IMG/VR virus record: IMGVR_UViG_3300030447_000342 | Source: a virus | DNA: 64,000 bases | Reading direction: 5' to 3' (one strand) | Shown: positions 1-64,000 of the stretch, one piece after another | Layout: the number at the start of each line of letters is the position of its first letter | How positions within the stretch are numbered: position 1 is the first letter of the stretch | Notes under the pieces: generated by a model | Seen by the model: the letters and a program-made list of their open reading frames with translations, nothing else | What the model was told of the DNA's origin: nothing | Database searches by the model: none | Position numbers and translations under genes: made by a program

Positions 1-788
1 CAAGGAACTCATCCAACATTTTTGTATCGCCGGGATTCAGCGGTTCTTCTGCCCGTGGTGTTCTCGGACGTGCCGCTCTCTGTGCTCGCACCGGTCGTGT
101 GGGTTCAGTAGCAGCGACCGGAACAGCACCGAACCAATCAACTGTCGCACGACCAGTGGCATTCCAATCAAGCTGCGGTGTCGTTACCGGTGTCGTTACT
201 CCTACGAGGTCTTCCATTGCAAGGTCTACAAGCGGGAGGTCAATCGGAATCCCATCGACAAACAACTGCCCATCTCTATAGTTCATTTCTACTGGACGCG
301 CAGCATTAACTGCTGCAGCAGTTACCGTCTCCGCCGCATTTGTCTCATTGATGGCATCAACAGCGGTATTTGTTACGGTTACATTGGCTGTTGCCCTTGT
401 ACCATTTCCAAAACTGACGGTTAACCCCATATCCCGGAAGCAAATCGGTTCTCTGCTCTCAAGCTGGAACAGTCTGTTCTCATCGCCGACAACGATAATG
501 TCATTTACCTCCATGCCGTTGTAATACTCCATTCCGAGCATAGCCGGTTTGAGAATATCGCTGTACCCCTGCTCATTGACAATGCCAATTCTGTACCCAC
601 GATAAATACCGTGGTCAGTATTGCGGACATCAAACGTGGCACCTGCGTGTTCAGAGAGGAATCTATAAACGTCTCTCGTTACAATCAACGCAATTTCGCA
701 TCCTCCACCCGTATAGGCTCGTACTCGCGCTGCTTTCTGAAGAGCCTCCTCCAAAGCATTGTTGAACTCTGCTCTCGTCACTCGTCAT
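1..788 (-). CDS. Hypothetical protein, partial: the reading frame continues past the window edge. It is absent from the supplied ORF track because no stop falls inside the window.
   Basis: The minus-strand frame has no stops from ~788 down to position 1. A GTG at 786-788 sits 9 nt after a GAGGAGGT Shine-Dalgarno. Translation (..FNNALEEALQKAARVRAYTGGGCEIALIVTRDVYRF..GIVNEQGYSDILKPAMLGMEYYNGMEVNDIIVVGDENRLFQLE..) has protein-like composition. Confidence 0.5.
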
Positions 789-993
789 CGACCTCCTCAA
801 TTGGAGACACATTACACTCGCTTACGAGCTTGTCGAAGCAGTCACAGCAAAGCTGCAAATCAACATTGTCTCCGTCATGGATACTGCCGTATCCGATATG
901 TTGTCTATGTATAGAGAAATCTTCCTGCAGGTCAAAGAGGTCAAGCTCCTTGCCGCAATAATTGCAGACACGTTTGTCTGACAAGTTTCGCAC
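778..993 (-). CDS. Small zinc-ribbon-like protein with two CxxC pairs
   Basis: 71 aa with CNYCGK and CCDCFDK cysteine pairs. Packed in the minus-strand operon. Confidence 0.4.
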   Translation of the reverse strand: MRNLSDKRVCNYCGKELDLFDLQEDFSIHRQHIGYGSIHDGDNVDLQLCCDCFDKLVSECNVSPIEEVDDE

Positions 994-1020
994 CTCCTAT
1001 GCACTTATAAAATCTGTGTT

Positions 1021-1473
1021 TTATATCACCCTTACTGTTGAAGCAGCAGGTTTGATTTTGAAACCACTGAGGAAGTCGTCCAGTTCCTCACCGCCATATG
1101 TTCCATCGGTAAACCGCAATGGCTGTTCACAGCGTTCAATCTCAGACAGGATGACCGTGTTCAAGTCACTTAGGTATAGGATGCGGTTAAATGTGCGCCC
1201 CTTGAAATTTTGCGTGTCATATGCGGTAATGAAATACATAGCGGATGATTTCTTCGTGTTTAGAATGGAGTATGTATTAGAGAAGGACGCTACATCAAAT
1301 CCTCTTTGCATTACCCATCCCGGAAGATTCCCCAACTCTATTTCCCTCCAAAGAATCTCGACCAGCTCTTTGGTATTACGCATATTATCAAGTACGACAC
1401 ACACTGAAACATTCTCTTGTTGAGAGCAGAACAATAGTGCTTCTGCCAATGTGTCTCCGGTTAACATTTCCAT
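1021..1473 (-). CDS. Hypothetical protein
   Basis: 150-aa ORF packed between neighbouring genes, immediately downstream of the polymerase gene. Confidence 0.4.
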   Translation of the reverse strand: MEMLTGDTLAEALLFCSQQENVSVCVVLDNMRNTKELVEILWREIELGNLPGWVMQRGFDVASFSNTYSILNTKKSSAMYFITAYDTQNFKGRTFNRILYLSDLNTVILSEIERCEQPLRFTDGTYGGEELDDFLSGFKIKPAASTVRVI

Positions 1474-1487
1474 GTTTTCACCTCCAA

Positions 1488-4400
1488 TTACAGAACCTTG
1501 TCATACGCTGTCAGCTTGAAATACTCACCATCGCGCTGGTAGCCTTTACAGTAAATAATGTCACCGACTTTAACCGGTTCTTTCTTAAACTCACGATTGA
1601 ATAACGTGAACCTACTTTCCTTGCCGCTACCGATTGATTTTGTGAAGACGCTGTAAGCAAATTGCTCACCATCTCTTCTCCGAACCAGTGGCTTCATATC
1701 TGTTATGTATAGCTTGCGTCTGTCCGCTTCATTGCCAGACACATATCCGATATAGCCCATCACATCATAGAAGTTACGGACTTTGATAATATCGCTTAGG
1801 TCGTCCATGCCAACTGCTTTTACCGCATCTTCTGCGCCACGCAAAATTGACATCACATCAAGAAGTGTGTAGCTCTTAGCTTCGCCACCAGACTTTGTAA
1901 CACCGACCGCGTATCGCTTCACAATTTCTTCGAGTGGTGTTCCATCAACCTCAGTCTTTTTGATTTGCTTCGCTTGACCTCTCTTGAAGATATTAAAGAA
2001 CAGGTCAACCATCCGAAGCAGCTCACGCTGATTGCCAAAGTCAGAGAAGAAATCAAGCTTAATCAGAATATCAAGCTGCCTTGAGTTAATACTCGTTTTT
2101 TCATCGAGGTCTTTCAACAAATCCATAAAACAGGAATACTTGTTTTTTGCTGCAAGGTTGTACAGTTCATCGGCAAGACCAGCGCTCATATACTTGATTG
2201 ACGTGAGACCCTTAGCGATGATTTTCCGCTCTCTATCGAAGAAGTATTCACCTCTGGACAACCCCCATTTAGGCAACGTAACTCGAATACCGACCTTATG
2301 GGCATAGCTTGTAATGTCAGCAGTCTTGTCCATATTGTCTCCGAAGATATTCAATGCTGCTGTTAAGAACTCCAATGGGTAATAGTAGCGCAAATATCCG
2401 CAGATATAACCGATGGACGAATAAGCGTCTGAGTGGTTCCACGAGAAGCCATACGCTGACGCATCCAGAATGATTTGCAGGAACGGCTTGATAACCTCTT
2501 CGCAACGCTCTGCACTCATCTTGTACGCCTTTGAGCAATAAGCCACAAAGCGTTCTTCAATCTCCGGCAAGAGCTTTTCTGTTCCTTTTTTCTTGGCAAT
2601 CGCTCGGCGGACGTTGTCTGATTCCGCGCTTGAGTAGCCGCAGAACTTAACCAAGAACTGCATAATGGTTTCCTGCATTGCGATTCGTCCTGCCTCTGGA
2701 GCAAGGAACTCATTCAGTGCATCAAAACCGTTATCGTAAAACTCGCCTTTGGCTACACTATCACGGAAGCTGGCACACGCAGGTCGGAGCAAGCCGTTAC
2801 CAAACGACATCCACTTTAGCATTGAGAAATTCGGAATCTTCGACCGAGCAATATCGAGCGTGGCATCAGACATGAACTGCTTTAGATAATGCTGTGCGCT
2901 GTCAGACTCCCATTGGAAGATAAGCGTCGTATCGTCTCGGATACTTCTCCACACATTCATATCCTCCATATCAGTGTTGTCTGGCGTCAAGCGCTCAATC
3001 CCAAGCATTTTACAGGTATCGTTGATGACACCGATATTATCCAAGCCAAGGATGTCAAGCTTGACATACATCAAGTCGTCCAGCTCTTTCATGTTAATCA
3101 TGGATACCGGATACTCGGATGTGGAGATACTGCACAGACCAACCGTTTGGTCAATAGGTAGGTCACTGATAAGGACTCCACTCGGGTGTGTACCGATGGA
3201 GACGATTGTTCCATTAACGATATCTACATACTTGAAGACATCTGGATACTTCTTTCGGATAGCATCTTCATGGAGCTCCGCTTCTTTGCAGATGTGGTTT
3301 GCCACTTGAAGATAGTTCATGTCTGCGCGGTCTTTATAGAGAGCGCGGCAAACATCGCGGATTGCGCCTTTGAGTGCAATGGTATTAAAGGTAATAATTT
3401 CTGCTGAACGAATACTCGGCAGATTCATCTTATCTTTAAGCAGGAACCGCTTAATTGTTTCTCTGTCCTTGCCAGAATAGTCCGTGTCAATATCAGCATT
3501 TGTAACACGGGACGGATTCATAAAGCGGAAGAAGTTCAAACCATACCTCATACTGTCCATCTGCGTAATCCCCAAGAGATACGCAATCATGCTACCTGAA
3601 ACTGAGCCACGACCATAGCCGCACTGGATATCGTTTTGCTTTTCCCACTCACGCAAGTAAGTTTGGAGCAGCATAAAGTCAATTGACTTCGTTGCCTTAT
3701 AAACATCGAACTCTTCATCGATAGTTTTCTGCAACTCTTCCTTTGTGTGATGCTTGAGTGCATATGGGTGGTTCTCAACTGCTGTCTGAATCTTGTCACG
3801 GAACGTCTTCTCGGGTTCAGAGTAGATATGTGGGTACTTTGTCCCTCTATCTAATTCAAACGGTTCTACCATATCTGCCATCACATTGGTGTTTTCAATG
3901 GCTTGCATATATTCTGCTTCTGGAAGCGACCCTTGCTCTCTATATGCAGCAACTAACTCGTCGTAAGCCTTAAACTTTAAGTCCCAACGTTCTTCACCAT
4001 CAAACGTAATGTTTTTAGATGCCTGTAAGATGCTTCTTCCTTTTTCATGCTCTGCATTGAGGACGTGCGTATCAGTTCCTGCAATCAAAGGGACACCGGT
4101 ACTCTTGCTAAGCAATAACAGTTTTTCGTTGTAGGTGACCTGCTTCTCATCCATGTGGTGACCGACTTCTAAAAAACAGCGGTGCTTATTTCGTTCAAGA
4201 AAATCCAGATAATACTGCTGAACCTGTTCGTCACCTTTTCCGAGAACGCCACCGACACAAGCCGTAGTGATGATAATGTTGTCAGATGTCGCAAACAATT
4301 CGTTGAACGTGATTCGTGGGACGTAGTAAAAATGGTTGTCAGTTCTGCAGAAACTCTTAGACACAAGGCTGTTGAGTTCTAAGAACCCATCGTAGTTCTT

Positions 4401-4685
4401 CGCAAGCAAGACACAGTGGTAGTTGTCTCTGATTTTTTCGTCGAGGTTAAGCGTAAGATATGCCTCGATGCCGTGGATATACTTCATTCCAGCAGCTTCG
4501 ATAGCACTTTTCTTGTGCCACCACTCAAAAACAGAGCCATGCTCCGTAAACGCCATTGCTTTCATGCCGCACTCTTTGGCACGCTCTATGTATTCACCGT
4601 ACTTTGTAACGGAGTCAATGTTGGTAACACCGTTTGAAAGGTCACTATGCAAGTGGTATAGGGTGTATTGATTGCTCATCGCCAT
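1488..4685 (-). CDS. dnaE: DNA polymerase III alpha subunit, DnaE-type replicative polymerase with an N-terminal PHP domain
   Basis: About 1065 aa. N-terminus YTLYHLHSDLSNG..MKAMAFTEHGSVFEWW..GIEAY is typical of the Pol III alpha PHP domain. Length fits Pol IIIa. Start probably at MAMSNQ, not the upstream Met that overlaps the primase gene. Confidence 0.85.
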   Translation of the reverse strand: MAMSNQYTLYHLHSDLSNGVTNIDSVTKYGEYIERAKECGMKAMAFTEHGSVFEWWHKKSAIEAAGMKYIHGIEAYLTLNLDEKIRDNYHCVLLAKNYDGFLELNSLVSKSFCRTDNHFYYVPRITFNELFATSDNIIITTACVGGVLGKGDEQVQQYYLDFLERNKHRCFLEVGHHMDEKQVTYNEKLLLLSKSTGVPLIAGTDTHVLNAEHEKGRSILQASKNITFDGEERWDLKFKAYDELVAAYREQGSLPEAEYMQAIENTNVMADMVEPFELDRGTKYPHIYSEPEKTFRDKIQTAVENHPYALKHHTKEELQKTIDEEFDVYKATKSIDFMLLQTYLREWEKQNDIQCGYGRGSVSGSMIAYLLGITQMDSMRYGLNFFRFMNPSRVTNADIDTDYSGKDRETIKRFLLKDKMNLPSIRSAEIITFNTIALKGAIRDVCRALYKDRADMNYLQVANHICKEAELHEDAIRKKYPDVFKYVDIVNGTIVSIGTHPSGVLISDLPIDQTVGLCSISTSEYPVSMINMKELDDLMYVKLDILGLDNIGVINDTCKMLGIERLTPDNTDMEDMNVWRSIRDDTTLIFQWESDSAQHYLKQFMSDATLDIARSKIPNFSMLKWMSFGNGLLRPACASFRDSVAKGEFYDNGFDALNEFLAPEAGRIAMQETIMQFLVKFCGYSSAESDNVRRAIAKKKGTEKLLPEIEERFVAYCSKAYKMSAERCEEVIKPFLQIILDASAYGFSWNHSDAYSSIGYICGYLRYYYPLEFLTAALNIFGDNMDKTADITSYAHKVGIRVTLPKWGLSRGEYFFDRERKIIAKGLTSIKYMSAGLADELYNLAAKNKYSCFMDLLKDLDEKTSINSRQLDILIKLDFFSDFGNQRELLRMVDLFFNIFKRGQAKQIKKTEVDGTPLEEIVKRYAVGVTKSGGEAKSYTLLDVMSILRGAEDAVKAVGMDDLSDIIKVRNFYDVMGYIGYVSGNEADRRKLYITDMKPLVRRRDGEQFAYSVFTKSIGSGKESRFTLFNREFKKEPVKVGDIIYCKGYQRDGEYFKLTAYDKVL

Positions 4686-5662
4686 GACAGCCTCCCGTCG
4701 TAGAGTTTTTTCCAAGTGTCTTGACCTCTATCGACAGGACTGTCCTTATCGCCAAGCAAATCTTCCTTGTCCCAAATGTATTCAACGTTGACAAACTGCT
4801 TTAACCGCTTGATATTGTGGTCATCCCTGATGCAAACATCCTTGTCAAGGGCAAAAACCACCCTGCACCCAAGGGAGACCAGCAGTTTCATCTGATTCGG
4901 ATTAAGATGCGATGTCAAAATCGCACCAGTGTTGTGTACCCCATATGTATCTGCGAGTAAAACTGACTTACATCCTTCGAAAAGAATGATTTCTCCTTTT
5001 TCCCTGATGCCTTCCATGTTTTCTGCAAGACCATAAATAGTTTTCAGCTCACCCCACGCCATAAAGTAGGTGTATTTACGCAAACCTTTTTCTTTCCATG
5101 CCGGGTCAAGCGTTCTACCACCTACATTTACGATTTTTCCATCTGGATTCCGTATTGGATAGACCAATCTATCCGAAAAGCTGTCGTAGTACACGCCAAA
5201 CTTGTCGAGTGAACCTTTGGATATGCCCTCGCGCTCCCAAACAGCTAATTTGTCCGGTCTTTTTTCATACCGTTCCATATAATCGTCTGGAAGCACAGTT
5301 GATTTTGACTGCTTCTGCACTTTTTTCGGCGGCATAAACCTCTTGGCGACCTCAACTGTCGCCAATTTCTTTCTGGTGACCACATTACCATCGACTCCGC
5401 TGTAATTTTTCAGTTTTTCGATAGCTTCAGCATAACCACACTTGTCGTAATACCGAATGAATGTCAGTACGTTACCGCCGATACCCGATGAAAAGTCGTA
5501 GAATGAGTTTGTTTCCTTACGAACGGAGAAGGAGGGGGTTTTCTCATCTTTGAATGGCGACAATGCCCAATATTCTCCGTTCTTTTCTGTGAACTCTGTA
5601 TATTGCGAGATGTATTCAAGGATATCGACTGATTCAATCAGCTCAGATAGCTCCACCCCCAC
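4676..5662 (-). CDS. DnaG-like DNA primase with a TOPRIM domain and a degenerate zinc-binding N-terminus
   Basis: SPFKDEKTPSFSV matches the DnaG zinc-binding motif CPFHxEKTPSF but the Cys/His are replaced. TOPRIM glutamate in ILFEGCKSV and DxD in VVFALDKD. Confidence 0.7.
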   Translation of the reverse strand: MGVELSELIESVDILEYISQYTEFTEKNGEYWALSPFKDEKTPSFSVRKETNSFYDFSSGIGGNVLTFIRYYDKCGYAEAIEKLKNYSGVDGNVVTRKKLATVEVAKRFMPPKKVQKQSKSTVLPDDYMERYEKRPDKLAVWEREGISKGSLDKFGVYYDSFSDRLVYPIRNPDGKIVNVGGRTLDPAWKEKGLRKYTYFMAWGELKTIYGLAENMEGIREKGEIILFEGCKSVLLADTYGVHNTGAILTSHLNPNQMKLLVSLGCRVVFALDKDVCIRDDHNIKRLKQFVNVEYIWDKEDLLGDKDSPVDRGQDTWKKLYDGRLSWR

Positions 5663-5698
5663 TCCTCCTTCCGTATTTTATTTAATTATGTTGACAGG

Positions 5699-7012
5699 TT
5701 AAAAAGGTGTCTGTGGAATATGCTGTTTTGCCTGTTCATAGAGGATGTGATTTCCATCGAACAGCAAATCTATGTATTCGTCCTGCGTCATCTGCATACC
5801 ATTACGGTTTACAGTTACACGGAGTTTTTTGTTGCCGCACTCGGCACCATCAGCTTCGATTTCCTCTGGGGTTTTATCGGAAATCATTGCAATGGTTGAT
5901 GCGTTACGAGCAATCTTTGCACTATCGGCAAGCTTACCGGTAATGGTTGCTTGAGCGGCGCCAATACCAGCAATATTCATCTCACCGCAAATCTGATTCT
6001 TCACCATATCTACAAATCTGCCAAGCTCTTGATAGCTGTCAAACGCATCGCCCTCGCCTTTACCCTTGAAGTAATCAACAATAAGAACATCAAGCCCTTG
6101 CGTATGTTTCACCTTATTCACAGCCGTAAAAATACTCTGTTGGTCAAACATTGGGATATAGATATGGGTGAACTTGCGCGTTTTTAACCATTCCTTTGCA
6201 TCCAGAATACGCTTTTCCTCTTCGTCGCTATAATTGCCAGATGTCAATCGCTTGTACTCAATACCAGATAGGTGTGCCAAGATTCTTGATGTAAACAGTC
6301 GCGTATTTAGCTCACTGTCCAGATAGAGGACTGCGTAATCCTGCTTCAGCAAGTCAACTGCACAATTCAAAAGCATCATACTCTTGCCCTGCTTTTGCTC
6401 TGCGCCAAAGATGAACAGTTCTCCACGCTCAATGGTCGCATAATCGTTCAATGCAGGAAACTTAAAGGGAATACCTGCGTATCCAGCGCCTTGCCTGCCT
6501 TTGATTTCTTCCCAGCATTTATCTACGACATCTTTGTATGGTGGGACTTCGTTTGTTGCTGAGAACTCCATCATCACATCATCCAGCATCTTGTAGATTT
6601 TCTGTTCGATGTTTTCTTCGGACGGCTGAGTGCAAAGCTTCTGGCACTCTTTGAGTTGCTGAAAAGTATCCCGCCTAAAAGCCGCATCCATAACATTGTT
6701 GACAAGCAGCTTGTACTCTTCAACAGTATTTCGAGCAATGCTGTCACTGTTGTCCATCAATGTATAGAGCTGGTCGATGCTGAGCTCATCTGCAAAACGC
6801 CTTGTCGCTTCTTTCGCAGACAGCGCTTGGATAATGTTATACGGGTCAATCGTCGTAATCCCGTCTCGTGCAAGAGAACAAATTGCCTGATAGATATAGC
6901 GGTTCTCCTCGTTAGTGAAATGGTTTGGCAACAGTTGCTCTGAGTAATATGAGAACTCCGGGTGATGAATCAGCGTAGCGATAATGCCAGCTTCGCTCTC
7001 AACCCTTGCCAT
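5699..7012 (-). CDS. DnaB-like replicative helicase
   Basis: DnaB-like N-terminal domain (IIATLIHHPEF..NRYIYQAI). Walker A FIFGAEQKQGKS. RecA-like C-terminal domain. 437 aa. Confidence 0.8.
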   Translation of the reverse strand: MARVESEAGIIATLIHHPEFSYYSEQLLPNHFTNEENRYIYQAICSLARDGITTIDPYNIIQALSAKEATRRFADELSIDQLYTLMDNSDSIARNTVEEYKLLVNNVMDAAFRRDTFQQLKECQKLCTQPSEENIEQKIYKMLDDVMMEFSATNEVPPYKDVVDKCWEEIKGRQGAGYAGIPFKFPALNDYATIERGELFIFGAEQKQGKSMMLLNCAVDLLKQDYAVLYLDSELNTRLFTSRILAHLSGIEYKRLTSGNYSDEEEKRILDAKEWLKTRKFTHIYIPMFDQQSIFTAVNKVKHTQGLDVLIVDYFKGKGEGDAFDSYQELGRFVDMVKNQICGEMNIAGIGAAQATITGKLADSAKIARNASTIAMISDKTPEEIEADGAECGNKKLRVTVNRNGMQMTQDEYIDLLFDGNHILYEQAKQHIPQTPF

Positions 7013-7036
7013 GTCTTCACTTGCCCTAATAATTCA

Positions 7037-7822
7037 TCACCTCTTTCTCATCAACTCGTAATACTCACACATATCCTGCATTTCACACAGGTGTGTGCAT
7101 TTGAAAAACTCTACTGATGGTTTGAAGTCTGATTCCTCACGAATCTTTCCGATGCTCTTCGCAAGCCATTCTTTAGATTCGGCGTATGCCTGTTCCTTAA
7201 ATGGCTCTATGATAAACAGCTTATCTCTAAAGCAGTTGAAGCAAAGACTCTTTGGCGTCTTACCATATTCTTCTTCAACTGCCGCAGAGTAGATATAAAG
7301 CTGTCTTAAATAAGCATCCAACTCTTCGTCAGCCTTAGTTGGTTTTGCTCTGCTGCTTCGTGGTTTCAAAATCCTCGACTTGTTGTCTACGACATATAGG
7401 TCACCATCTTTTTCCCCAAGGAAGTCTATGTAACCAACAAACGGGATACCGTTTACTACGAAGTCAACTTTCTTTTCGACACCAACCATGCCATACGGGA
7501 ATGGCTGAAGTGCTTTAAGATATTGCAAGCCGCCAGTAAAGTAACTACTGAACACCTTCCTGTTTGGAGCACGTCCCACAACTTCAGTTTTGAAGTCTTG
7601 CAAGTACATATCGACAATCTGCCTTGGCGTTTTTTCACCTTTGTGATACAACTCAATAAGCTTGTGCATAAAAGTACCATAGCTTGAAAAGAACATATCC
7701 TTACCATGAAACTTCTTTATGTACTTCAAGTACCACCTATACGGGCAATCCTCAAAAGCCTTTATTCGTGAGTAGCTCCACACCATGTCATCAATGAGTG
7801 GTGCGTAGTTTACTTCTCCCAT
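7037..7822 (-). CDS. PD-(D/E)XK nuclease of the Cas4/RecB family with a cysteine cluster
   Basis: N-terminal CPYRWYLKY and C-terminal CTHLCEMQDMCEY cysteines in the usual Cas4-like Fe-S arrangement. Core GYIDFLGEKDGDLYVVDNK nuclease motif. Confidence 0.65.
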   Translation of the reverse strand: MGEVNYAPLIDDMVWSYSRIKAFEDCPYRWYLKYIKKFHGKDMFFSSYGTFMHKLIELYHKGEKTPRQIVDMYLQDFKTEVVGRAPNRKVFSSYFTGGLQYLKALQPFPYGMVGVEKKVDFVVNGIPFVGYIDFLGEKDGDLYVVDNKSRILKPRSSRAKPTKADEELDAYLRQLYIYSAAVEEEYGKTPKSLCFNCFRDKLFIIEPFKEQAYAESKEWLAKSIGKIREESDFKPSVEFFKCTHLCEMQDMCEYYELMRKR

Positions 7823-7833
7823 AGGCGATTACC

Positions 7834-8205
7834 TTAGAATGGCAACCGGCTGTCATCAATTTCGCCATCATCAACCGTAGGCTGAGGGTCTGTGGCTTGA
7901 GAGCTACTCTCGTCGCCCTCAACTTCAAAGGAGAACATCTTGAAGTTGGTGTACGTCACCTTTTTCTCCTTGTCGTACTTTGTCGTGACATCAACGTCTC
8001 CAAGCTTAATGCGCTCGCCCTCTTTCAGACAAGCAGCTTTCTTTGCCGCCGCAGTCCCAATGGCAAGAACAAAACCGGAAAAGTCTTGCTCGTACTCATT
8101 GGTCTGCTTGTTCTTTCTGCTGACCGACAACCGAACCTTTGTGCTCGTGTCGCTCATGGGAGTTACTTCCCAAATTTTTGCATAGGCACCTGTACGAAAA
8201 CCCAT
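7834..8205 (-). CDS. ssb: Single-stranded DNA-binding protein
   Basis: OB-fold-sized 123-aa protein. Acidic C-terminal tail DDGEIDDSRLPF is the canonical SSB tail (D-D-D-I-P-F type). Confidence 0.75.
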   Translation of the reverse strand: MGFRTGAYAKIWEVTPMSDTSTKVRLSVSRKNKQTNEYEQDFSGFVLAIGTAAAKKAACLKEGERIKLGDVDVTTKYDKEKKVTYTNFKMFSFEVEGDESSSQATDPQPTVDDGEIDDSRLPF

Positions 8206-8211
8206 AGTGTA

Positions 8212-8907
8212 TCACTCCTCAATCTTAAACGTTTCCTTGAAATCCGACAGAAGTTTTCCTGCCAACACGGACTCTGTAATTGCAAAGTAGTTGCCGCCCT
8301 TTGCGTACTTGGATACAAACTTTTTAACATCGTCTGTTTTATCCTTATGCACACTGAGATACTCTTTCAGAGTCTCATCAAAACTCTGAATGATTTGCTC
8401 GGCAATCATTTTGTCCTCTGCTGTTTCCGCCGCTCTCTGCTTGCTACGGAATGCATCAGGGTCTGCATCAGGTGTAGCAATATTGAAAAACTTGAGCAGG
8501 AAATAACGATTCGAATATGTCAAACCAGAGCCAAATGCCTGAGAAGCATCTCCCTGTTGCCCAACAAGCGCCCACTCAACATCGATACGCTCTTCCGGGT
8601 TGTCGTTATCAACCCAAGACCACATCATATCCGCGCTAACCAAGACTTCGTTGTTGTTTTCTTCATAGATATCACCCTTGCCGGTAGTCTTGGTCTTTTT
8701 GTATGTATATGGGGACACAATTGTGCTGCCCTGCTTGATATTCGGAATCAGAGACAGACCATACTTGTCCATAAATACCGAGATTTTTGCGAGAATCTCA
8801 TCCTCGGAAACATACTTGTAACCGTAGCCACTCTTGTTCTTCTGGATGACCTCCACTTGCTTTCTGATTCTGGCAAGTTTCTGATAAATGTTCATCTGTT
8901 CTGCCAT
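8212..8907 (-). CDS. erf: ERF-family single-strand annealing protein (recombinase)
   Basis: YQKLARI..KNKSGYGYKYVSEDEIL and LTYSNRYFLLKFFNI align with P22 Erf (YARLAEI..KNQYNSFGKYKYRSCEDIL..SYARKYCLNGLFGI). Confidence 0.8.
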   Translation of the reverse strand: MAEQMNIYQKLARIRKQVEVIQKNKSGYGYKYVSEDEILAKISVFMDKYGLSLIPNIKQGSTIVSPYTYKKTKTTGKGDIYEENNNEVLVSADMMWSWVDNDNPEERIDVEWALVGQQGDASQAFGSGLTYSNRYFLLKFFNIATPDADPDAFRSKQRAAETAEDKMIAEQIIQSFDETLKEYLSVHKDKTDDVKKFVSKYAKGGNYFAITESVLAGKLLSDFKETFKIEE

Positions 8908-8908
8908 T

Positions 8909-9487
8909 TCACCCCTCCATTAAATATGTCGCTCCCATGTCGGCAAGATGCAACAGGAGCGCCAGTTTGCTACGCTCAAAAATCTTACCAATGAAAGCGT
9001 TACCACCTTTTACTGCGGTGTCCCAACCGCCCATGTGGGCACGAATTGCCAAGATTTCTTCTGGCTCAAGGCGAATGAAATTCTGAAGGATGATAATAGA
9101 CTTATCTGCGTGTTCTCCACAGGGAAATTTTTCATCAACCTCATAAACCTCTTTTTTATACCACTGCCCAGTCTCTTCATCTTTGACATTCCGAAAGCCC
9201 TTTTTGTAGTAGTTGACTTTACAAAGGTCGTGCATCAAAGAAACAATTGCGATTGTTTCCTCGCTATAGGTGCCTTGTAGTCCGGCTGCCTCGATTCCGA
9301 TTTTCAAACAATCATAAACATTAAGAGAGTGTTGCAAAAGCCCACCCTCATAGCATCCATGATACCTTGTCGAAGCCGGTGCCACGAAGAAATCAGAATG
9401 TTCGAGCCAGTCCAGTAAAGAATCCGAACCCTCTCGCGTAACTGTTTCCTTGTAGACCGCGAGGAATCTTTCCTTTAATTCGCTCAA
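8909..9487 (-). CDS. HD-domain phosphohydrolase
   Basis: H..H..D pattern: RYHGCYEGGLLQHSLNV and SLMHDLCK. Confidence 0.7.
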   Translation of the reverse strand: MSELKERFLAVYKETVTREGSDSLLDWLEHSDFFVAPASTRYHGCYEGGLLQHSLNVYDCLKIGIEAAGLQGTYSEETIAIVSLMHDLCKVNYYKKGFRNVKDEETGQWYKKEVYEVDEKFPCGEHADKSIIILQNFIRLEPEEILAIRAHMGGWDTAVKGGNAFIGKIFERSKLALLLHLADMGATYLMEG

Positions 9488-9499
9488 TGAATCTCCTCC

Positions 9500-9775
9500 T
9501 TAATCAACGCACAACAGCTTGGCGAAGTTCTGCATGATTTTTTCATTCTTGTCGTGAGTGGTGCTGAGGCTGCTGCGAGTATCATTCAACCGCTGCATAT
9601 ATGTATCGATTTCATCCATCGTGGTCTGGATGTCGCTGTTGACCGCTTGCAGATTATCAATGGTGTTCTGAACCATCTGAACCGCATATGCGGACTCTTC
9701 TGTCAATTCAGCCAGACGCTTTTCCTTTTCCTGCAGCAAGTCCAATGCCTCTTGCTTTGTCTTCTTGAAAGCCAT
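9500..9775 (-). CDS. Hypothetical coiled-coil protein
   Basis: 91 aa rich in E/K/Q/L heptads. Confidence 0.35.
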   Translation of the reverse strand: MAFKKTKQEALDLLQEKEKRLAELTEESAYAVQMVQNTIDNLQAVNSDIQTTMDEIDTYMQRLNDTRSSLSTTHDKNEKIMQNFAKLLCVD

Positions 9776-9894
9776 ACACTTTCTCCTTTCTTTCCAGATT
9801 TATACCTAAGCCGTTCGGCGATGTATGTTATTTAATTATGTTGATATATGTAAAAGAGAAACCCACTTCTGTGGGAATCTCTTCATCCGCTTCG

Positions 9895-10845
9895 TTAGAT
9901 TGAAAACGCCAGCTTCCAACGCTGATAATCTTCCATATAATTTTTTTCTATGCGGTTCTGCTTGTGCTCCAACTTGATTCTTCCGTTGAGCACATAAGTT
10001 CTGTCAGCGACAAAGTCTGTTGCTGCTTCTGAGAAATCGACCGGAATACCGGCTCGTTCTCTATCGTACATTCTGTAGAATAACCCTGACATCCATACTC
10101 TGTAGAAACTAAGTTGTTGCTGGGTGAGTCCATCTTCAATGGCTTTTGCTGATTTCTTAGATAAAATTGAACGAAGTGTCGCGGTCTTTTTTACTGCGCG
10201 AATACCACGCATCAAAGTATCGCCAGAAACTCTATCTCGTGTAATCGTTCGAGAATAATTTGGATTCTTGTAGCAGAAGCTATTGAGTTCTGCTGCTTTA
10301 TGGAACGCTGGCAGTGCTTCACGATAAAGCGGGACGTGCGTATCTTGATAGACAATTTCCATGTTGGCGAAGTCAATATCAGACGCTCTTACGAGAAGTG
10401 TATCATCTTCTTTGATGCCACCAAAAGCCATCCAATAATAACAACGGTAGGTGACATCGATTGTCTCTTCGCTCTCTTTGTCAAAGACCTCATCAAGAAT
10501 ACGTTGAAGATGGAGTGGACTTGAGACCATCTGCCGCCTAACTTTTGCTAACCCCGCTGCCTCAATATTAAGCATCCCATCGCAAGCGTCTGGAACCTTC
10601 ATGGCAATACACCATTTTACATACTCTTTTAATATCGTGAGAGACATCCACTGGCTTCTGGAGCGCAGTGCAAGTATCTCATCGATAGCTGGCTGCAGTT
10701 CTTCTCTGTCTCTTGTACAGAGGTCTGCATTCCACGAAGTTTCATACGGTTCAAACGCTTCGAAAACAGTTGTGGCAACGTTAGCCGTGTTGATACTCTT
10801 GGTATAGTCCTTAACGAATCTTGACTTTAACTCCGCATTGTACAT
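9895..10845 (-). CDS. Hypothetical protein
   Basis: 316-aa ORF in the early operon. No motif recognised. Confidence 0.4.
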   Translation of the reverse strand: MYNAELKSRFVKDYTKSINTANVATTVFEAFEPYETSWNADLCTRDREELQPAIDEILALRSRSQWMSLTILKEYVKWCIAMKVPDACDGMLNIEAAGLAKVRRQMVSSPLHLQRILDEVFDKESEETIDVTYRCYYWMAFGGIKEDDTLLVRASDIDFANMEIVYQDTHVPLYREALPAFHKAAELNSFCYKNPNYSRTITRDRVSGDTLMRGIRAVKKTATLRSILSKKSAKAIEDGLTQQQLSFYRVWMSGLFYRMYDRERAGIPVDFSEAATDFVADRTYVLNGRIKLEHKQNRIEKNYMEDYQRWKLAFSI

Positions 10846-10872
10846 AGCGAGCCTCCTACTTAGTATGTAGCA

Positions 10873-11379
10873 TTATGCTGGTACAACAGCGTTTAGGGCT
10901 GCAGCTTTCTTCCACACAGCAAGCAGCGCTTCGATGTCCAGATAGGCGATTGCACCCGTCGCCAGCAAGTTTGCTTCGGCAACTTGCTTCATGTGCTCCT
11001 CTGACAACGTAGTGATGTACTGCCCGAGGCGTTCTTTAGACATACGCTCTGGGTTTTCGCAAAGAACCATGCTGTCTCTGCGAAGCCCACTATCTGCTGC
11101 TTTGATGATAACGTGTGTAGGTTGGTTCGTCTTTTTGAGCGAACTGGTAAGTGGGAGTGCGATGATGTTGGGGCTGTATGCATTCCCCATGTTGTTCTGG
11201 AAGACGACGCCCGGACGCCAACCACTCTGTTCGCTGCCACTGCCACCGAACTTCATCAAATACACTTCACCAATCTGTGGAACCCGTTCTTTATGATTCT
11301 GAAAACCCAATGCGCTAAACCCCTTAAATACAATTATGTTGATGGTTGGAGTATAGCACGCCCAATATGGCATAGTCAA
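10873..11379 (-). CDS. PemK/MazF-family toxin-like endoribonuclease with a C-terminal extension
   Basis: IGEVYLMKFGGSGSEQSGWRPGVVFQNN..NIIALPLTSS..PTHVII..RDSMVLCENPERMSKERL fits the PemK/MazF consensus (GDIvwvdfdpt.GsEq.g.RPalVvsn..vivvPiTs..lv.qirtidk.RL). Confidence 0.7.
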   Translation of the reverse strand: MTMPYWACYTPTINIIVFKGFSALGFQNHKERVPQIGEVYLMKFGGSGSEQSGWRPGVVFQNNMGNAYSPNIIALPLTSSLKKTNQPTHVIIKAADSGLRRDSMVLCENPERMSKERLGQYITTLSEEHMKQVAEANLLATGAIAYLDIEALLAVWKKAAALNAVVPA

Positions 11380-11409
11380 GTCAATTATATAGACAACATC
11401 GAAAAATAT

Positions 11410-11733
11410 TTAACCGGCTAACAGGGTATAGGTGATTTCTTGTTCTTTGTCGTTTCTACCTCCACAAAAAACTGTGAAAACAGTTCCAATCACGGTCATT
11501 TCAGTGTCTATCTCGACACAACGTACTCGGTCAAAACATAAGGTATTTGCTCCAGATTTCAAGCAAATCATATTGGGGTTCTCGCATATCAACATAACCG
11601 GGAATGACAACTTGAATTTGCATGGGTCTGAGACGCAATACCAACTCTGGTTCTCTGTGTAAAAGGAAATCTGCTGAGGCTTATGGTTTTCACAATACTC
11701 TTTAAGTTCCTTGACTGAGACTATCTTCTTCAT
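11410..11733 (-). CDS. Hypothetical Cys-rich protein; first gene of the early leftward operon
   Basis: 107 aa. GGAGG RBS 8 nt upstream. Directly downstream of the divergent promoter region. Confidence 0.4.
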   Translation of the reverse strand: MKKIVSVKELKEYCENHKPQQISFYTENQSWYCVSDPCKFKLSFPVMLICENPNMICLKSGANTLCFDRVRCVEIDTEMTVIGTVFTVFCGGRNDKEQEITYTLLAG

Positions 11734-11743
11734 CCTGTAGTAA

Positions 11744-11772
11744 AAACCTCCATTGATTTACGAGAAATCCCG
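11744..11772 (+). promoter_or_regulatory. Candidate sigma-70-type promoter: TTGATT, 17-nt spacer, TATACT
   Basis: TTGATT at 11744-11749, a 17-nt spacer, then TATACT at 11767-11772. Overlaps the RBS of the divergent minus-strand gene. Confidence 0.45.
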
Positions 11773-11779
11773 TGTTATA

Positions 11780-11920
11780 CTACAAGTGAGTCATTGCTGA
11801 GTGGTGTCAACGATGACTTCGACCTGTCGTTAACGGGTCGTTGCACGCTGTTATTACGTTGGTGTTCATGGCAGTGTGCGTTTTGTGGTAGCTCGTCTAT
11901 ATTGGCGAGCTACCTTTTTA
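11780..11920 (+). ncRNA. Candidate ~140-nt small RNA running from the promoter to an intrinsic terminator; no ORF longer than 8 codons
   Basis: Bounded by the promoter at 11744-11772 and the terminator hairpin at 11887-11920. Internal hairpin-forming segments present. Confidence 0.35.
11887..11920 (+). terminator. Rho-independent terminator: perfect 9-bp stem followed by a T-run
   Basis: GGTAGCTCG / CGAGCTACC stem closing a 10-nt loop, followed by TTTTTA. Confidence 0.6.
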
Positions 11921-11924
11921 ATTA

Positions 11925-11975
11925 TTGACAGAAACAGTTGTTTGTGTTAATCTGTCAATAGAAACAGTTGTTGCG
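11925..11975 (+). promoter_or_regulatory. Repressor-gene promoter (TTGACA, 17 nt, TAATCT) with two direct operator-like repeats GAAACAGTTGTT
   Basis: TTGACA 11925-11930, 17-nt spacer, TAATCT 11948-11953. The repeats GACAGAAACAGTTGTT (11927-11942) and AATAGAAACAGTTGTT (11957-11972) overlap the spacer and the +1 region. Confidence 0.55.
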
Positions 11976-12046
11976 GTTTTATGCTACCACAAACACAGTG
12001 GTCTGTCAACATCAAAACTTGGGCTATTTTTTTGGAGGACTTTAAC

Positions 12047-12850
12047 ATGGACTTCGGGCAGAGGCTAAAGAGCCTTCGTGCAGAACGGAACCTCACACAG
12101 CAAAATCTTGGAGACGCAGTAGGTGTTTCCACAGTTACAATTCGTGCTTGGGAACGCAACGCTAAGAAACCCGCAATGGATGCGTTGCTTTCTCTCGGGC
12201 GGGCTCTCAATATATCGATAGACACGCTACTGGACTTCCATTTGGAGAACGCACCAAACTACGCTTTGGTTCTCACTTCTGCCGAAAAAAAACTTTTGTC
12301 CAGCTATCAAGCTCTTGACAACTATGGCAAAAAAGCAGTTGACGCAATCTGTGTACTTGAGAAGGAAAGGGTCGATGCCGCTAAAACAATTCGTGTCATT
12401 CCAAAGGTCATAGATTTTCAGCAGGTCAACAGCGAGCGATTCATTCCACGCTATACTACTCCATCTGCTGCCGGTAGCTCTGTACCTCTCGACGGGGTTG
12501 ACTTCGAGATGATTCTTGTTGATAGCTCCGTACCAGAGGAAGCAGACTACGCTGTTTATATCCAAGGTAACAGTATGTACCCATATATACATGATGGTGA
12601 TATGGTATATGTAAAAAAAGACGCAGAGCTTTCAGTTGGAGATGTTGGCATCTTCTGTGTCGATGGAGCAATGTATTGTAAGCAATACTATCTTGATGAT
12701 AATAACAATCTGGTTTTGGTTTCTGCAAACCCAGAGCTTCGCCGTACAAACATCTTCGTCTCAGCCGACAGTGGACGTTCTGTAAAAGCCTGCGGTAAGG
12801 TGCTGCTGAAAGAAAAAATTGACCTTCCAGATTATTTGTTTGAGGATTGA
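12047..12850 (+). CDS. CI/LexA-like phage repressor: N-terminal HTH_XRE plus C-terminal S24 autopeptidase
   Basis: HTH QQNLGDAVGVSTVTIRAWERNAKKP. S24 motifs GNSMYPYI (Ser) and VYVKKD (Lys). GGAGGA RBS 7 nt upstream of the ATG at 12047. Confidence 0.85.
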   Translation: MDFGQRLKSLRAERNLTQQNLGDAVGVSTVTIRAWERNAKKPAMDALLSLGRALNISIDTLLDFHLENAPNYALVLTSAEKKLLSSYQALDNYGKKAVDAICVLEKERVDAAKTIRVIPKVIDFQQVNSERFIPRYTTPSAAGSSVPLDGVDFEMILVDSSVPEEADYAVYIQGNSMYPYIHDGDMVYVKKDAELSVGDVGIFCVDGAMYCKQYYLDDNNNLVLVSANPELRRTNIFVSADSGRSVKACGKVLLKEKIDLPDYLFED

Positions 12851-12877
12851 AAAAGTAGGGCTCACGCCCTACTTTTT
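12851..12877. terminator. Bidirectional intrinsic terminator between convergent genes
   Basis: AAAAA GTAGGGC tcac GCCCTAC TTTTT. Confidence 0.6.
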
Positions 12878-13463
12878 ATAATTCCCAATGGATATTACCT
12901 GCTCCATATTTACCGATTGATGGAACAATAAACTCATTTGGCACCCCATGCTCCTTTATGGCTTTCGCACACCAGATAAGAACATACGCCGTCAATGGAG
13001 AGTCTGCTGAGATACCACTTGATATTACACTGGGACTGTAAGACGCGCTTCTGTCTGCGTCATAGTCCAAAATCTTCCCGCGTTTTGCCATCATAATTCT
13101 AAGCGCGTTTTCTGAGTTCTTCATACATACTTCTCGCTGGACTTGCTCGTGATACTCTGGTGTCCATCCTGCTTTTGGTTTGCACCACCGTTCTTTTGGA
13201 AACAACTCGCAAAGTTGCTTACCGGCGAAGATTCCCTCATATACAGGAGCAACTTCCTCAGAAACTTGTTCTTTATTGTCTGGATTATGGATAAAGCTTT
13301 TCAGTCGCTGCTCAAGGCTGCGGTCTGTCACTACACTTTTCCACTCCGAAATTACCTGCTGTTTCTTGTCATACGCCTTTCGAGTATTCCTCACTGCGTT
13401 TTTATCTGACCCAAATTTAATGAGTAAGATAACTCCGAGAATCACAGCAATCACAAGTTCCAT
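12876..13463 (-). CDS. Hypothetical membrane-anchored protein; a possible lysogeny-associated moron
   Basis: N-terminal TM helix MELVIAVILGVILLI. 195 aa. Convergent with the repressor gene. Confidence 0.4.
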   Translation of the reverse strand: MELVIAVILGVILLIKFGSDKNAVRNTRKAYDKKQQVISEWKSVVTDRSLEQRLKSFIHNPDNKEQVSEEVAPVYEGIFAGKQLCELFPKERWCKPKAGWTPEYHEQVQREVCMKNSENALRIMMAKRGKILDYDADRSASYSPSVISSGISADSPLTAYVLIWCAKAIKEHGVPNEFIVPSIGKYGAGNIHWEL

Positions 13464-13478
13464 AAAGCCACCACTACA

Positions 13479-13709
13479 TCAGCCTAACGCAGACTGGATA
13501 TGTCCTTTCGCATCATCAATCTTTTCGAGCGCATCACTGAGACTATCAACCGCATCTTCCATACGCTCAAACTTCTCTGTTCCTTGCAAGTTTTCAGGAT
13601 AGTTATCCATACAGTCTTGCTCACTGTCGCAGACTGTTTCCACAATGGATGCAGCACTGCTCAGCATTTTCAAGGCGTCTCTTAGCCGCCCTCTTCTTTT
13701 TTCATTCAC
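13479..13709 (-). CDS. Hypothetical small acidic protein
   Basis: 76-aa ORF in the operon. Confidence 0.3.
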   Translation of the reverse strand: MNEKRRGRLRDALKMLSSAASIVETVCDSEQDCMDNYPENLQGTEKFERMEDAVDSLSDALEKIDDAKGHIQSALG

Positions 13710-14061
13710 TCATACGCTCCCATACATTCGAAATGTTCAACTCAATTTTGATGAACTCTCGACCCTGCTTTGAAAAGCTAAAAGAGTTCAGTTTCGTAAT
13801 TAGCTTGAAGAACCCGTTGGTTCTTCCTCCGTGAAGCTCAAGCTCATCACACACAATGACAATACGGAGTGTCTTTGTTTTTTCTTCAATATCTGCATGG
13901 ACACTTTCGCATTCAATTTCAGATACCAACTCATCCACGCCATCACAAATCTCATCGATTTTAGAAAGCATTTCTTCTGAAATCTTATAGTCGCGTCCAA
14001 AGACCTTAGAACCATCGCTAATCAACTCCATGACGGAGTCTTTGCAAGTTGTGTACTCCAT
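13702..14061 (-). CDS. Hypothetical protein
   Basis: 119 aa, overlaps its neighbours by 8 nt. Confidence 0.35.
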   Translation of the reverse strand: MEYTTCKDSVMELISDGSKVFGRDYKISEEMLSKIDEICDGVDELVSEIECESVHADIEEKTKTLRIVIVCDELELHGGRTNGFFKLITKLNSFSFSKQGREFIKIELNISNVWERMSE

Positions 14062-14073
14062 TCCAGCCTCCTC

Positions 14074-14463
14074 TTATTCAATCGGTTTAGTGAGACCGTG
14101 GAATGTAAATGTCAAACGGACTCGGTTCTTAACCAATGGATAGACCTCCATGTTGTTTGCAAACTCTGCTACTCTCGCAAACCACTCCGGTTTGTCAAAA
14201 GCCAGCGTCTCTCCCTCGACACTGATGCTTCCCATCGTTTTGAACGGTGTATTTAATTTGTAGGAAACTTCAACGTCAGAATCCTTTGTGATGTATTTTA
14301 GTGCCGCATGAGCAAACTGCATCTGCTGCAGCTTCATCGGATTCAAAACCGTTGTCTTTTCTTCATCTGCTGCGACATCGTCCTTAACGCTATCGATGAA
14401 CTCATCCATTGCGTTTCGCAGCTCCTCGTCTGACATAAACTTCAAGTCAAAGCCGTTATCCAT
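14074..14463 (-). CDS. Hypothetical protein
   Basis: 129-aa ORF. Confidence 0.4.
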   Translation of the reverse strand: MDNGFDLKFMSDEELRNAMDEFIDSVKDDVAADEEKTTVLNPMKLQQMQFAHAALKYITKDSDVEVSYKLNTPFKTMGSISVEGETLAFDKPEWFARVAEFANNMEVYPLVKNRVRLTFTFHGLTKPIE

Positions 14464-14517
14464 TTGACCACTCCTTCAATTCAATTCTATCACAAAGATA
14501 CAGATTATCAAGGCAAA

Positions 14518-15132
14518 TCAACCAAGGTTACACACAATTTCAACCTCTCCAACTGCATTGTCGCCCAAGATATGTAGCAAAGAATTCGCAATCATGTTGA
14601 CATCAATTCTCCCGTTAAAGCACAATGAAAAGCGCTTCATATCCATACTCTGTTTGGAAGCTGCTTCGTCCAACTTGGTAGCTGGCACATCTTCTACTTC
14701 GGCATCCTCATCAGATGTTTTCCCATGCAGCAATTCATCCCACGCATCCTTTTGCGCTGTACTCATAGAGTGACCAACTGGGAACTTGATATTCAGCTTG
14801 TTCATTTGGATATACCGACGAATCGTAAGTGGTTGCACTCCGAACATGGCGGCAAAACTCGTTGCGTTGGCGCCATAGTTTTCCATCATGTGTTTGAGAT
14901 ACTCTTCTTGCATCGAAGCCGTCAGTGTCTTGAAATCATCCCATGTAATTGGCTGGTTCAAATTAACGGTCACAACTTTCCCATTCCTTTCCTTCCATTG
15001 TTTTTGCGTCATGTGGTCTGTTGACATTGAGCATTTCTTGCTCTTGCTTCCGCACTTGCGGTACTTTGCTTGCTGTGCAATACGTTTACGCTGCCAGCAA
15101 TCATACTCAAAATCAGACATCATTGCGCACAC
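14518..15132 (-). CDS. Hypothetical protein with an HTH-like segment
   Basis: ATSFAAMFGVQPLTIRRYIQ is helix-turn-helix-like. Confidence 0.4.
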   Translation of the reverse strand: MCAMMSDFEYDCWQRKRIAQQAKYRKCGSKSKKCSMSTDHMTQKQWKERNGKVVTVNLNQPITWDDFKTLTASMQEEYLKHMMENYGANATSFAAMFGVQPLTIRRYIQMNKLNIKFPVGHSMSTAQKDAWDELLHGKTSDEDAEVEDVPATKLDEAASKQSMDMKRFSLCFNGRIDVNMIANSLLHILGDNAVGEVEIVCNLG

Positions 15133-15338
15133 CTCATTCTCTTTGAAACTTCGAACTTATCCTCAAGCTCTTTCGGCGTCCGTGCTTTCCCAAGCTTCTT
15201 AAACTCTCCGTCAACAAGCTCATACAGGAAATAAAACTCACGGCTCTCTTTACTGGTAAGAATAAAGCAGAGCTCATGCTCGGCATTATAATATCCCACC
15301 CAGACTCTTTCGCCTTTTGGGTATTTGGGTTCAGCCAA
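15120..15338 (-). CDS. Hypothetical small protein
   Basis: 72 aa, overlapping junctions. Confidence 0.3.
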   Translation of the reverse strand: MAEPKYPKGERVWVGYYNAEHELCFILTSKESREFYFLYELVDGEFKKLGKARTPKELEDKFEVSKRMRCAQ

Positions 15339-16677
15339 GAAGCTCCACCGCCCTCTGCAGCAAAGTATTGTGTTCGTTTTCTAAAGCACCCGAAATCACT
15401 TCATCTAAAAGGCTGTTAAGGATTTCGCCAACACGTTTCCCTTGTTCAATGCCGAGGTTCATAATATCTCTTCCGTTGATTTGCAAGTCTTTTAATGAGA
15501 AACACTGCTCCGCTTCTAAAACCTCAGACATAATAGAACCGAGTGCAATGCATCTTTCGATTCTGGACTCCTGTGTACCCTCTGCATGGGCAAGAATATC
15601 AGCCATCCGCACGTCCAAAAACTGCGAGAACCGACGTTCGCCGAGTTTATGCAGCCATTTGCGGACTGTGCGTGGCGTTGGCTCAATCATAGTGTCGTGA
15701 TAAAGCACGAGTTCAAGAACTTCCTGCTTTGTCTTATTATCGAACCGCAGTCTATCCAAAACTTGTTCTGCAATATCACGGCTTGGTACCCCATGACCGT
15801 GGAAGTGCCCACCGTTTTCATCTTCAGTGTAGCATTGTGGCTTCCCGATGTCGTGGAGTAGTAGGGCTACCTTAACAGACACATCGGTACCCTTGTAGTT
15901 CGCAACAGCGTGGGCAATATGCTCGTACACAGTGTATTGATGATACTTGTTGTTCTGTTCAAACCCAATGCAAGGCTCCATTTCTGGAATAATCGTCGCA
16001 ATAACATCTGAGAAATTCAGCAGCACATTTAAGATGCCGTCGCCGAGCAGCATTTTGCAAAGCTCGCCATTGATTCGCTCTGCAGCAATACGTTTTAGCA
16101 TCCAAGCATCCTTGTGGATGGCAGCGGCTGTCTGTTCTTCGATAGAAAAGCCATAGGTCGCTGCGAATCTCAGCGCTCGCAAAATGCGAAGCGCATCTTC
16201 TTCAAAACGCTCATCAGGATTGCCAACACAGCGAATAATCCCTGCTTGTAAATCATCTCTCCCGTGGAAGGGGTCAATCAATCCAGCACTGTTGTACGCC
16301 ATAGCGTTGATGGTGAAATCCCTGCGAGACAAGTCCTTATAAATGCTCTCGGTAAACTCCACATAATCAGGGTGCCTCCCGTCTGTATAGTTTCCATCAA
16401 TTCGAAACGTTGTGACCTCATACTTCCCAACAGTGCCCATGTCAACCGTTACTGTTCCATGCTGCAGCCCAGTATCAATTGTCTTTATACCATGACGATG
16501 CATTAGTTCCTTAACTTCGTCCGGTGTAGCAGAGGTACAGATATCCCAATCTTTTGGTTCTTTCCCAAGCAAACTGTCTCGGACACATCCGCCAACCACA
16601 TATGCCTCATGGTTTTCATATCGGAGATTCAGCAGAACTGCTCGCGCACCTTTAGGGATAGAAATCCTATGCATCAA
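15331..16677 (-). CDS. cca: CCA-adding tRNA nucleotidyltransferase: PolyA_pol head domain plus HD domain
   Basis: AYVVGGCVRDSLLGKEPKDWDICT..RRDFTINAMAY (class II NTase head). LLLHDIGKP HD motif in the C-terminal half. Confidence 0.8.
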   Translation of the reverse strand: MMHRISIPKGARAVLLNLRYENHEAYVVGGCVRDSLLGKEPKDWDICTSATPDEVKELMHRHGIKTIDTGLQHGTVTVDMGTVGKYEVTTFRIDGNYTDGRHPDYVEFTESIYKDLSRRDFTINAMAYNSAGLIDPFHGRDDLQAGIIRCVGNPDERFEEDALRILRALRFAATYGFSIEEQTAAAIHKDAWMLKRIAAERINGELCKMLLGDGILNVLLNFSDVIATIIPEMEPCIGFEQNNKYHQYTVYEHIAHAVANYKGTDVSVKVALLLHDIGKPQCYTEDENGGHFHGHGVPSRDIAEQVLDRLRFDNKTKQEVLELVLYHDTMIEPTPRTVRKWLHKLGERRFSQFLDVRMADILAHAEGTQESRIERCIALGSIMSEVLEAEQCFSLKDLQINGRDIMNLGIEQGKRVGEILNSLLDEVISGALENEHNTLLQRAVELLG

Positions 16678-17689
16678 TCGCCCTCCTGTTTACACTCATA
16701 ACGAACTCCTCAACTTTCTTCATATCCGGGTTATCTGGGAGGCTCGTGTTTTGTTTTGCATAATTGAGTCGTTTTTCAAAGTCAGAAACCATTTCAAAAA
16801 ACTCTGGTCTATATGTTCCATCTTCCAGTTGATAGTCACCCTTACGGATACTCATCAGCAGAGGCAGGTCATCACCACGATATGTGACAATATCCTCTTT
16901 CTCCAGAATATCCAAGCAGAGAAGGTACAAACGAATAAGATGCATCGCGTGTTTGTTCAAATGCTCATCGTCCTTCTTGTGGTTTCTGTGGTTGAGCTTC
17001 TCATACGTCCCGATAACATTCGTCAGGTCGTTGATTACACTATTGAACTCTCTGACCGGATACTTTTTAAGCTGGATATCTGCAAAAATCTCACGGTCTA
17101 AATCCTCTCGCGGACTCTCATCTGTATAGAGAACAATGCTGCCGTTTTCAAAAATCGTGTATCGACTCTCAAATGATTTAACGGCGCCTTTCATAGAGTT
17201 GAGGATATGTTCCTCTCTTCTTGCCTGTGACAGCCTATCTCGCGCAAGAGCATTCTCCAAGCGCCGGAGCTGCTGATTCGCATAACCTCCAAAAGAATGG
17301 ACTGCTCGTTTGGACAGAAACATTTTTCTGTTGGCAATCATTTCTCTACCAATGTCTGAGATATAGAAATAGTGCTCTGGCTTACACCCAAGCATTTCAA
17401 TCGTATTTGGATTACAATTTAGGAGCAGGCTCACCAGCTTATTAAAAGCATAGATTGTCGTATCCGTTTGTGTATTAACGACCTGCTCAAAGCTCGTCAG
17501 ACCAAGCAAATCTGATTCACTGTTCAACGCACACCCTCTTACATCAACATCGGATGTTTCGACGTTCGTTCCATAGGAATAGCTGCCACCAAGCGTAAGA
17601 AAGATAATCTTGCGCCCGAGGTGCTCGTTTGTTCTAAGGAAATCATAAGCAGAACCGTTGACCATCTCTTTGATTTGCTCAATCGTCAT
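16667..17689 (-). CDS. Pol-beta-superfamily nucleotidyltransferase (PF10127/RlaP-like), of the kind often operonic with RtcB
   Basis: LTLGGSYSYGTNVETSDVDVRG fits the GS..G...SD.D.RG nucleotidyltransferase signature. Confidence 0.55.
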   Translation of the reverse strand: MTIEQIKEMVNGSAYDFLRTNEHLGRKIIFLTLGGSYSYGTNVETSDVDVRGCALNSESDLLGLTSFEQVVNTQTDTTIYAFNKLVSLLLNCNPNTIEMLGCKPEHYFYISDIGREMIANRKMFLSKRAVHSFGGYANQQLRRLENALARDRLSQARREEHILNSMKGAVKSFESRYTIFENGSIVLYTDESPREDLDREIFADIQLKKYPVREFNSVINDLTNVIGTYEKLNHRNHKKDDEHLNKHAMHLIRLYLLCLDILEKEDIVTYRGDDLPLLMSIRKGDYQLEDGTYRPEFFEMVSDFEKRLNYAKQNTSLPDNPDMKKVEEFVMSVNRRAIDA

Positions 17690-17693
17690 AACC

Positions 17694-18908
17694 TTACTCC
17701 TTTTCTTCTCTCGCCCTGAGTGCTGAAATGCACCCAGCTAAAATCTGTGCAGCTCTTACGGCTTCATCAGCCGTGTTTTTCTTTGAGAACGAAATTCTGA
17801 TGGAAGACCGCGCTTCATCTTTGGATAATCCCATTGCAGATAAAACGTGACTTGGTTCTGCTTCGTGACTCCTACACGCAGACCCGGCAGAAACACAAAC
17901 TCCATTGCCGTCCAACATAAGCAAGAGCGTTTCGCCATCAACGCCGTCCATTCTCAAGTTAATTGTCTTTCCGGGTGTAAGAATCGACATACCATTTACA
18001 TGGACGCAGCTTTCATCACCCGTATCTTTAAGCGCTTCATTCAGCGCCATGAAAAATCGCTGTTTCAATGTTGAAACCCACACCGTATCTTCGTGCAAAC
18101 TCTTCGATAAAATCTCACAAGCCCTTCCGAATCCTACGATACCAGCAACATTTTCTGTTCCGCCCCTCAGCCCGAACTCTTGCTCTGAACCACCATATAC
18201 AATGGGTGTAAGTTTGGACTTATCCTTTGCGTACAAAGCTCCAATGCCTTTACACCCATGAATCTTATGTGATGACACCGAAAGGAAATCGCAACCGATT
18301 TTCACTACATCAATAGGATAGCATCCTGCAGCTTGCACGCAATCTGTGTGGAACAGAATCCCGCGCTTCATGCAAATCGTTCCAATATCTTCGATTGGGT
18401 TGATTGCGCCTGTTTCATTGTTCGCAAACATCACAGATACGAGCCCCGTATCTGCCCGTAATGCGTCCTCAATGACAGCAGGAGAGACCCTGCACTCATT
18501 GGATACCGGAATATACTCTACATGAAACCCGTCTTTTATAAGCGATTCTGCGGCTCGTAGGACGGAATCATGCTCAACTGCCGATACCAAAATGTGTGTT
18601 TTCCCAACACTTTTCAGGTAGTCCTTCAATCCATGAAAGACTAAATTGTTTGCTTCACTCCCACCGGATGTAAAAATAATTTGTTCTGGCTCTGCATTGA
18701 TTAAAGCTGCCACTTGCGCTCTAGCTTTCTGCACAGCCTCATTCGCAGCTCGTCCAAACTTATAGAGAGTTCCTGCATTACCGTACTCTGTTGTCAGATA
18801 CGGCATCATTGCATCAAGAACCCGCTCATCCATTTGTGTAGTGGCAGCATTGTCCAAGTAAATCACAAGTGACCACTCCTTTTGTTTTATATGATGCACT
18901 AATACCAC
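17694..18908 (-). CDS. Cysteine desulfurase, class V aminotransferase of the IscS/NifS family
   Basis: IYLDNAATTQMD N-terminus, the SGGSEANN motif and the SxHK lysine region (SVSSHKIHG). Confidence 0.8.
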   Translation of the reverse strand: MVLVHHIKQKEWSLVIYLDNAATTQMDERVLDAMMPYLTTEYGNAGTLYKFGRAANEAVQKARAQVAALINAEPEQIIFTSGGSEANNLVFHGLKDYLKSVGKTHILVSAVEHDSVLRAAESLIKDGFHVEYIPVSNECRVSPAVIEDALRADTGLVSVMFANNETGAINPIEDIGTICMKRGILFHTDCVQAAGCYPIDVVKIGCDFLSVSSHKIHGCKGIGALYAKDKSKLTPIVYGGSEQEFGLRGGTENVAGIVGFGRACEILSKSLHEDTVWVSTLKQRFFMALNEALKDTGDESCVHVNGMSILTPGKTINLRMDGVDGETLLLMLDGNGVCVSAGSACRSHEAEPSHVLSAMGLSKDEARSSIRISFSKKNTADEAVRAAQILAGCISALRAREEKE

Positions 18909-18954
18909 TCATCAAGCGCCTTTCAAAGCCTTGTGGCACAAGTGATTCAAGCCA

Positions 18955-19545
18955 TCATTTATTTCTAACAGCCTCGTTATGCGAATTTGCAGCGATGATT
19001 TCATCAAGCGTCCGAGGAGTGTAATCCATCCACGGCATCATCACCCCGACATTGAACATTTGGCAGGGTTTCGTGTACAGTTCCTCCATCAGATATTTGT
19101 CGTGTTCCATCATGTTCCATTCGAAGGAATTATGGACATGACCATACAGGTGGAAGGAGCCATAAAAGTGATTCTTAAAACATGGAATTGGGTAGTGGCA
19201 AAGAATCACTGTTCGCCCATTGTCCTTCACTTCGAGATACTCTGTGACTTTAACAAACTCTCGTAAGAATTTGTTGTCATTGCACCGGTCATGGTTCCCC
19301 TTAATCAGAAACTTCTGTCCTTTTAAGGAACGCAAAATCGGAATAGCATCTTGTGCCTTACACCAAAACATATCTCCAAGAACGTACACGGTGTCGCCCG
19401 GAGAAACCACAGCATTCCACCGGTCAACAAGAGCCTCGTCCATCTCCAGAAGTGATTTGAACGGACGATTGTCAAAGGCAATCACGTTTGCATGACCATA
19501 ATGCCAATCTGAAATGTAGAACTGTTTATTGCTTTGTTCTTGCAT
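18955..19545 (-). CDS. Calcineurin-like metallophosphoesterase
   Basis: DWHYGH, GDMF and GNHD metal-binding motifs. Confidence 0.65.
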   Translation of the reverse strand: MQEQSNKQFYISDWHYGHANVIAFDNRPFKSLLEMDEALVDRWNAVVSPGDTVYVLGDMFWCKAQDAIPILRSLKGQKFLIKGNHDRCNDNKFLREFVKVTEYLEVKDNGRTVILCHYPIPCFKNHFYGSFHLYGHVHNSFEWNMMEHDKYLMEELYTKPCQMFNVGVMMPWMDYTPRTLDEIIAANSHNEAVRNK

Positions 19546-19828
19546 TTTTCAACTCCTCGATTCTGTTTGCCGCAAGAACAAGCAGCCACTTAGGAACACG
19601 GCTTTCATCTCCCATTCGCCCCGGTGCAAGCGTTGTTCCGTATTGACGGAGGAGAATGACCACTTCGTCATCCAGAATCTGTTTGGCTACGTCGTGCAAG
19701 TTTCCGATTGCCTGTAATTTTTGCGGCTCGTGCGACTTTCTTTTGAGGTACTCCGGCTTACTTGCTGGGCATTCATAGCAAGAATACATCTCATAAATAC
19801 CACAGCCACCGTCTTTATAGCAACTCAT
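19526..19828 (-). CDS. Hypothetical protein
   Basis: 100-aa ORF. Confidence 0.35.
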   Translation of the reverse strand: MSCYKDGGCGIYEMYSCYECPASKPEYLKRKSHEPQKLQAIGNLHDVAKQILDDEVVILLRQYGTTLAPGRMGDESRVPKWLLVLAANRIEELKNARTKQ

Positions 19829-19839
19829 ATTTTTCCTCC

Positions 19840-20154
19840 TTAGAACGGAAGGTGTTCGTCTTGCTCAACACGAATAAGCTCCCGAACCCTTAACAAAAAC
19901 TCTTCCTCATCCAGAGCTTGGATGTCTTGGTATCGTAGGTACTCAATCAATTCATGGACAGCCGTCGTCAGTGCTATATCGATTTTGTTTTCGACATCTG
20001 TCTGCTGGCTCAATAGTTCTTCCGTGTGTCGTCTATTTCGTTCTATTGCCGTGCCTAAATCTCCTTGCGTATTTTCAAGGCGACATTCTAAGCGACCGAG
20101 TTTCTCATAGATATCGCAAATACAAGTGGCAACTTCAGTCGGTGTCATATCCAT
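19840..20154 (-). CDS. Hypothetical protein
   Basis: 104-aa ORF. Confidence 0.35.
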   Translation of the reverse strand: MDMTPTEVATCICDIYEKLGRLECRLENTQGDLGTAIERNRRHTEELLSQQTDVENKIDIALTTAVHELIEYLRYQDIQALDEEEFLLRVRELIRVEQDEHLPF

Positions 20155-20969
20155 TTTTCAACATACTCTCTTTCTTGCGAGAAAATGGGAGGCTCTCGGT
20201 CAATAACCCAACGGTTTCTGAAAACTTCAACCGTTTCAGTATTATTGAGAACAGGGACGGTCTCTCTAACTCTTGTTTTGTAGCAAGCCGAACCACGCTT
20301 ACAGTCAACAGGGAAGTCATTCCAGTTGATTCCGCAGTCCTTCCAGAGCATATCTTGAATAACGTTACAGCTTTTACCATGAAGCTCTTTCTGACTAAAG
20401 TTTGCCTGCCCAACTGCCTCGATACTGTTGCGAGTTGCATCTTGCTGACGCCAAATCAGGCAGTTGCAAACTTCGTCTTTGGGAATAGAAAAAACTCTGG
20501 CATCAAACATGGCTGTACCCATCTTTGCGACCAGAGTTTCAATGTACTTATTTGTGCCATTGTCACTGCTGCGCATTGCTTCGGGGAAGTTCTTCCACAG
20601 CTCAGCAGTATAGGCATTTGAAAAGGCAAGCGTAGCCATCGAAGCGGAAACGCTGCACATCTTTTGGATGTTGTATCCGAACCATGCATCCGTTGTGATT
20701 GTTGCATAGTCTGTAAGCACCAACGTGATTTCATCTGACTGCGTATATCCGAAAACACAACCCTGAATGTTTTCACACAGGTACTTCATTGTGTTTTGCA
20801 TCGTTGTCATCAAGATGCGGTCAAACGGCTTTTCCATACCTCTTGTGAATGTATGAAACGCCTTTCCATCCACTCTGATAATGGTTGGAATCCGACGGGT
20901 CAGATAATTACGAGCGATATTCTCGTAACCTTTCATTCTGTCGCCGAGTGAATCATATTTCTTACTCAA
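20145..20969 (-). CDS. Thg1-like protein (tRNA-His guanylyltransferase / 3'-5' nucleotide polymerase family)
   Basis: IIRVDGKAFHTF, GYTQSDEITLVL, FDARVFSIP..LIWRQQDATRNSI and CGINWNDFP..KRGSACYK align with Thg1 (VVRLDGRNFHRF, YGQSDEYSF, FDGRVVVYP..LSWRQADCHINNL, FNINYNNELP..RKGTVL). Confidence 0.75.
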   Translation of the reverse strand: MSKKYDSLGDRMKGYENIARNYLTRRIPTIIRVDGKAFHTFTRGMEKPFDRILMTTMQNTMKYLCENIQGCVFGYTQSDEITLVLTDYATITTDAWFGYNIQKMCSVSASMATLAFSNAYTAELWKNFPEAMRSSDNGTNKYIETLVAKMGTAMFDARVFSIPKDEVCNCLIWRQQDATRNSIEAVGQANFSQKELHGKSCNVIQDMLWKDCGINWNDFPVDCKRGSACYKTRVRETVPVLNNTETVEVFRNRWVIDREPPIFSQEREYVEKWI

Positions 20970-21013
20970 ATTGGTTCACCTCCAAAGTATGTATGCAGGC
21001 TTGGCACCTGCAA

Positions 21014-21514
21014 TTATGATGCGAAGTATCCAGACGGCATTTCAACAAATGGATATGCCGGGGTGGGAATCAGGCACAGACCCGTTTCTGTGCAAGCATT
21101 TGGTTGATTCATGTCAGTTGCTTGTTTGAGGTCGAAGATGATGACTCCCTCATCTGCAAAGCGAACGCCCGGTGCCTTTAACGGAACATTCATCTCGACA
21201 CCAATACCGGCTTTTACAAGTGCCGTCAGCGCACGATTTCCAACCGGAATCATCCTCTTCTTTGGCTTTCCGTCTTTCATAGAATCCGACGTAAAGAACT
21301 TCATTGCGTTCGGTGTTTCTTTGGCACAAGGCTGCAATGCAATTTGTGTTTTGTCTCTGCTGATGAACAGCCGCACAAATGGCGGATAGCCAATCTCAGA
21401 AGCCGTTGCAAGGTTAAAGGAGATGCGGTTCTTCAGGATTCGAACCTCTGCAATACTGAATGTACGAGGGACGCCAACCACATCAAAGTTGTCTAAGATA
21501 CTCATTGTTTCCAT
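21014..21514 (-). CDS. Hypothetical protein, frame-shifted by one nucleotide relative to the recombinase 3' end
   Basis: 166-aa ORF whose start overlaps the recombinase stop. N-terminus SILDNFDVVGVPR resembles the recombinase C-terminus SDILDGFFVIKPRK. Confidence 0.4.
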   Translation of the reverse strand: METMSILDNFDVVGVPRTFSIAEVRILKNRISFNLATASEIGYPPFVRLFISRDKTQIALQPCAKETPNAMKFFTSDSMKDGKPKKRMIPVGNRALTALVKAGIGVEMNVPLKAPGVRFADEGVIIFDLKQATDMNQPNACTETGLCLIPTPAYPFVEMPSGYFAS

Positions 21515-22451
21515 CCTTTCGAGGTTTAATTACAAAAAAGCCATCCAATATCCGAGGAACATCAGATGCAGACAAATCTGCCACCTCATCAACTGATGGA
21601 ACCGGGACAACATTTTCGCCTTTTAGAATCTGTTGTACTTCAAGCCAAAGTGCTCTCGGAATAATTGCCTTGTGGTAACCTTGGATAAAAAACTGATTGG
21701 CACGCCCGTCATTCCGAATAGAGCGATGCGAAAAGATATCTACGGTAACGGTTTTCTGCATCAAAACGTCACCAGAATATTTCTCATTTGTCAAAATTGT
21801 TTTTACCGTAGAGTATGTCCATTGACCGCCCCGTGGAGATGGGATACCTTGCTGGTTTAGGATGTAACAGATTTCAGGAATCGTTCTGTCATCGTAGAAC
21901 ATTTGATAAATCAGCCGCACGACATTCGCTTCGGGCTCGTAAATCTCCAGCAGTCGTTTATCTCTGGTGTACCCGTAGAGGTCTGCGAGTTTTGGAAGCC
22001 CCTTCTCGAATCTTTTCTGGAACCCCCATTTCACGCTCTCAGACTTCGCTTCCGATTCACCTTGTGCAATAGCAGCCATGACGACCATCAGAAGCTCGCC
22101 GGTCTGCGTCAAGGTATTGATTGCAATATCCTCGAAGTAAACAGCAACCGGCTTATCCAGTGCCTTGAGCATACGCACAGTGGCAACACAATCAACGACA
22201 TTGCGTGCGAACCTTGCAATGTTCTTCACGATAATCATATTGATTTTACCCGCTTTACAATCATCAATCATCCGTAAGAAATCCGTGCGTTTCTTTACGG
22301 AAGTCCCGGAAATCCCTTCATCGGCGTAGATGTCATAAAGTCGCCAGCCCGGATGCTTCGACACATATTCTTTGTAATACTGGCACTGCAACTCATAACT
22401 TGCGAGCTGGTCTTTACTGTCCGTACTGACCCTGCAATACGGCGCAACCAT
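21483..22451 (-). CDS. Serine recombinase: resolvase-type catalytic domain plus recombinase domain. Candidate integrase, but short.
   Basis: YCRVSTDSKDQ catalytic Ser motif. GGQWTYSTVKTILTNEKYSGD recombinase-domain motif. Probable start MVAPYCRV at 22451. Confidence 0.75.
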   Translation of the reverse strand: MVAPYCRVSTDSKDQLASYELQCQYYKEYVSKHPGWRLYDIYADEGISGTSVKKRTDFLRMIDDCKAGKINMIIVKNIARFARNVVDCVATVRMLKALDKPVAVYFEDIAINTLTQTGELLMVVMAAIAQGESEAKSESVKWGFQKRFEKGLPKLADLYGYTRDKRLLEIYEPEANVVRLIYQMFYDDRTIPEICYILNQQGIPSPRGGQWTYSTVKTILTNEKYSGDVLMQKTVTVDIFSHRSIRNDGRANQFFIQGYHKAIIPRALWLEVQQILKGENVVPVPSVDEVADLSASDVPRILDGFFVIKPRKDGNNEYLRQL

Positions 22452-22572
22452 CAATGGGTCTTCTTCGCTGTGCTCAGTAGTCTTTTTAATCGAAGCGGGA
22501 ATACACTGGACTTGTGCGCTATGCTCATAAGCATCGCGTATCTCATTTTGCTTATTTGTTTCCAAACTTGTG

Positions 22573-22612
22573 TCACCCCTTTCGAATATGTATGTTAGTA
22601 ATATAGGGTGAC
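22573..22612. promoter_or_regulatory. Imperfect inverted repeat upstream of the serine recombinase; candidate att or operator site
   Basis: GTCACCC and GGGTGAC 7-bp inverted arms flanking an AT-rich ATATGTATGTTAGTAATATA core. Confidence 0.25.
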
Positions 22613-22738
22613 CTATCGTGATGCGGGTGAGGATTTGCACCCCACATGACCTAACAGAGCATCGGTCTCCATCGCTTTTCTGGGCGACATCCGAACTGTA
22701 ATTTGTAAGCGTCTACCTATTCCGCCACCGCATCATTA

Positions 22739-23080
22739 TTATCTCAGCGTATTAAACAAAGGCACCGTCGGTGTTTGCACCGGAGCGCCTTGCTCGACAG
22801 CAAAAATTTTCCAATCAAAGTTCTTGCCATACCGTTCTGCCCATGCGATATCATCAAGAACTACGGCGTTATCATTCAGGTCTTCGCCTTCAAGATAAGA
22901 CTCCTTGACTTCGTCGGGGGAGATATCGTAAACCTCAGCAACACGTCGGCACATCTCATCATGCGCTGCGTCGTGCGTATCGAAATACTCGGGTTCAGAG
23001 ATTTCTCGCTCCATTACTTCAATCAGCATATACTTCATAGCATTTTTCTCCTTATAAAACTCAGGTTTTATTCGTAACAT
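22739..23080 (-). CDS. Hypothetical acidic protein
   Basis: 113-aa ORF. Confidence 0.35.
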   Translation of the reverse strand: MLRIKPEFYKEKNAMKYMLIEVMEREISEPEYFDTHDAAHDEMCRRVAEVYDISPDEVKESYLEGEDLNDNAVVLDDIAWAERYGKNFDWKIFAVEQGAPVQTPTVPLFNTLR

Positions 23081-23376
23081 ACGAACACATGACCCACGAA
23101 ATCGCCACCGCCGATGAGATATGAACCAACATATTTCAGTTTGTCCTTCTCATCTTCTCGGATTTCCTCGCCAGTCATCTTTGTCACAACCTTCATCGGG
23201 TATGTCTGGTTTTCGGTGTCAACCATACACCAAAGGCAAGGTCGAATCATGTCTTGAACATCCACATAAAGAACTTGTTCGTTGCATCTTGCAACGCGGT
23301 CATCGAAGTACAGCATCGGGATATTGATTACCTGTTCTGCTGTAATCTCCAATGGATACTTGTAGATTACCCTCAC
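23068..23376 (-). CDS. Hypothetical protein
   Basis: 102-aa ORF. Confidence 0.35.
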   Translation of the reverse strand: MRVIYKYPLEITAEQVINIPMLYFDDRVARCNEQVLYVDVQDMIRPCLWCMVDTENQTYPMKVVTKMTGEEIREDEKDKLKYVGSYLIGGGDFVGHVFVCYE

Positions 23377-23385
23377 GTTTGCCTC

Positions 23386-23907
23386 CTATAGATTTAGAGA
23401 TTCCAAAAGCCCTCGTTGCGGCGAGAACTCTTTATACAATTCGACCTCCTTGGTCAGCCGAGCTAAGATTGCTTCTTCCTTGACCGCGTATCTTCCCAAG
23501 TAAACTTTCTTATGGTTATAAGTAATGCTGGCAACCCACTTCTTACGTTCTTTGTCGAAGTAGACGCCAGCGACACCGGATGTATTGCACGAATACAAGC
23601 TGCGATTCCTGTCGTTCTCAGAACGCTCGCAACATCGCAAATTTTTCTTCCTGTTATCCGCTTTGTTTTTGTTAATGTGGTCAACACATTGACCGGGTTT
23701 CGCGTGCATCACAAGTCGGTGGAATCGGACAAAGCGTCGAATACCATTATAGAAGTAACTGCTGACGAGGTAACCGTCCTTGTCGCAATACCAACTGTCG
23801 CGTCCCTTTATGAGCGGCAAGTCCTCCAAATCGAATAAGAACTCGCTTGTCTTTATCCGAAGAACGCCGTATGTGTCGTGAAGTTCAACCTGCATTGCTT
23901 CGCCCAA
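23386..23907 (-). CDS. HNH endonuclease with an AP2 DNA-binding domain (homing-endonuclease type)
   Basis: HNH core HRLVMHAKPGQCVDHINKNKADNRKKNLR. AP2-like SGVAGVYFDKERKKWVASITYNHKKVYLGRY. Confidence 0.7.
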   Translation of the reverse strand: MGEAMQVELHDTYGVLRIKTSEFLFDLEDLPLIKGRDSWYCDKDGYLVSSYFYNGIRRFVRFHRLVMHAKPGQCVDHINKNKADNRKKNLRCCERSENDRNRSLYSCNTSGVAGVYFDKERKKWVASITYNHKKVYLGRYAVKEEAILARLTKEVELYKEFSPQRGLLESLNL

Positions 23908-24224
23908 GAGTAGCCGGGGGTTCGGCTAATTGTCTGTCGAGTATTCCTTTTATGGAATCCGCGCTAATTCGAAATGATGTGCATCCAATGCTGTTAAATT
24001 TATCTACGATGGCTTCGTCAATAAAGTCATCACATTGCCCCTCATCTGGGACTTCAAACCTGCACACTTTTTTGTGTAAGCATTTATCACATAACAATTA
24101 TCCCACCTCTTCACTGTAACCGCTTTCCGCATCGGTCGTTTTTCTAACTCCCTCAACCGATGTGCATAAGCATTGGTCGTAAACCAGAACTCACGAGCGT
24201 TGCTTGCAAAGCGAGTGAGTAAAA

Positions 24225-24250
24225 GGAAAAAACCGCCCGCGTAGCGGGCT
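24225..24250 (-). terminator. Rho-independent terminator on the minus strand
   Basis: On the minus strand: GCCCGC tac GCGGGC followed by GGTTTTTTCC. Confidence 0.55.
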
Positions 24251-24349
24251 TCTGGTTTACGAGCATAGTGCCGAATTCTTACTTTTGCCTTTGGCGAAAA
24301 GCTGCTGAAGGAAATATGTATAACAGCAAATCTACAAAGCGGTTGGTCG

Positions 24350-24565
24350 TTATTCTTTGTCTGCGGGGAATAGTTTGCCATCATGTAGGCAGTCTCTTGC
24401 TTTCTGGCTCATTTCAACGAGGCTGTCCACCAGCTTCTTCAAGCCGTCTACAGTGCTTTCACCGTCGTAATCGCAGCCGATAGCCCAGATATCAAAAAGC
24501 CATTCATCAACGCAATCCGGTTCGCACATCTTGCAGCCGGTTGTTTCATCTGTCCAAGTCCTCAC
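24350..24565 (-). CDS. Hypothetical small protein
   Basis: 71 aa, tightly packed. Confidence 0.3.
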   Translation of the reverse strand: MRTWTDETTGCKMCEPDCVDEWLFDIWAIGCDYDGESTVDGLKKLVDSLVEMSQKARDCLHDGKLFPADKE

Positions 24566-24567
24566 GG

Positions 24568-24750
24568 CTATTCCTCCAACTCAAATCCCTTGTGGCAAAA
24601 ACCGGTTACATCAGAGATATAATCGGTAATGTCTTCGAGGTCTGTCATGTTATTAGGGATTTCTATCTCAAGTGGGAGTAGTACGGCACCGCATTCGCAG
24701 TCGTCTTCATCAATATCCCACTGGATGTTGATTGCCTTTCTTTTCTTCAT
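24568..24750 (-). CDS. Hypothetical small acidic protein
   Basis: 60-aa ORF. Confidence 0.3.
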   Translation of the reverse strand: MKKRKAINIQWDIDEDDCECGAVLLPLEIEIPNNMTDLEDITDYISDVTGFCHKGFELEE

Positions 24751-24814
24751 AGCATTACTCCTTGTCCCTGTGACTTGGCGGTGGATTGATGTACGATAAG
24801 ACGTTCTTCATGGA

Positions 24815-25027
24815 CTAACTTTTCGCACTAACCCCGTTCTGAACGAGATATTTTGCAATCGCTACAGGGTCAAGTGTCTGACATTCCATGATAAGTCTGG
24901 TGATGATTGTCACATCATCAGCCGGGGTTCGCTCCGCTTCGAAGTTATAGAAGTCTCTTACGATACACTCGCTGCGATTAACGCCAGAACAAGTTAATTC
25001 ATTTTTGCAAAAATCGCACTTCCTCAT
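24815..25027 (-). CDS. Hypothetical small protein
   Basis: 70-aa ORF. Confidence 0.3.
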   Translation of the reverse strand: MRKCDFCKNELTCSGVNRSECIVRDFYNFEAERTPADDVTIITRLIMECQTLDPVAIAKYLVQNGVSAKS

Positions 25028-25320
25028 GTTGAGACCTCCTCGTCACATATCGGACAGTATCCTGTGGTTTCGCCGGACTGTATATTCACATGGTGCCCAC
25101 ATCTTGGGCAGTGAGTAATTTTATCTCTCGTCTCTCTTTGCAAGAACTTTTTAATACAGCCTCCACAATCATAGCTGACCTTGCAATTGTTCCCGCAACA
25201 ATCGCCATCGCTCACAAAAGAGCAAAGCACATTCTCGCAAGTATCACCGCCGCAAAACTCTATCAGCTCATCGATATTCATATTGGCTATTTTCCTCTTA
25301 ATTTCCTCGAAATTAGTCAT
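25024..25320 (-). CDS. Hypothetical Cys-rich (zinc-binding-like) protein
   Basis: 98 aa with many CxxC/CxC pairs (CGGDTCEN, CCGNNC, CPRCGH, CPICD). Confidence 0.35.
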   Translation of the reverse strand: MTNFEEIKRKIANMNIDELIEFCGGDTCENVLCSFVSDGDCCGNNCKVSYDCGGCIKKFLQRETRDKITHCPRCGHHVNIQSGETTGYCPICDEEVST

Positions 25321-25324
25321 CGAA

Positions 25325-25612
25325 TTAACCTTTCATTTCGCGCCACACGCCGCAAACTTTACAGCTAATGTTAGAGCATTCTCCACAGTTCGTACCATCC
25401 GGTGCCCACCCGCACCCAGAATCGTGAACTCCGCCAAGCTCATCAATATAGTAATCATCTGAATCTGTCGGAAAAAACAGAGCGATACAATGCGGGACGC
25501 CAACTTCATCTCCATAATCATTTAATGCCAGCCGACCATTAGGTTTAAGAATTAGGTCGGAGTCATTGGTGATAAACTTCTTTTTAATTGTGTCGTACAC
25601 TTTATACCACAT
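25325..25612 (-). CDS. Hypothetical Cys-rich protein
   Basis: 95 aa; CGWAPDGTNCGEC. Confidence 0.3.
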   Translation of the reverse strand: MWYKVYDTIKKKFITNDSDLILKPNGRLALNDYGDEVGVPHCIALFFPTDSDDYYIDELGGVHDSGCGWAPDGTNCGECSNISCKVCGVWREMKG

Positions 25613-25618
25613 ATCAAA

Positions 25619-25975
25619 TCAGCCTTTCATCCATTCGTGTATGAATTTAATTGCCGCGCCTTCACTTTTTTGTTCTGCATTAAACTCCATATCATCGAAA
25701 CCAAGCTGTTCAAAAATACATTCTGCCATAATCTGCAACGCTCCACGAAAACCGTAGTCGGCAACCATCTGTTCCAGAGAATCATAGTATGAGGAGCAGT
25801 ATGTGCAAATTTCGTCCAGAGTATAGTCCTGCAGGTCAACAACAGCGTGACATACAATATAATTCCCAAACCACTCTCTGTACTCGATGTAGCTGTATCG
25901 TGTATCCGTCACCTTTGCCATATACTGGGCACAATCTGGGTCTGTGCAGGTATAGTTAAGTTTCAGCTTCTTCAT
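25619..25975 (-). CDS. Hypothetical protein
   Basis: 118-aa ORF. Confidence 0.35.
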   Translation of the reverse strand: MKKLKLNYTCTDPDCAQYMAKVTDTRYSYIEYREWFGNYIVCHAVVDLQDYTLDEICTYCSSYYDSLEQMVADYGFRGALQIMAECIFEQLGFDDMEFNAEQKSEGAAIKFIHEWMKG

Positions 25976-26240
25976 GTCTGCCGTTTACCTCGTTTACCAG
26001 CGATTCCAGCATATCTTTTAGCTCTGTGTCATCTGGCATAATGACATCATAGTTGAATGGGAAGAGGCGCTTAACGCCAAGAACCTGTTCCTTATTGGAA
26101 TAGACGACCTCGGTCACCGAAACCATACACATTTCCATGTACTTCTTTGTAAGCTCGTCTTTTGTATCGCCAACTACTTTGAACCAATAGTCTTCATACT
26201 CATCATCCATATGGTCAAAGACGAAATCTTCTCTTTTCAT
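25956..26240 (-). CDS. Hypothetical acidic protein
   Basis: 94-aa ORF. Confidence 0.3.
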   Translation of the reverse strand: MKREDFVFDHMDDEYEDYWFKVVGDTKDELTKKYMEMCMVSVTEVVYSNKEQVLGVKRLFPFNYDVIMPDDTELKDMLESLVNEVNGRHEEAET

Positions 26241-26261
26241 AAAAATTTTCCCTCCATACTG

Positions 26262-26591
26262 TTACCCGATTCCTACCGCGCTAAGCTCCATTGAAACAGC
26301 GCAATCATCTTTCCCAAACTCGACAGTTTCATTTGTCCCGCCAAATAACAGTAATCCGTCCACCTCAATAAAGCCATGCGGATTCCATCTGATTGACTGC
26401 GCAATACCAACGACCTTTTCCACTCCGTGTTCATCGTATTGAATGATGGGTAGGTTTCCGATATTTTCACAGGATTTCCGAACGGCTTCAATGGAGTAGA
26501 CAACACCATTACCGTCGCAGAATGTTGAGCCGGAGGTAAATGCACCATCAACTGGGATTTCCACATGAATCCGAATGTTTCTACACCTCAT
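26262..26591 (-). CDS. Hypothetical protein
   Basis: 109-aa ORF. Confidence 0.3.
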   Translation of the reverse strand: MRCRNIRIHVEIPVDGAFTSGSTFCDGNGVVYSIEAVRKSCENIGNLPIIQYDEHGVEKVVGIAQSIRWNPHGFIEVDGLLLFGGTNETVEFGKDDCAVSMELSAVGIG

Positions 26592-26603
26592 ACAATCACC
26601 ATC

Positions 26604-26939
26604 CTACCACCGTTTTTTGTCTTGATATCGATTTGGCAGAGGCAAAGAAAGCTGCTCCCCATCGTCACGAAGTTCAACCGAGAATTTGTTGGTATAATCC
26701 TCACCGTCCTTGTTTGCATAGACGAGAATCTCAAACTTATACGGGTTCCAATTGACAACGAGATTATCATCAATGAAGTATGCGTTCCTGATGACTGCCA
26801 AATCCTGATGCCAAATTCCGTCCGAAGTCTCAATGCCAACATAGATTTCATTCTGATATTCCGGGTTAACATTCTGTTCTGCAACCAACTTCAACCCTTT
26901 AGGTAGCTCAATAGCAATACGATTATCGCCGCTCTTCAT
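26604..26939 (-). CDS. Hypothetical protein
   Basis: 111-aa ORF. Confidence 0.3.
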   Translation of the reverse strand: MKSGDNRIAIELPKGLKLVAEQNVNPEYQNEIYVGIETSDGIWHQDLAVIRNAYFIDDNLVVNWNPYKFEILVYANKDGEDYTNKFSVELRDDGEQLSLPLPNRYQDKKRW

Positions 26940-27159
26940 CAGAACCCCTCCTCTTATTCTCCAACTTATTTATCCGATATACTATAAACAAGTTCTTTTC
27001 GTAGCTCATCCTTTAATCTGCGTTTAGCCAACCGCTTATTGGACTTTTTAGCTTTTGCCCACCCATTGTGGTTGTTCGCCCAGCAAGCATATCTGTGGCT
27101 GAACTCGGACTGCCAGCCAAGTTTCCCTTTATAAGTGTTAGCTCTCTTCATAGCTCACA

Positions 27160-27597
27160 TCACATTTCTGCTCTGACTCGCATAAGGATTTTACCAAGGC
27201 GATTTTCTCCAACGCCATCACAGATGCCCCAGATGCGGTCGCCCCAAGTATTACCTTCAATGAGCTCGGCATCCTTGGTCGCAGCAAGCTTGTCTGCCAA
27301 ATCAGGATTCTGTGAGAACTTTGCCTTGCAAATCTCATACATAACGGTATCTTTGACCGCCTCCCAGTCACCACGGAGCTTAACCCTACGCCCAAGCCTC
27401 TTTGCCTCTGACGGATTCAGACGGCAAAACTCAGTCATACGTTCTGGGCATTTAGCCGCTTGAAACGCTGCCTCGTTATTCTCAAAACACATTCCGTTGT
27501 AGGTAACTGGTGCCGAGTAGAAGTTACTCAGAAAATAATACTCGCCTCTAAACTCGCTGATACTTGCTCCCATACTGTCAGTCAACCTCCCACGCAT
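27160..27597 (-). CDS. NADAR-domain protein (YbiA/DUF1768 family; ADP-ribose/NAD-related N-glycosidase fold)
   Basis: YFLSNFYSAPVTYNGMCFENNEAAFQAAK..RLNPSEAKRLGRRVKLRGDWEAVKDTVMYEICKAKFSQNPDLADKLAAT..ELIEGNTWGDRIWG is the NADAR signature. Probable start MRGRL at 27597. Confidence 0.65.
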   Translation of the reverse strand: MRGRLTDSMGASISEFRGEYYFLSNFYSAPVTYNGMCFENNEAAFQAAKCPERMTEFCRLNPSEAKRLGRRVKLRGDWEAVKDTVMYEICKAKFSQNPDLADKLAATKDAELIEGNTWGDRIWGICDGVGENRLGKILMRVRAEM

Positions 27598-28201
27598 AAT
27601 CGAAATGTCTCCGGTACGAATTTCCTTTACGAACGTCGCCCTTATAGCGTCTGATTTTTCTATTGGAATATGTTTTCCAAAACGTCTGCCTGTTTGAGTT
27701 CTTGGGGTACTGGATGTAACTTCCGACCGGCTGATAAACGCCGTCTCTCCAACCCCAGTCTGTATAGCCGATACCTGACTTATATCCATAGGTCATAATA
27801 CGCATCAGCTTTTCTTTCTTCTGTTTGCGCATCTTGCGCCGATATGCTCTCCCGGTTTTTCTCGGTTCACACAGTTTACCATGCGGCTTGTCCGCCTCAA
27901 AAGCATCGCTACAATAACCACTGATAAAAAATTCAGTCTGGACTTTATCGCAACCGCAGTATTCAAGCTGCGGTTCGTAGCCACCCTCTCTTGCAACCCT
28001 GACCCTATGCTCAATGCCTTCACAAATCGGGCATTCATCGCAAGTGAACTTTCTTCCATAGAACTCAAGCATGATTGACCTCCTGCTGAAAAGTCTTACT
28101 GCTTCGTCAAGATGTACTCCGTATTTGCTGTTTGGATGGTAATTGTGTCTTCGCCGTTTCCCCACGGAGTAAAATCCAAAACAGTAGATGTATGTAGGCA
28201 A
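27578..28201 (-). CDS. Hypothetical Cys- and basic-rich protein
   Basis: 207 aa with CDECPICEG..CGCDK cysteines. Confidence 0.4.
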   Translation of the reverse strand: MPTYIYCFGFYSVGKRRRHNYHPNSKYGVHLDEAVRLFSRRSIMLEFYGRKFTCDECPICEGIEHRVRVAREGGYEPQLEYCGCDKVQTEFFISGYCSDAFEADKPHGKLCEPRKTGRAYRRKMRKQKKEKLMRIMTYGYKSGIGYTDWGWRDGVYQPVGSYIQYPKNSNRQTFWKTYSNRKIRRYKGDVRKGNSYRRHFDYAWEVD

Positions 28202-28407
28202 TGATACCGGTCGTCATAATCGGGCAAATACTTGATAAAGCCACGTTCTCCGACCTCCAAGTAAACAACGTATGCCTTTCGACCGAGCACCTCGTCATGC
28301 AATGGATTTGCTCTGCCGTTTTTGCTCTTAATCGATGTAATCGTGTAATAAGCCGCTGGGACATATGTCCTGCTTAGCTCATATCCCTTCCACAAATCCA
28401 TAATCAT
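28096..28407 (-). CDS. Hypothetical protein
   Basis: 103-aa ORF. Confidence 0.3.
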   Translation of the reverse strand: MIMDLWKGYELSRTYVPAAYYTITSIKSKNGRANPLHDEVLGRKAYVVYLEVGERGFIKYLPDYDDRYHCLHTSTVLDFTPWGNGEDTITIQTANTEYILTKQ

Positions 28408-28678
28408 CCTCCATCAATTGCAGTTTCGTCCGCGCTCCTCGCTTTGCGCTGGCGTGTCTTCCTTTTTGCTTCCTCTCTCCGAACTCTTTTACATATTCAC
28501 GGTTCGCCTTACACTGATTGCAGTTATTTCTTTGTTTGCAGAACCAGCACCCGTCTTGCCCCCACCAAAACCAGTCTGTCATTGATGGTCTTGGTTTTCT
28601 TTTCGCCTTACCCACAATTATGCCTCTCACAAGGGAACGGACAACTATCGCACTGCGAATAGTCACAAGCATTTTCAT
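28379..28678 (-). CDS. Hypothetical basic protein
   Basis: 99 aa, K/R-rich. Confidence 0.3.
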   Translation of the reverse strand: MKMLVTIRSAIVVRSLVRGIIVGKAKRKPRPSMTDWFWWGQDGCWFCKQRNNCNQCKANREYVKEFGERKQKGRHASAKRGARTKLQLMEDDYGFVEGI

Positions 28679-28853
28679 AGTCGCACAGGCAAAGACACTT
28701 CAACCAATATGCAAGACCGCCAATGACTGCTGCTGTTGCCAGTGCAAACAGAATTGCACGAAAAATCATGTCCATCACCTCACCAGCAATCGTAGTCAGT
28801 AATGTTTTTTTCTTCGCCGCAGACAGGGCACTTAATTGTAATCGCCGTTCCAA
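28608..28853 (-). CDS. Hypothetical small membrane/Cys protein
   Basis: 81 aa with a TM-like segment and a Cys cluster. Confidence 0.3.
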   Translation of the reverse strand: MERRLQLSALSAAKKKTLLTTIAGEVMDMIFRAILFALATAAVIGGLAYWLKCLCLCDYENACDYSQCDSCPFPCERHNCG

Positions 28854-29142
28854 TGCCTGTTCCGGTCAGCTCGTACAAATACTTGCTGCCATTTTTACAT
28901 GACTTGTAGTGACTGTCTCTGAACGCTCTTTCTGCTTTCTTCTCGTTATCTGATATCTGGCATAAGGAGTGGGTGCGATTATACTCAGCCAGCTCAACTG
29001 CCTTTCGAATCTCTTCGTCCTTATTCCATTCGGCAACTTTCTTTCGCAAGCTTTCGTTCAATTCGACAAGGGAATCATATTCGTCCTGCGCGGCTTTCAA
29101 TAACCCCTTGAAATCTCTGTGAACTCTAAACATTTGTGCCAC
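28780..29142 (-). CDS. Hypothetical protein with C-terminal CxxC
   Basis: 120-aa ORF. Confidence 0.35.
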   Translation of the reverse strand: MAQMFRVHRDFKGLLKAAQDEYDSLVELNESLRKKVAEWNKDEEIRKAVELAEYNRTHSLCQISDNEKKAERAFRDSHYKSCKNGSKYLYELTGTGIGTAITIKCPVCGEEKNITDYDCW

Positions 29143-29216
29143 TCCTTTCGATTCTTTTCTTCAAGCAATCGTTGGCTGGATTGCTCAAAGAAAAGAGCCG
29201 AATAACTCGGCTCTAT

Positions 29217-29696
29217 TTATATGTAAGCGGCTTGTAATGAGCCGCTTCGTTCTCTTCGTAACATTCCGAGAAGCCTGTCTGCGTCTACGTCTGTCAAAAT
29301 CCTGTACCATTCAGAATGGAAGAACCGCTCCAAACTTTTTAACAATCCCTCGTCTTCATTACGAAGTGCCGAACGATAATCATCTGCTGCGACTGCAACA
29401 ATGGCATTCGCCAAATTGCGCCAAGGGTCGTCGTTGCTTTTTCTCAACCGCCCAAGGCTTACCGATGGTTGTGCCATTGCTCTCTCCGGCATTTCACCTT
29501 GCGGAACACCTCTCGGCAAACACCCACAAGATTTTACGGCACCATTTTTGAGGAATCGCCCATCAACGATGCAGGTCTTGCCACATCTACATTCGCACAG
29601 CCACCTTGGTTGACCGCTGTTACTGTTTTCAGCTCGCTTGACCACTTTTAATTCCCCGAATGTTCTGTTGGTCAAGTCTGTTGATTTACCACTCAT
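29217..29696 (-). CDS. Hypothetical protein
   Basis: 159-aa ORF. Confidence 0.4.
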   Translation of the reverse strand: MSGKSTDLTNRTFGELKVVKRAENSNSGQPRWLCECRCGKTCIVDGRFLKNGAVKSCGCLPRGVPQGEMPERAMAQPSVSLGRLRKSNDDPWRNLANAIVAVAADDYRSALRNEDEGLLKSLERFFHSEWYRILTDVDADRLLGMLRRERSGSLQAAYI

Positions 29697-29701
29697 AAAA
29701 A

Positions 29702-30787
29702 TCAGTCCTTTTCTGCGAGAAGGAAGTCAGGATTGATGACCTTGAAGCTGATGTTGCTCTGGACATTGCGCATAACTACACCTTCTCGTTTTTGTTCCTT
29801 ACGAACCACTGATTTTCCCTTGGAATACTCGACCAGCTCAGCGATAGTTTCGGGCAGGGTCTTGTCCTCCTCAACAATCGGAACAGTCTTAATTCCATAC
29901 GGCTCAAGCAGTTTCTTGATTTCTGCCGTGCCACACTTGTGGTCTGGATAAATCAGGTTGAAGGCAAACAAGTCGTACCCACTAATGTGGTACTTGTTGC
30001 CCTGAATCTGGTTGCCGCAAATCTCACCTTGTAAAACGATGGTTTCATAATCACCGACAAGGTGTTTCAGCACATCTTCGATGTGAAGCTGGCGTGCAAT
30101 CGTCCAGTATGAGCTGTTGTCAGGCGTGCCAAGATAGATATTTCGGCTGCAAACGCCAAACTCATACTTGCGTTTGGAAACTTTGCGCAGGTAATACGTC
30201 GCTGACTGCCCATCAACTTTCTCTGTGACAGAGAACTTCGTTCCCTTGTTACGCTCCATCTCAAAGAGCGTCGTAAGGTTTTGAATGCGGGTCTCATCCG
30301 TCTTGGCAATCCAGTCGGGGAATCCTCCCTTGCGCTTGGGCTTCATAAACAGTTTGCGATACCACTTGAATCGCATCAGGAAGCGAGCGATTGCGCTCTG
30401 CGGTTTTTGCGGTTGCTTCGTCAAGAGCTGTGCTTCTTGCTGCGCTTCTGGGTCATACTTCTTAATGCCCAAAGCGTCTGTCACATCGGCGCCAAGAATG
30501 GCAGGAGTACCATTCGGAAGGATTGACAGTGGGAGAACCAAACCCTGACTGACCTGACCACGCAGCTTAATGGTGCGGACTCTGAACTTTCTGTCTCTCA
30601 AGAACTCGAACTCTGGGCGCTCTGGGACGATAGAATCGACCTCAATGTAAACGATATGCTCTCCTGTATGGAACTCGCCTTTCTGAACCACACATTCCCA
30701 ACCATCGACCTGCGCAACTTCAATGCGGTCAGCTCCTGCAATCGGGCGAAGAGATGCAATCTCACGGATTGTTGCCAAATGTCGCAT
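29702..30787 (-). CDS. ATP-dependent RNA ligase (Rnl family, DraRnl-like with a tRNA-binding-like N-terminal domain)
   Basis: N-terminus LATIREIASLRPIAGADRIEVAQVDGWECVVQKGEF. Nucleotidyltransferase motif I KVDGQSATYY (KxDG). Downstream ligase motifs. Confidence 0.6.
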   Translation of the reverse strand: MRHLATIREIASLRPIAGADRIEVAQVDGWECVVQKGEFHTGEHIVYIEVDSIVPERPEFEFLRDRKFRVRTIKLRGQVSQGLVLPLSILPNGTPAILGADVTDALGIKKYDPEAQQEAQLLTKQPQKPQSAIARFLMRFKWYRKLFMKPKRKGGFPDWIAKTDETRIQNLTTLFEMERNKGTKFSVTEKVDGQSATYYLRKVSKRKYEFGVCSRNIYLGTPDNSSYWTIARQLHIEDVLKHLVGDYETIVLQGEICGNQIQGNKYHISGYDLFAFNLIYPDHKCGTAEIKKLLEPYGIKTVPIVEEDKTLPETIAELVEYSKGKSVVRKEQKREGVVMRNVQSNISFKVINPDFLLAEKD

Positions 30788-30823
30788 AGGACACCCTCCT
30801 TTGAATTATTAAAACCATCGTTT

Positions 30824-31315
30824 TTAGCTTCTGCTGATAACTCTTTTGAACTTCAATGAGCTATTTGCGATGTAATCATCAATCAGTTTGCTCTGTGCTT
30901 TTGTCTCTGCATAGGCAGTGATGGTAATGGACTTTTTGCTCCAGTCCAAGGTATAGCTGTCTGCAGCGACATTCGTGATGTGATGTGTTGCCAGAAAATC
31001 TCGAAACTCTTGCATCGCCTCCAAATTATCCGACATAATGACGTTCACATAGGTCTTGTCTTTTGAGAACCTGTTGCTTAATGCGACAGCTAAACAGCAG
31101 CCAACACCGCTTGCAATGGAAACAGTTGCAAGGGCGAGGCTGCTGTCACTTGTTACGATATCTTTTGTGATGCTAAGGTAGATAAAATTTGACAAGCCGA
31201 GAGCGACTCCGGCAAGGACACAACGATTTCTCTGTACCAAGATTGTCTTGGCTGTACCAAGCGTGTTGTCCAGCACCTTAGCGAAAAATAAAATGACCAG
31301 ATATACGGCTGTCAA
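30824..31315 (-). CDS. Hypothetical integral membrane protein
   Basis: 163 aa with several hydrophobic helices. Confidence 0.4.
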   Translation of the reverse strand: MTAVYLVILFFAKVLDNTLGTAKTILVQRNRCVLAGVALGLSNFIYLSITKDIVTSDSSLALATVSIASGVGCCLAVALSNRFSKDKTYVNVIMSDNLEAMQEFRDFLATHHITNVAADSYTLDWSKKSITITAYAETKAQSKLIDDYIANSSLKFKRVISRS

Positions 31316-31331
31316 ATAATCTCCTCCTTAT

Positions 31332-31547
31332 TTAGAAATCAAAAAACTCTTGGTAAGCCCATACGCCGACAAAGATACCAGCGGGGATGCACCACAAAAG
31401 CAGAAAGGCTGGGTTATGCAGCTTGATGCTCCAAACAATTGGCATAATCATCGTAAGAATGATTAGCGCAATCGAGACGATGGAGACAGCAATGCAAATT
31501 AGAACTTTAACCCAATCTTTTGCATTGTCCCACCATTTTCCCATCAC
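31332..31547 (-). CDS. Hypothetical small membrane protein
   Basis: 71 aa, two TM helices. Confidence 0.3.
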   Translation of the reverse strand: MMGKWWDNAKDWVKVLICIAVSIVSIALIILTMIMPIVWSIKLHNPAFLLLWCIPAGIFVGVWAYQEFFDF

Positions 31548-32434
31548 GGTTCGAGACTAATGATGGGCGTTGAGCCAGTCACCGTAGGCAGCTCGCCGTT
31601 CCACTGCTCATACTTGATTTTTTCAATCAACTCATTGGTAAGTGAAGCCGCAATCTTGCGGTTTGCGTCGGCTTCTGCCTCCGCAGCAATACGCAATGTC
31701 TCTGCTTTTGCTTCTGCTTCAATAACTGCTTTCTCTGCGTTAATCTGTGCGACCTCTCTGTCTTTCTCAGCCTGAACCTTGGCGGTTTGCTTTTCAATAT
31801 TCGCCAACTCAAGCTCCTGCTGAGCAGTGACTTTCTTCTGGATAGCCGCAGCCGTTTCATCGTCAACTGAGATATCCGTAAAGTTTACAGTGTCAATAAT
31901 GATGCCATACTGGTCGAACTTCTCACGCAAATAGGTATCCAACTCGGCATTGATTTCAGTACGCTTGTCGCCAAAGATGTCAGTGACAGGGTAGTTTGCG
32001 GAAACTTCCTGCGTCCACGCCACAACCTTGGGCTTAATAAACGAATCCTTGATTGCCTCGCCAGATTTTCCTTTGAACATTGCAAAGGTTTCGGAGACTC
32101 GTGCCTCATCAAAACGATATGAGAACTCAATATTCACTCGGACAGTCTTACCATCAGAGGTAGGGATGTTGAAACTCTCATCCTTGGGTGAGTCGCCCTT
32201 ATCCTCAGCCGTCAGATATGACTGCTCAATACCGATAGAATACTTGGTCACCTTTTTGGTCGGAGCAACCAGATGCCAGCCCTGTTCCAAGACCTCGCCA
32301 TCAACGCCGCCGTTCATGTTATACACAACGCCGACGTAACCTGCGGGAATCTTCTCCAGACACACAACGCAGCAAACCAAGCCGATAATCAACACAAGTG
32401 CCAGCAAGATTGCGCCAAGTTTACCCTTCTTCAT
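31544..32434 (-). CDS. SPFH/band-7 (stomatin/prohibitin-like) membrane protein with a C-terminal coiled coil
   Basis: N-terminal TM segment. SPFH core GYVGVVYNMNGG..RVNIEFSYRFDEARV. A/E/K-rich coiled-coil tail. Confidence 0.7.
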   Translation of the reverse strand: MKKGKLGAILLALVLIIGLVCCVVCLEKIPAGYVGVVYNMNGGVDGEVLEQGWHLVAPTKKVTKYSIGIEQSYLTAEDKGDSPKDESFNIPTSDGKTVRVNIEFSYRFDEARVSETFAMFKGKSGEAIKDSFIKPKVVAWTQEVSANYPVTDIFGDKRTEINAELDTYLREKFDQYGIIIDTVNFTDISVDDETAAAIQKKVTAQQELELANIEKQTAKVQAEKDREVAQINAEKAVIEAEAKAETLRIAAEAEADANRKIAASLTNELIEKIKYEQWNGELPTVTGSTPIISLEP

Positions 32435-32606
32435 TCCTTTACTTCCTTTTCTTCGTCAGTTTTTTTCTCCGTTTCCTCGGAGATTTCTTTCTTCGCATCA
32501 TTGTACAATCGCATTCCAACTCCGCCGACGCCCTTAAAGGCGAAACTCAAACAGAACCAGATAAGCACAAGCACAATGACTACGATGAGCCAGAACACGA
32601 TGTTCA
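32431..32606 (-). CDS. Small membrane protein translationally coupled to the SPFH gene (NfeD-like partner?); below the ORF-track size cutoff
   Basis: 57 aa MNIVFWLIVVIVLVLIWF.. . AGGAGG RBS. Its stop overlaps the SPFH start (GAATGAAG). Confidence 0.4.
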
Positions 32607-33002
32607 TGTTGTTGCCTCCTGCTCTAAGACTCTTGGTATGTATGTGCGGGTTTCCATACGCTCTTCGACCTTTCTGGTCTTACCCAGCGCTTCACGCACA
32701 AGGTTCAAAAGGTTTTTGCCTTTGTCGCTTTCAAGAAACTGAACGAGCGGCTCAAGAATTTCTACCGTATCCTTGCACTCGCGCCGTGTTTGACGACACT
32801 TTGCAAGCTGTGTAGCAACCTTGGCTCGCTCTTTGTAATCAAGACCGTCAAGCTCCAGTTTGTGAAGGTAGTCCTGCGTGAGCCTATCCATGCGGTTCAC
32901 CTCATCATAGTTCCACGCATAGTCCCTTTGCGCATTCTCCATCAGCTTACAGAAACTACTGATAGATTCTGAAAACTGTGGTGCCGCCTTTACTTTACTC
33001 AC
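32604..33002 (-). CDS. Hypothetical coiled-coil protein
   Basis: 132-aa ORF. Confidence 0.35.
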   Translation of the reverse strand: MSKVKAAPQFSESISSFCKLMENAQRDYAWNYDEVNRMDRLTQDYLHKLELDGLDYKERAKVATQLAKCRQTRRECKDTVEILEPLVQFLESDKGKNLLNLVREALGKTRKVEERMETRTYIPRVLEQEATT

Positions 33003-33016
33003 GCAAGCCTCCTTTC

Positions 33017-34291
33017 TCAGCCGTAGCTGACCTCGTCTTTGTCTGTTCGGATAGAAATAAACACCGGGAACTGTAAACTCCCAGCACCGGTGTTTTTGTC
33101 ATATGATATTTCCTTGTATTTTACCTCGCACAACCGTCCGGGCATTTCATCTTTAGCCGCCCAAAAAGCTGTACGCTGCTCATCGGAAAAGCCAGACCCA
33201 ACATTTACTTCGTTGCCTTTATAGTCCAGCACAAATGCGCCCAGCGTTCCTGCAAGCCTGCCGCTTCCTTCTTCACAACGCAAGATATGCAAATCCATAG
33301 TGTAGAAGCGTTTGACTTTGAGAATTCCGTTGTGACGCTTTCGCTTATATGGAACATCAAAGTTGACCATTAAGCCCTCTTTGTCCTCCCGAACCATTTG
33401 CTCTAATAGCTCATCGATTTTTGTCTGGTCTTTACCGTGATATAAAACAGGGAGGATGTTGACTCGACCATCTTGCGGAATGAAGCGATGAAGCTGGTCT
33501 AAGAAAGACCGGCGATACCCATAGCCGCCCTCGCTTACACCAGCATCGAACTCTTCTGTCGTAAGCACATCAAAAACAGTGTAGCAAACTGCCGTTTTAT
33601 CAGTGTCTTCTGAGTTGATAATGCCCGTTGCCTTGCGGAATGCCTCATTGTCAGACAGTGCTCCTTTATCGCGTAAGGTAAGTTCACCGTCAAAAACATA
33701 GCTATCGTTATCGTCGATTTTGAGCGCGTCCAGAATGTGCCCGAGCCCTTCGTAGGGGACTCCGCTTCTTGCGAACAGTTGCCCTTTGTAGTATGTTGCT
33801 CTGACACCATTCAGTTTTTGAGTGAGCCAAAACTCTGTGCCGTCCTTGACTGGGTATTTGTCGATTGGATATGCCTGCTGAACCTCCCATTCGGGAATCA
33901 GTCCGGGGATAACCTTGTTCACAGTTTTCGCTGTGACACCCAACCGAAGTGTCTTTGACAGAAGTTCAATGTAAAACTCGGATGACTCCGGGTCAGTTAA
34001 ACACTGCACGAAGACCCGCACTTGATATACAGTTGCTGCGTCCAATGCTTTTCGCTTTGCCAACACCTCACAAATTTCGAAGATGTCGGTCATTGTGATT
34101 GTAATTGCTGGGTCATACTCGACAGGCGTTCGCAGTGTTTGTTCCGAAATCTTGTACGTTAGCATTGGATTCAAAGCGTAGTACAAAATCTTACGAAAAT
34201 TCTCAACATCTTTGAAGGCTTGCAAGACCTGCATTTTACTAATCGCGCCGCTTGCGTTCTGCAAACAGCGGACGATTGCTATTTCTTCCAT
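33017..34291 (-). CDS. ATP-dependent polynucleotide ligase (DNA/RNA ligase nucleotidyltransferase superfamily)
   Basis: Motif I variant KLNGVRATYY, motif III FDGELTL, motif IV EGLMVNF, motif V LKVK. Confidence 0.6.
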   Translation of the reverse strand: MEEIAIVRCLQNASGAISKMQVLQAFKDVENFRKILYYALNPMLTYKISEQTLRTPVEYDPAITITMTDIFEICEVLAKRKALDAATVYQVRVFVQCLTDPESSEFYIELLSKTLRLGVTAKTVNKVIPGLIPEWEVQQAYPIDKYPVKDGTEFWLTQKLNGVRATYYKGQLFARSGVPYEGLGHILDALKIDDNDSYVFDGELTLRDKGALSDNEAFRKATGIINSEDTDKTAVCYTVFDVLTTEEFDAGVSEGGYGYRRSFLDQLHRFIPQDGRVNILPVLYHGKDQTKIDELLEQMVREDKEGLMVNFDVPYKRKRHNGILKVKRFYTMDLHILRCEEGSGRLAGTLGAFVLDYKGNEVNVGSGFSDEQRTAFWAAKDEMPGRLCEVKYKEISYDKNTGAGSLQFPVFISIRTDKDEVSYG

Positions 34292-34300
34292 ACAATCACC

Positions 34301-35047
34301 TTACGGCTGTGAGCCGTAGGCTGGCATCGGATTGAGCTTGTGCAGGTTCTGCGTATGCTTCTTTGCAATTACTTTGTCGATGTCTTCATCCCCACTACTA
34401 CCGTGCATGATGTAGTTGTCGAGCTGCATATAGGTAAAGCCCAGATTGTCTTCGTCTGTCTTACCGCAAAGACCGTCCGATGGAGTCTTGTCTACCAGCT
34501 CACGAGGAATGGGGAGTTCGTAGCCAATCTGACGAACCTCATGCACCATGATGTTTGCGAGTGGGCTGAAGTCACCAGCGCTGTCACCGAACTTTGTGGA
34601 GTATCCAACATAATCCTCGGAGCGATTGCAGGTGTTTGCCACCCGACCTCCGCGAGCCAATGACTGCGCGACCATATAGAGTGTCGCCATACGCAGCCTT
34701 GGAGGGAGATTGACCGCTGCCTGATTGCTTACTCCAGACGGCATTGCTCTGCCGACTGCATCAACCATCTTGCTGTATGCGCCGCCAATGTCAACTGTAA
34801 TACTTGCAATGCCAAGCGTATCGACCAGCAGCTTGGAGTCTGCGATATCTTTCTGCCGACCATTCGGCATCAGCACACCGATAACCCGCTCTGTGCCAAG
34901 GGCTTCAACACAAAGTGCTGCGACCACGCTGCTATCTTTGCCACCGGAAATGCCGATAACAGCACAACAGTCGTTGCCGTTTGCAGCGAAATATTCTCGA
35001 ATCCACTGCACGATTTCATCTTTTGTTCTTTTCGGATTTGCCAGCAT
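34301..35047 (-). CDS. nadE: NAD+ synthetase, NadE-type PP-loop ATPase
   Basis: PP-loop GISGGKDSS. LRMATLYMVAQ. YSTKFGDSAGDFSPLANIMVHEVRQIGYELPIPRELVDKTPSDGL aligns with NadE TKYGDGGADLLPL..K.P.ADL. Confidence 0.75.
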   Translation of the reverse strand: MLANPKRTKDEIVQWIREYFAANGNDCCAVIGISGGKDSSVVAALCVEALGTERVIGVLMPNGRQKDIADSKLLVDTLGIASITVDIGGAYSKMVDAVGRAMPSGVSNQAAVNLPPRLRMATLYMVAQSLARGGRVANTCNRSEDYVGYSTKFGDSAGDFSPLANIMVHEVRQIGYELPIPRELVDKTPSDGLCGKTDEDNLGFTYMQLDNYIMHGSSGDEDIDKVIAKKHTQNLHKLNPMPAYGSQP

Positions 35048-35048
35048 A

Positions 35049-35501
35049 CTATACCTCTTTTCTCCACAACTCTACTGTGTACTTATCAGACAGTTCCTTT
35101 TGGATAAGACCCAAAATCACATTCCAGTCCCCACCGCCAAGACCGCATCCAATCTTAAACGGCATGGCAATTGTTTCTTCTGCAGGTACGGTCAACTTAA
35201 TCCGTTTTAAGCAGCTCTGAAATGCGGTGTAATCTGTGTACAGTTTCCCATCATATCCGTAGTTGCTCTGCGCAAACATATTGACAACGACTTTACCGTC
35301 GTTAGCTTGAACGAACTGCGTCCGACCGAACGCATTGCGCTCTTCGTTGCAGAAGCCAACATAGGCGTTATAGACTTCTGGATACTTGGCTCGAACCTGC
35401 TTCGCCACACCACTACCCATTCTCGCCTGACAGTTAACCTGATGGCAAATATATTTGGCGTGGGTCTGAAACAAATCTCCATCAATAATTTGTACCGGCA
35501 T
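35049..35501 (-). CDS. Macro-domain protein (ADP-ribose binding/processing)
   Basis: VQIIDGDLF..HAKYICHQVNCQARMGSGVAKQV..GCGLGGGDW resembles the Macro fold (GDIT..D.IVNAAN..GGGV). Confidence 0.7.
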   Translation of the reverse strand: MPVQIIDGDLFQTHAKYICHQVNCQARMGSGVAKQVRAKYPEVYNAYVGFCNEERNAFGRTQFVQANDGKVVVNMFAQSNYGYDGKLYTDYTAFQSCLKRIKLTVPAEETIAMPFKIGCGLGGGDWNVILGLIQKELSDKYTVELWRKEV

Positions 35502-36991
35502 CAGAACGTTCCTCCGTGAAGATTCTTACGAACCTCATCCAGCGTGAACTGCTTTTCAAACTTTCCATCTCTAAACACGGTGCGCAGTTCATTGCTGTCC
35601 TGTGCTTCAGCCCAAGTAAGACCATCAACGTAATCGTAGCCGTCACCAGTTTTGACTACGCGGCAGCAACCACGCTGAGACTTCTTAAAATGTCCTGTGT
35701 CTGTCTTGGGATTCTTGAAAATCATAATCGGTTTGCCGTCGGCATCTTCTGCATATGTCGCTTTAACTGCAATGCCGAATGTATCCCTCGTGTACGGATT
35801 GTACTGTTTGCTTCCATCGCTCTCGATTGTCTCTAAGCACTCCATTGAGAATGAACCGACACCGAGCGAAACATTATTGATTGCAAAGCCGTTTTTCTCC
35901 AAAAGAGAATAGATTTGCTCACAGCGCTGCGGAGTAATGCTGTCTCCGTAAATTGCCTTGACGTGCGGATTCAGCACCTTGTACCCCTTGCTATTTACTG
36001 TGCCGCCAAAGATGTCCCACAGACGATATACGGTCTCAGTGATTACACTAACAGGGTCACCGCTGTCGCCGCGAATTGAGATGAAGCCATCGTGATTTAG
36101 GATGTCATCTTTGAGCTGAGGGAGGACTTTTTCAACAAGATTCCAATAGTCATAGCTGTCGCTAACCATTGAGAAACTTTGATGCGGATACACCTCACAA
36201 AGAAGTCGTCGAATCTGTGTCACCTCATCACCGTCAACAGCAAAGTTGGAACACATTACGCTGTGTTCTGTTGAGAGCGCACCATATGCGACAGGTTCCT
36301 TGCTACAATCACAGTTGTAATTATGCTCAAGCCACAAAATCGCAGGCACTGTCGCCGTATTCAAGAAGCTCAGGCAGAAAGCCGCTGCGCTCTTTGTTGC
36401 ACTTTCAACGCTCTCTTGCCCGCGCATAGAAAAATCGCCAAGGAGTCTCGCACGAACCACACTGTCATCGCAAGTGCGTTCTGCATACTCATTGACGATT
36501 TTACGATATCTGTACCCAACCTCAGCGGAGACTTGCGTATGCCACATTGTGCAAGAGAGCATCGTCTCGATGGTGTTGACCAGCCATACGAAGTTAGGGT
36601 GTGTATTTGAGATTTCAATTTGTGGGACTTTGATATTGGTTCTCGTTCCTTCGGGAACAGCACGAATCTGTAACGGAAGATAGCCGAGGTCGTGCAATTC
36701 ACGAAGCCGTTTCTCTCCAACGCCTTTTGTTCCGATTGTTGCCCCAAGAACTCTGGTGTACTCCTTGAGTACACTATCAAACGGGACATTAAAGAAGTGG
36801 TCGTTGAATGCCTCAATAAGATATTCCTGAATGAATGCCTGAAGTCCAAACAGTGTAACCTTATCGGTATCACCGAGGCGACTCATGCGTGGCGTGTAGT
36901 AGGAGACCATTTTGGTCAAGCCCTTCGGATACTGTTCAGCGTGACAAGTCTTATAGAAGTCCAGACACAGGAGCGGATTATATGTAATCAT
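35501..36991 (-). CDS. Nicotinamide phosphoribosyltransferase family protein (NadV/NAMPT-like; a Namat-like ADPR-PP-dependent enzyme cannot be excluded)
   Basis: 496 aa. The LDFYKTCH N-terminal motif and overall architecture match the NAMPT family. Co-localised with the Prs-like gene. Confidence 0.8.
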   Translation of the reverse strand: MITYNPLLCLDFYKTCHAEQYPKGLTKMVSYYTPRMSRLGDTDKVTLFGLQAFIQEYLIEAFNDHFFNVPFDSVLKEYTRVLGATIGTKGVGEKRLRELHDLGYLPLQIRAVPEGTRTNIKVPQIEISNTHPNFVWLVNTIETMLSCTMWHTQVSAEVGYRYRKIVNEYAERTCDDSVVRARLLGDFSMRGQESVESATKSAAAFCLSFLNTATVPAILWLEHNYNCDCSKEPVAYGALSTEHSVMCSNFAVDGDEVTQIRRLLCEVYPHQSFSMVSDSYDYWNLVEKVLPQLKDDILNHDGFISIRGDSGDPVSVITETVYRLWDIFGGTVNSKGYKVLNPHVKAIYGDSITPQRCEQIYSLLEKNGFAINNVSLGVGSFSMECLETIESDGSKQYNPYTRDTFGIAVKATYAEDADGKPIMIFKNPKTDTGHFKKSQRGCCRVVKTGDGYDYVDGLTWAEAQDSNELRTVFRDGKFEKQFTLDEVRKNLHGGTF

Positions 36992-37212
36992 TCAGCTTTT
37001 CCTCTTTTCTTTAGTTTTTCACCATATTTCGCAAAAAACACAGCAAACGCGAACGGTGCTGCAACAATCCAGAAAACACCTACCATAATATACCCGTCTT
37101 CGAACCCATTATATTTGTTATATGGTTCTACGATAACGTACAAGCGGCAAAGTGCGAATGTTACAATCGCACCAATGCAGAGGTACAGGAGCACTAAAAG
37201 GACTGTCATCAT
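36988..37212 (-). CDS. Hypothetical small membrane protein
   Basis: 74 aa, two TM helices. Confidence 0.35.
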   Translation of the reverse strand: MMTVLLVLLYLCIGAIVTFALCRLYVIVEPYNKYNGFEDGYIMVGVFWIVAAPFAFAVFFAKYGEKLKKRGKAE

Positions 37213-38414
37213 TCCTCTTCACCCGCCTTAAAGTTATAAATCGGCTTGATGATGGCATCAATAGTCACTGTTGGTTCGACATTGTTTACGATATCATCCA
37301 TACCTTTGTATGCCATCGGGCATTCATCGAGCGTGCTTCTTCCAACAGATGTAGTGTAGATACCCTCCATCTGCTTCTTGAACTCAGAAACTGTGAATGT
37401 CTCTTTCGCCGCGCTGCGGCTCATCAAACGCCCAGCTCCATGCGGGGCAGAGAAGTTCCAGTCTTCATTTCCTTTGCCGGTACACAGCAAACTACCGTCT
37501 CTCATGTTGATAGGAATCAGCAGCCGCTCACCAGCTTGTGCAGAGACCGAGCCCTTGCGAAGAATCATATTCTCTACATCGATGTAGTTGTGAATAGTTG
37601 TAAACTGCTCTTCGACATGGAAGCCCATACCCTTAACAATGGTGTCCATCATTGCTTGGCGGTTAAGTTCAGCAAAACGTTGAGCAATTTTCATGTCATG
37701 GATATACTGCTCAAACAATTCTCCCTCAACGTATGCAAGCTGCTTTGGAACTCCCGGCTTCTTCGCCTTCATGCCTTTAAGAACAGATTGGATTTCTTTT
37801 TGTCTTCCAGCCGCTTTTAACTCGTTGACAACCTCCTCGATTTCTTCCTTGGAATACGAGGTTAACGCCTTGAACGCAGCTTCCTGATAGAAGTTAGCAA
37901 TCTCCAGACCAAGGTGTCTACTACCGGAATGCACCACAATATAGATGTGTCCATCATCATCTTTGTTGGCTTCGATGAAATGATTCCCTCCACCAAGCGT
38001 ACCGATGCTTTTATATGCGCGGTCTACATTGACCATCTTTACACAGCACAGTTCCGACAGGTCGATGCTACTTGCATATCTATGAGCTTCTGTGCGAATC
38101 TCGAAACCGGACGGAACTCCTGCACGAATAACTTTGTCCAGCTTCTGCGGTTCGATATGCGTTTCTTTGATACGGATAGTTTCCATGCCGCATCCAATGT
38201 CAACGCCGACAAGGTTCGGGCAAATCTTATCCTTGATGGTCATCGTGGTTCCGATTGTACAACCAGCCCCAGCATGAATGTCTGGCATCATACGGACTTT
38301 GCTTCCCTCGATGTACGGTTGATTCAAAAGATTGATAACCTGAGAGATAGACTCATTATCGACCACGTCGGTAAACACCTTTGCGACGCCAAACTTACCC
38401 TGTAACTCAAGCAT
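37209..38414 (-). CDS. rtcB: RtcB RNA 3'-phosphate/5'-OH ligase
   Basis: MMPDIHAGAGCTIGTT..NLVGVDIGCGM and the HGAGR motif HGAGRLMSR. Confidence 0.85.
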   Translation of the reverse strand: MLELQGKFGVAKVFTDVVDNESISQVINLLNQPYIEGSKVRMMPDIHAGAGCTIGTTMTIKDKICPNLVGVDIGCGMETIRIKETHIEPQKLDKVIRAGVPSGFEIRTEAHRYASSIDLSELCCVKMVNVDRAYKSIGTLGGGNHFIEANKDDDGHIYIVVHSGSRHLGLEIANFYQEAAFKALTSYSKEEIEEVVNELKAAGRQKEIQSVLKGMKAKKPGVPKQLAYVEGELFEQYIHDMKIAQRFAELNRQAMMDTIVKGMGFHVEEQFTTIHNYIDVENMILRKGSVSAQAGERLLIPINMRDGSLLCTGKGNEDWNFSAPHGAGRLMSRSAAKETFTVSEFKKQMEGIYTTSVGRSTLDECPMAYKGMDDIVNNVEPTVTIDAIIKPIYNFKAGEEE

Positions 38415-38433
38415 TTGCCCGCCTCCTTTAAGA

Positions 38434-39222
38434 TTAGATTAGCGAAATCTTTTCGCTGTGTCCGCGATAGATACTGTCTGTGGTAAACACATGGCGGATT
38501 AAGCCATCCGTGAGAACTGTTCCGCTGTGAATTGTGTTTTCACAATGGGTCACATACAAATACACTTCATTCGCGCCAGCCTCTTTTAGTGCCTTAGCTG
38601 TAAAAGTGAATGTGCCACCGCGAGAACAAATATCATCGACAATCAGCACATTTCTATCGGCAACCTTTTCTGGGCTCGTCAGTTCCAGCCGTTCAATTTT
38701 CCCGGTGCGCCAGTCTCTATGCTTGATGCAGAACACATACTCTCTACCAGCTTGCGATGAATATCGTTTTGCTGCTCCCTCATCAGGATAGCACAACAAC
38801 ACATTTTTGTCATCCAACTTGTCCAGAGCTTTCTGGATGTGCGGCTGCGCGTCATATACCTTGACTCTGTCAAGCAATGCTGCTGATACATTCGAGTGAG
38901 GGTCATCGACTAACACGTCGTCAAAATCCAGCGTGTTGATAAACTCCGCAAACCATTTTAGCGTAAACACTTCGTCCGCATTTTTTACTCTATCCATTCT
39001 GGCATTTGGAATGTATGGGAGCAGCAAGCGGAGGCGAACGTCCCGGTCATGGTCGCGGATATGATTTACCAGATACCATAGAAGGATGCACTCCTCATCG
39101 CCGTCATACTTCCATGTGATATTGAAGATGCGAGTCATTGAGCCAAACGGATTATACCTGAAAGAGGTTGTACCATCGGGGAACTTTGTAAACTCGACCT
39201 GCTTGTCGTTGACAAGAATCAT
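38434..39222 (-). CDS. Ribose-phosphate pyrophosphokinase homolog (Prs-like; candidate ADP-ribose pyrophosphokinase Adps)
   Basis: Type I PRTase/PRPP-binding loop NVLIVDDICSRGGT. Prs-like N-domain. Confidence 0.75.
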   Translation of the reverse strand: MILVNDKQVEFTKFPDGTTSFRYNPFGSMTRIFNITWKYDGDEECILLWYLVNHIRDHDRDVRLRLLLPYIPNARMDRVKNADEVFTLKWFAEFINTLDFDDVLVDDPHSNVSAALLDRVKVYDAQPHIQKALDKLDDKNVLLCYPDEGAAKRYSSQAGREYVFCIKHRDWRTGKIERLELTSPEKVADRNVLIVDDICSRGGTFTFTAKALKEAGANEVYLYVTHCENTIHSGTVLTDGLIRHVFTTDSIYRGHSEKISLI

Positions 39223-39779
39223 GCCGTGACCCCCTCGTTCTCGATGTTAATCTGGCACATTTTCATTGCCGACAGTGCAGTCTTGTGACTCTCTGGTGTC
39301 ACGCCAGCGCAGCAGGAAGCATCGACCGTAATCTTAACTTCCGGCATAAACGCCTTGAGCAGCAAGGCATTTGAGATAACACAGATATCGGTACAAAGAC
39401 CGACAAGGACAATTTCTTCTATGCCATCACCAAACGCAACTTCTGGATATAGGCGACCAGCAAGTGCTAATGAACCAAACGTTTTCTTCTCGAAACCATT
39501 CATCTGGTCATCCGCTGGATGCTTGCTCTGAATTGCTGCTTTAACTGAGCTATGAATCTGCCAGCCATTACTTGCAGATATACAGTGTTTTACCGGCAAC
39601 AATCTTCCTTCTTGCGTTTCGAGGTAATCATCAGAATGGGTGTCTTGTGTCCACAAAACTTCCCCATCAAACTCTTCGATTTTCTTGACGACCTTCGGCA
39701 CAATAGCCTGTGCCTCTGGTGTCCCGAGCGTACCATCAATAAAGTCGTTCTGCATATCAACGACAACAAGAACCTTCAT
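39219..39779 (-). CDS. Isochorismatase-family cysteine hydrolase (PncA-like nicotinamidase candidate)
   Basis: VVDMQNDF, the conserved Lys FEKKTFGS, and the catalytic Cys in GLCTDICV. Confidence 0.7.
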   Translation of the reverse strand: MKVLVVVDMQNDFIDGTLGTPEAQAIVPKVVKKIEEFDGEVLWTQDTHSDDYLETQEGRLLPVKHCISASNGWQIHSSVKAAIQSKHPADDQMNGFEKKTFGSLALAGRLYPEVAFGDGIEEIVLVGLCTDICVISNALLLKAFMPEVKITVDASCCAGVTPESHKTALSAMKMCQINIENEGVTA

Positions 39780-39934
39780 TCTTCGCCCTCCGTTTTAAGC
39801 TTGTTCTTAATATTCTTTTCACGCTTACGGTTATAAGCTCGTTTATTTGGAACAATTTGAGTAACGGGGCGAGCACAAGTCCAGAAATTGCGTGCTTTCT
39901 TCGCTTGAAGTTTTCGCCTATTCTTGTCTGTCAT
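39780..39934 (-). CDS. Small highly basic protein (52 aa), translationally coupled; below the ORF-track cutoff
   Basis: MTDKNRRKLQAKKARNFW..KRAYNRKREKNIKNKLKTEGEE. GGAGG RBS 8 nt upstream. Its TGA overlaps the next ATG. Confidence 0.35.
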
Positions 39935-40216
39935 TGAACTCGCCTCCGGTTCTCAATTTGCCGACCGCTTTCCGCATGGGGCGTGATTGTTACAGAAGCC
40001 CCATGTGCACAAAGTGACATTTTTAGCAAGCAATTTCCGGGTTATTATTTTTATTCGCTGAATAAAAATTATAACCTCGGAAATGCGAGGCTAAAAATGA
40101 AGAACTCAAATCTTTTCTTCTGCTTTAAGCGAGAAGATACTACACGTTTTGCTGAGACATATGTATGTAGTCAATCTTCAAAGCGGTCTTTATCACAGCG
40201 GTTATCCGCTTATGTT

Positions 40217-40771
40217 TTAGGTCACAATACGTCTCCCATCCATGCTCAGGAGCTGTGCAAACGCCTCGTCTTCCTCTTGCTGCTTCTCCACCTCATCATT
40301 CTGGATAGCCACAAACACGACACTGCACATACCGATGAGGTCATCGATGGAGAAATCCTCTTCCTCAATGGTTTCGTCTTCGTCTGGTTCCTCTTCAAGA
40401 GAGTCGAGGAAGTCGTCATCTGCATCGGCGTACTCTTCATCTTCCTCTTCTTCGTCGTCCCATGCGCCGTAGTCATCGCCCCATTCGAGGACATCCTCTT
40501 TGTAGTCTTCGAAGTCATCGTCATCGAGACCATCATAATCAAAGGCGCTGTTACGACGGTAGTAATAGTACCCGCTGGGGAGGTTGCCAAGGAAGTCTCG
40601 GATGTCCCTCCAGCCGTAGTCGGCGATAGCATCGCGGATATCTTCTTCGACGCTGTCATCGTAATCATCATCGTCATAGATGTCCTCACAGACATCGCAG
40701 TCAAAGTCGTTGCAAAAGTCTTTCAGTTCACACCACTCAGTGATATTGTCAATAAATTCATTCCTTGTCAT
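40217..40771 (-). CDS. Extremely acidic (D/E/Y-rich) protein; candidate DNA mimic or anti-restriction protein
   Basis: 184 aa with long runs such as DDDDYDD, EEEEDEEYADADDD and EEEPDEDETIEEED. Confidence 0.5.
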   Translation of the reverse strand: MTRNEFIDNITEWCELKDFCNDFDCDVCEDIYDDDDYDDSVEEDIRDAIADYGWRDIRDFLGNLPSGYYYYRRNSAFDYDGLDDDDFEDYKEDVLEWGDDYGAWDDEEEEDEEYADADDDFLDSLEEEPDEDETIEEEDFSIDDLIGMCSVVFVAIQNDEVEKQQEEDEAFAQLLSMDGRRIVT

Positions 40772-40774
40772 GTT

Positions 40775-41257
40775 TTAATCCTCCATTTCCACTATTTCAG
40801 TTGAGACCCTAACGAGCTTGGACAATGCTTTTTCTGTCAGGAACGCATATTGTACGCCAAGCTGCGTACTGGTTAACTCTTTTCGCATTGCTGTAGCCGC
40901 CACGTCAATCGACACATTGCTATTTCTCAGCTTTGTAAATTTACTTTTCAAATTACTTCCTCCGCCAGCCATATATCCGATTACCAAATCGACATTTGGA
41001 GCGGTGCCGAGCCTTGAAGAAACCACGAACCGAAGCCAGTCCTCAGACCTTTCATCAAACTCCAGAACAGAGAGTCCATCCAAGTCTGTGAGCAGATATG
41101 TTTGGACATATCCCACCCGAGAGTTTTTAACTGCCATCGGCAAGGCATCGAAATAATTTTTGGCAAGATAAAAGCCGCATCCGAAATCTCGGTGCGGCTT
41201 ACACTTGTTCAGGGTTGGTACATCGAAATCTGCCGGAGTACCGTGATACAGATACAT
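40775..41257 (-). CDS. Hypothetical protein with an N-terminal L-Y-H-G-T motif
   Basis: MYLYHGTPADF: an HGT motif of the type seen in H-Y-E-class ADP-ribosyltransferases and Tpt1/KptA. Otherwise unassigned. Confidence 0.4.
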   Translation of the reverse strand: MYLYHGTPADFDVPTLNKCKPHRDFGCGFYLAKNYFDALPMAVKNSRVGYVQTYLLTDLDGLSVLEFDERSEDWLRFVVSSRLGTAPNVDLVIGYMAGGGSNLKSKFTKLRNSNVSIDVAATAMRKELTSTQLGVQYAFLTEKALSKLVRVSTEIVEMED

Positions 41258-41278
41258 GGCAACCCTCCTCTATAAAAT

Positions 41279-41355
41279 TGGTCTGGGTGAGAGGACTCGA
41301 ACCCCCGACATCTTGCTCCCAAAGCAAGCGCACTACCATCTGTGCTACACCCAGA
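41279..41355 (-). tRNA. tRNA-Pro (anticodon UGG), CCA encoded
   Basis: Cloverleaf parsed by hand. Anticodon loop TTTGGGA closed by CTTGC/GCAAG. T-loop TTCGAGT. 3' CCA. Confidence 0.8.
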
Positions 41356-41383
41356 TATAATGGTTTTGTTTCCGAACACACAC

Positions 41384-41444
41384 GCACTACTGATGGGTTC
41401 GAACCATCCTCACCATAAGCATCGCCATCAATGCTTAGTAGTGC
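41384..41444 (-). ncRNA. Aberrant 61-nt tRNA-like element: acceptor stem and T-arm present, only one internal arm, no CCA
   Basis: GCACTAC..AGCA[ttgatggcga]TGCT..GATGG TTCGAAC CCATC..GTAGTGC. Too short for D-arm plus anticodon arm. Confidence 0.3.
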
Positions 41445-41482
41445 GTGCCGGGGCAGAAAGGAAAACGGATATGTCAGTCCGT

Positions 41483-41558
41483 TGGAGCTGGTGACAGGGC
41501 TCGAACCCGCAACCCAGTGAGTACAAATCACTTGCGCTACCAATTACGCTACACCAGC
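41483..41558 (-). tRNA. tRNA-Thr (anticodon UGU), CCA encoded
   Basis: Anticodon loop TTTGTAC closed by AGTGA/TCACT. Acceptor GCTGGTG/CACCAGC. 3' CCA. Confidence 0.8.
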
Positions 41559-41602
41559 GTGCACCCTCGTCTTTCCGAGGTGTCAGCTTTTAGCTAAAAG
41601 GC

Positions 41603-41671
41603 TGCTGATGACTGGACTTGAACCAGCGGCTCGCACTTCCGGTGCTGCTCTACCAACTGAGCTACATCAGC
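41603..41671 (-). ncRNA. Aberrant tRNA-like element with a truncated anticodon arm (4-bp stem, 5-nt loop), 1-nt variable region, no CCA
   Basis: Normal acceptor GCTGATG/CATCAGC, D-arm GCTC AGTTGGTA GAGC and T-arm GCTGG TTCAAGT CCAGT. The anticodon region GCAC cggaa GTGC cannot form a 7-nt loop. Confidence 0.3.
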
Positions 41672-41785
41672 ATAGATACGCCCTGCGCCCGTAGGACTCC
41701 GTGTGCACCCGGCTGTGTCTCTTACAGAGATAACAGTTGAGTGATGAACTAACCGTACAAACGTAAGCATGACCAACAGAGCAGA

Positions 41786-41861
41786 TGGAGCTGGAACTCG
41801 GAGTCGAACCGAGAACCCACGCTGTACGAAAGCGTTACTCTACCAGTTGAGCTATTCCAGC
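41786..41861 (-). tRNA. tRNA-Thr (anticodon CGU), CCA encoded
   Basis: ACGCT TTCGTAC AGCGT anticodon arm. T-arm CTCGG TTCGACT CCGAG. 3' TCCA. Confidence 0.8.
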
Positions 41862-42020
41862 ATAGATGCCATCCTGAAACTATGGCGATGTCATTAACAC
41901 CACCAATACAAACTCACTATGATGGCAGTTTTGATAGCGTGAAAGGAGAATCATGGATAAATCATCGTGGCACAAGGGATTGCAGGGATAGAAAACAAGC
42001 TCTAATGCCGAAGATGATTT

Positions 42021-42095
42021 TGGCAGGGGCAGTAGGATTTGAACCTACGAATAACGGAGTCAAAGTCCGCTGTGTTACCGCTTCACCATACCCCT
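42021..42095 (-). tRNA. tRNA-Gln (anticodon UUG), CCA encoded
   Basis: GCGGA CTTTGAC TCCGT anticodon arm. D-loop AAGCGGTAA. Acceptor AGGGGTA/TGCCCCT. Confidence 0.75.
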
Positions 42096-42213
42096 GTATC
42101 TGCAGGCTCATGCAGCGGCGTCCCGCCAAACCAACCTGTAACCGACTTCCAGAGCAGGCTCTGACGTGTCGTAAAGGCATTTCCTTTAACGCATAATTTA
42201 ATGGTTTCTTACT

Positions 42214-42290
42214 TGGAGCGGCGTACCAGACTCGAACTGGCACCACCGGTTTGGAAGACCGGAGTGCTAACCGTTGAACACCAACACCGC
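42214..42290 (-). tRNA. tRNA-Gly (anticodon UCC), CCA encoded
   Basis: CCGGT CTTCCAA ACCGG anticodon arm. 3' GCTCCA. Confidence 0.8.
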
Positions 42291-42476
42291 ATGGTCGGCT
42301 TCTCGCTTAGATTGTCACACGCTACCGGCAACTACGCTCCGAAAAGTCGTAGCCCCTATTCCGTCAGGTCAAACCGGTCTTGACGCATCAAGACAAGCGC
42401 AGTTTTCAGCAAGCATTTTCATTCTTTGTGAGGTAAGCCGATAATCTCTCACATCAGTTGGGAGCTACCCAACAAC

Positions 42477-42552
42477 TGGCAGGGGTGAATGGATTCGAAC
42501 CACCATCTGACGGTTTTGGAGACCGCTATGTTAGCCATTGCACCACACCCCT
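42477..42552 (-). tRNA. tRNA-Trp (anticodon CCA), CCA encoded
   Basis: GCGGT CTCCAAA ACCGT anticodon arm. Acceptor AGGGGTG/CACCCCT. Confidence 0.8.
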
Positions 42553-42642
42553 TGGCGGAGTGGACAGGACTTGAACCTGCACATCCTTTCGGATTACTCA
42601 CGGTTTAGCAAACCGCTGCCTTACCGTTAGGCTTACCACTCC
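42553..42642 (-). tRNA. tRNA-Ser (anticodon GCU), long variable arm, CCA encoded
   Basis: GCGGT TTGCTAA ACCGT anticodon arm. Long extra arm. Directly abuts tRNA-Trp. Its 5' end overlaps the stop region of the downstream CDS by ~10 nt. Confidence 0.8.
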
Positions 42643-43314
42643 ATCGGGATTACTTTATTATACAGAGCAATAAACTGCTCATTGACCTGCTTGTCCACAT
42701 GATAATGTCCAAAGAACCACCGCTTGAATGTGAGGTCGGAACAAACCCTATCTAAAAAGCTGACCATCGGGTCGTTCTCGTACCAGCTTGCGAGCAGAGT
42801 CTGAACACTCCTTGGCGCACAATGTGTAATTACATAGTCAACTCGCCAATGATTTTGTTCGAGCGCTGCAATCGCTCGTTCCATTTCTTCTCTGGACGGC
42901 ATTTCCTCTTTCCACCATGAGATATGTTCCACGCGATACTCTTTATCAACAGAGCGAGCACCGCCCATGCAGAAGATTTTCTTTCCATCAATCGTGAGCA
43001 CCTGCCCTCTGTCCAGATGATAGATGTCAGGAGCGATTTCACGCACCTTTCCGCCAAATTTGTCAATCAGCGGGAACTGGTAGAGCATATCAAAGTTCTC
43101 ATGGTTGCCATCAATCCAAAGTGTCGTGAAGTTTTTCGCTGTCAGCCAGTCTTGCCACCACATCTCTCGATGCGAACCGTCCCAGCAGAGTCCAAAATCG
43201 CCACATATGATTACGAAATCATTCTTCGTCAATTCCTTTTGTTGTGGGAACTTTGTTGTATTAAGCTTGGCAATATCAATGTTTGCGTGTGTATCTCCAG
43301 TGACATAAATCATG
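42633..43314 (-). CDS. Calcineurin-like metallophosphoesterase
   Basis: MIYVTGDTHAN, ICGDFG and GNHEN metal-binding motifs. AAAGGAA RBS before the Met at 43314. Confidence 0.65.
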
Positions 43315-43579
43315 CTCAGTTCCTTTCTCATCTGCAGTCCATATGTATATTCTGTTCTGGTCTCTTCGTTTATCTCCTGTAGCGACGGGATTTAGATGAG
43401 CTGAAAGCGAGTTCAAATCCCAAGCGGCGATGATGAAATCATTGGGAGACAATGGGTTCGACAGTCGCTCATCGGATGGAGATGACAAGACATCCCGAAT
43501 AGTTTTAATGAGCTGTACAGCGAGCTTAGGCGCCTTCGCAGCAGGCTGCGGGCGGGGAATTGTGCTGTCCAGCAAAGTG

Positions 43580-43630
43580 ATACTTCAGCCTTTGGCGTGA
43601 AGCACATTCCTTACGAAATGTTATTCACTG
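43580..43630 (-). repeat. Copy A of the conserved two-hairpin RNA-like motif, ~300 nt downstream of the RT gene
   Basis: Minus strand: CAGTGAATAA-[ACATTTC GTAA GGAATGT]-GC-[TTCAC-G-CC AAA GGC TGAAG]. A GNRA-tetraloop hairpin followed by a GCC/GGC-capped hairpin. Confidence 0.6.
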
Positions 43631-43735
43631 CAAATGATAATTTGATTATCCTGTAATCTACATTGAGGTAGCTCCCTACGAGGAGGAGCTCCGGCACCCA
43701 GTGACTGGCGTGCGACATCTTTTGGTCGTCTCGTT

Positions 43736-43762
43736 GAATCCATTGTGGCACAATGGATTCAA
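43736..43762. other. Perfect 12-bp hairpin with a 3-nt loop, inside the structured non-coding region between motif copies A and B
   Basis: GAATCCATTGTG gca CACAATGGATTC. Confidence 0.5.
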
Positions 43763-43861
43763 GTGATTCGGGCTGCTCACCGGTGGTTCGCAGCCTCGAA
43801 GGATGACTTGAGTCTGCAGGTGAATGCGCCTCCGGGGAGGTTTTCCTCCCTATCAAGTTGT

Positions 43862-43912
43862 TACTTATGCCTTTGGCGATAAGCATTGCTTTCGCAATTA
43901 TGCATTACAGGA
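43862..43912 (-). repeat. Copy B of the two-hairpin motif, 20 nt downstream of the RT stop codon
   Basis: Minus strand: CTGTAAT-GCATA-[ATTGC GAAA GCAAT]-GC-[TTATC-G-CC AAA GGC ATAAG]-TAACAA. Confidence 0.6.
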
Positions 43913-43932
43913 TTGCGGGTTATTTATAGACG

Positions 43933-45069
43933 TTACCGCAGGTCGTCCTTCATCATGCGGATTACATCCACATTCATTTTCTTGTTGATGTAAGCTACAA
44001 TTGCGTCGATGGTCTCTTTTTCGACCATACGATAATAGCTATGCAGACCATACATTACCTGTACATCATTCCGCTCCCAAGCGACACCATTGTTCTTATC
44101 TGTGATGTAATTGTACAGCATTGACTGGAACTGCTTTTTCTTTTTATGACCGACCGTAATCTCGTTGTCCTTATTCAGCATAACGCCAAGATTCCAGTTG
44201 CGCCCCGCTGATGAACCATACCGAGTCTTGCTTGCATTGATTGTGAATGGGGCACCAAAACTGCTCAATGTACTTACTACCAGCTCTTCAACAGAGCGAA
44301 CATCAAAATCATACTTGGATGAAATAATGAAGTCATCCGCATATCTGGTATAAATGAAGCTCTGTTTTTCAAAATTACGGAGCGTATTCGACAGTTTGAA
44401 ATCAACCGGAATCATCATTACGTTTGTGATGAGCGGTGAAATTGGGGTGCCCTGCGGTAGCCCACCATTTAAGAACGCTAACGACATAGCTGTCCGCAAT
44501 GCTGCCTCGCCCTGTGGCTCTTTTACAATCTCACTAAAAGGAAAAACCATCGAGAACATTGAGATGGCATAATCCAATGTTGTGCTGCCAAAAAAGTCGT
44601 GCAGGTCAAGCTTTGCGAACCATTTGCTGCTGTTCTTCTGGTGACGCTTAACCGCATCGACTGTACTCCGCTTCTTTACATAAGCAAACGCGGCAGTATG
44701 ATAGAGTGCATGGAAATCATCCTCGAAAATCGTTTTGAGTCTTCTCAAGGCGTCCATCAGCTCTGCCTTTGGCGCATCGATTCTACGAAGACCACCAGAT
44801 TTCTTTGGGATGTAAAAGGTCTCATACAACTCGCTCCGTTCCTTTGCACGAAGCTCTGCTGTATCGTTATTAAATCGCACGAGTTTTCCGATTAAAGCTT
44901 CAACACCAATCTTGCTGGAAAAATGTTCACTGACATTTTCGACCTCGTATGTTCTTGTGTTTGCAATATTGGCATTGACAACCGGAGGTGTCTGATAGTT
45001 TTGAAACAGGTACTCTTCCAGTGTCATCTGATGATAAATCGGTGACTGCCTAACAGTGATATAGACCAT
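43933..45069 (-). CDS. Reverse transcriptase. Retron/group-II-like RT motifs, no maturase or endonuclease domains, and no DGR-type SQ motif.
   Basis: FYIPKKSGGLRRIDAP (RT motifs 1-2). AYVKKRSTVDAVKRH (region 2a, NAxxH-like). LDLHDFFGS (motif A). LPQGTPISPLITN (motif B', QGxxxSP). YTRYADDFIISS (motif C, YADD). FTINASKTRYG and NLGVML (motifs 6-7). AAGGAGG RBS. Confidence 0.8.
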   Translation of the reverse strand: MVYITVRQSPIYHQMTLEEYLFQNYQTPPVVNANIANTRTYEVENVSEHFSSKIGVEALIGKLVRFNNDTAELRAKERSELYETFYIPKKSGGLRRIDAPKAELMDALRRLKTIFEDDFHALYHTAAFAYVKKRSTVDAVKRHQKNSSKWFAKLDLHDFFGSTTLDYAISMFSMVFPFSEIVKEPQGEAALRTAMSLAFLNGGLPQGTPISPLITNVMMIPVDFKLSNTLRNFEKQSFIYTRYADDFIISSKYDFDVRSVEELVVSTLSSFGAPFTINASKTRYGSSAGRNWNLGVMLNKDNEITVGHKKKKQFQSMLYNYITDKNNGVAWERNDVQVMYGLHSYYRMVEKETIDAIVAYINKKMNVDVIRMMKDDLR

Positions 45070-45095
45070 TTCTTCCCCTCCTTGTCCAATAACTA

Positions 45096-45104
45096 ACTGT
45101 AACC
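45096..45104. repeat. Short inverted repeat ACTGTAACC, just upstream of the RT start, complementary to the CGTTACAGT segment of motif copy C (a1/a2-like)
   Basis: rc(ACTGTAACC) = GGTTACAGT versus CCGTTACAGT at 45429-45438: 8 of 9 nt match. Confidence 0.3.
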
Positions 45105-45388
45105 TACATATGTCTGCTGCTTCCCAGAATTCCTAAGTCTGAAGACTACGTCGTCCCTGTGGGAGGTGGTGCGAGCTCTTGCAAGATGCGAGATTTTTTT
45201 TCTTTGATTTCATTGCGACTGAAAGCATGAGTCTGATGTTAGCACATTTCGTCCTTGTATCGAAGATTTGGCGAAAAGTGCTTGACATTTGGTTTGCTTT
45301 ATGGCGTGATGCTGCCGACCCGTGGCAGCCGGTTTGCTTTCAGGGTTCCACCGCGTCATCCTCCGGGGGTCATCCTCCCGACAATTTG

Positions 45389-45439
45389 TTACTTTAGCCT
45401 TTGGCGTAAAGCTCTCTTACGAGAAAATCCGTTACAGTC
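45389..45439 (-). repeat. Copy C of the two-hairpin motif, ~320 nt upstream of the RT start
   Basis: Minus strand: CTGTAAC-GGATT-[TTCTC GTAA GAGA]-GC-[TTTAC-G-CC AAA GGC TAAAG]-TAACAA. Confidence 0.6.
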
Positions 45440-45441
45440 TG

Positions 45442-45462
45442 TGGCGCATTAAGGCTGCGCCA
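45442..45462. other. Perfect 7-bp hairpin whose loop contains the stop codon of the upstream gene, immediately 5' of motif copy C
   Basis: TGGCGCA ttaaggc TGCGCCA. The TAA stop (rc of tta at 45449-45451) lies in the loop. Confidence 0.5.
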
Positions 45463-46255
45463 TACCTAATAATTCAAACAGTTCTTCGTCCGTAAAGACA
45501 TTTTGAGTTGTGAATGGCTTGATGAAAAACACGCCGTCCTCTCGTTGTTCGACAATCGTGTCAGGGCTCAACGTGCACACCGGTCTTACCCCGGAACAGC
45601 TTGATGCTGTCAGCCTGTTTAACACACCAGAGCGATTCGAAATCGCCGCTCTTTCGGTCTCAACATCGTCTAACAGCCAGAAGCTCATAAATCCACGGTC
45701 TGAATCAAGCCCTGCATAACGAGCTTTCAGGTCGAACAAGTCGGCTGTCGGATTCGGACGAATGCCTTTTCTTTTGAATAAGTCAAAGCGCCGCCCATCT
45801 TGGAGGCTAAAAATGTCTGCAATTGATGGTAGGCGAATCAACGAAGACACTCGGTTCTCTCCGACCACATACTCTTTCCTAACCAAAGAAGCAATCTCGT
45901 GGTCTTCAAAGAAATACAGAAACCCGTAATGGTCTTCATAGCGAGCATAACTATACCTCACAAAGGCACCGGGCGAAGAATCATTATCGTGCATTGCGTG
46001 ATACCACATCATCTGGTCACTGTTCAAGAACGAAAACAGATTTGACACTGGATACTTCGCATTATTAACACGCCTATAATGCCCAGTCTCTTCCGCCGCA
46101 TCGAAGCACAGGTAGTCGATAGCTTTTTCTGTGATAAAATCACAGTTTGGATTGCCTTTCAGCCAAACAATCGGGTACGGGTTGTCTTTGTCCACACCGT
46201 ACTTGCCCATCACGAGTTGTGCGCCAACCTTGAGAGCACCAACGGTCGTGTCCAT
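45449..46255 (-). CDS. Hypothetical protein (268 aa) immediately upstream of the RT-associated non-coding region
   Basis: ORF with a good start context. No recognised motif. Not a detectable DGR variable protein (no VR/TR pair found). Confidence 0.45.
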   Translation of the reverse strand: MDTTVGALKVGAQLVMGKYGVDKDNPYPIVWLKGNPNCDFITEKAIDYLCFDAAEETGHYRRVNNAKYPVSNLFSFLNSDQMMWYHAMHDNDSSPGAFVRYSYARYEDHYGFLYFFEDHEIASLVRKEYVVGENRVSSLIRLPSIADIFSLQDGRRFDLFKRKGIRPNPTADLFDLKARYAGLDSDRGFMSFWLLDDVETERAAISNRSGVLNRLTASSCSGVRPVCTLSPDTIVEQREDGVFFIKPFTTQNVFTDEELFELLGMAQP

Positions 46256-46288
46256 ACCTTACCCCCCTCCCTTCGTTCTTTTTGAAAA

Positions 46289-46966
46289 TTAAAACGCATC
46301 CAGCAGCGGCTGGAATGCGTCACAAATAATCAGCTTATTCAGCCCCTTGCCCCTGATGTACTTGACGAAGTTGCTCACACCCAGAGCACAAATCACTCTG
46401 ACCGTAGTGACAACACCAAGCGTAATGCCGCAAGCTGAGACTGGAGTTTCTTCCGCCGCCTCATCGTGTGTAAAATTCATGGAGTTGAGGAGGTCTTTCT
46501 TCATCTTGTAGTCAGACCAATCAGCAGCATAGTGCTGACCAGCCTCCAGCAGAGTTCTGAAATCAAACATCGCCTTTACATACGGATTGTCGAAGTGTTT
46601 CTCAACAATCTTTTTTCTCAGCTCGATGTTATCAACGCACAAGAACACATAGCCGGATAACTGCTGCCCGTTCCACCCATCCTTGTAAAGCTTCAGGTCA
46701 TCCTTAACATCAGGATTGATGTCGAAAAGAATATCCGCCAATGCCTCGACCTTAGAGCGCCCAATGTCCTGCTGACGGAAAATCTGATTTGCCAGATTGT
46801 GCGGACTTACTGTGTCCATATCCCACAGTGCGATGTTCGTGAGTCCTAAGCGAACCAGTAGCTCCGCAACCGTCGCGCCGACAGAACCACACCCGACGAT
46901 ATGGATTCTACAATCAACCTTCTCGGGCTGGAAATATTCATAGCTCTTTGACAGGTCAATAGCCAT
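46289..46966 (-). CDS. E1-like ThiF/MoeB-family adenylyltransferase
   Basis: Rossmann motif RIHIVGCGSVGATVAELLVRLG. LWDMDTVSPHNLANQ (D.D.V..SNLNRQ-like). Confidence 0.7.
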   Translation of the reverse strand: MAIDLSKSYEYFQPEKVDCRIHIVGCGSVGATVAELLVRLGLTNIALWDMDTVSPHNLANQIFRQQDIGRSKVEALADILFDINPDVKDDLKLYKDGWNGQQLSGYVFLCVDNIELRKKIVEKHFDNPYVKAMFDFRTLLEAGQHYAADWSDYKMKKDLLNSMNFTHDEAAEETPVSACGITLGVVTTVRVICALGVSNFVKYIRGKGLNKLIICDAFQPLLDAF

Positions 46967-46967
46967 A

Positions 46968-47900
46968 TTACTTACCTCCTAAGTATGCATAAGGGTCGTA
47001 GTCATCTTCGTCTTCCCAGCCATGCATTGATTCTTGGCAGGCATTCTGTCCATGCCAACCAGCGCCAATTCTGGTTCTGGGTTTCTCTCCCTCGTTCTTT
47101 TTACCAGATGACTTATCCTTGTTTTCTTCTTTCTTACTGTCCTTCTTGTCGTCGGACTTACCTGCAAGTGGATTGTACGGAGTACCAGCCGGAGCTCCCC
47201 TGTATCCCTGATTGTAGTAACCGCCGTATCCGCTCTGACCGCCATACGCATAGGACTTTGACTTCACCATATCCTTCGCGTTTTTGATAAACTCATCAAG
47301 TCCTTCATTCTGACCGATAATCTTGACCGTGATATCTTTATCCTCAAACATCACGTTCTTCTTGAGGTCATAGATTTTATTTGTGCTTGCAAATGACTTG
47401 TTCCAAATCATAAAGATGTAGAAGTCATTATCGCCAAGCATCCCGAGGATTTCCTCTTGATGATTGAGGTCAACAGAGGATGGAGACGTACCCATATTTA
47501 CATGAGAATGTCCCTGCATATAGATGTGGTTGAAACGCTCATCTTCGATGTTTTCCTGAATCCACAGAGCATATTTCTCGGTGTCCATCTCAACCGTTGC
47601 GCCGGTTACCTCCTGCGGATAGACAACGATGTCATCGATGACATACTCGTCAAGCGATTCATCTTCAGTTCGACGTGCGACACCATGCCATGCGACCTCT
47701 TTATCGAACTCTTTGATAAGCATAGTCATCTTTGCCCACGCCTCTGCGCTGAAGTAAACTACTGCCTTTCTGTCACCACATGAGAACGCTTTGGTAAAAG
47801 AAAGCTTTCCATCCGAGAGCTTTGTAAGTGACAAAGCCTTCTCAAAATCTTGACGGCACTCATCAATGAGTTCCTGCGTCAACTTAATTGGTCTGCTCAT
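46968..47900 (-). CDS. JAB/MPN (JAMM) metalloprotease-domain protein with a low-complexity G/Y/K-rich C-terminus ending ..YLGGK
   Basis: JAMM motif HIYMQGHSHVNMGTSPSSVDLNHQ (H-x-H-x7-S-x2-D) with an upstream Glu in AWHGVARRTEDE. Confidence 0.65.
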   Translation of the reverse strand: MSRPIKLTQELIDECRQDFEKALSLTKLSDGKLSFTKAFSCGDRKAVVYFSAEAWAKMTMLIKEFDKEVAWHGVARRTEDESLDEYVIDDIVVYPQEVTGATVEMDTEKYALWIQENIEDERFNHIYMQGHSHVNMGTSPSSVDLNHQEEILGMLGDNDFYIFMIWNKSFASTNKIYDLKKNVMFEDKDITVKIIGQNEGLDEFIKNAKDMVKSKSYAYGGQSGYGGYYNQGYRGAPAGTPYNPLAGKSDDKKDSKKEENKDKSSGKKNEGEKPRTRIGAGWHGQNACQESMHGWEDEDDYDPYAYLGGK

Positions 47901-49377
47901 TTTGCGCCTCCTCCGTCTGCTCATCCTTTGCCTCCTGCTCATCAAGCCATCTAATTGCTTCGTTCGGCTTTACAACGCGACCATCTGGCAACTCAATACA
48001 ACGACTGACCGTGTTATTTGACCACATGGTTCTCATAAACTCGCCCATAACTGCACTGTCGCCGAAGTTCAGACTCTTACAGGACGCAATACACTGCTCA
48101 AGTGCACCGATATAATTTCGTTTTCTCAGCAGTTCATTGATAGTCCTGCTGTAATTGCCCATGCAATGATAACGGTCAATATGCGTATTAGGCATATAAC
48201 CATCAAATGTGTAATCAGAAAAATCACCAGTCTGCGCAGAAACACTACCATTCAGGTCGAATCTATATGCTGCGCAAAAGCGGATTCTAAGCCGAGGATT
48301 TTCACTTACGAAAATCTCCTGCATCAGCTTCTGCATTTTCTCTGAAGCTGCCGCATTGTGACCGTTGCCACCATCCGGTCGATACACATAACTGCTTCTA
48401 TTGTTGATTGCTCGCTCAGCCATATCTCTGTCAAAGTATTCAAGGTAGTCTTTAACCGAGAAATACATATCCGTATTGCTAACATGAGACAGGACAAGTC
48501 TGTTGTTGCAGAGGAAATAATCCATGATTTCAGAGTCTCCACCGCCCTCTGCAATTCTTTGCTCAAGTCCCAACAATCTGATGCACTTGTCATTGCGGCG
48601 CGACAGATACGCGCCGATAGAATCATTGAGTCGCTGAATCTCCATGTCAATAGATTGGATTTCATTGCGAACAGTATCACATTCGATGCGCTCATATCTG
48701 GTTTCAAAATCACCCAGTAACTGACGAATCCGCGCTGTTCTGAAATCATATCCCTCGGCAAGCTTTGCAATGCACTTCTCATAGTTTGCTGAATTTGTTT
48801 CTCGCAAAGATTGCATCAATGCAAGCTCATCTTCTGTCAAACCATCATCCTGATTCAGATACCACGGCATGAATGCAAGAATAGATACCTGAAGATAATG
48901 CATTTTCTTAACATCAAGATTGTCAACGAAGACAATCACCGACTTCTTGTCAGGGTTGATATAACAATCAACATTGAATGACTTCCGATAAAACGCTTTG
49001 ACCTTATCAAGACGGTGATACTCTGGGTAGATAGAAGTAAACTTGTCCTCCACAATCTGCATACAAGCCAGATTGCTATTTTGGTCAGCATTGAAGCTAT
49101 GAACTATGAGCGCACCGCTGGCATTCATTTGATAACTGCTACAGATAGCACTAACCGCACGTTCTGCTGGAACGTTACGGATAGTGTTCCCATCATAATT
49201 GGTCGAACCGAAAGTCAGGTAAACACTTTCGTCCTCTTTGATTCGAGGTGCAACCAGTGCACGAAGCGTTGAAAGGAACGAACAGTCATTGCCAAAATAG
49301 CTTCCGGTAATGTTCTGAAAAAAGCTATTAGCCGCCTCTGACGTAAACGGTGTCGATGTAATGCTTGTCTTGAACAC
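47884..49377 (-). CDS. Hypothetical protein (497 aa), first gene of the JAB / E1 / 268-aa / RT string
   Basis: Long ORF, no motif recognised. Overlaps the JAB gene start. Confidence 0.5.
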   Translation of the reverse strand: MFKTSITSTPFTSEAANSFFQNITGSYFGNDCSFLSTLRALVAPRIKEDESVYLTFGSTNYDGNTIRNVPAERAVSAICSSYQMNASGALIVHSFNADQNSNLACMQIVEDKFTSIYPEYHRLDKVKAFYRKSFNVDCYINPDKKSVIVFVDNLDVKKMHYLQVSILAFMPWYLNQDDGLTEDELALMQSLRETNSANYEKCIAKLAEGYDFRTARIRQLLGDFETRYERIECDTVRNEIQSIDMEIQRLNDSIGAYLSRRNDKCIRLLGLEQRIAEGGGDSEIMDYFLCNNRLVLSHVSNTDMYFSVKDYLEYFDRDMAERAINNRSSYVYRPDGGNGHNAAASEKMQKLMQEIFVSENPRLRIRFCAAYRFDLNGSVSAQTGDFSDYTFDGYMPNTHIDRYHCMGNYSRTINELLRKRNYIGALEQCIASCKSLNFGDSAVMGEFMRTMWSNNTVSRCIELPDGRVVKPNEAIRWLDEQEAKDEQTEEAQNEQTN

Positions 49378-49403
49378 AGAAACACCTCAATTCATTTTTA
49401 TCT

Positions 49404-49488
49404 TGGTGGGGAATATCGGATTTGAACCGATACGGCATACGCCAACAGAACTTAAATCTGTTGTGTCTTCCAATTCCACCAATTCCCC
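49404..49488 (-). tRNA. tRNA-Leu (anticodon UAA), long variable arm, CCA encoded
   Basis: ACAGA TTTAAGT TCTGT anticodon arm. Extra arm GGCGTATGCCGTATC. Confidence 0.8.
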
Positions 49489-49530
49489 ATGAAAAGAGCC
49501 GCCCCATGAAGGGCGGCTCTAATCTAAAAC

Positions 49531-49758
49531 TTAGGCGTTGTCCGCCTTAACGACATTCAGCAGGAAGCACTTCTCGGTAATGCCGAACTGCTGGAAGGTC
49601 TTATCGAGGTCGCCGGGGTTCAGAGAAGAACCATCGAGGTGCATGACACCACGAGTGTAATCAACGCCGTTTGCCTCAAGGCAGGAGCGCAGGGTGGTAT
49701 TCTCATCGATGATGACAGCCTCACGCTTAACATTGTTGCCAACAGTAACCTTAATCAT
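49531..49758 (-). CDS. Hypothetical small protein
   Basis: 75-aa ORF between tRNA genes. Confidence 0.35.
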   Translation of the reverse strand: MIKVTVGNNVKREAVIIDENTTLRSCLEANGVDYTRGVMHLDGSSLNPGDLDKTFQQFGITEKCFLLNVVKADNA

Positions 49759-49831
49759 TATGTATTCTCCTTTTATTCGTTTTTTGTTTTTTGGGTGGTG
49801 GGGCGGCTATGCCGCCCCGTTGCAGTGTCTC

Positions 49832-50230
49832 TTACTGAGCGACAGTGATGTTGCTCATCACGGTTGCCTTCTCAGCCGCAATCTCTTCGAGAACAGTGGG
49901 GAGCTTCTCTTCGAGCTTGTTGAGGTTGATGATGGCAGCGCCGAGGCGGTCAGCGACCCAATCCTTCACATCGCCGGTAACACCGTCGAGGAACAGGGTG
50001 ATGCACGCCAGCTTGTCATCGTCACGGGTCTCGGAGCCGAAGGATGCGCCAACTGCGTTGATATTGCCTGCACCATGAGTGGTGCCGACACCGAAGATGG
50101 GCTCCTTGCCATCCTCGCCGCCCTTCAGGACGAGCTCCTTGGGACGATACTTCTCGATGGTCTTGATGTCCTCAAGCTTCATTGCGGAAGTGACGACGAC
50201 TGCGTCGCCTGCGATAACGATTTTTGCCAT
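49832..50230 (-). CDS. Hypothetical protein
   Basis: Probable start MAKIVIAGDA with an AAGGAG RBS. GC-richer segment. Confidence 0.4.
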   Translation of the reverse strand: MAKIVIAGDAVVVTSAMKLEDIKTIEKYRPKELVLKGGEDGKEPIFGVGTTHGAGNINAVGASFGSETRDDDKLACITLFLDGVTGDVKDWVADRLGAAIINLNKLEEKLPTVLEEIAAEKATVMSNITVAQ

Positions 50231-50404
50231 GTGTATGTACTCCTTGATTTCAAATGTACCCCTATTAGTTCGTCTTACGACTATCCGCCCACACCACGAG
50301 GAGGTTGGAGCCATTGTGGACATAAAACCACTGAAGCAACTGCCCCAGTGGTTATGGTTTTATCTTGCACCACTTCCGTGGTGCTGATACTTTTGATACA
50401 CAGA

Positions 50405-51064
50405 TTAGAAACTGAAAGCCGGGGCGACGCCACAGGAACTCCTTGCGCCGTTACGGTCCGCGCCGCCGTTCGCGCCCACACCGCAGAAGGCGCCGCTGAT
50501 GCCGTAACTAGGAGAACGCAGCATAGTGTACTCAGCGGAACCATTACGCTTCTTGCCCCAAGGGACATCTTCTTGCCGGTAATATTCGTACCAATGACCT
50601 TCGCCCGGTGCCGAATAGATGTTCCGTCCAAAGGTTTCTTTTTCAGACTTAATCCAAAACTTGCACTCCGTTTCGAGCAATTCGTTCGCTCCGTCATAGG
50701 TGTTTGCAGTAAGCTTGATTACTGGTTCGACCACCTCAAGAATCTCGTCTGGCATGAGCTGGTAAATTACGCCATCTTCGTCGTTCATCTTATGGAACAG
50801 CTCTGTTGCACCCCAAGAGCCTCTGTTTGTGTCGTTGCTATTCCAACGATGCCGGTTTGGAAGGCAGTCAACCATCTCCCAAGTTAGTGGGAGGATACGA
50901 CCACTTTTTGTAACATCGTGTTTGAATCCAATGATACGGAACTGAACCAGTGTATCGTCTTTTAATCTGACGTTTTTGAAATCGCCTAATCTAAGGAAGT
51001 CGGGTGCCATATCCCCAAGCCCCTTCAGCGAACGCCACGGCATATTATCCAAACATTCAGGCAT
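50405..51064 (-). CDS. Hypothetical protein
   Basis: 219-aa ORF. Confidence 0.45.
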   Translation of the reverse strand: MPECLDNMPWRSLKGLGDMAPDFLRLGDFKNVRLKDDTLVQFRIIGFKHDVTKSGRILPLTWEMVDCLPNRHRWNSNDTNRGSWGATELFHKMNDEDGVIYQLMPDEILEVVEPVIKLTANTYDGANELLETECKFWIKSEKETFGRNIYSAPGEGHWYEYYRQEDVPWGKKRNGSAEYTMLRSPSYGISGAFCGVGANGGADRNGARSSCGVAPAFSF

Positions 51065-51092
51065 ATGTTACCTCCGTCCATAATCATTTAGT

Positions 51093-51182
51093 TGGCGGGG
51101 AGTGTAGGATTCGAACCCACGGACGGCTTTCACCGCCAACGGTTTTCAAGACCGCCACCATAAGCCACTCGGTCAACTCCCC
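51093..51182 (-). tRNA. tRNA-Ser (anticodon UGA), long variable arm, CCA encoded
   Basis: GCGGT CTTGAAA ACCGT anticodon arm. Acceptor GGGGAGT/ACTCCCC. Confidence 0.8.
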
Positions 51183-51199
51183 AAATAAAAAGAGACGGG

Positions 51200-51862
51200 T
51201 CATTCGCCCGTCTCAGTCTCAGTTTCATCTTCTTCATCTTCCGGCTCATCCACGCCATCGATATCATATTCATCATACGGAAACTCTGTAAAGACTTCAC
51301 AGCCGCTTTCTTTTTCCGTTATAATCATCGGTCGATAGATATGGAAACCGTAATCTTCTGAAAGCTCTTTCAAAAATCCATCAAGGATTTCATCGACAGC
51401 TTCATAGCCATACGCTTCTAAGATATTTGTTCCGTCGTTGTCACCCTCCTGCAGCGCGATTGCGAGGAAATCTGCCATAGCCAAACGGAGTTCATCATCT
51501 CGCTCATACATAGCATCCTCTATGTCCATCCATGTTTCATCGCTTTCTTCTTTGCCGCCATCTGGATTATCTCCCGGAACATACTTGTTGTCTGTAATCA
51601 CAACAGGAAAGAGATAGCGTGTGTAGAATTTCTTCGACACCGCTGTACAGTCCTCCTCACTCACGCAAGGTTCTTTGTACTCAATTTTTTCGTTGCCCTT
51701 TGCAACAGCCAAAACTGGGAGGTCGTTTTCCTCGGTAAGATACACGGCATACTCCGTGTCGGTGTTCTCAGCAATGAGAACCATTTCTTTGTTCAAACGT
51801 TTTCTGCTTGCTTGGAAAAACCCCCATACTGCATCAGCGGGGATATGAATATGAACTCCCAT
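51200..51862 (-). CDS. Hypothetical protein with a highly acidic C-terminus
   Basis: Start MGVHIHIP with an AAGGAGG RBS. The track's longer ORF reads through the tRNA-Lys gene and is rejected. Confidence 0.45.
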   Translation of the reverse strand: MGVHIHIPADAVWGFFQASRKRLNKEMVLIAENTDTEYAVYLTEENDLPVLAVAKGNEKIEYKEPCVSEEDCTAVSKKFYTRYLFPVVITDNKYVPGDNPDGGKEESDETWMDIEDAMYERDDELRLAMADFLAIALQEGDNDGTNILEAYGYEAVDEILDGFLKELSEDYGFHIYRPMIITEKESGCEVFTEFPYDEYDIDGVDEPEDEEDETETETGE

Positions 51863-51888
51863 AAGGAACCTCCTTATATATTTGACTT

Positions 51889-51964
51889 TGGTACTCCCGA
51901 CGAGGCTCGAACTCGTGACCCCAGCATTAAAAGTGCCGTGCTCTACCAACTGAGCTACGGAAGT
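51889..51964 (-). tRNA. tRNA-Lys (anticodon UUU), CCA encoded
   Basis: CGGCA CTTTTAA TGCTG anticodon arm. T-arm CACGA GTTCGAG CCTCG. Confidence 0.8.
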
Positions 51965-52135
51965 ATATTGACCGGCTATTACGGTATGCCCAGAAAGGTG
52001 GACACGCTTGAGTTCCACAAACAGTTTTGCCCGCAAAAGATGGAGGTGAATATTTGATGGAGGTGTTTATCTTAATGCAGGTACGAAGAAAGGAACTTAC
52101 AAATGAACGAAGGACACGCGCATGGCAAAACTGTC

Positions 52136-52219
52136 TGGTGCAGGATAAGAGACTTGAACTCTTACGCCGGAGGCAGCGGGACTTGAATCCGCCGTGTCTG
52201 CCAATTCCACCAATCCTGC
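52136..52219 (-). tRNA. tRNA-Leu (anticodon CAA), type II with a long variable arm, CCA encoded; A:C mismatch closing the anticodon stem
   Basis: GCGG(A) TTCAAGT (C)CCGC anticodon arm. Extra arm CTGCCTCCGGCG. T-arm AAGAG TTCAAGT CTCTT. Confidence 0.65.
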
Positions 52220-52226
52220 ATATTTC

Positions 52227-52427
52227 TTATATCCAACCAGCTAATACTGCGATTGTTGTCACACTCAAAACGGTTAGTACAATGTTGTCATACACTATTC
52301 GGTTGTGGAGATTTTTGCTTGCTCGCTCAACCTTTCTTTGGAGTCGCTCAATTTCTTCGTTTTTGCTTTCGCGCTCAAATTTGTATTTGCACCACGCTTC
52401 GCCTGATATGAAGTCACCACGCTCCAT
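52227..52427 (-). CDS. Hypothetical small protein with a C-terminal TM helix
   Basis: 66-aa ORF. Confidence 0.3.
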   Translation of the reverse strand: MERGDFISGEAWCKYKFERESKNEEIERLQRKVERASKNLHNRIVYDNIVLTVLSVTTIAVLAGWI

Positions 52428-52455
52428 GTTTATACCTCCTTACCAAAGTCATGTT

Positions 52456-52782
52456 TTATCGAATGCCGTCTACCCACAACTCTAACGTGCGACGATTTGC
52501 GTACTGTTTACAGAGTTCTTCGATGGATACACCATGTGCCTTTGCATCCGTTTTCATTGCCGTAAACTGGTCTCTGTATTTTTTGACCATCTTTTCAACG
52601 GCAAGAAAATGCTCTTTGTCTTTAGGATAGAAGGCAATATCATCAAGGCAGACACTGCTTATATCTCCCGTGTGGCAAATTACTTTCCAGCAATTTTTGC
52701 ATGGCGCATCATCTATGCTCACCATATGATTGATGCAGTCACTGCAGTGGACAACCACTCCATTTACCTTAATTGGTTTCAT
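52456..52782 (-). CDS. Hypothetical Cys-rich protein
   Basis: 108 aa; CSDCINH and CKNCWKVICH cysteine cluster. Confidence 0.4.
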   Translation of the reverse strand: MKPIKVNGVVVHCSDCINHMVSIDDAPCKNCWKVICHTGDISSVCLDDIAFYPKDKEHFLAVEKMVKKYRDQFTAMKTDAKAHGVSIEELCKQYANRRTLELWVDGIR

Positions 52783-52804
52783 TGGTTGCTCCTCCTTTTA
52801 TGAG

Positions 52805-52880
52805 GTGGTGGAGATAGCCGGACTCGAACCGGCGACCCTCTGCTTGCAAAGCAGATGCTCTCCCAGCTGAGCTATACCCC
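52805..52880 (-). tRNA. tRNA-Ala (anticodon UGC) with the G3:U70 identity pair, CCA encoded
   Basis: GGGGGTA TA GCTC AGCTGGGA GAGC; TCTGC TTTGCAA GCAGA; acceptor 3' TATCTCC A CCA. Near-identical architecture to bacterial tRNA-Ala. Confidence 0.85.
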
Positions 52881-53007
52881 CATACTTTACGGCATAAAAC
52901 CCAAGTCAACTCCGCCGTTTGATGTTCCCCACACTAATACCTCAATGCTTCGGATTGCATCAATAAGCCTTGCGCTCCGATACCCAAGGAATGAACATCG
53001 TTCCCAC

Positions 53008-53087
53008 TGGCGCCGAGAGCCGGTCTTGAACCGCCATTATAGCCTGATGTTGACAGCGCTATGTTTTACCAATTAAACTACCTCGGC
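53008..53087 (-). ncRNA. Aberrant tRNA-like element: normal acceptor, D- and T-arms, but an extended 8-bp bulged anticodon stem with loop UCAACAU; CCA encoded
   Basis: GCCGAGG TA GTTT AATTGGTA AAAC; ATAGC-g-CTG [tcaacat] CAG-GCTAT; T-arm GGCGG TTCAAGA CCGGC with one G:G mismatch; GCCA end. Confidence 0.3.
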
Positions 53088-53116
53088 AAAAAGCGCCGTC
53101 GAAAAAACGGCGGCGC
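53088..53116 (-). terminator. Minus-strand intrinsic terminator directly upstream of the aberrant tRNA-like gene
   Basis: Minus strand: GCGCCGCCG ttttttc GACGGCGC followed by TTTTTGCC. Confidence 0.5.
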
Positions 53117-53376
53117 TAAAAAACTCATTCAATCTATCTCACTTAATCTCCGCTACATTGAATTAGGGCTGGTCTCGTGCTTTTCCCATAGTAGAGCCTC
53201 CTAACTACATCCCATGTGGTGCGCCGAATGTCGGCGCTGTTGAAGCATTAGGTATTGCAGATTGAACTGCTTTATATAAACAACTCGCTACCGTCCAGCC
53301 AAGTGGTACTCCCTGCGGTCACATATACACCCGACGAACCATCAGTCTTGGATTTTATAAAAGGTTGGTGTTTATG

Positions 53377-53450
53377 CTTTAAGGCTTGAGCTTTGTTCAA
53401 AGAAAATCTTTAAGCGTTGAGCCTTTAACCTTCAGCTTTGACTTTTGAGT
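53377..53450. repeat. Direct iteron-like repeats CTTTAAG-n2-TTGAGC inside a 570-bp gene-free region
   Basis: CTTTAAGGCTTGAGCTTT (53377-53394), CTTTAAGCGTTGAGCCTTT (53408-53426) and a related AGCTTTGACTTTTGAG. Confidence 0.35.
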
Positions 53451-53670
53451 TTTACAGTGATATTTCACCAGAACCAAGCCGACGTTCATCTTATGTCGCT
53501 TGGTTGCAGTGACTCTTTTCATCATAATTTGATTTTGTAAAACCCATTACAAAAAAATAGACAGCTTAGCAGGCTGGAGCCAAATTCTTTTTTACTTTAC
53601 TTATCTGTATTTGGCGAAAACAGAGAAGGCATATGATTCAGGGTTTTCGGACGGCAGCGAAGTTGATTGC

Positions 53671-54312
53671 TTAATAGGCGATTTCCAGCTCAGTCAGAGC
53701 GTTGGACACAGACAGAGCGGAATCAATCTCGACAACGAAGTCATTGATTTCCTTTTCCAGCGTAGTCAACTCTGTCGTAATGTTGATGGGGTCAACAATC
53801 TCCATCGTCTGAGCAGCGATGAAGTCAGCACGAACCTTTTTGATTTCGTCGCTGGCACCCTTCATATCGACATTACCGTATAGGGACTTGACATACTCGT
53901 CGGCACGCATCTCCAGCGTATCGCCGTTGTTCTTATCCGCCTCAAGACGAGCACGGCGATTGTCATTGTCCAGCTTCTTGAGAAGCAACTGCTTCAGCGG
54001 GATACCGTGGTTCTTCATCTCGATTGCTTCGGCAACCGTGTACTCTTTGCCACCAATCGTTACCTTGACAGTAGCGTTGGACAGCGTAACCGCACGCTTG
54101 ATAGCGTCGCGGCGAGCGATGAGGTCTTTTGCCGACTGATATGCAGCACGAATTTCTTCGCTATAAGTGCCGATGCTAACACCAGCAACCTTGTTGTTGC
54201 TGTGCTTATTTGCAAAAACGAACGTGCCCTGCTGGATGCTCTTCTGAATACGAGCGTCGAGCGTCTTCAGCTCACAGAGCGCCTTATGGACGGTCATCTT
54301 TTCAGTAGTCAT
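53671..54312 (-). CDS. Hypothetical protein
   Basis: 213-aa ORF. Helical, K/E-rich. Confidence 0.45.
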   Translation of the reverse strand: MTTEKMTVHKALCELKTLDARIQKSIQQGTFVFANKHSNNKVAGVSIGTYSEEIRAAYQSAKDLIARRDAIKRAVTLSNATVKVTIGGKEYTVAEAIEMKNHGIPLKQLLLKKLDNDNRRARLEADKNNGDTLEMRADEYVKSLYGNVDMKGASDEIKKVRADFIAAQTMEIVDPINITTELTTLEKEINDFVVEIDSALSVSNALTELEIAY

Positions 54313-54345
54313 TGATTTACTCTCCTAATCTTTGAAATTTGAAAA

Positions 54346-54612
54346 TCACTTGCTGTTTGCAACAGCAGATTTCAGGGTAGAACCCGGCTTAAACACCGGA
54401 ACACGCTTGGCAGGGATATTCACTGGAATATTTGCCCTCGGATTGCGTCCAACTCTTGCTGCTCGTTCCTTACTCTCAAAGGTTCCGAAACCGACGAGCT
54501 GGACTTTGTCGCCAGATACGAGCGCATCAGAAATGATACTGATAACCGCTTCGAGTGCGACTTCTGCACTCACCTTGGTCATTCCCGCTCTCTGTGCAAG
54601 TTCGCTAACCAT
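54346..54612 (-). CDS. HU/IHF-family DNA-binding protein
   Basis: MVSELAQRAGMTKVSAEVALEAV..GDKVQLVGFGTFE..RNPRANIPVNIPAKRVPVFKPG is the classic HU fold signature. Confidence 0.75.
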   Translation of the reverse strand: MVSELAQRAGMTKVSAEVALEAVISIISDALVSGDKVQLVGFGTFESKERAARVGRNPRANIPVNIPAKRVPVFKPGSTLKSAVANSK

Positions 54613-54638
54613 GTCTTCCTTGTTTATCGAAACCACCC

Positions 54639-55451
54639 TCACTTCCAGTTTGTTGTGATACGACCATCAGGATGGATGATGATGTTGGAGTAACCATCCC
54701 CATAGTCATTATGGCGTTGCTGCCACATATCGCCCAGCGTTACACGGGCGTGCTTTCCTGCATAATCAAAGGTTGCATAGACAAAGAAATCTCCAATGCG
54801 GAATGTGTGAACATCAATTTCTGTGTCGTTCTGCAAATCGTTCCAAACACCCACCGGATAGTCTTTCTTTTCGAGACCGCTCAAGAAGCGGAACGAAAAG
54901 CTATTCGCTTCCATCTTCATATACTCTTTGATGAAAGCAAGCGTGGGGTTCTCAATCACCGTCTGCACAGTGCATCCCGGATAATCGACTGGGTCTGCTC
55001 CAACATAATCGTTGCGAGAAAGATTGATGTGTGCCAGTCCATTCAACTCTGTGTTAAAGCCTGTGGTGTTGATAGAACAAAATACGTTGTTGCAATTATC
55101 TTTATAGGTCTGCACAATGTGTGCGATATGCTCAGGATACAAACCCGGCTCGCCGCCAGTGATTGATAATCTGGCATCGGGGTGTTCGGATAAAACCCGC
55201 TTTAGCGCTTCGATTTGTGCTTCAAAGTCATTGTCCCCAGACATCGGGTTCTGCCGCTCCAAGCAAAACGGGCAATGAAACGGACATTCCTGCGTCGTAA
55301 TCATCTGAACATTGATGCGATAATAAAGCGGGCGTCCGAGAGAAGTCTGCGCAGTACGGCTGTTCAATCTGTACTGCAAATCTCTGTTCATTTCTGCCCG
55401 TACATCCTCGTAAGAACTGAGGAACGGTATCTGATTCATTTTGCTACTCAT
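54639..55451 (-). CDS. Radical SAM domain protein
   Basis: CPFHCPFC (CxxxCxxC) cluster near the N-terminus. 270 aa. Confidence 0.7.
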   Translation of the reverse strand: MSSKMNQIPFLSSYEDVRAEMNRDLQYRLNSRTAQTSLGRPLYYRINVQMITTQECPFHCPFCLERQNPMSGDNDFEAQIEALKRVLSEHPDARLSITGGEPGLYPEHIAHIVQTYKDNCNNVFCSINTTGFNTELNGLAHINLSRNDYVGADPVDYPGCTVQTVIENPTLAFIKEYMKMEANSFSFRFLSGLEKKDYPVGVWNDLQNDTEIDVHTFRIGDFFVYATFDYAGKHARVTLGDMWQQRHNDYGDGYSNIIIHPDGRITTNWK

Positions 55452-55452
55452 C

Positions 55453-55605
55453 TAAGGAACCCTCCATTCCTCGTCAACTTGCGAAGTCCTGTAATTCCTC
55501 TTGCGCTTCGCTTATGGTGTCAGCGGAAAACTGAAAGACACCATAGAGAAAAACTTCAATATGCCCACGGACATATCTGAACTCGTAATTCCCATAACTC
55601 ATGTC
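55453..55605 (-). CDS. Possible small protein (~42-50 aa) immediately upstream of the radical SAM gene
   Basis: MSYGNYEFRYVRGHIEVFLYGVFQFSADTISEAQEELQDFAS. Start context weak. Confidence 0.25.
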
Positions 55606-56019
55606 TTACACCTCCCGCAATTTTTTATGGGAGAAGGTTTTACCTCAATAGGTTCGGGCGCGACTCCGAAAACTATTTTCAACTCCAACCTTCCAAGGAT
55701 GCACTTTCATGTTTGTTTTCAACTCCCACGCGGTGGCAGCATTTCCTCCACTTGAACACTTTCGTAGTCCCGCACGCCCCGTAATGGCTTTCAGATTTTG
55801 GATGCCTCCTCACTTACCTTCACCAATACAGGGTCTAAGCGTTAGGTGAGTTGTGCGCACAGGGTTCACATCCCATTAAACCCACCCCACGGAATCGTAC
55901 CGTGCCAGCCTTACGACATCGAACCTCGCTTTAGCGTGAACCAAACCCGACCAACAATCAGGTAGATTCCGCCATACCCATACCACCGGAGTTCAAGGAA
56001 CCCCGGAAAACCGAGCTGT

Positions 56020-56418
56020 TTAACCATGCCAGACCAACTGATTGAAGAGCTCGGTATCGACAAATGCCTTGTCGTTGCTGCCGATATTGTCGAACATTTT
56101 TCTTGCCGCATCACGCTTAATTACAACGTAACGACCAGTGGGATAAACACCCTTCTGCATTTCGACCTTGGTTACACTGTTCGGCTTGTTGGTAGCTTCC
56201 ATCAGTGTTACACCCAACGCCATGTTTGCACGGCATTTTTCGCACGGCTCGTAGTCGATAACCATATGCATCGGCGCTTCAAAATCCTCGTGCTTCCGAC
56301 CGTCACCAATGTGACCGAGAAGTGCAACCTCATTGCGCTCTTCGCCACACCAGAAGCAAACCGGAATTGTTGGGTTAAAACCGTGCTTTGGAGATAACTT
56401 GATTCCTGCGTTTGACAT
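56020..56418 (-). CDS. Hypothetical zinc-ribbon-like protein
   Basis: CFWCGEE .. CEKC cysteine pairs. 132 aa. Confidence 0.4.
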   Translation of the reverse strand: MSNAGIKLSPKHGFNPTIPVCFWCGEERNEVALLGHIGDGRKHEDFEAPMHMVIDYEPCEKCRANMALGVTLMEATNKPNSVTKVEMQKGVYPTGRYVVIKRDAARKMFDNIGSNDKAFVDTELFNQLVWHG

Positions 56419-56564
56419 TTATCAGACCTCCTAACAGAAATCGTTCAGCCACGCTGACACTCAACCCGTTCAAGAAACCTCAGACTTTTCATTGAGTAAA
56501 ACCCTTTTGTATGATTGCAAGTTTTCGACGGTGTTGTAGTGAAAGGAGCTAAAACTTCGAGGCA

Positions 56565-56804
56565 TTACTGGATTACAATATGCCTCGTGAAAAGCAGATA
56601 CAGACCGAACGGGAGAGTAATCAAAGTTGCTGTACAGTCCTTGTCCTCAAACGTTGTGCCTGTGGATGCCATCCAGAAAACTCCGATGGTGATGAGAAGA
56701 AGCACCGCGCCCATCAGCTTCTGTCTGGCAAAAAGTTTCCGGCGGCGCTGGTTTCTTGTTCTCGACCTTTGACGGGGATACGCGACCCCAGTATATGTAG
56801 CCAT
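56565..56804 (-). CDS. Hypothetical small membrane protein
   Basis: 79 aa. Basic N-terminus followed by TM helices. An overlapping plus-strand ORF is ambiguous. Confidence 0.3.
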   Translation of the reverse strand: MATYTGVAYPRQRSRTRNQRRRKLFARQKLMGAVLLLITIGVFWMASTGTTFEDKDCTATLITLPFGLYLLFTRHIVIQ

Positions 56805-56973
56805 ACAGAAACCTCCTGCTTTTGATTTTCCTCACTCTGCGTTTACACGGGCTTGTGACCGTTTATCAAAAACTCGATAAGCCGCATTACGGCGACCGCG
56901 TTGGCTCCCCACCTCATTTAACGCCGCCAATTTCCCTTTTGCCTACGGCGTACCAGCATCGGTCGAATAAAAC

Positions 56974-57246
56974 TCAGATAGTGGCATAAGCGGTATGACC
57001 GCTGCCCCATTTAACAAGAACCCTCGGACAAAGCACATTACCAATGATGGTAACGCCATCAGAGCAGCGGGCAATGTGCTTTCCGTCCTCATGGTGAAAA
57101 CTCACTTTGGAACCGGAGCGATTTACAAGCCCTCTCACTCGTTCTTTGAAAACATCATAGGACATATGAAAAACTCCTTTAGCGAATTGTCGGATATCCG
57201 CAGACGGTGGCTTAAATGCCACCGTTTCGCCGTTATTACGGCTCAT
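56974..57246 (-). CDS. Hypothetical protein
   Basis: 90-aa ORF. Confidence 0.3.
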   Translation of the reverse strand: MSRNNGETVAFKPPSADIRQFAKGVFHMSYDVFKERVRGLVNRSGSKVSFHHEDGKHIARCSDGVTIIGNVLCPRVLVKWGSGHTAYATI

Positions 57247-57349
57247 CAGTGCGGCTCAGGGTATAAGAAAACCACCGGCGGAAGCCCATTAGAAAACAAC
57301 TGCCATATGGCATGGACTCGCAGTGGTTCAAATACCCTCACTGAGATAT

Positions 57350-58099
57350 TTAGTTGTCTTTCTTGGTTTTGAAATCCAGCTCATAGGTCTTGCCTGTGAC
57401 AATGCGGTGGCAAACCTCAGCCAGATAATTGCGGAAATACCGGTGATTTGCGCAGGTCACGGTCAGCGCCTTGCGGTTCTTCTTGGAATAAACCGACATC
57501 AGGAAGTTGACATCATGGCTCGTTGCCTTGTACTGCTCGCCGAGCATAGCGGTGATAACCGTCTGCAAAGTCTTGAGCAGGTTCGTCTTACTGGTCGGAT
57601 TCTTGCCCATATCAAACTCGCGGGCGATTTCGCTCATAGCATAGCTGTCATTGACAGCCTTGGGGTCGATACCAAGGTCAACCGCTTTCTGCGCGGTCAA
57701 CAGGAAGTTCATCTTCTGCGCGATACTCGACCAATTCTCATTGGCGCCGATAGAACCACAATACTTGTGGAGCTTGAGCAGGTCAATCTGCCGTTCCTTG
57801 TCCACGATAGCGCGAACCGGCACCTTGTCATCACCCTTCTGCTCGTCCTTAACCCCGATAGTCACAAAGGACAGGGTCGTGACGGCGGTAAGCATGGGAT
57901 TATCAGTGTTCTTGCAATCCTCGAAGCACATATCCCGAACGGTAGCGGTGTACTCATTGATTTTCTCGGTCATGGCTTTGTCGGCTTTGGAAGCGTCCTC
58001 AAACTTGCCATTCTGGATTGCATCATTGTAATCCTTGACAAGGGCTTCGGTTTCAGAGCGCAACTGTGCCAATTTAGCGGTGTTTTCTTCTCTGGTCAT
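57350..58099 (-). CDS. Hypothetical protein (possible structural or scaffold-like)
   Basis: 249-aa ORF. No motif recognised. Confidence 0.45.
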   Translation of the reverse strand: MTREENTAKLAQLRSETEALVKDYNDAIQNGKFEDASKADKAMTEKINEYTATVRDMCFEDCKNTDNPMLTAVTTLSFVTIGVKDEQKGDDKVPVRAIVDKERQIDLLKLHKYCGSIGANENWSSIAQKMNFLLTAQKAVDLGIDPKAVNDSYAMSEIAREFDMGKNPTSKTNLLKTLQTVITAMLGEQYKATSHDVNFLMSVYSKKNRKALTVTCANHRYFRNYLAEVCHRIVTGKTYELDFKTKKDN

Positions 58100-58649
58100 T
58101 TTGAAATGCCCCTTTCACAGATTTTTTGGTGATAACAAAGTTTATCACTCAAGAAAGCCGCTGAAAGATTTCTCAGTCAGCGGCTCTATCAATGATAAAC
58201 TCAAGGACACGGCGGCGGCTCTGCACTCGGCTCATGGGGCATACCCTGCCCATGCAACTATTGCAGTATCGAACGCCGCTCATATCATTTCTAATACTCG
58301 CGTCGATTGAGTGAAGTTCTGCTTATTCACAATACTCAACCAAATCCGACTTTCATATCTATATGCCCTCATTTTCGGCTCCTCGGAGCACAACACCCTT
58401 GGGTGGAAAACTCGGACGATACTACTAACCATCAGAGGTCTTTTTCGTATAGCCATCAGTTATGCAAGCCGCACTTAGGTTCATAGGCACAAACCTCCGG
58501 GGATTTTCACTATCTCGTACCATGAGCCTAACTCTCATGCACCGGCGACGCCTTTGATAGCAAAGGTACTCACATTGACACTCACTCAATGGTGTGTTGG
58601 CTTGCCATACCCGAAAGTGGCGGACATCTCCGCTTGTATTTCGTGGCTT

Positions 58650-58835
58650 GCCGTGCGGGGTCTTGCCCTGCACCCTTAACCGCAAGGGGTGTACCCTGTG
58701 GCGGCGGGGCGGCGGGGTCTTGCCCTGCACCCTTAACCGCAAGGGGTGTACCCTGTGGCGGCGGGGCGGCGGGGTCTTGCCCTGCACCCTTAACCGCAAG
58801 GGGTGTACCCTGTGGCGGCGGGGCGGCGGGGTCTT
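58650..58835. repeat. Three perfect tandem copies (plus a partial fourth) of a 57-bp GC-rich unit
   Basis: Unit GGGGTCTTGCCCTGCACCCTTAACCGCAAGGGGTGTACCCTGTGGCGGCGGGGCGGC repeated head-to-tail. The core AACCGCAAGGGGTGTACCCTGT recurs once more at 60040-60061. Confidence 0.8.
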
Positions 58836-58941
58836 GCCCCCCCCTTGCGCTTGCCGTGTGCCGTCCTTGCGGTTGCGTGTGCGGTCTGTCCAAAAAGAAA
58901 GGGCGGGGGCGTTGTGCCCCCGCCTTGTGCGGTCTGCGTAT

Positions 58942-59895
58942 TCAGTTGTTCGGGGTCAAGCCAAGGGCAAGCGCCTTTTTCTGGACTTGTTCAACGGTCT
59001 TTGCAATCGCCCTTTGCGTCACTCCAAGATAGGTTGCAATTGCCTTGTACCCCTTGCCCTGCATACGCAGTCTCAACACTTGCGCTTGACGGTCGGTCAA
59101 GTCCAGTCGTGCAACGGTCGTTTCGTAGTCCTCTACGGTCTGCCGGTCGGCGGTGTAGTTGCCGTCGCAGTTGTACCCGCCAAGGTCGGCGTACTTGTGC
59201 AAGCGGTAGTAAATGGTTTCAAGCCCGTTTTCGCTGTCCTCTATGTAAGTATAGCCGTTGCGGGGGTCGGTCTGCGTTGCGCGGCTGTCCTGCACAGCTT
59301 GACGCACAGCGCGGTAAACTTCCTGTATCGGGGTTGTTGTTTCGTCACGGTATGCGCGGCTGTCCTCTGTGCGGATATAGACACGGCGGGAAAGTCGGCG
59401 GGTTGTGTACGGCGTGTCAAGCCAAGGGGCGGCGGGGTCGGCGTGTTCGGCGGCTTGTTCGAGAATGGCAAGGGCGGCGGCGTTCACAAGGTCGATGCCG
59501 TCGGAAAGGGTTTCACCCACAAGGGCGGCAACGGCTTTTTCTGCGTCCTTGTCCACGGTTTCGGTTGTCAAGTCACCGTCGGCGTTGTACGCCGTGCGGG
59601 TTGCCTTGTTCGTTGCCGTGCGCAAGTTGTCCAGCGTTGCAAGGTCGGCGGCTATGCCCCTTTTCAGTTGGACTAATGCGGGGTTGTATCCGTTGTCGGA
59701 TACGGTTTCACGGTCGGCGGCGGTCTTGCGTTGCGGGTCAATACACTTGTTCAAAACAGAGTATGCAACGGCGGTTGCAAGGGCGGTCAATTCCTGCGTG
59801 CTGTCCTTGCCGCTTGCAAGGGCGGTTTCATAGTTGCGCTTGACTTGTTCAAAGTCGGGGCGGCTTTTCGCCGTGTTGGTGGTGTTGGTGTTCAT
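58942..59895 (-). CDS. GC-rich-island protein with a C-terminal sigma-70 region-4/LuxR-like HTH
   Basis: DLTDRQAQVLRLRMQGKGYKAIATYLGVTQRAIAKTVEQVQKK. Probable start MNTNTTN with an AAGGAAA RBS. ~65% GC versus ~47% in flanking DNA. Confidence 0.5.
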   Translation of the reverse strand: MNTNTTNTAKSRPDFEQVKRNYETALASGKDSTQELTALATAVAYSVLNKCIDPQRKTAADRETVSDNGYNPALVQLKRGIAADLATLDNLRTATNKATRTAYNADGDLTTETVDKDAEKAVAALVGETLSDGIDLVNAAALAILEQAAEHADPAAPWLDTPYTTRRLSRRVYIRTEDSRAYRDETTTPIQEVYRAVRQAVQDSRATQTDPRNGYTYIEDSENGLETIYYRLHKYADLGGYNCDGNYTADRQTVEDYETTVARLDLTDRQAQVLRLRMQGKGYKAIATYLGVTQRAIAKTVEQVQKKALALGLTPNN

Positions 59896-60328
59896 GTTTT
59901 CGTTTCCTTTCTGCCGTGTCGGTCGGGCGTGTTGGTGGTGTTGGTGGTGTAGGGGTTGCCCGCCGTGGTTGTCCGGCATGGATAGACTACCACAACGGCG
60001 GCACAATGTCAACACAATTTTTTTGCATACGCAGACAACCGCAAGGGGTGTACCCTGTTCGCCTTGCTTTTTCCGCTGTCCGTGTCGGTCTGTCCGCCGT
60101 TTCTACTTGCCCTTTCTGTGCTATGGCAAGTAGGGGGGGCGGTTATGGTATTTTTGCCCCCTGTCCTTGCCGCACACAGATGTAGTCGGTTCATCTAACT
60201 GACACGCCCCATTTTTAACTCAGTCCATCAACCCCTTGTGTTTCAAGGCTTTTCTGTCCAGAAGAATATTATTGGTTAAGCCTTTTGCGTGGTTGCTTTT
60301 ATCACAGGATTCAACTTTCCAAAAAAGA

Positions 60329-60358
60329 AAAAGGCTTAACTACGCAGCCTTTTATTTA
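60329..60358. terminator. Bidirectional intrinsic terminator
   Basis: AAAAGGCT taactacgc AGCCTTTT followed by ATTT. A- and T-runs on both sides. Confidence 0.55.
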
Positions 60359-60403
60359 CCGTTCATTTTGATTTGTTTTTTCTTATTCTGTCTATATTCT
60401 TCC

Positions 60404-60437
60404 CTTATATCTAAGTAGAATCTATGCTATAATATAG
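60404..60437 (+). promoter_or_regulatory. Promoter for the tyrosine recombinase gene, with an extended -10 (TGCTATAAT) embedded in the palindrome GCTATAATATAGC
   Basis: TTATAT, 17-nt spacer, TATAAT. Palindrome GCTATA-A-TATAGC overlaps the -10. AAAGGAGA RBS before the ATG at 60492. Confidence 0.5.
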
Positions 60438-60491
60438 CATATCAAGTAAATTAAATAAATGACTTCTTGCATCTGAAAGGAGATTCCATCG

Positions 60492-61319
60492 ATGGCTCAG
60501 ATTATCCAGTTAGACTTCAACAAGACGAATAGTGCCTCCGGTGTCATCGACATCGCAACCATCCAGCAGAGCTGCCGTAAGCTCAAGGCTGGTCTCATCG
60601 CTCCTGCCACCGAGGAGGTGCACACTGACCTTGCTGTCGAGCACGCTGCTGAGCCCATCAAGAGTATGGATGACATCATCCGCATCTCCCAGTTCCTCAT
60701 TGGACAGAAGCGTTTCAGAGACAATATGCTGTTCATCGTTGGCATTAACTTTGGACTTCGTATCAGCGACCTTCGCTCTCTGCGCTTCATCCACATCATC
60801 AATGATGACTGCACTTTTCGTGACCGGTTCCCCATTCTGGAAAAGAAGACCCGAAACACACGCAAGCATCAGCGCAACCGCTACATCACCATTAACACCG
60901 CAGTTGTCGAAGCTGTCACCCTGTACCTTGAGAACACTCCAAACGTTCGTCTCAGTGACTATATGTTCCGCAGCCAGTCCAATAATGGAGTGAACGAGAA
61001 TAAGCCCATCAGCAAACAAGCCGTTGACTCAATGCTCAAAGGCATTGCTCGTGACCTTGGACTTGGTAACCGTATGGCAACTCACTCATTGCGTAAGACC
61101 TTTGCTTATCATCAGATGGTGATGAGTGGTAATGACCCTCGCAAACTCCTGCTCCTCCAGAAGATGTTCGGTCACTCGACCGCTGCTCAGACTCTGGACT
61201 ACATCGGTATCACCAGCGAAGAAATTGATGAAGCATACCGGAGCCTCAATCTCGGTAGCATCAACCACAACTATCTGGTCGATAGCGACATTGGAGAAAG
61301 CGAGTCTCTGATGGCATAA
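60492..61319 (+). CDS. Tyrosine site-specific recombinase (phage integrase/Xer-like, small)
   Basis: Box I GLRISD. Box II HSLRKTFA. LQKMFGHSTAAQTLDYI with the catalytic Tyr. Confidence 0.75.
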   Translation: MAQIIQLDFNKTNSASGVIDIATIQQSCRKLKAGLIAPATEEVHTDLAVEHAAEPIKSMDDIIRISQFLIGQKRFRDNMLFIVGINFGLRISDLRSLRFIHIINDDCTFRDRFPILEKKTRNTRKHQRNRYITINTAVVEAVTLYLENTPNVRLSDYMFRSQSNNGVNENKPISKQAVDSMLKGIARDLGLGNRMATHSLRKTFAYHQMVMSGNDPRKLLLLQKMFGHSTAAQTLDYIGITSEEIDEAYRSLNLGSINHNYLVDSDIGESESLMA

Positions 61320-61632
61320 TCCATCACCCATTGCACCTTGACAACTTCATACCGCCAAAACAAAAAAAGACACAGCGTGTGTCCTAACCGTTCCCGCAAA
61401 GCCTTGTCTTGCAACGGTTTCGCAGATGCACTCTATAAAAAGTATTGAGAACAAGAATTGAACTCTACTGGACAGGGCATTCAAAGCAAGTTACAGGCGC
61501 TGCATTGATAGCGACGGTATAGCCAGCCGAGCGGCTTTTGTGTGTCCTAAAATTTTCGCACCCCCACTAATTCCAAAGAAAGGTCGTGATTTCTATACAA
61601 ACGACTATCCATAAAGGTGGTGCTTACCACCG

Positions 61633-62850
61633 ATGAACACCATCACTGTTGTCGATGCCCGAATGGGACGTGGTAAATCCTCCGCTGCCATTCGTTATAT
61701 GAACCGTTACAAAGACTCCAAGCGGTTTCTCTACATCACCCCATATCTGGACGAGGTAGGGCGTATCTGCGAGCGTTGTGATTTTGACCAGCCGGACAGT
61801 GACCACATGAGTAAGTCTACCGAACTCAAACTGCATATGCGGCTCGGACACAATATCGCCGCCACACACTCACTGTTTTACTTAATGGACACAGAAGCCT
61901 TGGAGCTCGTTCGCCAAAAGCACTACTCGCTCATCGTAGATGAAAGCATCCAAGTAATTGAGCGTTTGAATATCACTAACAAGGATTTTGACCTCATTAT
62001 AAACCAGCTCGCCACAGAACATGATGATGGTCGCATCGAGTGGCTGGACGATAGCTATACCGGTCGTTTCTACGACTACAAGGAAATGGCGAACACCGGC
62101 TCCCTGTTCCGATTGGACTCTGCTCTTCTCAACATCTTGAACCCAGAGTTACTCCGGTCTTTCGACGAAGTGTTTATGCTGACATATCTGTTTGACGGAC
62201 AGTATCAGAAGGCATACCTTGACTTCTTTGGATTTGATTACAACATCATCGGTGTCGAGCAGGATGAAAGCGGATACCGTTTCTCGGACAGACCTGACGC
62301 TCCACCTCCGCTGGACTACCGTGAACTGATTCGCATAGTCGATGACCCCAAACTCAATGCCGTTGGTGATAAGCACTATGCCTTGTCTAAGGCTTGGTAT
62401 GACCGCAGGGGGTATGACAATCCCGAAATCCGTAAACTTCGAAATGGCTTAAAGAAGTTCTTTCAAAGTATTCCAGATGGCAGTAGCGAGACGCGGCTTT
62501 GGTCTTGTTTCAAGAGTGATGTCAATAAGCTGGTTGACTCCCGTACCGGGCGCTTCCGCAATAACTTCCTGCAGACGAGCGCCAGAGCTACAAACCAGTA
62601 CAAGAGCAGGACTGACATTGCCTATATGGTGAACCGATTTGCCGACCCCAATATTATGAAGTTTTTTGCCAAGCAGAATGTCACGATTAACCCCGAACAC
62701 TTTGCCTTGTCAGAAATGCTACAGTGGATATGGCGTAGTGCCATTCGAGATGATAAGCCCATTAACCTATACATACCGAGCAGGCATATGAGAGAGCTGC
62801 TCATTAACTGGATTAACACCACAAACCAAGGAGGATGCCCAATTGAATAA
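61633..62850 (+). CDS. P-loop NTPase (Walker A at the N-terminus; Zot-like or replication/assembly ATPase-like)
   Basis: Walker A VVDARMGRGKSSAAI. Walker B YSLIVDESIQV. 405 aa. Confidence 0.5.
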   Translation: MNTITVVDARMGRGKSSAAIRYMNRYKDSKRFLYITPYLDEVGRICERCDFDQPDSDHMSKSTELKLHMRLGHNIAATHSLFYLMDTEALELVRQKHYSLIVDESIQVIERLNITNKDFDLIINQLATEHDDGRIEWLDDSYTGRFYDYKEMANTGSLFRLDSALLNILNPELLRSFDEVFMLTYLFDGQYQKAYLDFFGFDYNIIGVEQDESGYRFSDRPDAPPPLDYRELIRIVDDPKLNAVGDKHYALSKAWYDRRGYDNPEIRKLRNGLKKFFQSIPDGSSETRLWSCFKSDVNKLVDSRTGRFRNNFLQTSARATNQYKSRTDIAYMVNRFADPNIMKFFAKQNVTINPEHFALSEMLQWIWRSAIRDDKPINLYIPSRHMRELLINWINTTNQGGCPIE

Positions 62851-63018
62851 ACGATACCACCGACCGCTGCCAGAGGATTATCTCGTGGAGGAGCGTGTTC
62901 CATATACATACGAAGATGCCGACCTGCTAAATGATGATGAAGCCCTCGAACGGTTCATTGAGAGCGAGCGGTTTGCATTCCGCGAGGAATGGTTCCGTTA
63001 TGCAGAAGAGAACGAGTA
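62842..63018 (+). CDS. Possible small acidic protein (TTG start) overlapping the NTPase stop; below the ORF-track cutoff
   Basis: AAGGAGG RBS 7 nt before the TTG. 58 codons, ..DEALERFIESERFAFREEWFRYAEENE. Confidence 0.3.
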
Positions 63019-63070
63019 ACTTATGCTATATCAACATAATTAAATAAAATACGAAGTGAGGTGACCCATA

Positions 63071-64000
63071 CTGGCTAAACAGTTAGTATGTCAGAAATAC
63101 ATTTTCAAGCTTCATAGCAGCCGCCTGCGAAAGGCGAAGTGGAAGCTTACGCTCCCCATTGCAGAGGCAAGAAAGAATGACGAGGTAATCTCCCTCGCCG
63201 ACAGTCAGGTACTCCGCTGGCTGGACGAATTGAACGGCATCACCGATGCTGAGACGCAGGCGCGGAAAATCAAAGGAGAAATCAAGCGGCTTCGTAAAGA
63301 GCCGAATAGCGTTCCAAATCGTCGTCAAATCAAGAAGCTGTATGCGCAACTGGATGATATCCAGTTTAAGCCGGACTATCTCTGCGTCATCATCGATAAA
63401 GAGAAGGACTACCATCGAGCTTGCCGTGGATTTAGTATTAACGGTCTTCGGTATCAGCGGTTACTTGGAACGAATGGCGGCGTCAAGAACGAGACCATCG
63501 TGTTCATCAGTGAGCGCCATGCCGATGAGATTCGCCGCCGCATTGACAACGGTCGCAACATGGAAAAAGAAATGGTACCTGCCAAACTGGAGGCGTATAA
63601 GGCACTTACCTGCAGCGCATCAATCCCTGTGTCAGTTCCGCATGGCATTCTTGTTGTTAGCGACTGTGAGACCGAGTTCTTGTCGGATATCATCTACCTG
63701 AATGACGAGCAGGACGGAGAGCCAATCATGGAAGAGCGTAAGCAGGTCATGGTGCAACTCAACGAATCCGATGGATACGGCTTGATGCTCCCATCACTTG
63801 CTGCCCGATGGGGTGAAGAGCTTGGCTTAGACTACCTTGTCAGCGGCGTGAACACACGTTTCTCTTGGGAGAAGGGCATGGTCTTCACGTTCGACTTTTT
63901 GGATTTCGCAGAAAATGTCGCTAAGAACTATATTGTTAAAGACGCTTGGGGTAACGATGTGGACATTCGTAATGTTGAGCTGATTCTTACCACGTCCATG
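63071..64000 (+). CDS. Hypothetical protein, 3'-partial: the frame is open to the window end. Start uncertain (CTG/ATA near 63068-63073 after a GAGGTGA Shine-Dalgarno). Absent from the ORF track.
   Basis: Frame 2 has no stop from 63065 to 64000 (>310 codons). ..LDELNGITDAETQARKIKGEIKRLRK..NGGVKNETIVFISERHADEIRRRIDNGRNMEKEMVPAKLEAYKAL.. Protein-like composition. An in-frame stop immediately upstream at 63062-63064. Confidence 0.45.
   Translation, partial: MAKQLVCQKYIFKLHSSRLRKAKWKLTLPIAEARKNDEVISLADSQVLRWLDELNGITDAETQARKIKGEIKRLRKEPNSVPNRRQIKKLYAQLDDIQFKPDYLCVIIDKEKDYHRACRGFSINGLRYQRLLGTNGGVKNETIVFISERHADEIRRRIDNGRNMEKEMVPAKLEAYKALTCSASIPVSVPHGILVVSDCETEFLSDIIYLNDEQDGEPIMEERKQVMVQLNESDGYGLMLPSLAARWGEELGLDYLVSGVNTRFSWEKGMVFTFDFLDFAENVAKNYIVKDAWGNDVDIRNVELILTTSM

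Follow-up and report, generated by a model that had tools for sequence, protein, structure and literature searches.

Several phage systems that restore NAD+ have been described. In NARP1 (Bacillus phage SPbetaL1, E. coli phage Bas63, NrsAB of Vibrio phage ICP1), a PRPS-like ADP-ribose pyrophosphate synthetase, Adps, and a NAMPT-like transferase, Namat, are encoded in one operon. NARP1-AP of Vibrio phage Gary (Adps-Adpp-Namat; bioRxiv 10.64898/2026.01.28.702374) has a small Poa1p/DarG-like Macro gene between these core genes, in an operon without PncA or NadE. NARP2 (Nampt and Nmnat of Vibrio phage KVP40) needs Nmnat and a PRPP-preferring Nampt, whilst NARP3 (PnuC-like and NadR-like proteins of Bas30) relies on a NadR-like enzyme together with a transporter. 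The Preiss-Handler pathway (PncA, PncB, NadD, NadE) starts with a nicotinamidase and ends with an NH3-dependent NAD synthetase, with NaAD as the penultimate compound. Bacteria have NrtR-regulated prs-nadV operons, in which the genes for a NadV-like protein and a Prs paralogue adjoin that of a Nudix-type regulator responding to ADPR (Rodionov et al. 2008, PMC2330246); in that survey prs-nadV occurs without pncA or nadE and is not listed for Clostridium, which is listed with nrtR-pncA-pncB-nadD-nadE.

We analysed a 64,000-nucleotide stretch of viral DNA (IMG/VR record IMGVR_UViG_3300030447_000342), referred to here as the window. The cluster proper runs from the PncA-like gene to NadE (39779-34301, minus strand), and is given below in gene order with its two neighbours.

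39776-39934, minus strand: 52-aa basic ORF (ORF list), sharing 4 bp with the start of PncA
39219-39779, minus strand: PncA-like nicotinamidase, 186 aa (Pfam Isochorismatase, 1.9e-25)
38434-39222, minus strand: Adps (ADP-ribose pyrophosphate synthetase, PRPS-like), 262 aa (Pfam Pribosyltran, 5e-8; Pribosyl_synth, 9e-5)
37209-38414, minus strand: RtcB RNA ligase, 401 aa (Pfam RtcB, 2e-65), between Adps and the transferase
36988-37212, minus strand: 74-aa membrane ORF with two hydrophobic segments (ORF list), between RtcB and the NAMPT-family gene
35501-36991, minus strand: Namat-family transferase of the x-A/S-S sister clade (see below), 496 aa (Pfam NAPRTase, 1.2e-23; NAMPT_N, 7.8e-9)
35049-35501, minus strand: Macro-domain protein, Adpp-like, 150 aa (Pfam Macro PF01661, 2.3e-5)
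34301-35047, minus strand: NH3-dependent NAD+ synthetase NadE, 248 aa (Pfam NAD_synthase, 2.4e-51)
33017-34291, minus strand: ATP-dependent DNA ligase, 424 aa (Pfam DNA_ligase_A_M, 1.7e-12; DNA_ligase_OB_2, 3.3e-12)

The packing is operon-like, with 4-bp overlaps (PncA/Adps, RtcB/74-aa ORF, 74-aa ORF/Namat-like), a 1-bp overlap (Namat-like/Macro) and gaps of 1 bp (Macro/NadE), 9 bp (NadE/DNA ligase) and 19 bp (Adps/RtcB). The same gene set was found again at ~90 unique viral and ~50 bacterial loci, and thus the arrangement is not due to chance. All six genes listed in the original prediction, which was made by eye from this sequence, are present on the minus strand where it had placed them (ORF list and Pfam), but it had omitted the 74-aa and 52-aa ORFs. 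The 52-aa ORF is 85–100% conserved in close relatives (loci L005-L023), has a terminator-like hairpin upstream (40093-40072, minus strand), and may open the transcription unit. At the other end, the DNA ligase, which adjoins NadE in close relatives too, is probably on the same transcript as NadE but lies outside NAD chemistry.

In contrast to NARP1, the two core genes are split by RtcB and the 74-aa ORF. These are lineage-specific insertions, grouped with phage RNA-repair genes and not with NAD chemistry. RtcB has the motifs DIGCG (72), GGNHF (142), HSGSR (162), IHNY (274) and PHGAGR (324), and is found at this site only in relatives with a transferase at least 82% identical. The 74-aa ORF is translationally coupled to RtcB and the transferase; it gave no credible match in a Pfam search, and its conservation is 91–99% in most of the close relatives, as against 50% in locus L018 and 46% in L048/L049. 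The phage also encodes many other metabolic and RNA-repair genes.

The original prediction saw a phage NAD+ reconstitution or salvage cluster here, which is supported by the Adps and Namat homology and by the Macro gene, as this fits NARP1-AP. It had proposed either NadV with Prs or Adps with Namat. The first is not among the described phage pathways, NARP2 being Nampt with Nmnat. The components of NARP2 and NARP3, systems that the locus resembles in being phage-encoded NAD+ restoration, were not found among the window ORFs scanned. When aligned to both alternatives, the pair sides with Adps and Namat. The window Adps is 38% identical to the biochemically characterised SPbetaL1 Adps (E = 2e-46, vs ~1e-13 for Prs in the PDB), and the transferase has 45% identity with Namat of SPbetaL1 (crystal structures 9W5X/9W5W; E = 7e-121, vs ~1e-42 for canonical NAMPTs). 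Sequence comparison therefore favours a pair of the Adps and Namat kind (NARP1).

The conserved residues point the same way. The N-terminal unit and the C-terminal helices of PRPS are missing from the window Adps, as they are from ICP1 and SPbetaL1 Adps. The catalytic and ligand residues of the window Adps equal those of NARP1, with equivalents of ICP1 F18, R87, H121, D161, K185, D212 and D213 all kept, and its PP loop is DDICSRGGTFTF; the predicted reaction is ADPR + ATP → ADPR-PP + AMP. The transferase keeps the NARP1 catalytic core (F189, R192, R306, D13′, Y15′) and the adenine-clamp residues R40 and F392 with the TRD motif, its own residues being D11, Y13, R38, F187, R190, R307, F381 and T401-R402-D403. 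The window sub-lineage has a 14-aa insertion in the adenine-clamp helix, absent from NARP1, and for this reason does not fit GSxΦxΦxΦTRD, the motif published for Namat. In the same clade, the members from Clostridium and Phass-1 combine the full canonical clamp motif (GSYTYQYNTRD; Phass-1 GAYTYQYVTRD) with the altered pocket described below, and the second substrate of the window transferase is less certain than theirs.

Such pairs are classically annotated as prs-nadV under NrtR (PMC2330246), and a PRPP-based salvage booster would use a true PRPP synthetase and a nicotinate phosphoribosyltransferase to make NaMN, leaving host NadD and phage NadE to finish. The transferase does pass NCBIfam NF006629, named nicotinate phosphoribosyltransferase, Namat can make NMN from PRPP in vitro, and the window sub-lineage has a remodelled clamp helix. 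However, the Prs-like protein reaches no NCBIfam Prs cut-off, clusters with experimentally verified Adps and cannot be told apart from them at any ligand-contact position, and a preprint reports no measurable product for SPbetaL1 Adps when assayed as a PRPP synthetase. The clamp residues are kept despite the remodelling, and the Clostridium and Phass-1 enzymes have an entirely canonical clamp. The pathway would also not be self-contained, as no NadD was found, nor any Nmnat or Nudix, among the ~50 window ORFs scanned. We regard the PRPP-based reading as very unlikely, and continue with the NARP1-type pair.

The window transferase is nevertheless not an orthodox Namat, since the Asp that binds nicotinamide is missing and the enzyme falls in a sister clade with PncA and NadE as obligatory companions. 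All characterised Namats checked (SPbetaL1, ICP1, Gary and PDB 9KE8) have H187, D215 and A242 (SPbetaL1 numbering; H-D-A), which in the window are G185, A213 and S240. Among the best 150 representatives at 50% identity, this trio is H-D-A in 92 and non-His, Ala or Ser, Ser (x-A/S-S) in ~50, and the x-A/S-S clade is monophyletic. The two clades are disjoint at seven of 491 alignment columns (184, 187, 215, 239, 240, 242 and 304), the substitutions including D215A, A242S and H187G, and all seven fall in segments forming the nicotinamide pocket. In a control comparison, Adps from x-A/S-S and H-D-A loci had no disjoint columns (0/280) and identical contact residues.

D215 of SPbetaL1 Namat forms a hydrogen bond with nicotinamide, and the D215A mutation cuts NAD+ formation 8.1-fold. 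As this mutant is still about one eighth active with nicotinamide, the latter could remain a substrate for an Ala enzyme. The equivalent Asp is replaced in human NAMPT D219S, with a change in pyridine-base preference (Khan et al. 2006, as cited in PMC4919578 and PMC7096376, where D219S is listed as a substrate-affinity switch and Asp219 as specificity-defining). D219S is engineered and PRPP-dependent, whereas the clade change is natural, comes with two further pocket changes and is set in an ADPR-PP-type scaffold. One x-A/S-S sub-clade naturally has Ser at the Asp219-equivalent position. The pocket suggests specificity for nicotinic acid and NaAD, and the predicted reaction is nicotinic acid + ADPR-PP → NaAD + PPi.

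The companions of the transferase were counted over viral loci, defined as unique Namat-homologue sequences whose context spans 3.5 kb or more. PncA is present in 92, Adps in 92 and NadE in 91 of the 93 x-A/S-S loci (all three together in 90), while the 56 H-D-A loci have Adps in 55 and neither PncA nor NadE in any. The original prediction had called NadE and the PncA-like protein additional; both are there, but with this clade-wide co-occurrence they appear to be core to the variant pathway. The position of PncA varies, from first in the window to second in Clostridium and last in L084 and L004, so the cluster has been kept despite changed gene order. Because the clade is monophyletic, the correlation of pocket with PncA and NadE amounts to essentially one ancient event and long retention.

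Both companions have intact motifs. The best solved relative of the PncA-like protein is the P. horikoshii pyrazinamidase/nicotinamidase 1ILW (E = 7e-13). Across 169 unique homologues taken from these loci, its D8, metal ligands D46/H48/H65 and nucleophile C133 never vary; the protein is predicted to convert nicotinamide + H2O to nicotinic acid + NH3. NadE scores 168 bits against TIGR00552 (cut-off 63.65), and each position of its SGGxDS motif is kept in at least 162 of 164 unique homologues. Its type is close both to the NaAD-using P. horikoshii NadE (2E18; best PDB match, 4e-37) and to PDB 3FIU, the Francisella NadE with NaMN preference. The predicted reaction is NaAD + ATP + NH3 → NAD+ + AMP + PPi. 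The Macro protein matches Gary Adpp over its full length (28% identity, E = 3e-16), with DarG macro domains and, weakly, yeast Poa1p as PDB relatives. Its gene follows the transferase, unlike in Gary. The protein is predicted to be an ADPR-1″-phosphate phosphatase supplying ADPR to Adps.

Strong homology to Adps, Namat and Adpp would also suit an orthodox NARP1-AP with a nicotinamide-using Namat, in which PncA and NadE just boost host salvage (nicotinamide → nicotinic acid → (host PncB, NadD) → NaAD → NAD+). These two are the first and last steps of the Preiss-Handler pathway, the middle enzymes of which are present in every host, and the partial activity of D215A Namat with nicotinamide agrees with this reading. 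It leaves unexplained, however, why pocket residues (215, 242, 187 and four neighbours) are the sole fully clade-discriminating columns, and why PncA and NadE are confined to one side of that divide (0/56 vs, with Adps, 90/93). Moreover, if Namat depended on nicotinamide, a nicotinamidase expressed with it would compete for that substrate and starve the enzyme, which argues for a deamidated route. We consider the orthodox reading unlikely.

In Clostridium, the chromosomal cluster has the order adps-pncA-namat*-nadE-nrtR, with housekeeping genes on its flanks in C. intestinale DSM 6191. NrtR adjoins the cluster in 44 of 80 bacterial loci, and these relatives resemble the NrtR-regulated prs-nadV operons; it does so in 3 of 212 viral loci, and the window copy is without it. 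Clostridia, in which these four genes adjoin that of the ADPR-responsive NrtR, are the probable source from which the phage module was captured. Its chromosomal, NrtR-linked setting and the phage's many further metabolic and RNA-repair genes could also indicate a host-derived auxiliary metabolic operon, irrespective of its precise chemistry, providing a general NAD+ supply for phage replication with no dedicated counter-defence role. Against this, NrtR has been lost from the phage versions, and the Macro/Adpp-like gene, with a described role in countering RES NADases, is enriched in phage loci (66/93 viral x-A/S-S vs 9/53 bacterial). H-D-A-type NARP1 acts only once ADPR is produced, and overcomes Thoeris, DSR1, DSR2, SIR2-HerA and SEFIR; by extrapolation from it, the operon may serve in counter-defence. 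A general supply role is unlikely.

We think it rather probable that this gut phage operon is co-transcribed, is of the NARP1 type and rebuilds NAD+ via deamidated intermediates. A host NADase would cut NAD+ to ADP-ribose and nicotinamide, or to ADPR-1″-phosphate in the case of RES-type enzymes, from which the Adpp-like Macro protein would strip the 1″-phosphate where needed. Adps would pyrophosphorylate ADPR to ADPR-PP, and PncA would deamidate nicotinamide to nicotinic acid, freeing NH3. The transferase, having lost the amide-binding Asp and gained the pyridine-pocket Ser, would join nicotinic acid and ADPR-PP to give NaAD, which NadE would amidate to NAD+ with ATP and NH3. All steps after the initial cleavage would be phage-encoded, and the NH3 from the PncA step would be a substrate of the NadE step. 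Unlike in the Preiss-Handler pathway, PncB and NadD are absent among the window ORFs scanned; Adps and the transferase would replace them by joining nicotinic acid straight to ADPR-PP, so that the ADP-ribose moiety would be recycled rather than remade from PRPP and ATP. We found no report of this nicotinic-acid NARP1 variant. The altered pocket and the PncA and NadE companions suggest an undescribed route of NAD+ reconstitution that runs through nicotinic acid instead of nicotinamide.

The original prediction named six genes of an NAD cluster, and all six are real and lie exactly where it placed them, as judged from the ORF list and Pfam; its inventory missed two short frames, the 74-aa and 52-aa ORFs listed here.

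Genes of the NAD operon, in order of transcription.
39776-39934, minus strand: basic ORF of 52 aa, in front of the PncA gene
39219-39779, minus strand: PncA-like isochorismatase
38434-39222, minus strand: Prs-like protein (Adps)
37209-38414, minus strand: RtcB
36988-37212, minus strand: ORF of 74 aa with two hydrophobic segments, between RtcB and the NAMPT-family gene
35501-36991, minus strand: NAMPT-family protein (hereafter the transferase)
35049-35501, minus strand: Macro domain protein
34301-35047, minus strand: NadE
33017-34291, minus strand: ATP-dependent (not NAD-dependent) DNA ligase, which begins 9 bp downstream of NadE and apparently shares its operon

The window is a segment of a large phage genome, encoding a DNA polymerase, a DnaB-like helicase, a primase, 13 tRNAs and many RNA-repair genes, with almost all genes on the minus strand. 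Neighbouring frames in the operon overlap by 1-4 bp or are spaced by 1-19 bp and, given also the closeness of the ligase gene to NadE, the NAD genes look like one translationally coupled transcription unit. With an ATP-dependent ligase, DNA joining would not depend on the NAD+ pool. In a promoter scan, sites were no more frequent than chance predicts (12, with 11.9 expected); terminator-like sites were slightly in excess (14, with 8.3 expected), and a hairpin at 40093-40072 is tentatively taken as the upstream boundary of the operon. A Megablast search with the 5.5-kb region as query returned no match among 50,697 phage records, and the window phage is without a close cultured relative. A jump in composition was seen at 58001-60000 (GC 0.56, AT skew -0.24, positive GC skew; background GC about 0.44-0.49).

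The Adps and transferase genes belong to the same packed minus-strand string, 1.4 kb apart with RtcB and the 74-aa ORF between them; in more distant relatives the two genes are directly adjacent, and RtcB with the 74-aa ORF is found inside the cluster in the closest lineage only. Loci whose Adps is 60-100% identical to that of the window all retain the order PncA-Adps-transferase-(Macro)-NadE, with the sole exception of one collected locus, L024, in which a transferase homologue was looked for and none was detected.

Whether the central pair was Prs with NadV or Adps with Namat had been left as a matter that could not be decided by eye, and alignment against characterized enzymes of both kinds settles it as Adps and Namat. 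The Prs-like protein shares 38% identity (E 2e-46) with Adps of phage SPbetaL1, the enzyme demonstrated to pyrophosphorylate ADP-ribose (ADPR), while its matches to Prs structures in the PDB reach 9e-14 at best and it falls below the cut-offs of all 11 matched NCBIfam Prs models. It ends where Adps ends, has neither the PRPS N-terminal unit nor the regulatory C-terminal alpha11-alpha12 module, and carries DDICSRGGTFTF as its PP loop. All seven residues taken from the contacts listed in the ICP1 Adps structure paper (F18, R87, H121, D161, K185, D212 and D213, ICP1 numbering) are present in an alignment with the ICP1, SPbetaL1 and E. coli Prs sequences, although most of them are common to Prs and do not discriminate alone. 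The E. coli Prs sequence used as a reference is consistent with the PDB alignment, and no conclusion rests on it or on the human NAMPT outgroup sequence alone.

The transferase is 45% identical to SPbetaL1 Namat in pairwise alignment. Its PDB matches to 9W5X and 9W5W, which are Namat of Bacillus phage SPbetaL1 according to the depositors' paper, have E 7e-121, against 6e-49 to 2e-41 for bacterial and animal NAMPT/NadV structures. In the about 50 window ORFs scanned (those of 120 aa or more, with a few exceptions), neither Nmnat, NadD, Nudix, PnuC or NadR, nor any CTP_transf_like or NUDIX domain match, nor a PncB-type NAPRT was found. The lack of the first five in these ORFs argues against both NARP2 and NARP3. 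NARP2 pairs a PRPP-preferring Nampt with a Nudix-fused Nmnat, whereas the window transferase groups with Namat and has no Nmnat beside it among the ORFs scanned. Preiss-Handler salvage shares a nicotinamidase and the NAD synthetase motif with the window, but its PncB-type NAPRT and NadD were not found in these ORFs.

In the phages of loci L014-L023, Adps is only 83-84% identical to that of the window (38434-39222), against 96-100% for the genes on either side; the exception among these is PncA in L018-L020, which has diverged further (73%). Nearly all of the Adps differences, including an 8-aa indel, fall in residues ~23-145 of the N-terminal domain, the C-terminal half being almost identical; by its sequence pattern, this looks like a local mosaic or hypervariable patch.

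The transferase is a Namat-family enzyme with a changed base pocket. All collected transferases were aligned to SPbetaL1 Namat as the reference, and pocket positions in the window enzyme were fixed by homology to 9W5W. F187, R190, R307, D11 and Y13 are kept (F189, R192, R306, D13' and Y15' in the SPbetaL1 pocket), and G185, A213 and S240 stand in place of His187, Asp215 and Ala242. According to the SPbetaL1 structure paper, Ala242 lies in the nicotinamide pocket and Asp215 hydrogen-bonds nicotinamide; this bond to the amide is a feature that the window enzyme lacks. The same paper reports that D215A lowers NAD+ formation 8.1-fold, and an Ala215 enzyme might still accept nicotinamide. Passages of PMC4919578 and PMC7096376 describe the equivalent Asp219 of human NAMPT as the residue that sets substrate specificity, which D219S switches, and list H191 and A244 among the inhibitor-pocket residues.

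These substitutions are shared by a whole clade. Among the best 150 representatives at 50% identity, 92 have His, Asp and Ala at SPbetaL1 positions 187, 215 and 242 (H-D-A), and about 50 have a non-His residue, Ala or Ser, and Ser (x-A/S-S). The experimentally studied Namats that were checked (SPbetaL1, ICP1 NrsB, Gary and PDB 9KE8) are all H-D-A. In a neighbour-joining tree the A/S-type enzymes form one deep clade, sister to all D-type Namats, in which the transferase of Phage Phass-1, 37% identical to that of the window, branches first. When the clades were compared using 28 and 69 representatives at <85% identity, 7 of 491 columns had completely disjoint residues (SPbetaL1 184, 187, 215, 239, 240, 242 and 304), all within the segments that carry F189/R192, D215, A242 and R306. 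As a control, the partner Adps proteins of both locus types gave 0 of 280 disjoint columns, and their ligand-contact residues are identical.

Many of the Namat-family representatives P0121-P0270 from the 50%-identity protein library are 550-1100 aa long, and their match to the window protein is broken near residues ~318-320, just after the R307/D309 active-site strand. One of the library proteins (P0189) has a weak LAGLIDADG match; the long proteins probably carry inteins at a conserved site.

The second substrate would be unchanged. The published Namat signature comprises GS-X-Φ-X-Φ-X-Φ-TRD in the clamp helix, where X is aromatic, and the clamp-loop stacking residue R40. The window transferase keeps R38, GSF381 and T401-R402-D403, with 14 extra residues interrupting the clamp motif (GSFSMECLETIESDGSKQYNPYTRD), and the length of this insertion varies across the window sub-lineage. 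The sub-lineage is the least certain case for ADPR pyrophosphate (ADPR-PP) as second substrate. Clade members from Phass-1 and Clostridium chromosomes combine the altered pocket with a canonical clamp (GSYTYQYNTRD or GAYTYQYVTRD). Since the clamp is canonical in these enzymes and Adps is unchanged, the comparison points to a change of the pyridine base with the ADPR-PP donor kept.

The two remaining enzymes that such a change of base would call on are both recognizable. PncA residues D8, D46, H48, H65 and C133, corresponding to the nicotinamidase Asp/Cys and D-x-H...H metal site, are invariant in 169 homologues, and the top PDB match is a nicotinamidase; the catalytic Lys corresponds to K86, judging from the alignment to P. 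horikoshii K94, and lies in a stretch where the homologues align poorly. NadE scores 168 bits against TIGR00552 (cut-off 63.65), and its SGGKDS motif at residue 34 shows little or no variation among 164 homologues, each position being conserved in at least 162 of them. Its nearest solved relatives place it between P. horikoshii NadE and 3FIU, a comparison that does not separate NaAD from NaMN preference.

Loci around homologues came from IMG/VR, GenBank phages, species-representative bacterial genomes and the 50%-identity protein library. For the co-occurrence counts each transferase sequence was taken once, and only where its locus extends at least 3.5 kb to either side.

Genes accompanying viral transferases of the two pocket types.
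A or S at 215 and S at 242 (n = 93): PncA 92, Adps 92, NadE 91, all three 90, Macro 66
D or E at 215 and A at 242 (n = 56): PncA 0, Adps 55, NadE 0, all three 0, Macro 8

PncA and NadE thus appear to be core parts of the variant, not additions. That they mark a neighbourhood accident of one phage group was considered and rejected, because the link holds down to 37% transferase identity, across changes in gene order and in bacterial chromosomes. The association rests on one ancient split, and so shows retention rather than repeated convergence. Phass-1 (OQ749652; locus L002, 8459-12897), a TAG-recoded ('code 15') human-gut phage, has nicotinamidase, Adps and transferase genes followed by a small unassigned ORF and NadE, directly downstream of a large tRNA array, and mirrors the layout of the window despite the low identity of its transferase.

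The Macro gene, immediately downstream of the transferase, brings in the phosphatase extension of NARP1. A bioRxiv study (10.64898/2026.01.28.702374) found the Macro protein Adpp in 15% of NARP1 operons, in agreement with the 14% of our D/E-type viral loci; Adpp converts ADPR-1''-phosphate, the product of RES-domain NADases, to ADPR, and the three-gene system is called NARP1-AP. It is recognized by a Macro gene (PF01661/PF14519/PF20016) within two genes of the NARP1 core and homologous to Gary Adpp/Poa1p. Such a gene is present here: the product matches PF01661 (2.3e-5, Pfam) and is 28% identical over its full length to Vibrio phage Gary Adpp (E 3e-16; sequence from Table S1 of that study). 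Among solved structures, small DarG-type domains are better matches and Poa1p (6LFQ) is a weak one (2e-4). On sequence grounds the best reading is a predicted Adpp-like enzyme, and it may instead be a DarG-like de-ADP-ribosylase.

The operon is a variant of NARP1/NARP1-AP, for which the following route is proposed. PncA would convert nicotinamide to nicotinic acid and NH3; the Macro protein, when needed, would convert ADPR-1''P to ADPR; Adps would make ADPR-PP and AMP from ADPR and ATP; the transferase would join nicotinic acid and ADPR-PP to give NaAD and PPi; and NadE would convert NaAD, ATP and NH3 to NAD+, AMP and PPi. Beside the gene identities, homologies, pocket substitutions and co-inheritance, which are observed, we infer the base specificity and the place of NaAD as intermediate. 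The detour through nicotinic acid may pay because hosts rapidly deamidate nicotinamide, or because the ATP-driven last step pulls the pathway forward; equally, the pathway may simply have been inherited from a host. An anti-defence role would follow by extrapolation from H-D-A NARP1, which overcomes Thoeris, DSR1, DSR2, SIR2-HerA and SEFIR.

A host origin is suggested by the bacterial loci. The pocket is altered in 80/80 of the best 80 bacterial matches, nearly all of which have PncA, Adps and NadE; they are mostly Clostridia MAGs, a few of them probably phage contigs placed in the wrong bin. In cultured Clostridium species, among them C. intestinale DSM 6191, C. beijerinckii, C. sartagoforme and C. 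malenominatum, the genes run Adps-PncA-transferase-NadE and lie on large contigs of the chromosome. In C. intestinale the cluster is flanked by housekeeping genes (an IscS-like aminotransferase, ThiI, a pseudouridine synthase and HisRS) and lies next to an NrtR-type regulator (NUDIX + NrtR_WHD). NrtR is an ADPR-responsive repressor of NAD genes. An NrtR-like gene adjoins the cluster in 44 of 80 bacterial loci against 3 of 212 viral loci, and with this difference the phage module has the look of an operon taken from a host and since deprived of its regulator. The bacterial cluster appears to be an undescribed member of the NrtR regulon; a 2008 survey (PMC2330246) recorded prs-nadV operons under NrtR, and this five-gene arrangement is not in it. 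Chromosomal clusters with NrtR were seen in Clostridium, Ruminococcus and relatives (bacterial contigs L224-L292; e.g. L289, 5636-10126). A copy in Dysosmobacter segnis (76% identical), with methylase and PAPS-reductase-like neighbours, may be a prophage. With low confidence, this copy hints at Oscillospiraceae or other Clostridia as hosts.

We give about even credence to the full reading: that the x-A/S-S clade consists of nicotinate:ADPR-PP transferases producing NaAD; that with PncA, Adps and NadE they form a closed four-enzyme route from ADPR, nicotinamide and 2 ATP to NAD+, with the amide nitrogen first set free and later taken up again; and that this is an unrecognized, NrtR-controlled housekeeping NAD recycling of Clostridia, captured by abundant gut phages, which dropped the regulator and often added an Adpp-like Macro phosphatase against NAD-depleting immunity.

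RtcB appears to stand apart from this chemistry. The protein is well supported (Pfam 2e-65; motifs DIGCG, GGNHF, HSGSR, IHNY and PHGAGR all present), and among the relatives compared its gene is inside the operon only where the transferase is at least 82% identical. A mechanistic link to NAD via the Tpt1/Appr>p/Poa1p branch of tRNA splicing was rejected, because RtcB ligation leaves no 2'-phosphate and RtcB is in the operon of one shallow lineage only. RtcB fits the RNA-repair set of the phage, with no chemical link to NAD seen. That kit is unusually complete: a CCA-adding enzyme, RlaP, a Thg1-like 3'-5' polymerase, an Rnl-type RNA ligase with a PHA02142 OB domain, RtcB and two metallophosphoesterases (RNA/tRNA-repair genes at 15331-16677, 16667-17689, 18955-19545, 20145-20969, 29702-30787, 37209-38414 and 42633-43331), with the tRNA genes at 41279-42642 and 49404-53087. 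In four unrelated H-D-A loci from IMG/VR (L146, L166, L170 and L187) RtcB lies immediately or 1-2 kb upstream of Adps, a recurring neighbourhood that may reflect shared early or counter-defence expression.

Near the operon are genes for a NADAR-domain protein (27160-27789, minus strand) and a DUF3990 protein (40775-41257, minus strand), the latter beside a highly acidic 184-aa protein (40217-40771) and with no relative in a PDB sequence search; both could have further ADP-ribose-related functions. Other window genes (10873-11379, 21483-22640, 43933-45069, 46289-46966, 17694-18908 and 54639-55451) encode a MazF/PemK-like toxin, a large serine recombinase, a reverse transcriptase, a ThiF-like E1 enzyme, an IscS-like cysteine desulfurase and a radical-SAM protein.

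A full-text literature search, covering a minority of subscription journals, retrieved no paper joining NARP1, Namat or ADPR-PP with nicotinamidase, NadE, NaAD, nicotinic acid or deamido. The bacterial NARP1 on which tests have so far been done comes from Paenibacillus foliorum; it shares 72% identity with SPbetaL1 Namat, and nicotinamide was the base used in its assay. If the proposal is true, phage NAD+ reconstitution would gain a new branch, and a new enzyme activity, nicotinic acid + ADPR-PP to NaAD, would be recognized. The residues at SPbetaL1 187/215/242 (H-D-A versus non-His/A-or-S/S) would give a sequence rule separating two enzyme kinds that are now all annotated 'nicotinamide phosphoribosyltransferase', and the chromosomal NrtR-linked cluster of Clostridium, Ruminococcus and relatives would gain a function. 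The exact window transferase belongs to a 90%-identity cluster of 3374 sequences and at 50% identity the x-A/S-S clade comprises about 50 clusters or more, so that the system is common in gut viromes; this abundance suggests that the depletion of NAD+ and its reversal are a major conflict between phages and their hosts in the human gut.

What the first reader, a model, noticed from the sequence alone, without database searches (positions are those of the whole stretch)
41603..41671. tRNA-like gene with a deliberately shortened anticodon arm
Acceptor, D-arm (GCTC AGTTGGTA GAGC) and T-arm are textbook. The anticodon region is GCAC-cggaa-GTGC (4-bp stem, 5-nt loop) with a 1-nt variable region and no CCA, so it cannot decode. 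A tRNA body lacking an anticodon loop is what one would design as a decoy or sponge for anticodon nucleases or tRNA-binding toxins, though a pseudogene is the null explanation.
Basis: seen in the sequence. Interest (0 to 1): 0.55.

Follow-up and report, generated by a model that had tools for sequence, protein, structure and literature searches.

The report
Conserved phage tRNA mimic without anticodon
A gut-phage tRNA cluster carries a tRNA-Thr-derived gene whose anticodon arm is shrunk to a 13-base stub; diverged relatives keep the stub through compensatory mutations, so it is a selected, non-decoding tRNA look-alike of untested function rather than a dead gene.

Summary
The feature is real. 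Window 41603-41671 (minus strand) scores 54.8 bits on Rfam tRNA, but ARAGORN does not call it. The anticodon arm is only 13 nt (GCAC-CGGAA-GUGC). It is the only one of 14 tRNA-type genes here without an encoded CCA.

It is not a decaying pseudogene. Orthologs sit at the same position, between tRNA-Thr(CGU) and tRNA-Thr(UGU), in at least five diverged lineages of uncultivated gut phages. All keep a 4-bp/5-nt arm, with compensatory changes in the acceptor, mini-arm and T stems. They diverge about as slowly as the neighbouring true tRNAs and much more slowly than the spacers. No version with an intact arm was found. The loop consensus YGNAA matches positions 34-38 of a tRNA-Thr loop, with U32 and U33 missing.

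The element is accessory: some relatives lack it and one carries two copies. At least 44 other sequence clusters of short-arm tRNA look-alikes occur in viral contigs.

The phage also encodes RtcB, a second RNA ligase, Thg1-like, CCA-adding and RlaP enzymes. The best guess, untested, is a tRNA-body mimic that occupies a host tRNA-targeting factor.

The parts
41603..41671 (-). Element X: a 69-nt tRNA-Thr-derived tRNA-like gene with a miniature anticodon arm. The 5' end is at 41671 and the discriminator A at 41603.
   Evidence: Rfam tRNA 54.8 bits. Own covariance model R1 scores 91.4 bits. The cloverleaf is the minimum-free-energy fold. ARAGORN does not call it.
41665..41671 (-). Acceptor stem, 5' strand GCUGAUG. 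It pairs with 41604-41610 (CAUCAGC). G1-C72 and C2-G71 are as in tRNA-Thr.
   Evidence: All 7 acceptor pairs show double-sided (compensatory) changes across homologs, with 96-100% of cells paired. The same 5' half occurs elsewhere only in tRNA-Thr genes.
41647..41662 (-). D arm GCUC AGUUGGUA GAGC, including G18 and G19.
   Evidence: Its invariance in my alignments comes partly from the search pattern used.
41633..41645 (-). Miniature 'anticodon' arm: stem GCAC/GUGC (41642-41645 with 41633-41636) and pentaloop CGGAA (41637-41641).
   Evidence: The arm is 13 nt against the canonical 17. Across 10 sequences the stem is 97.5% paired and 3 of 4 pairs change compensatorily. The loop consensus is YGNAA; G32 and A34 are invariant although the search pattern did not impose them.
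41628..41632 (-). Variable loop GAGCC (5 nt, normal length). The C at 41628 is the Levitt-pair partner of G15.
   Evidence: alignment. G15-C48 here becomes A15-U48 in the L061 ortholog.
41611..41627 (-). T arm GCUGG UUCAAGU CCAGU.
   Evidence: T-stem pairs covary, for example G.U to G-C and U-A to C-G or A-U.
41559..41602 (-). The 44-nt 3' trailer of X: GCC (no CCA), a small hairpin (CUUUUAG/CUAAAAG), then a conserved hairpin CCUCG-GAAAGA-CGAGG. It ends at tRNA-Thr(UGU).
   Evidence: The second hairpin is conserved in sequence in the L092 clade. The first changes to CUUUG-CUC-CAAAG there. The trailer is present or absent together with X.
41786..41861 (-). Upstream flanking gene tRNA-Thr(CGU). 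Its 5' leader ends in AUCUAU, as does that of X.
   Evidence: ARAGORN and Rfam; leader comparison.
41483..41558 (-). Downstream flanking gene tRNA-Thr(UGU).
   Evidence: ARAGORN and Rfam. It recombined with X in the L006/L044 variant.

Best explanation
There are two tiers, with separate confidence. Tier 1, what it is (about 0.85): X is a functional, non-decoding small RNA gene derived from a tRNA-Thr gene. It is co-transcribed with the minus-strand tRNA array. Its 5' end is probably cut by RNase P. Its 3' end carries no encoded CCA, so it would have to be made by an endonuclease such as RNase Z, and CCA could then be added by the host or by the phage's own CCA-adding enzyme. It folds into a tRNA L-shape with an intact acceptor/T-arm stack and D/T elbow, but its anticodon limb is reduced to a 4-bp stem capped by a YGNAA pentaloop. 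It therefore cannot pair with a codon in the ribosome. Tier 2, how it works (about 0.3; inferred, nothing shown): it acts through its tRNA body as a mimic that occupies a host factor which recognises tRNAs by shape. The most plausible target is a tRNA-targeting anti-phage nuclease or 3'-end-modifying toxin. Because it has no cleavable or decodable anticodon loop, it would soak up that factor without disturbing translation.
For: Structure and selection:
- Orthologs lie at the same position, between tRNA-Thr(CGU) and tRNA-Thr(UGU), in the window clade, the L092/L197/L199/L205 clade, L211, L238, L236 and L061.
- Their mini-arms are GCAC-CGGAA-GUGC, GCCA-CGGAA-UGGU, GCCU-CGAAA-AGGU, GCCU-CGGAA-AGGC, ACCA-CGGGA-UGGU and GGCC-UGUAA-GGCU. 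The length is constant while the sequence covaries.
- Pair counts: 97-97.5% of cells are paired and 12-13 of 20 pairs show double-sided changes. No shuffle out of 500 reaches the observed values, and slid registers give 26-48% paired.
- X diverges at about the rate of the neighbouring true tRNAs (78-84% identity for X against 71-91% for the tRNAs; 63-66% against 74-85% to L061). The adjacent spacers fall to 29-43%.
- The tertiary Levitt pair covaries, G15-C48 to A15-U48.
- No intact-arm version exists in IMG/VR for either half of the gene.

Non-decoding:
- The arm is 13 nt and there is no U33.
- The would-be anticodons differ among orthologs (GGA, GAA, GGG, AAG, GUA).
- ARAGORN does not call it.
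- A published review states that the anticodon stem is consistently 5 bp in canonical tRNAs; the non-canonical examples I read there have longer stems (PMC7609411).

Consistent with a role in conflict:
- X is the only tRNA-type gene here without an encoded CCA.
- The phage encodes a CCA-adding enzyme, RlaP, a Thg1-like enzyme, two RNA ligases including RtcB, and two phosphoesterases.
- X is accessory: absent in the L052-L060, L239 and L258 relatives and duplicated in L236.
- At least 44 further clusters of short-arm tRNA-likes with intact acceptor and T stems occur in viral contigs.
Against: - No expression, end-mapping, binding or phenotype data exist; the function is pure inference.
- RtcB occurs in both X-plus and X-minus relatives, so X is not genetically tied to the repair genes.
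- Many known anticodon nucleases read the anticodon loop (own knowledge), which X lacks, so it may not bind them at all.
- A normal tRNA could serve as a sponge equally well, so the need for a stub is unexplained.
- The conserved YGNAA loop suggests the stub is itself a recognition element rather than a mere deletion.
- The two tandem copies in L236 each carry a 1-72 mismatch and altered loops, which could indicate relaxed constraint.
- D-stem invariance, G27, A35, G40 and G42 in the wider alignments were imposed by my search patterns.
- The deep comparisons rest on about five or six independent lineages.
Confidence: 0.35

Rival explanations
1. It is a processing or architectural element of the polycistronic tRNA precursor. 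X would survive only because its tRNA shape supplies RNase P and RNase Z cut sites, or correct spacing and folding, for neighbouring RNAs. The analogy is the mascRNA tRNA-like element that defines the 3' end of MALAT1.
For: X lies directly downstream of a conserved structured 114-nt spacer RNA (S1: 34 predicted pairs, 4 compensatory). RNase P cleavage at X would form the 3' end of S1. The leader of X keeps the AUCUAU context seen before tRNA-Thr(CGU). No internal promoter signal above chance was found.
Against: L258 carries S1 directly in front of tRNA-Thr(UGU) with no X, so S1 does not need X. X is flanked on both sides by true tRNAs that already provide the same cut sites. Processing alone would not require an intact D arm, a covarying Levitt pair or a conserved YGNAA loop.
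Confidence: 0.15
2. It is a partner of the phage's own tRNA-maintenance machinery, or a non-ribosomal carrier. X might be a dedicated substrate, cofactor or regulator of the phage CCA-adding, RlaP, Thg1-like or ligase enzymes. Alternatively it might be charged and used as an amino-acid donor outside translation.
For: X is the only CCA-less gene among 14 tRNA-type genes in a phage that encodes its own CCA-adding enzyme. G1-C72, C2-G71 and A73 resemble the acceptor identity of tRNA-Thr (own knowledge of E. coli ThrRS identity elements). Non-proteinogenic tRNAs are known in Firmicutes (own knowledge).
Against: Acceptor identity is not conserved: pair 2-71 is U.G in the L092 clade, the discriminator is G in L061, and the L236 copies have 1-72 mismatches. 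ThrRS needs G35 and U36 in a normal loop (own knowledge). A tRNA-Asp missing a single anticodon-loop nucleotide is charged at under 10% efficiency (PMC12776372). No aminoacyl-transferase gene was recognised among the ORFs scanned.
Confidence: 0.15
3. It is a pseudogene or neutral relic of a third tRNA-Thr gene (perhaps a GGU isoacceptor) that lost 4 nt and is simply still recognisable.
For: It is dispensable, since several relatives lack it. It has no CCA. The L047/L049 variants have a C.A mismatch at the loop-closing pair. The L236 copies show 1-72 mismatches. ARAGORN labels some short-arm elements 'tRNA-???' (25 of 101 loci here), and such calls are usually ignored in annotation (own knowledge).
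Against: The stems stay 97% paired over 20-35% sequence divergence, with many double compensatory changes. The arm length is constant in all lineages. X evolves like a true tRNA while the flanks are scrambled. No intact ortholog was found anywhere. The loop motif is conserved.
Confidence: 0.1
4. It is an unusual but working decoder: a tRNA with a 3-bp anticodon stem and a 7-nt loop (CCGGAAG, anticodon GGA). The parallel would be the short-anticodon-stem tRNA-Trp that reads UGA in Blastocrithidia and Condylostoma.
For: The 13 nt can be drawn as 3 bp plus a 7-nt loop with A at position 37. Related families B and C must be drawn that way. Functional tRNAs with 4-bp anticodon stems exist (Kachale et al. 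2023, own knowledge; one search listed the related papers PMC12153298 and PMC10089648, which were not opened).
Against: The stem would be 2 bp short, not 1. Position 33 is C rather than U. The implied anticodon changes between orthologs (GGA, GAA, GGG, AAG, GUA), so no codon assignment is conserved. The 30-36 pair covaries as a Watson-Crick pair (C-G, A-U, U-A) in the X lineage, which favours the 5-nt loop.
Confidence: 0.03

Closest known systems
Canonical bacterial or phage tRNA-Thr (the parent gene family)
   Same: 7-bp acceptor stem with G1-C72 and C2-G71, D arm GCUC-AGUUGGUA-GAGC, 5-nt variable loop, and T arm with UUCAAGU. The 5' half is identical to tRNA-Thr genes in other viral contigs. 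The loop YGNAA matches positions 34-38 (NGU-AA) of a tRNA-Thr anticodon loop.
   Different: The anticodon arm is 13 nt instead of 17: one base pair plus U32 and U33 are missing. Position 36 is free to vary. No CCA is encoded, although all 13 true tRNAs here encode it. ARAGORN does not detect it.
mascRNA / MEN-beta tRNA-like small RNAs of mammalian MALAT1 and NEAT1 (own knowledge: Wilusz et al. 2008, 2011)
   Same: A cloverleaf tRNA look-alike with an atypical, reduced anticodon arm. It is matured by RNase P, RNase Z and the CCA-adding enzyme, is not aminoacylated and does not decode.
   Different: It is a eukaryotic nuclear element whose main role is to form the 3' end of the upstream long RNA. 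Here the upstream spacer RNA exists without X in L258, and X sits between true tRNAs.
Virus-encoded tRNA-like RNAs of murine gammaherpesvirus 68 (vtRNAs/TMERs) (own knowledge)
   Same: tRNA-shaped RNAs encoded in a viral genome that are processed and CCA-tailed but not charged.
   Different: Those supply Pol III promoters and RNase Z sites for downstream miRNA hairpins in a eukaryotic virus. No such cargo is evident downstream of X.
YrlA bacterial Y RNA, with a tRNA-like module encoded alongside Rsr/Ro60 and RtcB (PMC4201824 and bioRxiv 10.1101/312249, listed and not opened; properties from own knowledge)
   Same: It mimics the tRNA D/T elbow and acceptor but has an abnormal anticodon-stem equivalent. 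It is genomically associated with the RNA-repair ligase RtcB.
   Different: YrlA has no free acceptor end and continues into a Ro60-binding helix. X has ordinary tRNA ends. There is no Rfam Y-RNA or YrlA hit, and no TROVE/Ro60 domain appeared among the ORFs scanned.
Damaged and religated ('anticodon-less' or loop-shortened) tRNAs made by RloC or Schlafen-like tRNases plus trimming and ligation (PMC12776372; PMC13434031)
   Same: The same end product in shape: a tRNA body whose anticodon loop has lost nucleotides and which is inactive in charging and decoding. The phage encodes the relevant ligases and RlaP.
   Different: X is genetically encoded and conserved, not a repair accident. It keeps a genomic 5' leader and lacks CCA, so it is not a retro-copied mature RNA.
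Phage T4 stable RNAs (species 1 and 2; RNA C and D) in the T4 tRNA cluster (own knowledge)
   Same: Small stable non-tRNA RNAs embedded in, and co-processed with, a phage tRNA gene cluster. Their function is unknown.
   Different: No sequence or structural homology was tested or is expected. The T4 RNAs are longer and are not simple cloverleaves.

Membership tests
tRNA (Rfam RF00005; working decoder) | Covariance-model score above the curated threshold | tested here: met
   54.8 bits against a gathering score of 29, E = 4.9e-9. The model aligns it with 9 consensus positions of the anticodon arm replaced by 5 nt.
tRNA (Rfam RF00005; working decoder) | 7-bp acceptor stem, D arm with G18 and G19, T arm with the T-Psi-C loop, U8/A14, and the R15-Y48 pair | tested here: met
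   All are present. Acceptor and T-stem pairs covary, and G15-C48 becomes A15-U48 in L061.
tRNA (Rfam RF00005; working decoder) | 5-bp anticodon stem and 7-nt loop with U33 and a conserved anticodon | tested here: not met
   It has a 4-bp stem and 5-nt loop, or 3 bp plus 7 nt with C33. ARAGORN makes no call. The implied triplet differs between orthologs. A review states the anticodon stem is consistently 5 bp, and the exceptions I read there are longer (PMC7609411).
tRNA (Rfam RF00005; working decoder) | 3' CCA encoded, as in the other tRNA genes of this genome | tested here: not met
   The discriminator is followed by GCC, whereas 13 of 13 canonical genes are followed by CCA. The L092 clade has GAU and L061 has AAU.
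tRNA pseudogene | An intact ortholog at the same position in relatives | tested here: not met
   Relatives have either the same short-arm element or nothing at this position. Scans with the 5' half and the 3' half found no intact-arm version.
tRNA pseudogene | Unconstrained decay: stem-breaking substitutions and indels, evolving at the rate of the flanks | tested here: not met
   97-97.5% of cells are paired, with 12-13 compensatory pairs. Identity is 63-84%, like the true tRNAs, against 29-76% for the flanks. Mild exceptions are the C.A pair in L047/L049 and the 1-72 mismatches in L236.
tmRNA / tRNA-like domain of tmRNA | Acceptor and T arm with no anticodon arm, plus a tag reading frame; detected by ARAGORN | tested here: not met
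   ARAGORN reports no tmRNA in the window. The Rfam clan competition keeps tRNA. X has a full D arm and no attached tag ORF.
YrlA / bacterial Y RNA | tRNA-like module fused to a Ro60-binding helix, with an adjacent rsr (TROVE) gene | tested here: not met
   No Rfam hit at E <= 1 in 41200-42700. No TROVE domain appeared in the 40 ORFs scanned; the ORFs not scanned are untested.
Short-anticodon-stem recoding tRNAs (Blastocrithidia/Condylostoma type) | 4-bp stem but a normal 7-nt loop with U33 and a fixed anticodon | tested here: not met
   The loop is 5 nt, or if drawn as 7 nt the stem is 3 bp and position 33 is C. The anticodon is not conserved.
Anti-defence RNA decoy (functional class) | Binds and inhibits a host defence protein and gives the phage a fitness benefit | not testable with these tools
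   Only context is available: a tRNA-repair arsenal and a patchy, accessory distribution.

The most novel reading that the evidence does not exclude
Short-anticodon-arm tRNA look-alikes are a widespread, previously undescribed class of phage-encoded RNA anti-defence factors. They would be uncleavable, non-decoding tRNA-body mimics that competitively inhibit tRNA-targeting immune nucleases or tRNA-end-modifying toxins, complementing the phage's tRNA supply and tRNA-repair enzymes. This element would be a tRNA-Thr-derived founding example with a YGNAA-capped stub.
Probability: 0.25. Interest if true: 0.8.

Novelty: new variant of a known kind. Interest (0 to 1): 0.6.

Why it matters
Phage tRNA clusters are usually read as codon-supply or replacement sets, and odd tRNA-like hits are discarded as pseudogenes or 'tRNA-???'. 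Here one such hit is shown to be under structural selection across diverged phages, to be derived from tRNA-Thr, and to be unable to decode. It sits in a genome unusually rich in tRNA-repair enzymes. At least 44 other sequence clusters with the same design exist in viral contigs. If these RNAs act on host tRNA-binding defence factors, they would add an RNA-mimic layer to the tRNA-centred arms race between phages and bacteria, alongside replacement tRNAs and repair ligases. They would also give a simple, testable reagent: a 69-nt RNA. Even if the function turns out differently, they are a defined family of viral tRNA mimics to annotate.

Tried and rejected
- Cultured relatives: megablast and blastn against 50,697 phage records found only generic tRNA similarity and no homolog of X or its spacer.
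- Intact ortholog: scans with the 5' half and the 3' half returned only unrelated tRNA-Thr or tRNA-Ile genes, or the short-arm element itself.
- Link to RtcB: rejected. RtcB at 88% identity is present in relatives lacking X, and the L061 lineage has X with no RtcB match in the fetched stretch L129 around it.
- X as the 3'-end maker for spacer RNA S1: weakened, because L258 has S1 without X.
- Retro-copy origin (a religated tRNA copied by the nearby retron-type reverse transcriptase): not supported. X has a genomic leader like that of tRNA-Thr(CGU) and no CCA.
- Decoding with a 7-nt loop: rejected on anticodon inconsistency.
- Literature: six full-text searches found no description of phage tRNA-likes with shortened anticodon arms. 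The viral structured-RNA survey PMC10690425 mentions 'tRNA or tRNA-like' candidates only generically, and no supplement was held, so expression could not be checked.
- Promoter and terminator scan around the array: counts were at chance level.
- Conserved neighbours of 'family A' short-arm elements: only a small HTH gene and a ParB-methylase gene turned up, with nothing tRNA-related.

Full report
OBSERVATION. The element is on the minus strand at 41603-41671. It reads GCUGAUG UA GCUC AGUUGGUA GAGC A GCAC CGGAA GUGC GAGCC GCUGG UUCAAGU CCAGU CAUCAGC A. Rfam's tRNA model scores it at 54.8 bits against a threshold of 29 (E = 4.9e-9 over the window). In that alignment, 9 consensus positions of the anticodon arm are replaced by 5 nt. 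ARAGORN finds the 13 ordinary tRNAs of the window but not this one. The minimum-free-energy fold is the cloverleaf with a 4-bp/5-nt arm (-25.4 kcal/mol, z = -2.4). The whole 4-nt deficit lies in the anticodon arm (13 nt against 17). The missing CCA is real and unusual here: all 13 canonical tRNA genes of the window are followed by CCA, whereas this one is followed by GCC.

SETTING. The element sits in a minus-strand array: Ser(GCU)-Trp-Gly-Gln-Thr(CGU)-[114-nt spacer]-X-[44-nt trailer]-Thr(UGU)-[128-nt spacer]-Pro. The window has no close relative among cultured phages. Its DnaE-type polymerase is closest (45-47%) to phages of Thomasclavelia, Clostridioides and Bacillus. Near-identical and related contigs are IMG/VR viral contigs; sample 7000000531 is, from own knowledge of IMG numbering, a Human Microbiome Project sample. 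Three copies in MAGs are labelled Oscillospiraceae, Clostridiales and Peptococcaceae, one from a human gut genome collection (HRGM); this is weak evidence for the host.

The genome is strikingly rich in tRNA and RNA-maintenance genes:
- CCA-adding enzyme with an HD domain (15334-16677)
- RlaP nucleotidyltransferase (16670-17689)
- cysteine desulfurase (17697-18908)
- phosphoesterase (18958-19545)
- Thg1-like 3'-5' polymerase (20148-20969)
- ATP-dependent RNA ligase (29705-30787)
- RtcB (37212-38414)
- a second phosphoesterase abutting the array (42636-43331)

It also carries an NAD-salvage set (NAMPT, NAD synthase, a PRPP-type enzyme, nicotinamidase), Macro and NADAR domains, and a retron-type reverse transcriptase.

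ORIGIN. The 5' half GCTGATGTAGCTCAGTTGGTAGAGC occurs in 20 other viral contigs. In the 18 of these where the contig shows the whole gene, it belongs to a complete tRNA-Thr with anticodon UGU, CGU or GGU. X lies between two tRNA-Thr genes and shares the leader ending AUCUAU with Thr(CGU). The pentaloop across homologs is YGNAA (CGGAA, CGAAA, CGUAA, CGCAA, UGUAA). This matches positions 34-38 of a tRNA-Thr loop (N-G-U-A-A) without U32 and U33, and with position 36 free to vary. X is therefore a remodelled tRNA-Thr, possibly descended from a third isoacceptor.

PSEUDOGENE TEST. Neighbour proteins were used to collect syntenic loci at graded divergence. Orthologs of X were found at the same place, between Thr(CGU) and Thr(UGU), in these lineages:
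- the window clade, about 20 contigs with minor variants
- the L092/L197/L199/L200/L205 clade
- L211
- L238
- L236, which has two tandem copies
- L061/L129

The arms are GCAC-CGGAA-GUGC, GCCA-CGGAA-UGGU, GCCU-CGAAA-AGGU, GCCU-CGGAA-AGGC, ACCA-CGGGA-UGGU, ACCA-CAAGA-UGGU and GGCC-UGUAA-GGCU. They are always 13 nt, and the stem changes are compensatory.

On an 18-sequence alignment, 96.9% of cells pair and 13 of 20 pairs carry double-sided changes. On a 10-sequence alignment of the X type, the figures are 97.5% and 12 of 20. No shuffle out of 500 reaches these values, and shifted registers give 26-48% pairing. The mini-arm itself is 97.5% paired, with 3 of 4 pairs compensatory. The caveats are that the D stem, G27, A35, G40 and G42 were imposed by the search patterns, and that only about six deep lineages are involved.

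X diverges about as slowly as the true tRNAs next to it: 78-84% against 71-91% among the closer clades, and 63-66% against 74-85% to L061. The spacer and trailer fall to 29-43%. The Levitt pair covaries, G15-C48 becoming A15-U48 in L061. No intact-arm ortholog was found in any relative, nor by scanning IMG/VR with either half of the gene.

It is still an accessory gene. The L052-L060 group and L239 have the two Thr genes 3 nt apart. L258 keeps the upstream spacer RNA but has no X. L053, L235 and L237 carry other spacers at this site.

NOT A DECODER. The arm is 4 nt short. Drawn with a 7-nt loop, the stem is only 3 bp and position 33 is C. The implied anticodons differ between orthologs (GGA, GAA, GGG, AAG, GUA). 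In the X lineage the 30-36 pair covaries as a Watson-Crick pair, which supports the pentaloop. A review of non-canonical tRNAs states that the anticodon stem is consistently 5 bp; the exceptions I read there have longer stems (PMC7609411). The one natural case of a shortened stem that I know of (Blastocrithidia/Condylostoma tRNA-Trp; own knowledge, related papers listed) keeps a normal loop.

A WIDER CLASS. Of 119 loci outside the window clade, 101 have at least 6 of 7 acceptor pairs and at least 4 of 5 T-stem pairs. They fall into 44 clusters at 85% identity. Of the 101, 36 encode CCA and 43 lie within 500 nt of a canonical tRNA. ARAGORN misses 66, labels 25 'tRNA-???' and with a normal three-base anticodon. 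Families B and C (arms GCA-GGCUGAA-UGC and GCA-AGCUAAC-UGC) occupy a conserved slot (Leu-Leu-[B/C]-Gly) in more distant relatives of this phage, near homologs of its reverse transcriptase and ThiF genes. I could not measure how these numbers compare with the total count of canonical tRNA genes, so the size of the excess over simple decay is unknown. Within-family covariation does argue that several families are maintained.

MECHANISM. What is shown is an L-shaped tRNA body under selection, a conserved 13-nt stub with a YGNAA loop, no encoded CCA, and an accessory distribution. The following is inferred:
- X is co-transcribed with the array, since no internal promoter signal exceeds chance.
- RNase P cuts at 41671.
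- The 3' end is made endonucleolytically, as for CCA-less precursors in Firmicutes (established knowledge), optionally followed by CCA addition by the host or phage enzyme.
- X cannot act as an adaptor in decoding.

My preferred reading (about 0.3) is a tRNA-body mimic that occupies a host tRNA-recognising factor, most plausibly a tRNA-targeting defence enzyme. The reasons are that this genome is evidently shaped by attack on tRNAs, and that the element is accessory, sometimes duplicated, and fast-changing in its acceptor stem and at loop position 36. Recent work shows that defence tRNases can leave loop-shortened or 'anticodon-less' tRNAs that are inactive (PMC12776372; PMC13434031). X is a genetically encoded look-alike of such a product.

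Against this reading: nothing ties X to any protein; RtcB occurs with and without X; and enzymes that read the anticodon loop may ignore X. The rivals are a processing or architectural element (0.15; weakened by L258), a partner of the phage's own CCA-adding or repair enzymes or a non-ribosomal carrier (0.15), a neutral relic (0.1), and an odd decoder (0.03).

NOVELTY. tRNA mimics are a known kind: mascRNA, the gammaherpesvirus vtRNAs, YrlA, the tmRNA tRNA-like domain and the T4 stable RNAs. I found no description of conserved phage tRNA-likes with miniature anticodon arms in six full-text searches. I rate it a new variant of a known kind. Interest is about 0.6: solid evidence that a 'tRNA-???' type of hit is a selected RNA, in a suggestive genomic context, but with no functional evidence.

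Noticed in passing
window 41381-41447 (-), within the Thr(UGU)-Pro spacer 41355-41482: A second non-canonical tRNA-like RNA ('TLS2'). It has an 11-12-bp terminal stem (CACGCACUACU/AGUAGUGCGUG), a D-arm-like hairpin AAGCAU-UGAUGGCG-AUGCUU, and a T arm GAUGG-UUCGAAC-CCAUC. The fold has z = -3.4. It is conserved in the L197/L199 and L061 lineages with 9 compensatory pairs. It gives a weak hit to my model R1 (21.9 bits) and no Rfam hit at E <= 1.
   Followed up: partly
window 41672-41785 (-): The spacer between tRNA-Thr(CGU) and X is itself a conserved structured RNA ('S1'). It has 34 predicted pairs, 4 of them compensatory between the window and L092 clades. It is present without X in L258.
   Followed up: partly
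window 15334-20969, 29705-30787, 37212-38414 and 42636-43331 (all -): An unusually complete tRNA/RNA-repair gene set in one phage: CCA-adding enzyme with HD domain, RlaP, cysteine desulfurase, two calcineurin-like phosphoesterases, a Thg1-like enzyme, an ATP-dependent RNA ligase (PF09414) and RtcB.
   Followed up: partly
window 27163-27789 and 34304-39779 (-): An NAD+ salvage and ADP-ribose cluster: NADAR, NAD synthase, Macro domain, NAMPT, a PRPP-transferase/synthetase-like protein and a nicotinamidase-type isochorismatase. It resembles the NAD-reconstitution counter-defence described in phages (own knowledge).
   Followed up: no
window 43936-45069 (-), with flanking non-coding stretches 43332-43935 and 45070-45451: A retron-type reverse transcriptase (PADLOC RT_II-A, 6.6e-46; YADD motif) encoded between the two tRNA arrays of a phage. 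Homologs (39-61% identity) lie near short-arm tRNA-likes in L138, L102 and L149. No msr/msd RNA was searched for in the flanking non-coding DNA.
   Followed up: no
window 55751-55907, 58189-58319 and 58495-58566 (-): Rfam hits to three orphan structured RNAs: RAGATH-36 (134 bits), RAGATH-4 (148 bits) and RAGATH-16 (96 bits). 'drum' RNA hits occur in the relatives L052, L053 and L058 just downstream of the phosphoesterase gene.
   Followed up: no
L006 602-670 (+), same contig as L044 (IMGVR_UViG_3300045988_101758): A natural recombinant in which the 5' part of X is fused at the T arm to the 3' part of tRNA-Thr(UGU). The fusion deletes the trailer and the intact Thr(UGU) gene, and the chimera has an A5.C68 mismatch.
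   Followed up: no
L236 3703-3771 and 3774-3842 (+): Two tandem copies of X, 2 nt apart, with loops CGGGA and CAAGA. Both have a mismatch at acceptor pair 1-72 (G.A and A.C), and copy 1 also has a U.U at the base of the T stem. This could be either relaxed constraint or a deliberate variant.
   Followed up: no
26 loci, e.g. L106, L167, L188, L145 and L101 ('family A'): The most abundant short-arm family: GCAGACG..A-CCGCGCCAGGAGG-UAUGC-GCUGG..CGUCUGC-A-CCA. CCA is encoded in most copies. The short arm contains a Shine-Dalgarno-like AGGAGGU. The element is mostly solitary rather than in tRNA arrays, and lies downstream of a small HTH gene and near a ParB/methylase gene. T and acceptor stems covary among members.
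   Followed up: partly
L097, L102, L124, L149, L178 (family B); L100, L104, L130, L180, L184 (family C): Short-arm elements in a conserved Leu-Leu-[B/C]-Gly slot of related phages. Drawn with 7-nt loops, they would present CUG (B) and CUA (C, amber-reading) triplets on a 3-bp stem. This is probably coincidental, but it is worth checking against stop-codon recoding.
   Followed up: no
L197 1771-1865 and the same gene in L199, L205, L209, L210 and L236; L211 1448-1523: ARAGORN reports a 95-nt tRNA-Gln(UUG), possibly carrying an insertion or intron, in the L092-type arrays. It also reports a 'tRNA-???' with a 4-base anticodon (GGGA) in L211.
   Followed up: no
window 42214-42290 (-): The tRNA-Gly(UCC) gene scores poorly on the general tRNA model (36.5 bits) and slightly better, though below threshold, on the tRNA-Sec model (39 bits against 47). 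This suggests an atypical structure.
   Followed up: no

Follow-up and report, generated by a model that had tools for sequence, protein, structure and literature searches.

We found that a large uncultivated gut phage carries a retron-like reverse transcriptase (RT) gene accompanied by several homologous structured RNA modules on the same strand. We read the locus as a new retron variant that is phage-borne, multi-template and apparently effector-less. On the evidence of sequence comparison and structure models, we put the probability that this is a retron-like system in which one RT serves several template RNAs at about 0.7. The locus lies in a 64,000-nt stretch (the window) of IMG/VR record IMGVR_UViG_3300030447_000342; positions below refer to this stretch, and the features described are on its minus strand. 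The initial annotation had proposed an RT-ncRNA system at 43332-45462 that did not fit a canonical retron. The first part of this proposal was borne out by the RT and the repeated structured modules on its strand. The second was not: the modules have a terminal a1/a2 helix and a conserved G, 18-29 nt separate the upstream module from the RT start codon (ATG), and the best matches of the RT are retron RTs. The bounds also had to be widened, as the modules reach 43325 and a fourth one lies at 24119-24343.

The RT gene (43933..45069) encodes the 378-aa protein that had been annotated, with a Pfam RVT_1 domain (E 1e-19), LPQGTPISP and YADD at residues 243-246. RVT_1 was the only domain found in the Pfam scan; a maturase or endonuclease domain was not found. 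By its HMM matches and predicted fold, the protein appears to belong to the retron or retron-like lineage, although it stays below the curated family cut-offs. The best NCBIfam model was retron_St85_RT (175 bits, 2e-51; curated cut-off 235) and the best PADLOC model was retron RT_II-A (6.6e-46). Among the PADLOC matches listed (25 of 64), all were retron RT models. The top PDB sequence matches were the retron RTs Ec83, Ec78 and Ec67. When the AF2 model (pLDDT 95.7) was searched with Foldseek, ranks 1-12 were all retron RTs, with target-normalised TM scores of 0.41-0.86 (0.71-0.86 for stand-alone retron RTs). Retron RTs are marked by the motifs NAXXH in region X and VTG in region Y, of which H and G are the most conserved residues (Mestre 2020, PMC7736814). 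In the alignment with Ec83, AVKRH stands for NAKIH and NLG for VTG, and only H143 and G295 are kept. Both residues are invariant across the family alignments. Compared with retron RTs, the protein carries about 65 additional N-terminal residues.

A conserved ORF is absent from the 601 nt downstream (43332-43932) and the 379 nt upstream (45070-45448) of the RT gene. In this sense the flanks are gene-free, as had been claimed, but mechanical ORFs of 91 and 99 aa are present inside them. The lengths of these ORFs differ among near-identical relatives, and stop-free runs are not longer than dinucleotide shuffles predict. The flanks had also been described as dense in hairpins. This holds for the downstream flank, whose fold is far more stable than those of shuffles (z = -7.7), but not for the upstream one, which is thermodynamically ordinary (z = -0.5). 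The claim of far more non-coding DNA here than elsewhere in the phage was not borne out: counting minus-strand ORFs of 50 aa or more and tRNAs, the window has other gaps of up to 583 nt (53088-53670) and 459 nt (55452-55910). An Rfam search of 40000-47000 (E <= 1) returned only tRNAs and noise, with no known msr, retron RNA or intron. No sigma-70 promoters or intrinsic terminators were found around the modules on the minus strand.

The same-strand neighbours are those initially annotated: a metallophosphoesterase gene (42633-43331, ATG at 43331), a DUF6273-like gene (45449-46255), a ThiF/E1 gene (46289-46966), a JAB-like gene (46968-47945) and the gene of p497, a 497-aa protein without assigned function. 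NAD-salvage, tRNA and RNA-repair genes surround the RT unit, and integrase-like genes are encoded in the window. We considered whether p497 could be an E2-like enzyme completing a Bil-like system, and rejected this because neither a Pfam domain nor a matching PDB fold was found for it, although its model was usable. The candidacy of p75 as a ubiquitin-like protein (Ubl) was likewise dropped, its only match being a faint one to DUF2604.

The RT is flanked by three homologous RNA modules, one on its upstream and two on its downstream side; they measure 266-351 nt and share a core of about 70 nt. The repeated modules reported on the RT strand are thus real. A covariance model of the core (CM R1) gave four matches in the window, corresponding to these modules (A-C) and to an orphan module (D) 19 kb from the RT. 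Module A (351 nt, 45092..45442) lies upstream of the RT, where retrons canonically carry their ncRNA. It comprises a1 (45442-45431), a putative branching G (45430), hairpin P1 (45424-45413, GUAA loop), hairpin P2 (45412-45391; CUUUAC-GCC-AAA-GGC-UAAAG), the linker UAACAAAUUG to 45382, a variable interior, ..AUGUAG and a2 (45103-45092). From a2 to the RT ATG there are 22 nt (18-29 nt in relatives). The CM R1 match covered 45378-45446 (68.4 bits, E 2.6e-12), and the fold was barely more structured than shuffles (z = -2.0).

Module B (266 nt, 43648..43913), the first one downstream, has a1 at 43913-43904, the G at 43903, P1 with a GAAA loop, P2, the linker, an interior containing a 13-bp perfect hairpin (43734-43762), ..AAUGUAG and a2 at 43657-43648. 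It was matched by CM R1 at 43850-43919 (75.5 bits), was also seen as the inverted repeats I15 and I4, and had a fold z of -7.2. When its orthologues were aligned, the core, a central CCAUUG..CACAAUGG island and the tail were all conserved. Module C (316 nt, 43325..43640), the second one downstream, consists of a1 (43640-43627), the G (43626), P1 with a GUAA loop, P2, the interior and a2 (43338-43325), which overlaps the metallophosphoesterase ATG. Its CM R1 match lies at 43569-43642 (71.7 bits; fold z = -5.1). Its a1/a2 helix has compensatory variants in relatives: UUUGCAGU/ACUGCAGA, UUUGCAAU/AUUGCAAA and CAUCCGCAAU/AUUGCGGAUG.

Module D (225 nt, 24119..24343) was the sole further match of CM R1 in the window with filters off (24268-24335, 37.9 bits, E 1.6e-5; fold z = -5.1). 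It has a1 at 24343-24336 (ACCGCUUU), the G at 24335, UAGAUUU, P1 (GCUG..CAGC), P2 (CUUUUC-GCC-AAA-GGC-AAAAG), a long hairpin of 12 bp, a G and a2 at 24126-24119 (AAAGCGGU). The same class is present in L020 with another a1/a2 pair, AGUACCCGU/ACGGGUAUU. Long perfect stems occur in modules B and D and not in A. The GNRA tetraloops noted on the RT strand are there in the P1 loops of the window (GUAA, GAAA, GUAA), but GNRA is not kept in relatives.

In each module, a conserved G follows immediately 3′ of a1, then comes a conserved covarying 5′ core (P1, P2 and UAACAAYUUG), and the tail ..AUGUAG precedes a2. P1 and P2 were paired in 96% of cases, compared with 28-45% in slid controls, and double changes were seen at all five P1 pairs and at three P2 pairs. 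A helix of 8 bp or more whose a1 arm runs exactly up to the G was present in 56 of 70 modules, against 2-13 of 70 at anchors shifted 3 nt downstream or 7-25 nt either way. In an independent MAG set the same helix was found in 41/58 modules, against 3-13/58 at shifted anchors. The a1/a2 sequences are wholly different from module to module; therefore, their changes are compensatory. The CM column directly after a1 was G in 60/66 and about 66/70 aligned modules, and the base preceding a2 was almost always G. The modules are homologous and share the a1/a2 helix, the G, P1 and P2, all conserved with compensatory changes. A conserved structure over the full-length interior was not supported, as RNAalifold gave only a1/a2, P1, P2 and one central hairpin in class B.

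The interiors are 150-280 nt long, A/C-rich and strand-asymmetric (C 0.26-0.30, U 0.14-0.22). They form multiple hairpins and not the single long, stable msd stem-loop that comes after one to three msr hairpins in retrons, which counts against the retron reading. Cores and tails show a nucleotide diversity (pi) of 0-0.04, whereas the interiors change at roughly the synonymous rate and cannot be aligned between phages with 70-80% identical RTs. This fits a scaffold whose template can be replaced. The variation is transition-dominated, like that of 4-fold sites. Hypermutation or diversifying selection of the interiors was rejected: the ratio of their within-lineage pi to that of flanking 4-fold sites is 1-3 and the spectrum is ordinary, so near-neutral drift is enough. 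A coding or 'Neo-like' potential was not above that of dinucleotide shuffles (15 of 48 interiors open, 12.2 ± 2.8 in shuffles). Within the window, no targets of the interiors were found elsewhere except for the shared P2 motif.

A large phage family shares the RT-module layout. It was present in about 140 related loci, down to RT identities of about 43-48%, with nearly all CM matches in relatives on the RT strand (76/76 in the MAG set and every locus match in the IMG/VR set). The RT family comprises 440 clusters at 50% identity (E <= 1e-30). The relatives sit in phage genomes of about 100-225 kb from gut Clostridia-associated MAGs; the layout was also found in one isolate genome, on a 428-kb contig. 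The Clostridiales Family XIII isolate PM5-7 carries a relative and is a candidate host, as are Acutalibacter and other Oscillospiraceae. Two to four or more ncRNA genes accompany each RT, some of them downstream or distant, and the number of downstream modules differs among relatives. No similar DNA was found in deposited phages, and the sole RT relative in INPHARED was an unannotated faecal contig (41% identity).

As for the mechanism, each module would be transcribed from the same strand as the RT, with module A probably sharing a transcript with the RT mRNA, and would fold so that its ends pair as a1/a2. The RT may recognise the conserved 5′ core (P1, P2, UAACAAYUUG) as the counterpart of the retron msr and use the 2′-OH of the invariant G beside a1 as primer. 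Copying would begin at ..AUGUA, just 5′ of the unpaired G preceding a2, and cDNA synthesis would then enter the A/C-rich variable interior, the counterpart of the msd. The predicted cDNA starts with the complement of ..AUGUA (5′-TACAT... for module B), and its 3′ end should fall before the UAACAAYUUG linker. The expected product is a branched RNA-DNA (msDNA) with G/T-rich single-stranded DNA, and the four modules could give up to four different msDNAs. Reverse transcription, the 2′-5′ branch, the start and stop points of copying, the use in trans of the downstream and distal modules, and the biological role are all what we infer from this architecture. In the literature searched, several ncRNAs per RT, or ncRNAs downstream of or far from the RT, are not reported for retrons, and phage retrons with several ncRNAs are not described. 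The use of templates in trans is thus an extrapolation.

In the current understanding, a retron is a bacterial defence against phages that combines a single RT, a single ncRNA and a single effector; an effector gene is associated with about 75% of retrons and is not obligatory for membership. Compared with bacterial retrons (RT types I-A, Ec78/Eco7 and Ec83; II-A, St85 family), the phage system is alike in RT sequence and predicted fold, in a same-strand ncRNA directly upstream of the RT, in terminal a1/a2 repeats with a G after a1 and an unpaired G before a2, and in one to three msr-like hairpins with a sequence-free template part. It differs in its number and placement of ncRNA genes, its long A/C-rich interiors, the NLG and AVKRH motifs, the N-terminal extension, the lack of a recognised effector and its residence in phage genomes. 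The locus did not fall into a characterised retron type with a matching msr/msd: the RT is below the cut-off of its best family, no Rfam msr was matched, and having several modules is unusual. Retron clades 2 and 11 are stand-alone (msr-msd)-RT cassettes with no associated effector (Mestre et al. 2020, PMC7736814). These cassettes resemble the phage system in having RT and ncRNA without an effector gene; unlike it, they have a single ncRNA and reside in bacterial chromosomes.

It is possible, though in our view unlikely, that the locus is a conventional defence retron on a (possibly temperate) phage, in which the msDNA-RT complex restrains an effector and competing phages are excluded. Either the conserved cassette upstream (p163, Ubl-like p75, p497, JAB and E1/ThiF) or an unrecognised gene would supply the effector. 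In almost all relatives with RT identities down to 37%, the locus follows the order p163-p75-p497-JAB-ThiF-[module]-RT, even though p497 identity falls to 21-27%. The E1 matches CBASS Cap2-type E1 models (PADLOC, NCBIfam), and the integrase-like genes and the relative on the 428-kb isolate contig would also suit this explanation, as would the tripartite make-up of most retrons (PMC7736814). However, phage L078 has the RT and modules but lacks the E1/JAB cassette. As all loci come from a single phage lineage, inheritance of the genome order could account for the synteny. Moreover, p497 lacks a recognised domain or fold, the resemblance of p75 to Ubl is faint, and among the six neighbours scanned (Pfam, PADLOC, NCBIfam) no match to a known retron effector family was found.

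Another explanation, which we consider improbable, is that the RT copies module A alone. The downstream and distal modules would then be structured RNAs that act independently of the RT, as regulators or as processing or stability elements, or else duplicates in decay. In favour of this, a single ncRNA placed upstream of the RT is what known retrons have (PMC7736814), and relatives differ in how many downstream modules they carry. However, the full core, the G, the compensatory a1/a2 helix and the AUGUAG tail are kept no less strictly in the downstream and distal modules than in module A. Pi is 0-0.03 in the cores and tails of these modules, which implies selection for the same features, and modules B and C outscore A against the CM.

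More improbable still is non-retron templating of the kind seen in DRT2 and DRT9, for example rolling-circle or repetitive cDNA synthesis via the closing helix that yields concatemeric or coding DNA with no 2′-5′ branch. DRT2 and DRT9 are defence RTs of the UG class that copy an ncRNA template and lack a separate effector, the cDNA itself being the active product, and the DRT2 ncRNA also has a helix joining the template ends. The phage system is like them in its RT plus structured ncRNA and in the absence of an effector gene, and its interiors are poorer in stop trinucleotides than dinucleotide shuffles (318 observed, 360 expected). The RT lineage differs, however: against the 175 bits of the retron model, NCBIfam Drt2 gave 42 bits (7e-11; cut-off 390) and Drt3 31 bits, and in the Foldseek ranking DRT9 and DRT2 came only at ranks 21 and 24. 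An invariant G after a1 and a G in front of a2 are characteristic of retrons, and this priming architecture is lacking in DRT2 and DRT9. The phage interiors show neither a coding nor a homopolymer signal; they are no more open than shuffles and, as described above, unalignable between related phages. A DRT2-like (Neo-producing) system was rejected on the Drt2 score and the openness of the interiors. As the initial annotation had stated, the locus is neither a diversity-generating retroelement (DGR) nor a group II intron: it resembles phage DGRs in its phage-encoded RT and nearby non-coding template, but has no TR/VR pair, no adenine-biased variation and no accessory Avd (DGR RTs, Foldseek rank 31), and it has no Rfam intron match, no maturase or endonuclease domain and a group II model score of 86 bits (cut-off 300).

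Returning to the proposed multi-template phage retron, its role may tentatively be sought in counter-defence or in competition between phages, with single-stranded DNA made in abundance during infection and acting as decoy or scaffold. No toxin-type effector lies consistently next to the RT unit, which is found among NAD-salvage, tRNA and RNA-repair genes. A fuller and more doubtful version is that large gut phages use the retron as their own weapon and not as host defence. The RT would turn a fast-drifting template array into several abundant G/T-rich branched single-stranded DNAs, serving as decoys or scaffolds against bacterial immune sensors, nucleases or rival phages, maybe together with the always-adjacent Ubl-like/JAB/E1 cassette. 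If so, both a natural multi-template retron and a phage-side function of a retron would be seen here for the first time.

A retron-like RT in big phage genomes, with a conserved template-RNA array and no recognisable effector, forms a large family. If the modules are reverse-transcribed, phages themselves would exploit msDNA, which raises the question of its job on the phage side of the arms race, and a retron RT would naturally use multiple templates, including in trans. The core of about 70 nt and tail of about 20 nt would then be a compact scaffold tolerating arbitrary inserts of 150-280 nt, of direct interest for multiplexed retron genome editing. Multitrons and recombitrons are engineered arrays in which one retron RT reverse-transcribes several ncRNAs; compared with these synthetic designs, the phage array appears natural and conserved.

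The 378-aa reverse transcriptase (RT) that the initial annotation had placed within 43332-45462 was confirmed as an ORF at 43933-45069 on the minus strand, with a Pfam RVT_1 match (E 1e-19) and the motifs LPQGTPISP and YADD. The neighbouring genes it named were also recovered: a metallophosphoesterase (42633-43331), a DUF6273-like protein (45449-46255), a ThiF/E1 protein (46289-46966), a JAB-like protein (46968-47945) and a 497-aa protein of unknown family (p497). The RT ORF is flanked by 601 nt on the downstream side and 379 nt on the upstream side, neither containing a conserved ORF. We found that these flanks consist of copies of a single RNA module, three in all. Repeat finding and alignment revealed a core of about 70 nt common to 45442, 43913 and 43640, read 5′ to 3′ on the minus strand. 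R1, a covariance model of the core built from 18 diverse copies and run with filters off, had exactly four matches in the 64-kb window, all on the minus strand: modules A (45092-45442), B (43648-43913) and C (43325-43640), and an orphan, module D (24119-24343), 19 kb from the RT. The class of module D, G-UAGAUU, was also found in three relative loci (L012, L020 and L022), 3-4 kb downstream of their RTs.

Each module begins with an arm of 8-14 nt (a1) terminating in AAU or AAC, followed by a conserved G and NAU(A/U). The core continues with hairpin P1, hairpin P2, which reads (G)CUUNN-C-GCC-AAA-GGC-NNAAG(U), and the linker UAACAAYUUG. A variable interior of 125-280 nt then leads to the tail YAUGUAG and to a second arm (a2) complementary to a1. 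Among the 18 sequences, 96% of P1 and P2 positions could pair, compared with 28-45% when the partners were slid, and two-sided changes were seen in all five P1 pairs and in three P2 pairs. The a1/a2 sequences are wholly unlike between modules (UCUAUGCAAU/AUUGCAUAGA, UGUUACCGUAAU/AUUACGGUAACA and AGCAACCACAAU/AUUGUGGUUGUU). We tested this helix by requiring a perfect pairing of at least 8 bp that ended exactly one base before the G; as controls, the anchors were moved 3 nt downstream or 7-25 nt in either direction. The anchored helix was present in 56 of 70 distinct modules versus 2-13 with shifted anchors, and in 41 of 58 modules of an independent, more divergent set from metagenome-assembled genomes (MAGs) versus 3-13 in the controls. 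A G almost always directly precedes a2, and the a2 end of the upstream module lies 18-29 nt before the RT start codon. The P2 apex motif GCCAAAGGC recurs within the RT ORF (44765-44773, minus strand), in codons for APKAE and in the closest relatives only, which is probably a coincidence.

At E <= 1e-30, the RT family comprised 440 clusters (50% identity). We fetched 60 loci from IMG/VR and 79 from GTDB genomes. The latter came mostly from MAGs of Oscillospiraceae, Acutalibacteraceae, Lachnospiraceae and Christensenellales, on contigs of 30-360 kb. In these relatives, R1 matched one module upstream of the RT, one to three downstream and sometimes extra ones a few kb off. The matches were nearly all on the RT strand, including every match in the IMG/VR loci and 76/76 in the MAG set. 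The layout of RT plus modules is retained down to about 43-48% RT identity. The exact core pattern occurred in 79 IMG/VR stretches, at most four per contig, and nearly all of these stretches were on contigs known to bear the RT. The order a1-G-P1-P2 ... UAUAG-a2 was also found 30 nt before the ATG in the isolate Clostridiales Family XIII PM5-7, whose RT-unit relative (L119) lies on a 428-kb contig.

All of the best 25 of 64 PADLOC matches to the RT were retron RT models, with RT_II-A at the top (6.6e-46). In NCBIfam, retron_St85_RT scored best with 175 bits, below its curated cut-off of 235, compared with 86 bits for group II, 42 for Drt2 and 31 for Drt3a. The closest PDB sequences were the retron RTs Ec83, Ec78/Eco7, Ec67 and Ec86. 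With an AlphaFold model (pLDDT 95.7), Foldseek ranks 1-12 were all retron RTs; the target-normalised TM scores were 0.41-0.86 overall and 0.71-0.86 against the stand-alone RTs. An extra domain occupies residues 1 to about 65. The RT has AVKRH at the NAXXH position and NLG at VTG, so each motif retains just one residue, H and G respectively, and both are invariant. Judged by its sequence and predicted fold, the RT is retron-like but divergent.

In Ec86, an unpaired G faces the branching G, between the template start and a2; the G before a2 in the modules resembles it. According to Mestre et al. 2020 (PMC7736814), retron msr-msd RNAs carry hybridising terminal inverted repeats, a branching G that is conserved and an msr with one to three hairpins; pairing terminal repeats, the G and msr-type hairpins are all present in the modules. 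From this architecture, the simplest reading seems to be a retron whose single RT works with several msr-msd RNAs. The RT would bind the conserved core as its msr, the G beside a1 would act as the primer and the AUGUA tail as the template start, and the interior would be a replaceable msd giving G/T-rich single-stranded DNA. The system agrees with retrons at the RNA level and in RT lineage, whereas it falls below curated family thresholds, departs from the exact VTG and NAXXH motifs and appears to lack the single long msd hairpin; no effector of the usual kind was recognised among the six neighbours scanned. In the literature library searched, we found no account of natural retrons with ncRNA arrays or of retron-like systems in large non-model phages; the nearest analogue is the engineered 'multitron' array.

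The modules were compared among 16 loci with RTs at 99-100% identity. Module A differs in every one of them. Nucleotide diversity was highest within modules (A, 0.20-0.27; B, 0.12-0.19), compared with 0.02-0.06 in the RT ORF and 0-0.05 in module cores and tails. Interior diversity is only about 1-3 times that of 4-fold degenerate sites (A interior 0.223 versus 0.119 for the RT and 0.251 for p497, all 16 loci), and its substitutions are mostly transitions, as at 4-fold sites. Therefore, the interiors drift nearly neutrally, while cores and tails are under strong constraint. Mutagenesis of the interiors like that of diversity-generating retroelements left no sign in this ordinary, transition-dominated spectrum. 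Between phages with RTs 70-80% identical the interiors are unalignable; their strand-asymmetric composition, rich in A/C and poor in U/G, is retained. On average, the modules are more structured than shuffled sequences (mean z -2.8; B -7.2, C and D -5.1, A -2.0). The interiors showed no coding signal and no match elsewhere in the window. Module A is the longest (351 nt). Its interior holds a partial P2-like remnant (CUUUUCGCCAAA, 45267-45278, minus strand), which suggests that module A derives from two modules through fusion or decay.

Directly upstream of the RT unit, a cassette on the minus strand (46289-50230) gives the locus the order p163-p75-p497-JAB-E1-[module]-RT. This order, which resembles the Ubl-E2-JAB-E1 of Bil-type operons, is kept in nearly all relatives (L001-L131), down to 37% RT identity and even where p497 is 21-27% identical. 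A functional link of the cassette with the RT unit is possible. It is weakened because the cassette is missing from one relative (L078) that does have the RT and modules, because p497 has neither a domain nor a fold match, and because the 75-aa p75 has only a faint DUF2604/Ubl-like match. Gene order inherited from common ancestry is an adequate explanation for the synteny. In L078 (1-5770 and 7419-8238), where a Pnkp-like RNA-repair gene adjoins, the RT unit sits in an array of some 15 short ORFs, paralogues of 85-130 aa with a common terminal SxEEELLDLLS motif; a 755-aa Pnkp-like kinase/phosphatase/ligase follows.

The window belongs to a large phage and encodes DNA polymerase, DnaB, a CCA-adding enzyme, RNA ligase, RtcB, DNA ligase, NAMPT, a PRPP-synthetase-like protein, nicotinamidase and 13 tRNAs; it had no DNA-level similarity to the deposited-phage collection. 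Our guess is that the RT system serves the phage, by supplying decoy or scaffold DNA or by excluding rival phages, rather than acting in classical abortive infection, because no toxin-type effector is conserved beside the RT unit and because tRNA, RNA-repair and NAD-salvage genes lie in the neighbourhood. All the listed genes except DNA polymerase and DnaB surround the RT unit, where RNA-repair and NAD-salvage genes are dense (15331-16677, 29702-30787, 33017-34291, 35501-39779, 41279-42642 and 49404-53087). These surroundings look like a phage counter-defence region. A 184-aa, extremely acidic protein with long D/E runs, DNA-mimic-like, adjoins a DUF3990 protein (E 7e-25; faint ART-PolyVal match) at 40217-40771 and 40775-41257 on the minus strand; in many relatives the acidic gene is placed between JAB and E1. 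A temperate lifestyle or persistence as an episome is possible for the phage group. Two genes resembling integrases or recombinases lie on the minus strand at 9895-10845 and 21483-22640 (phrog_5830; serine integrase phrog_95). Two further stretches, 53088-53670 (583 nt) and 55452-55910 (459 nt), carry neither a tRNA nor a minus-strand ORF of 50 aa or more, and R1 had no match in them. At 58000-60000, G+C rises to 0.54-0.58 versus about 0.45 elsewhere; the GC skew there is positive and the AT skew strongly negative, and long ORFs overlap on both strands at 58594-60015.
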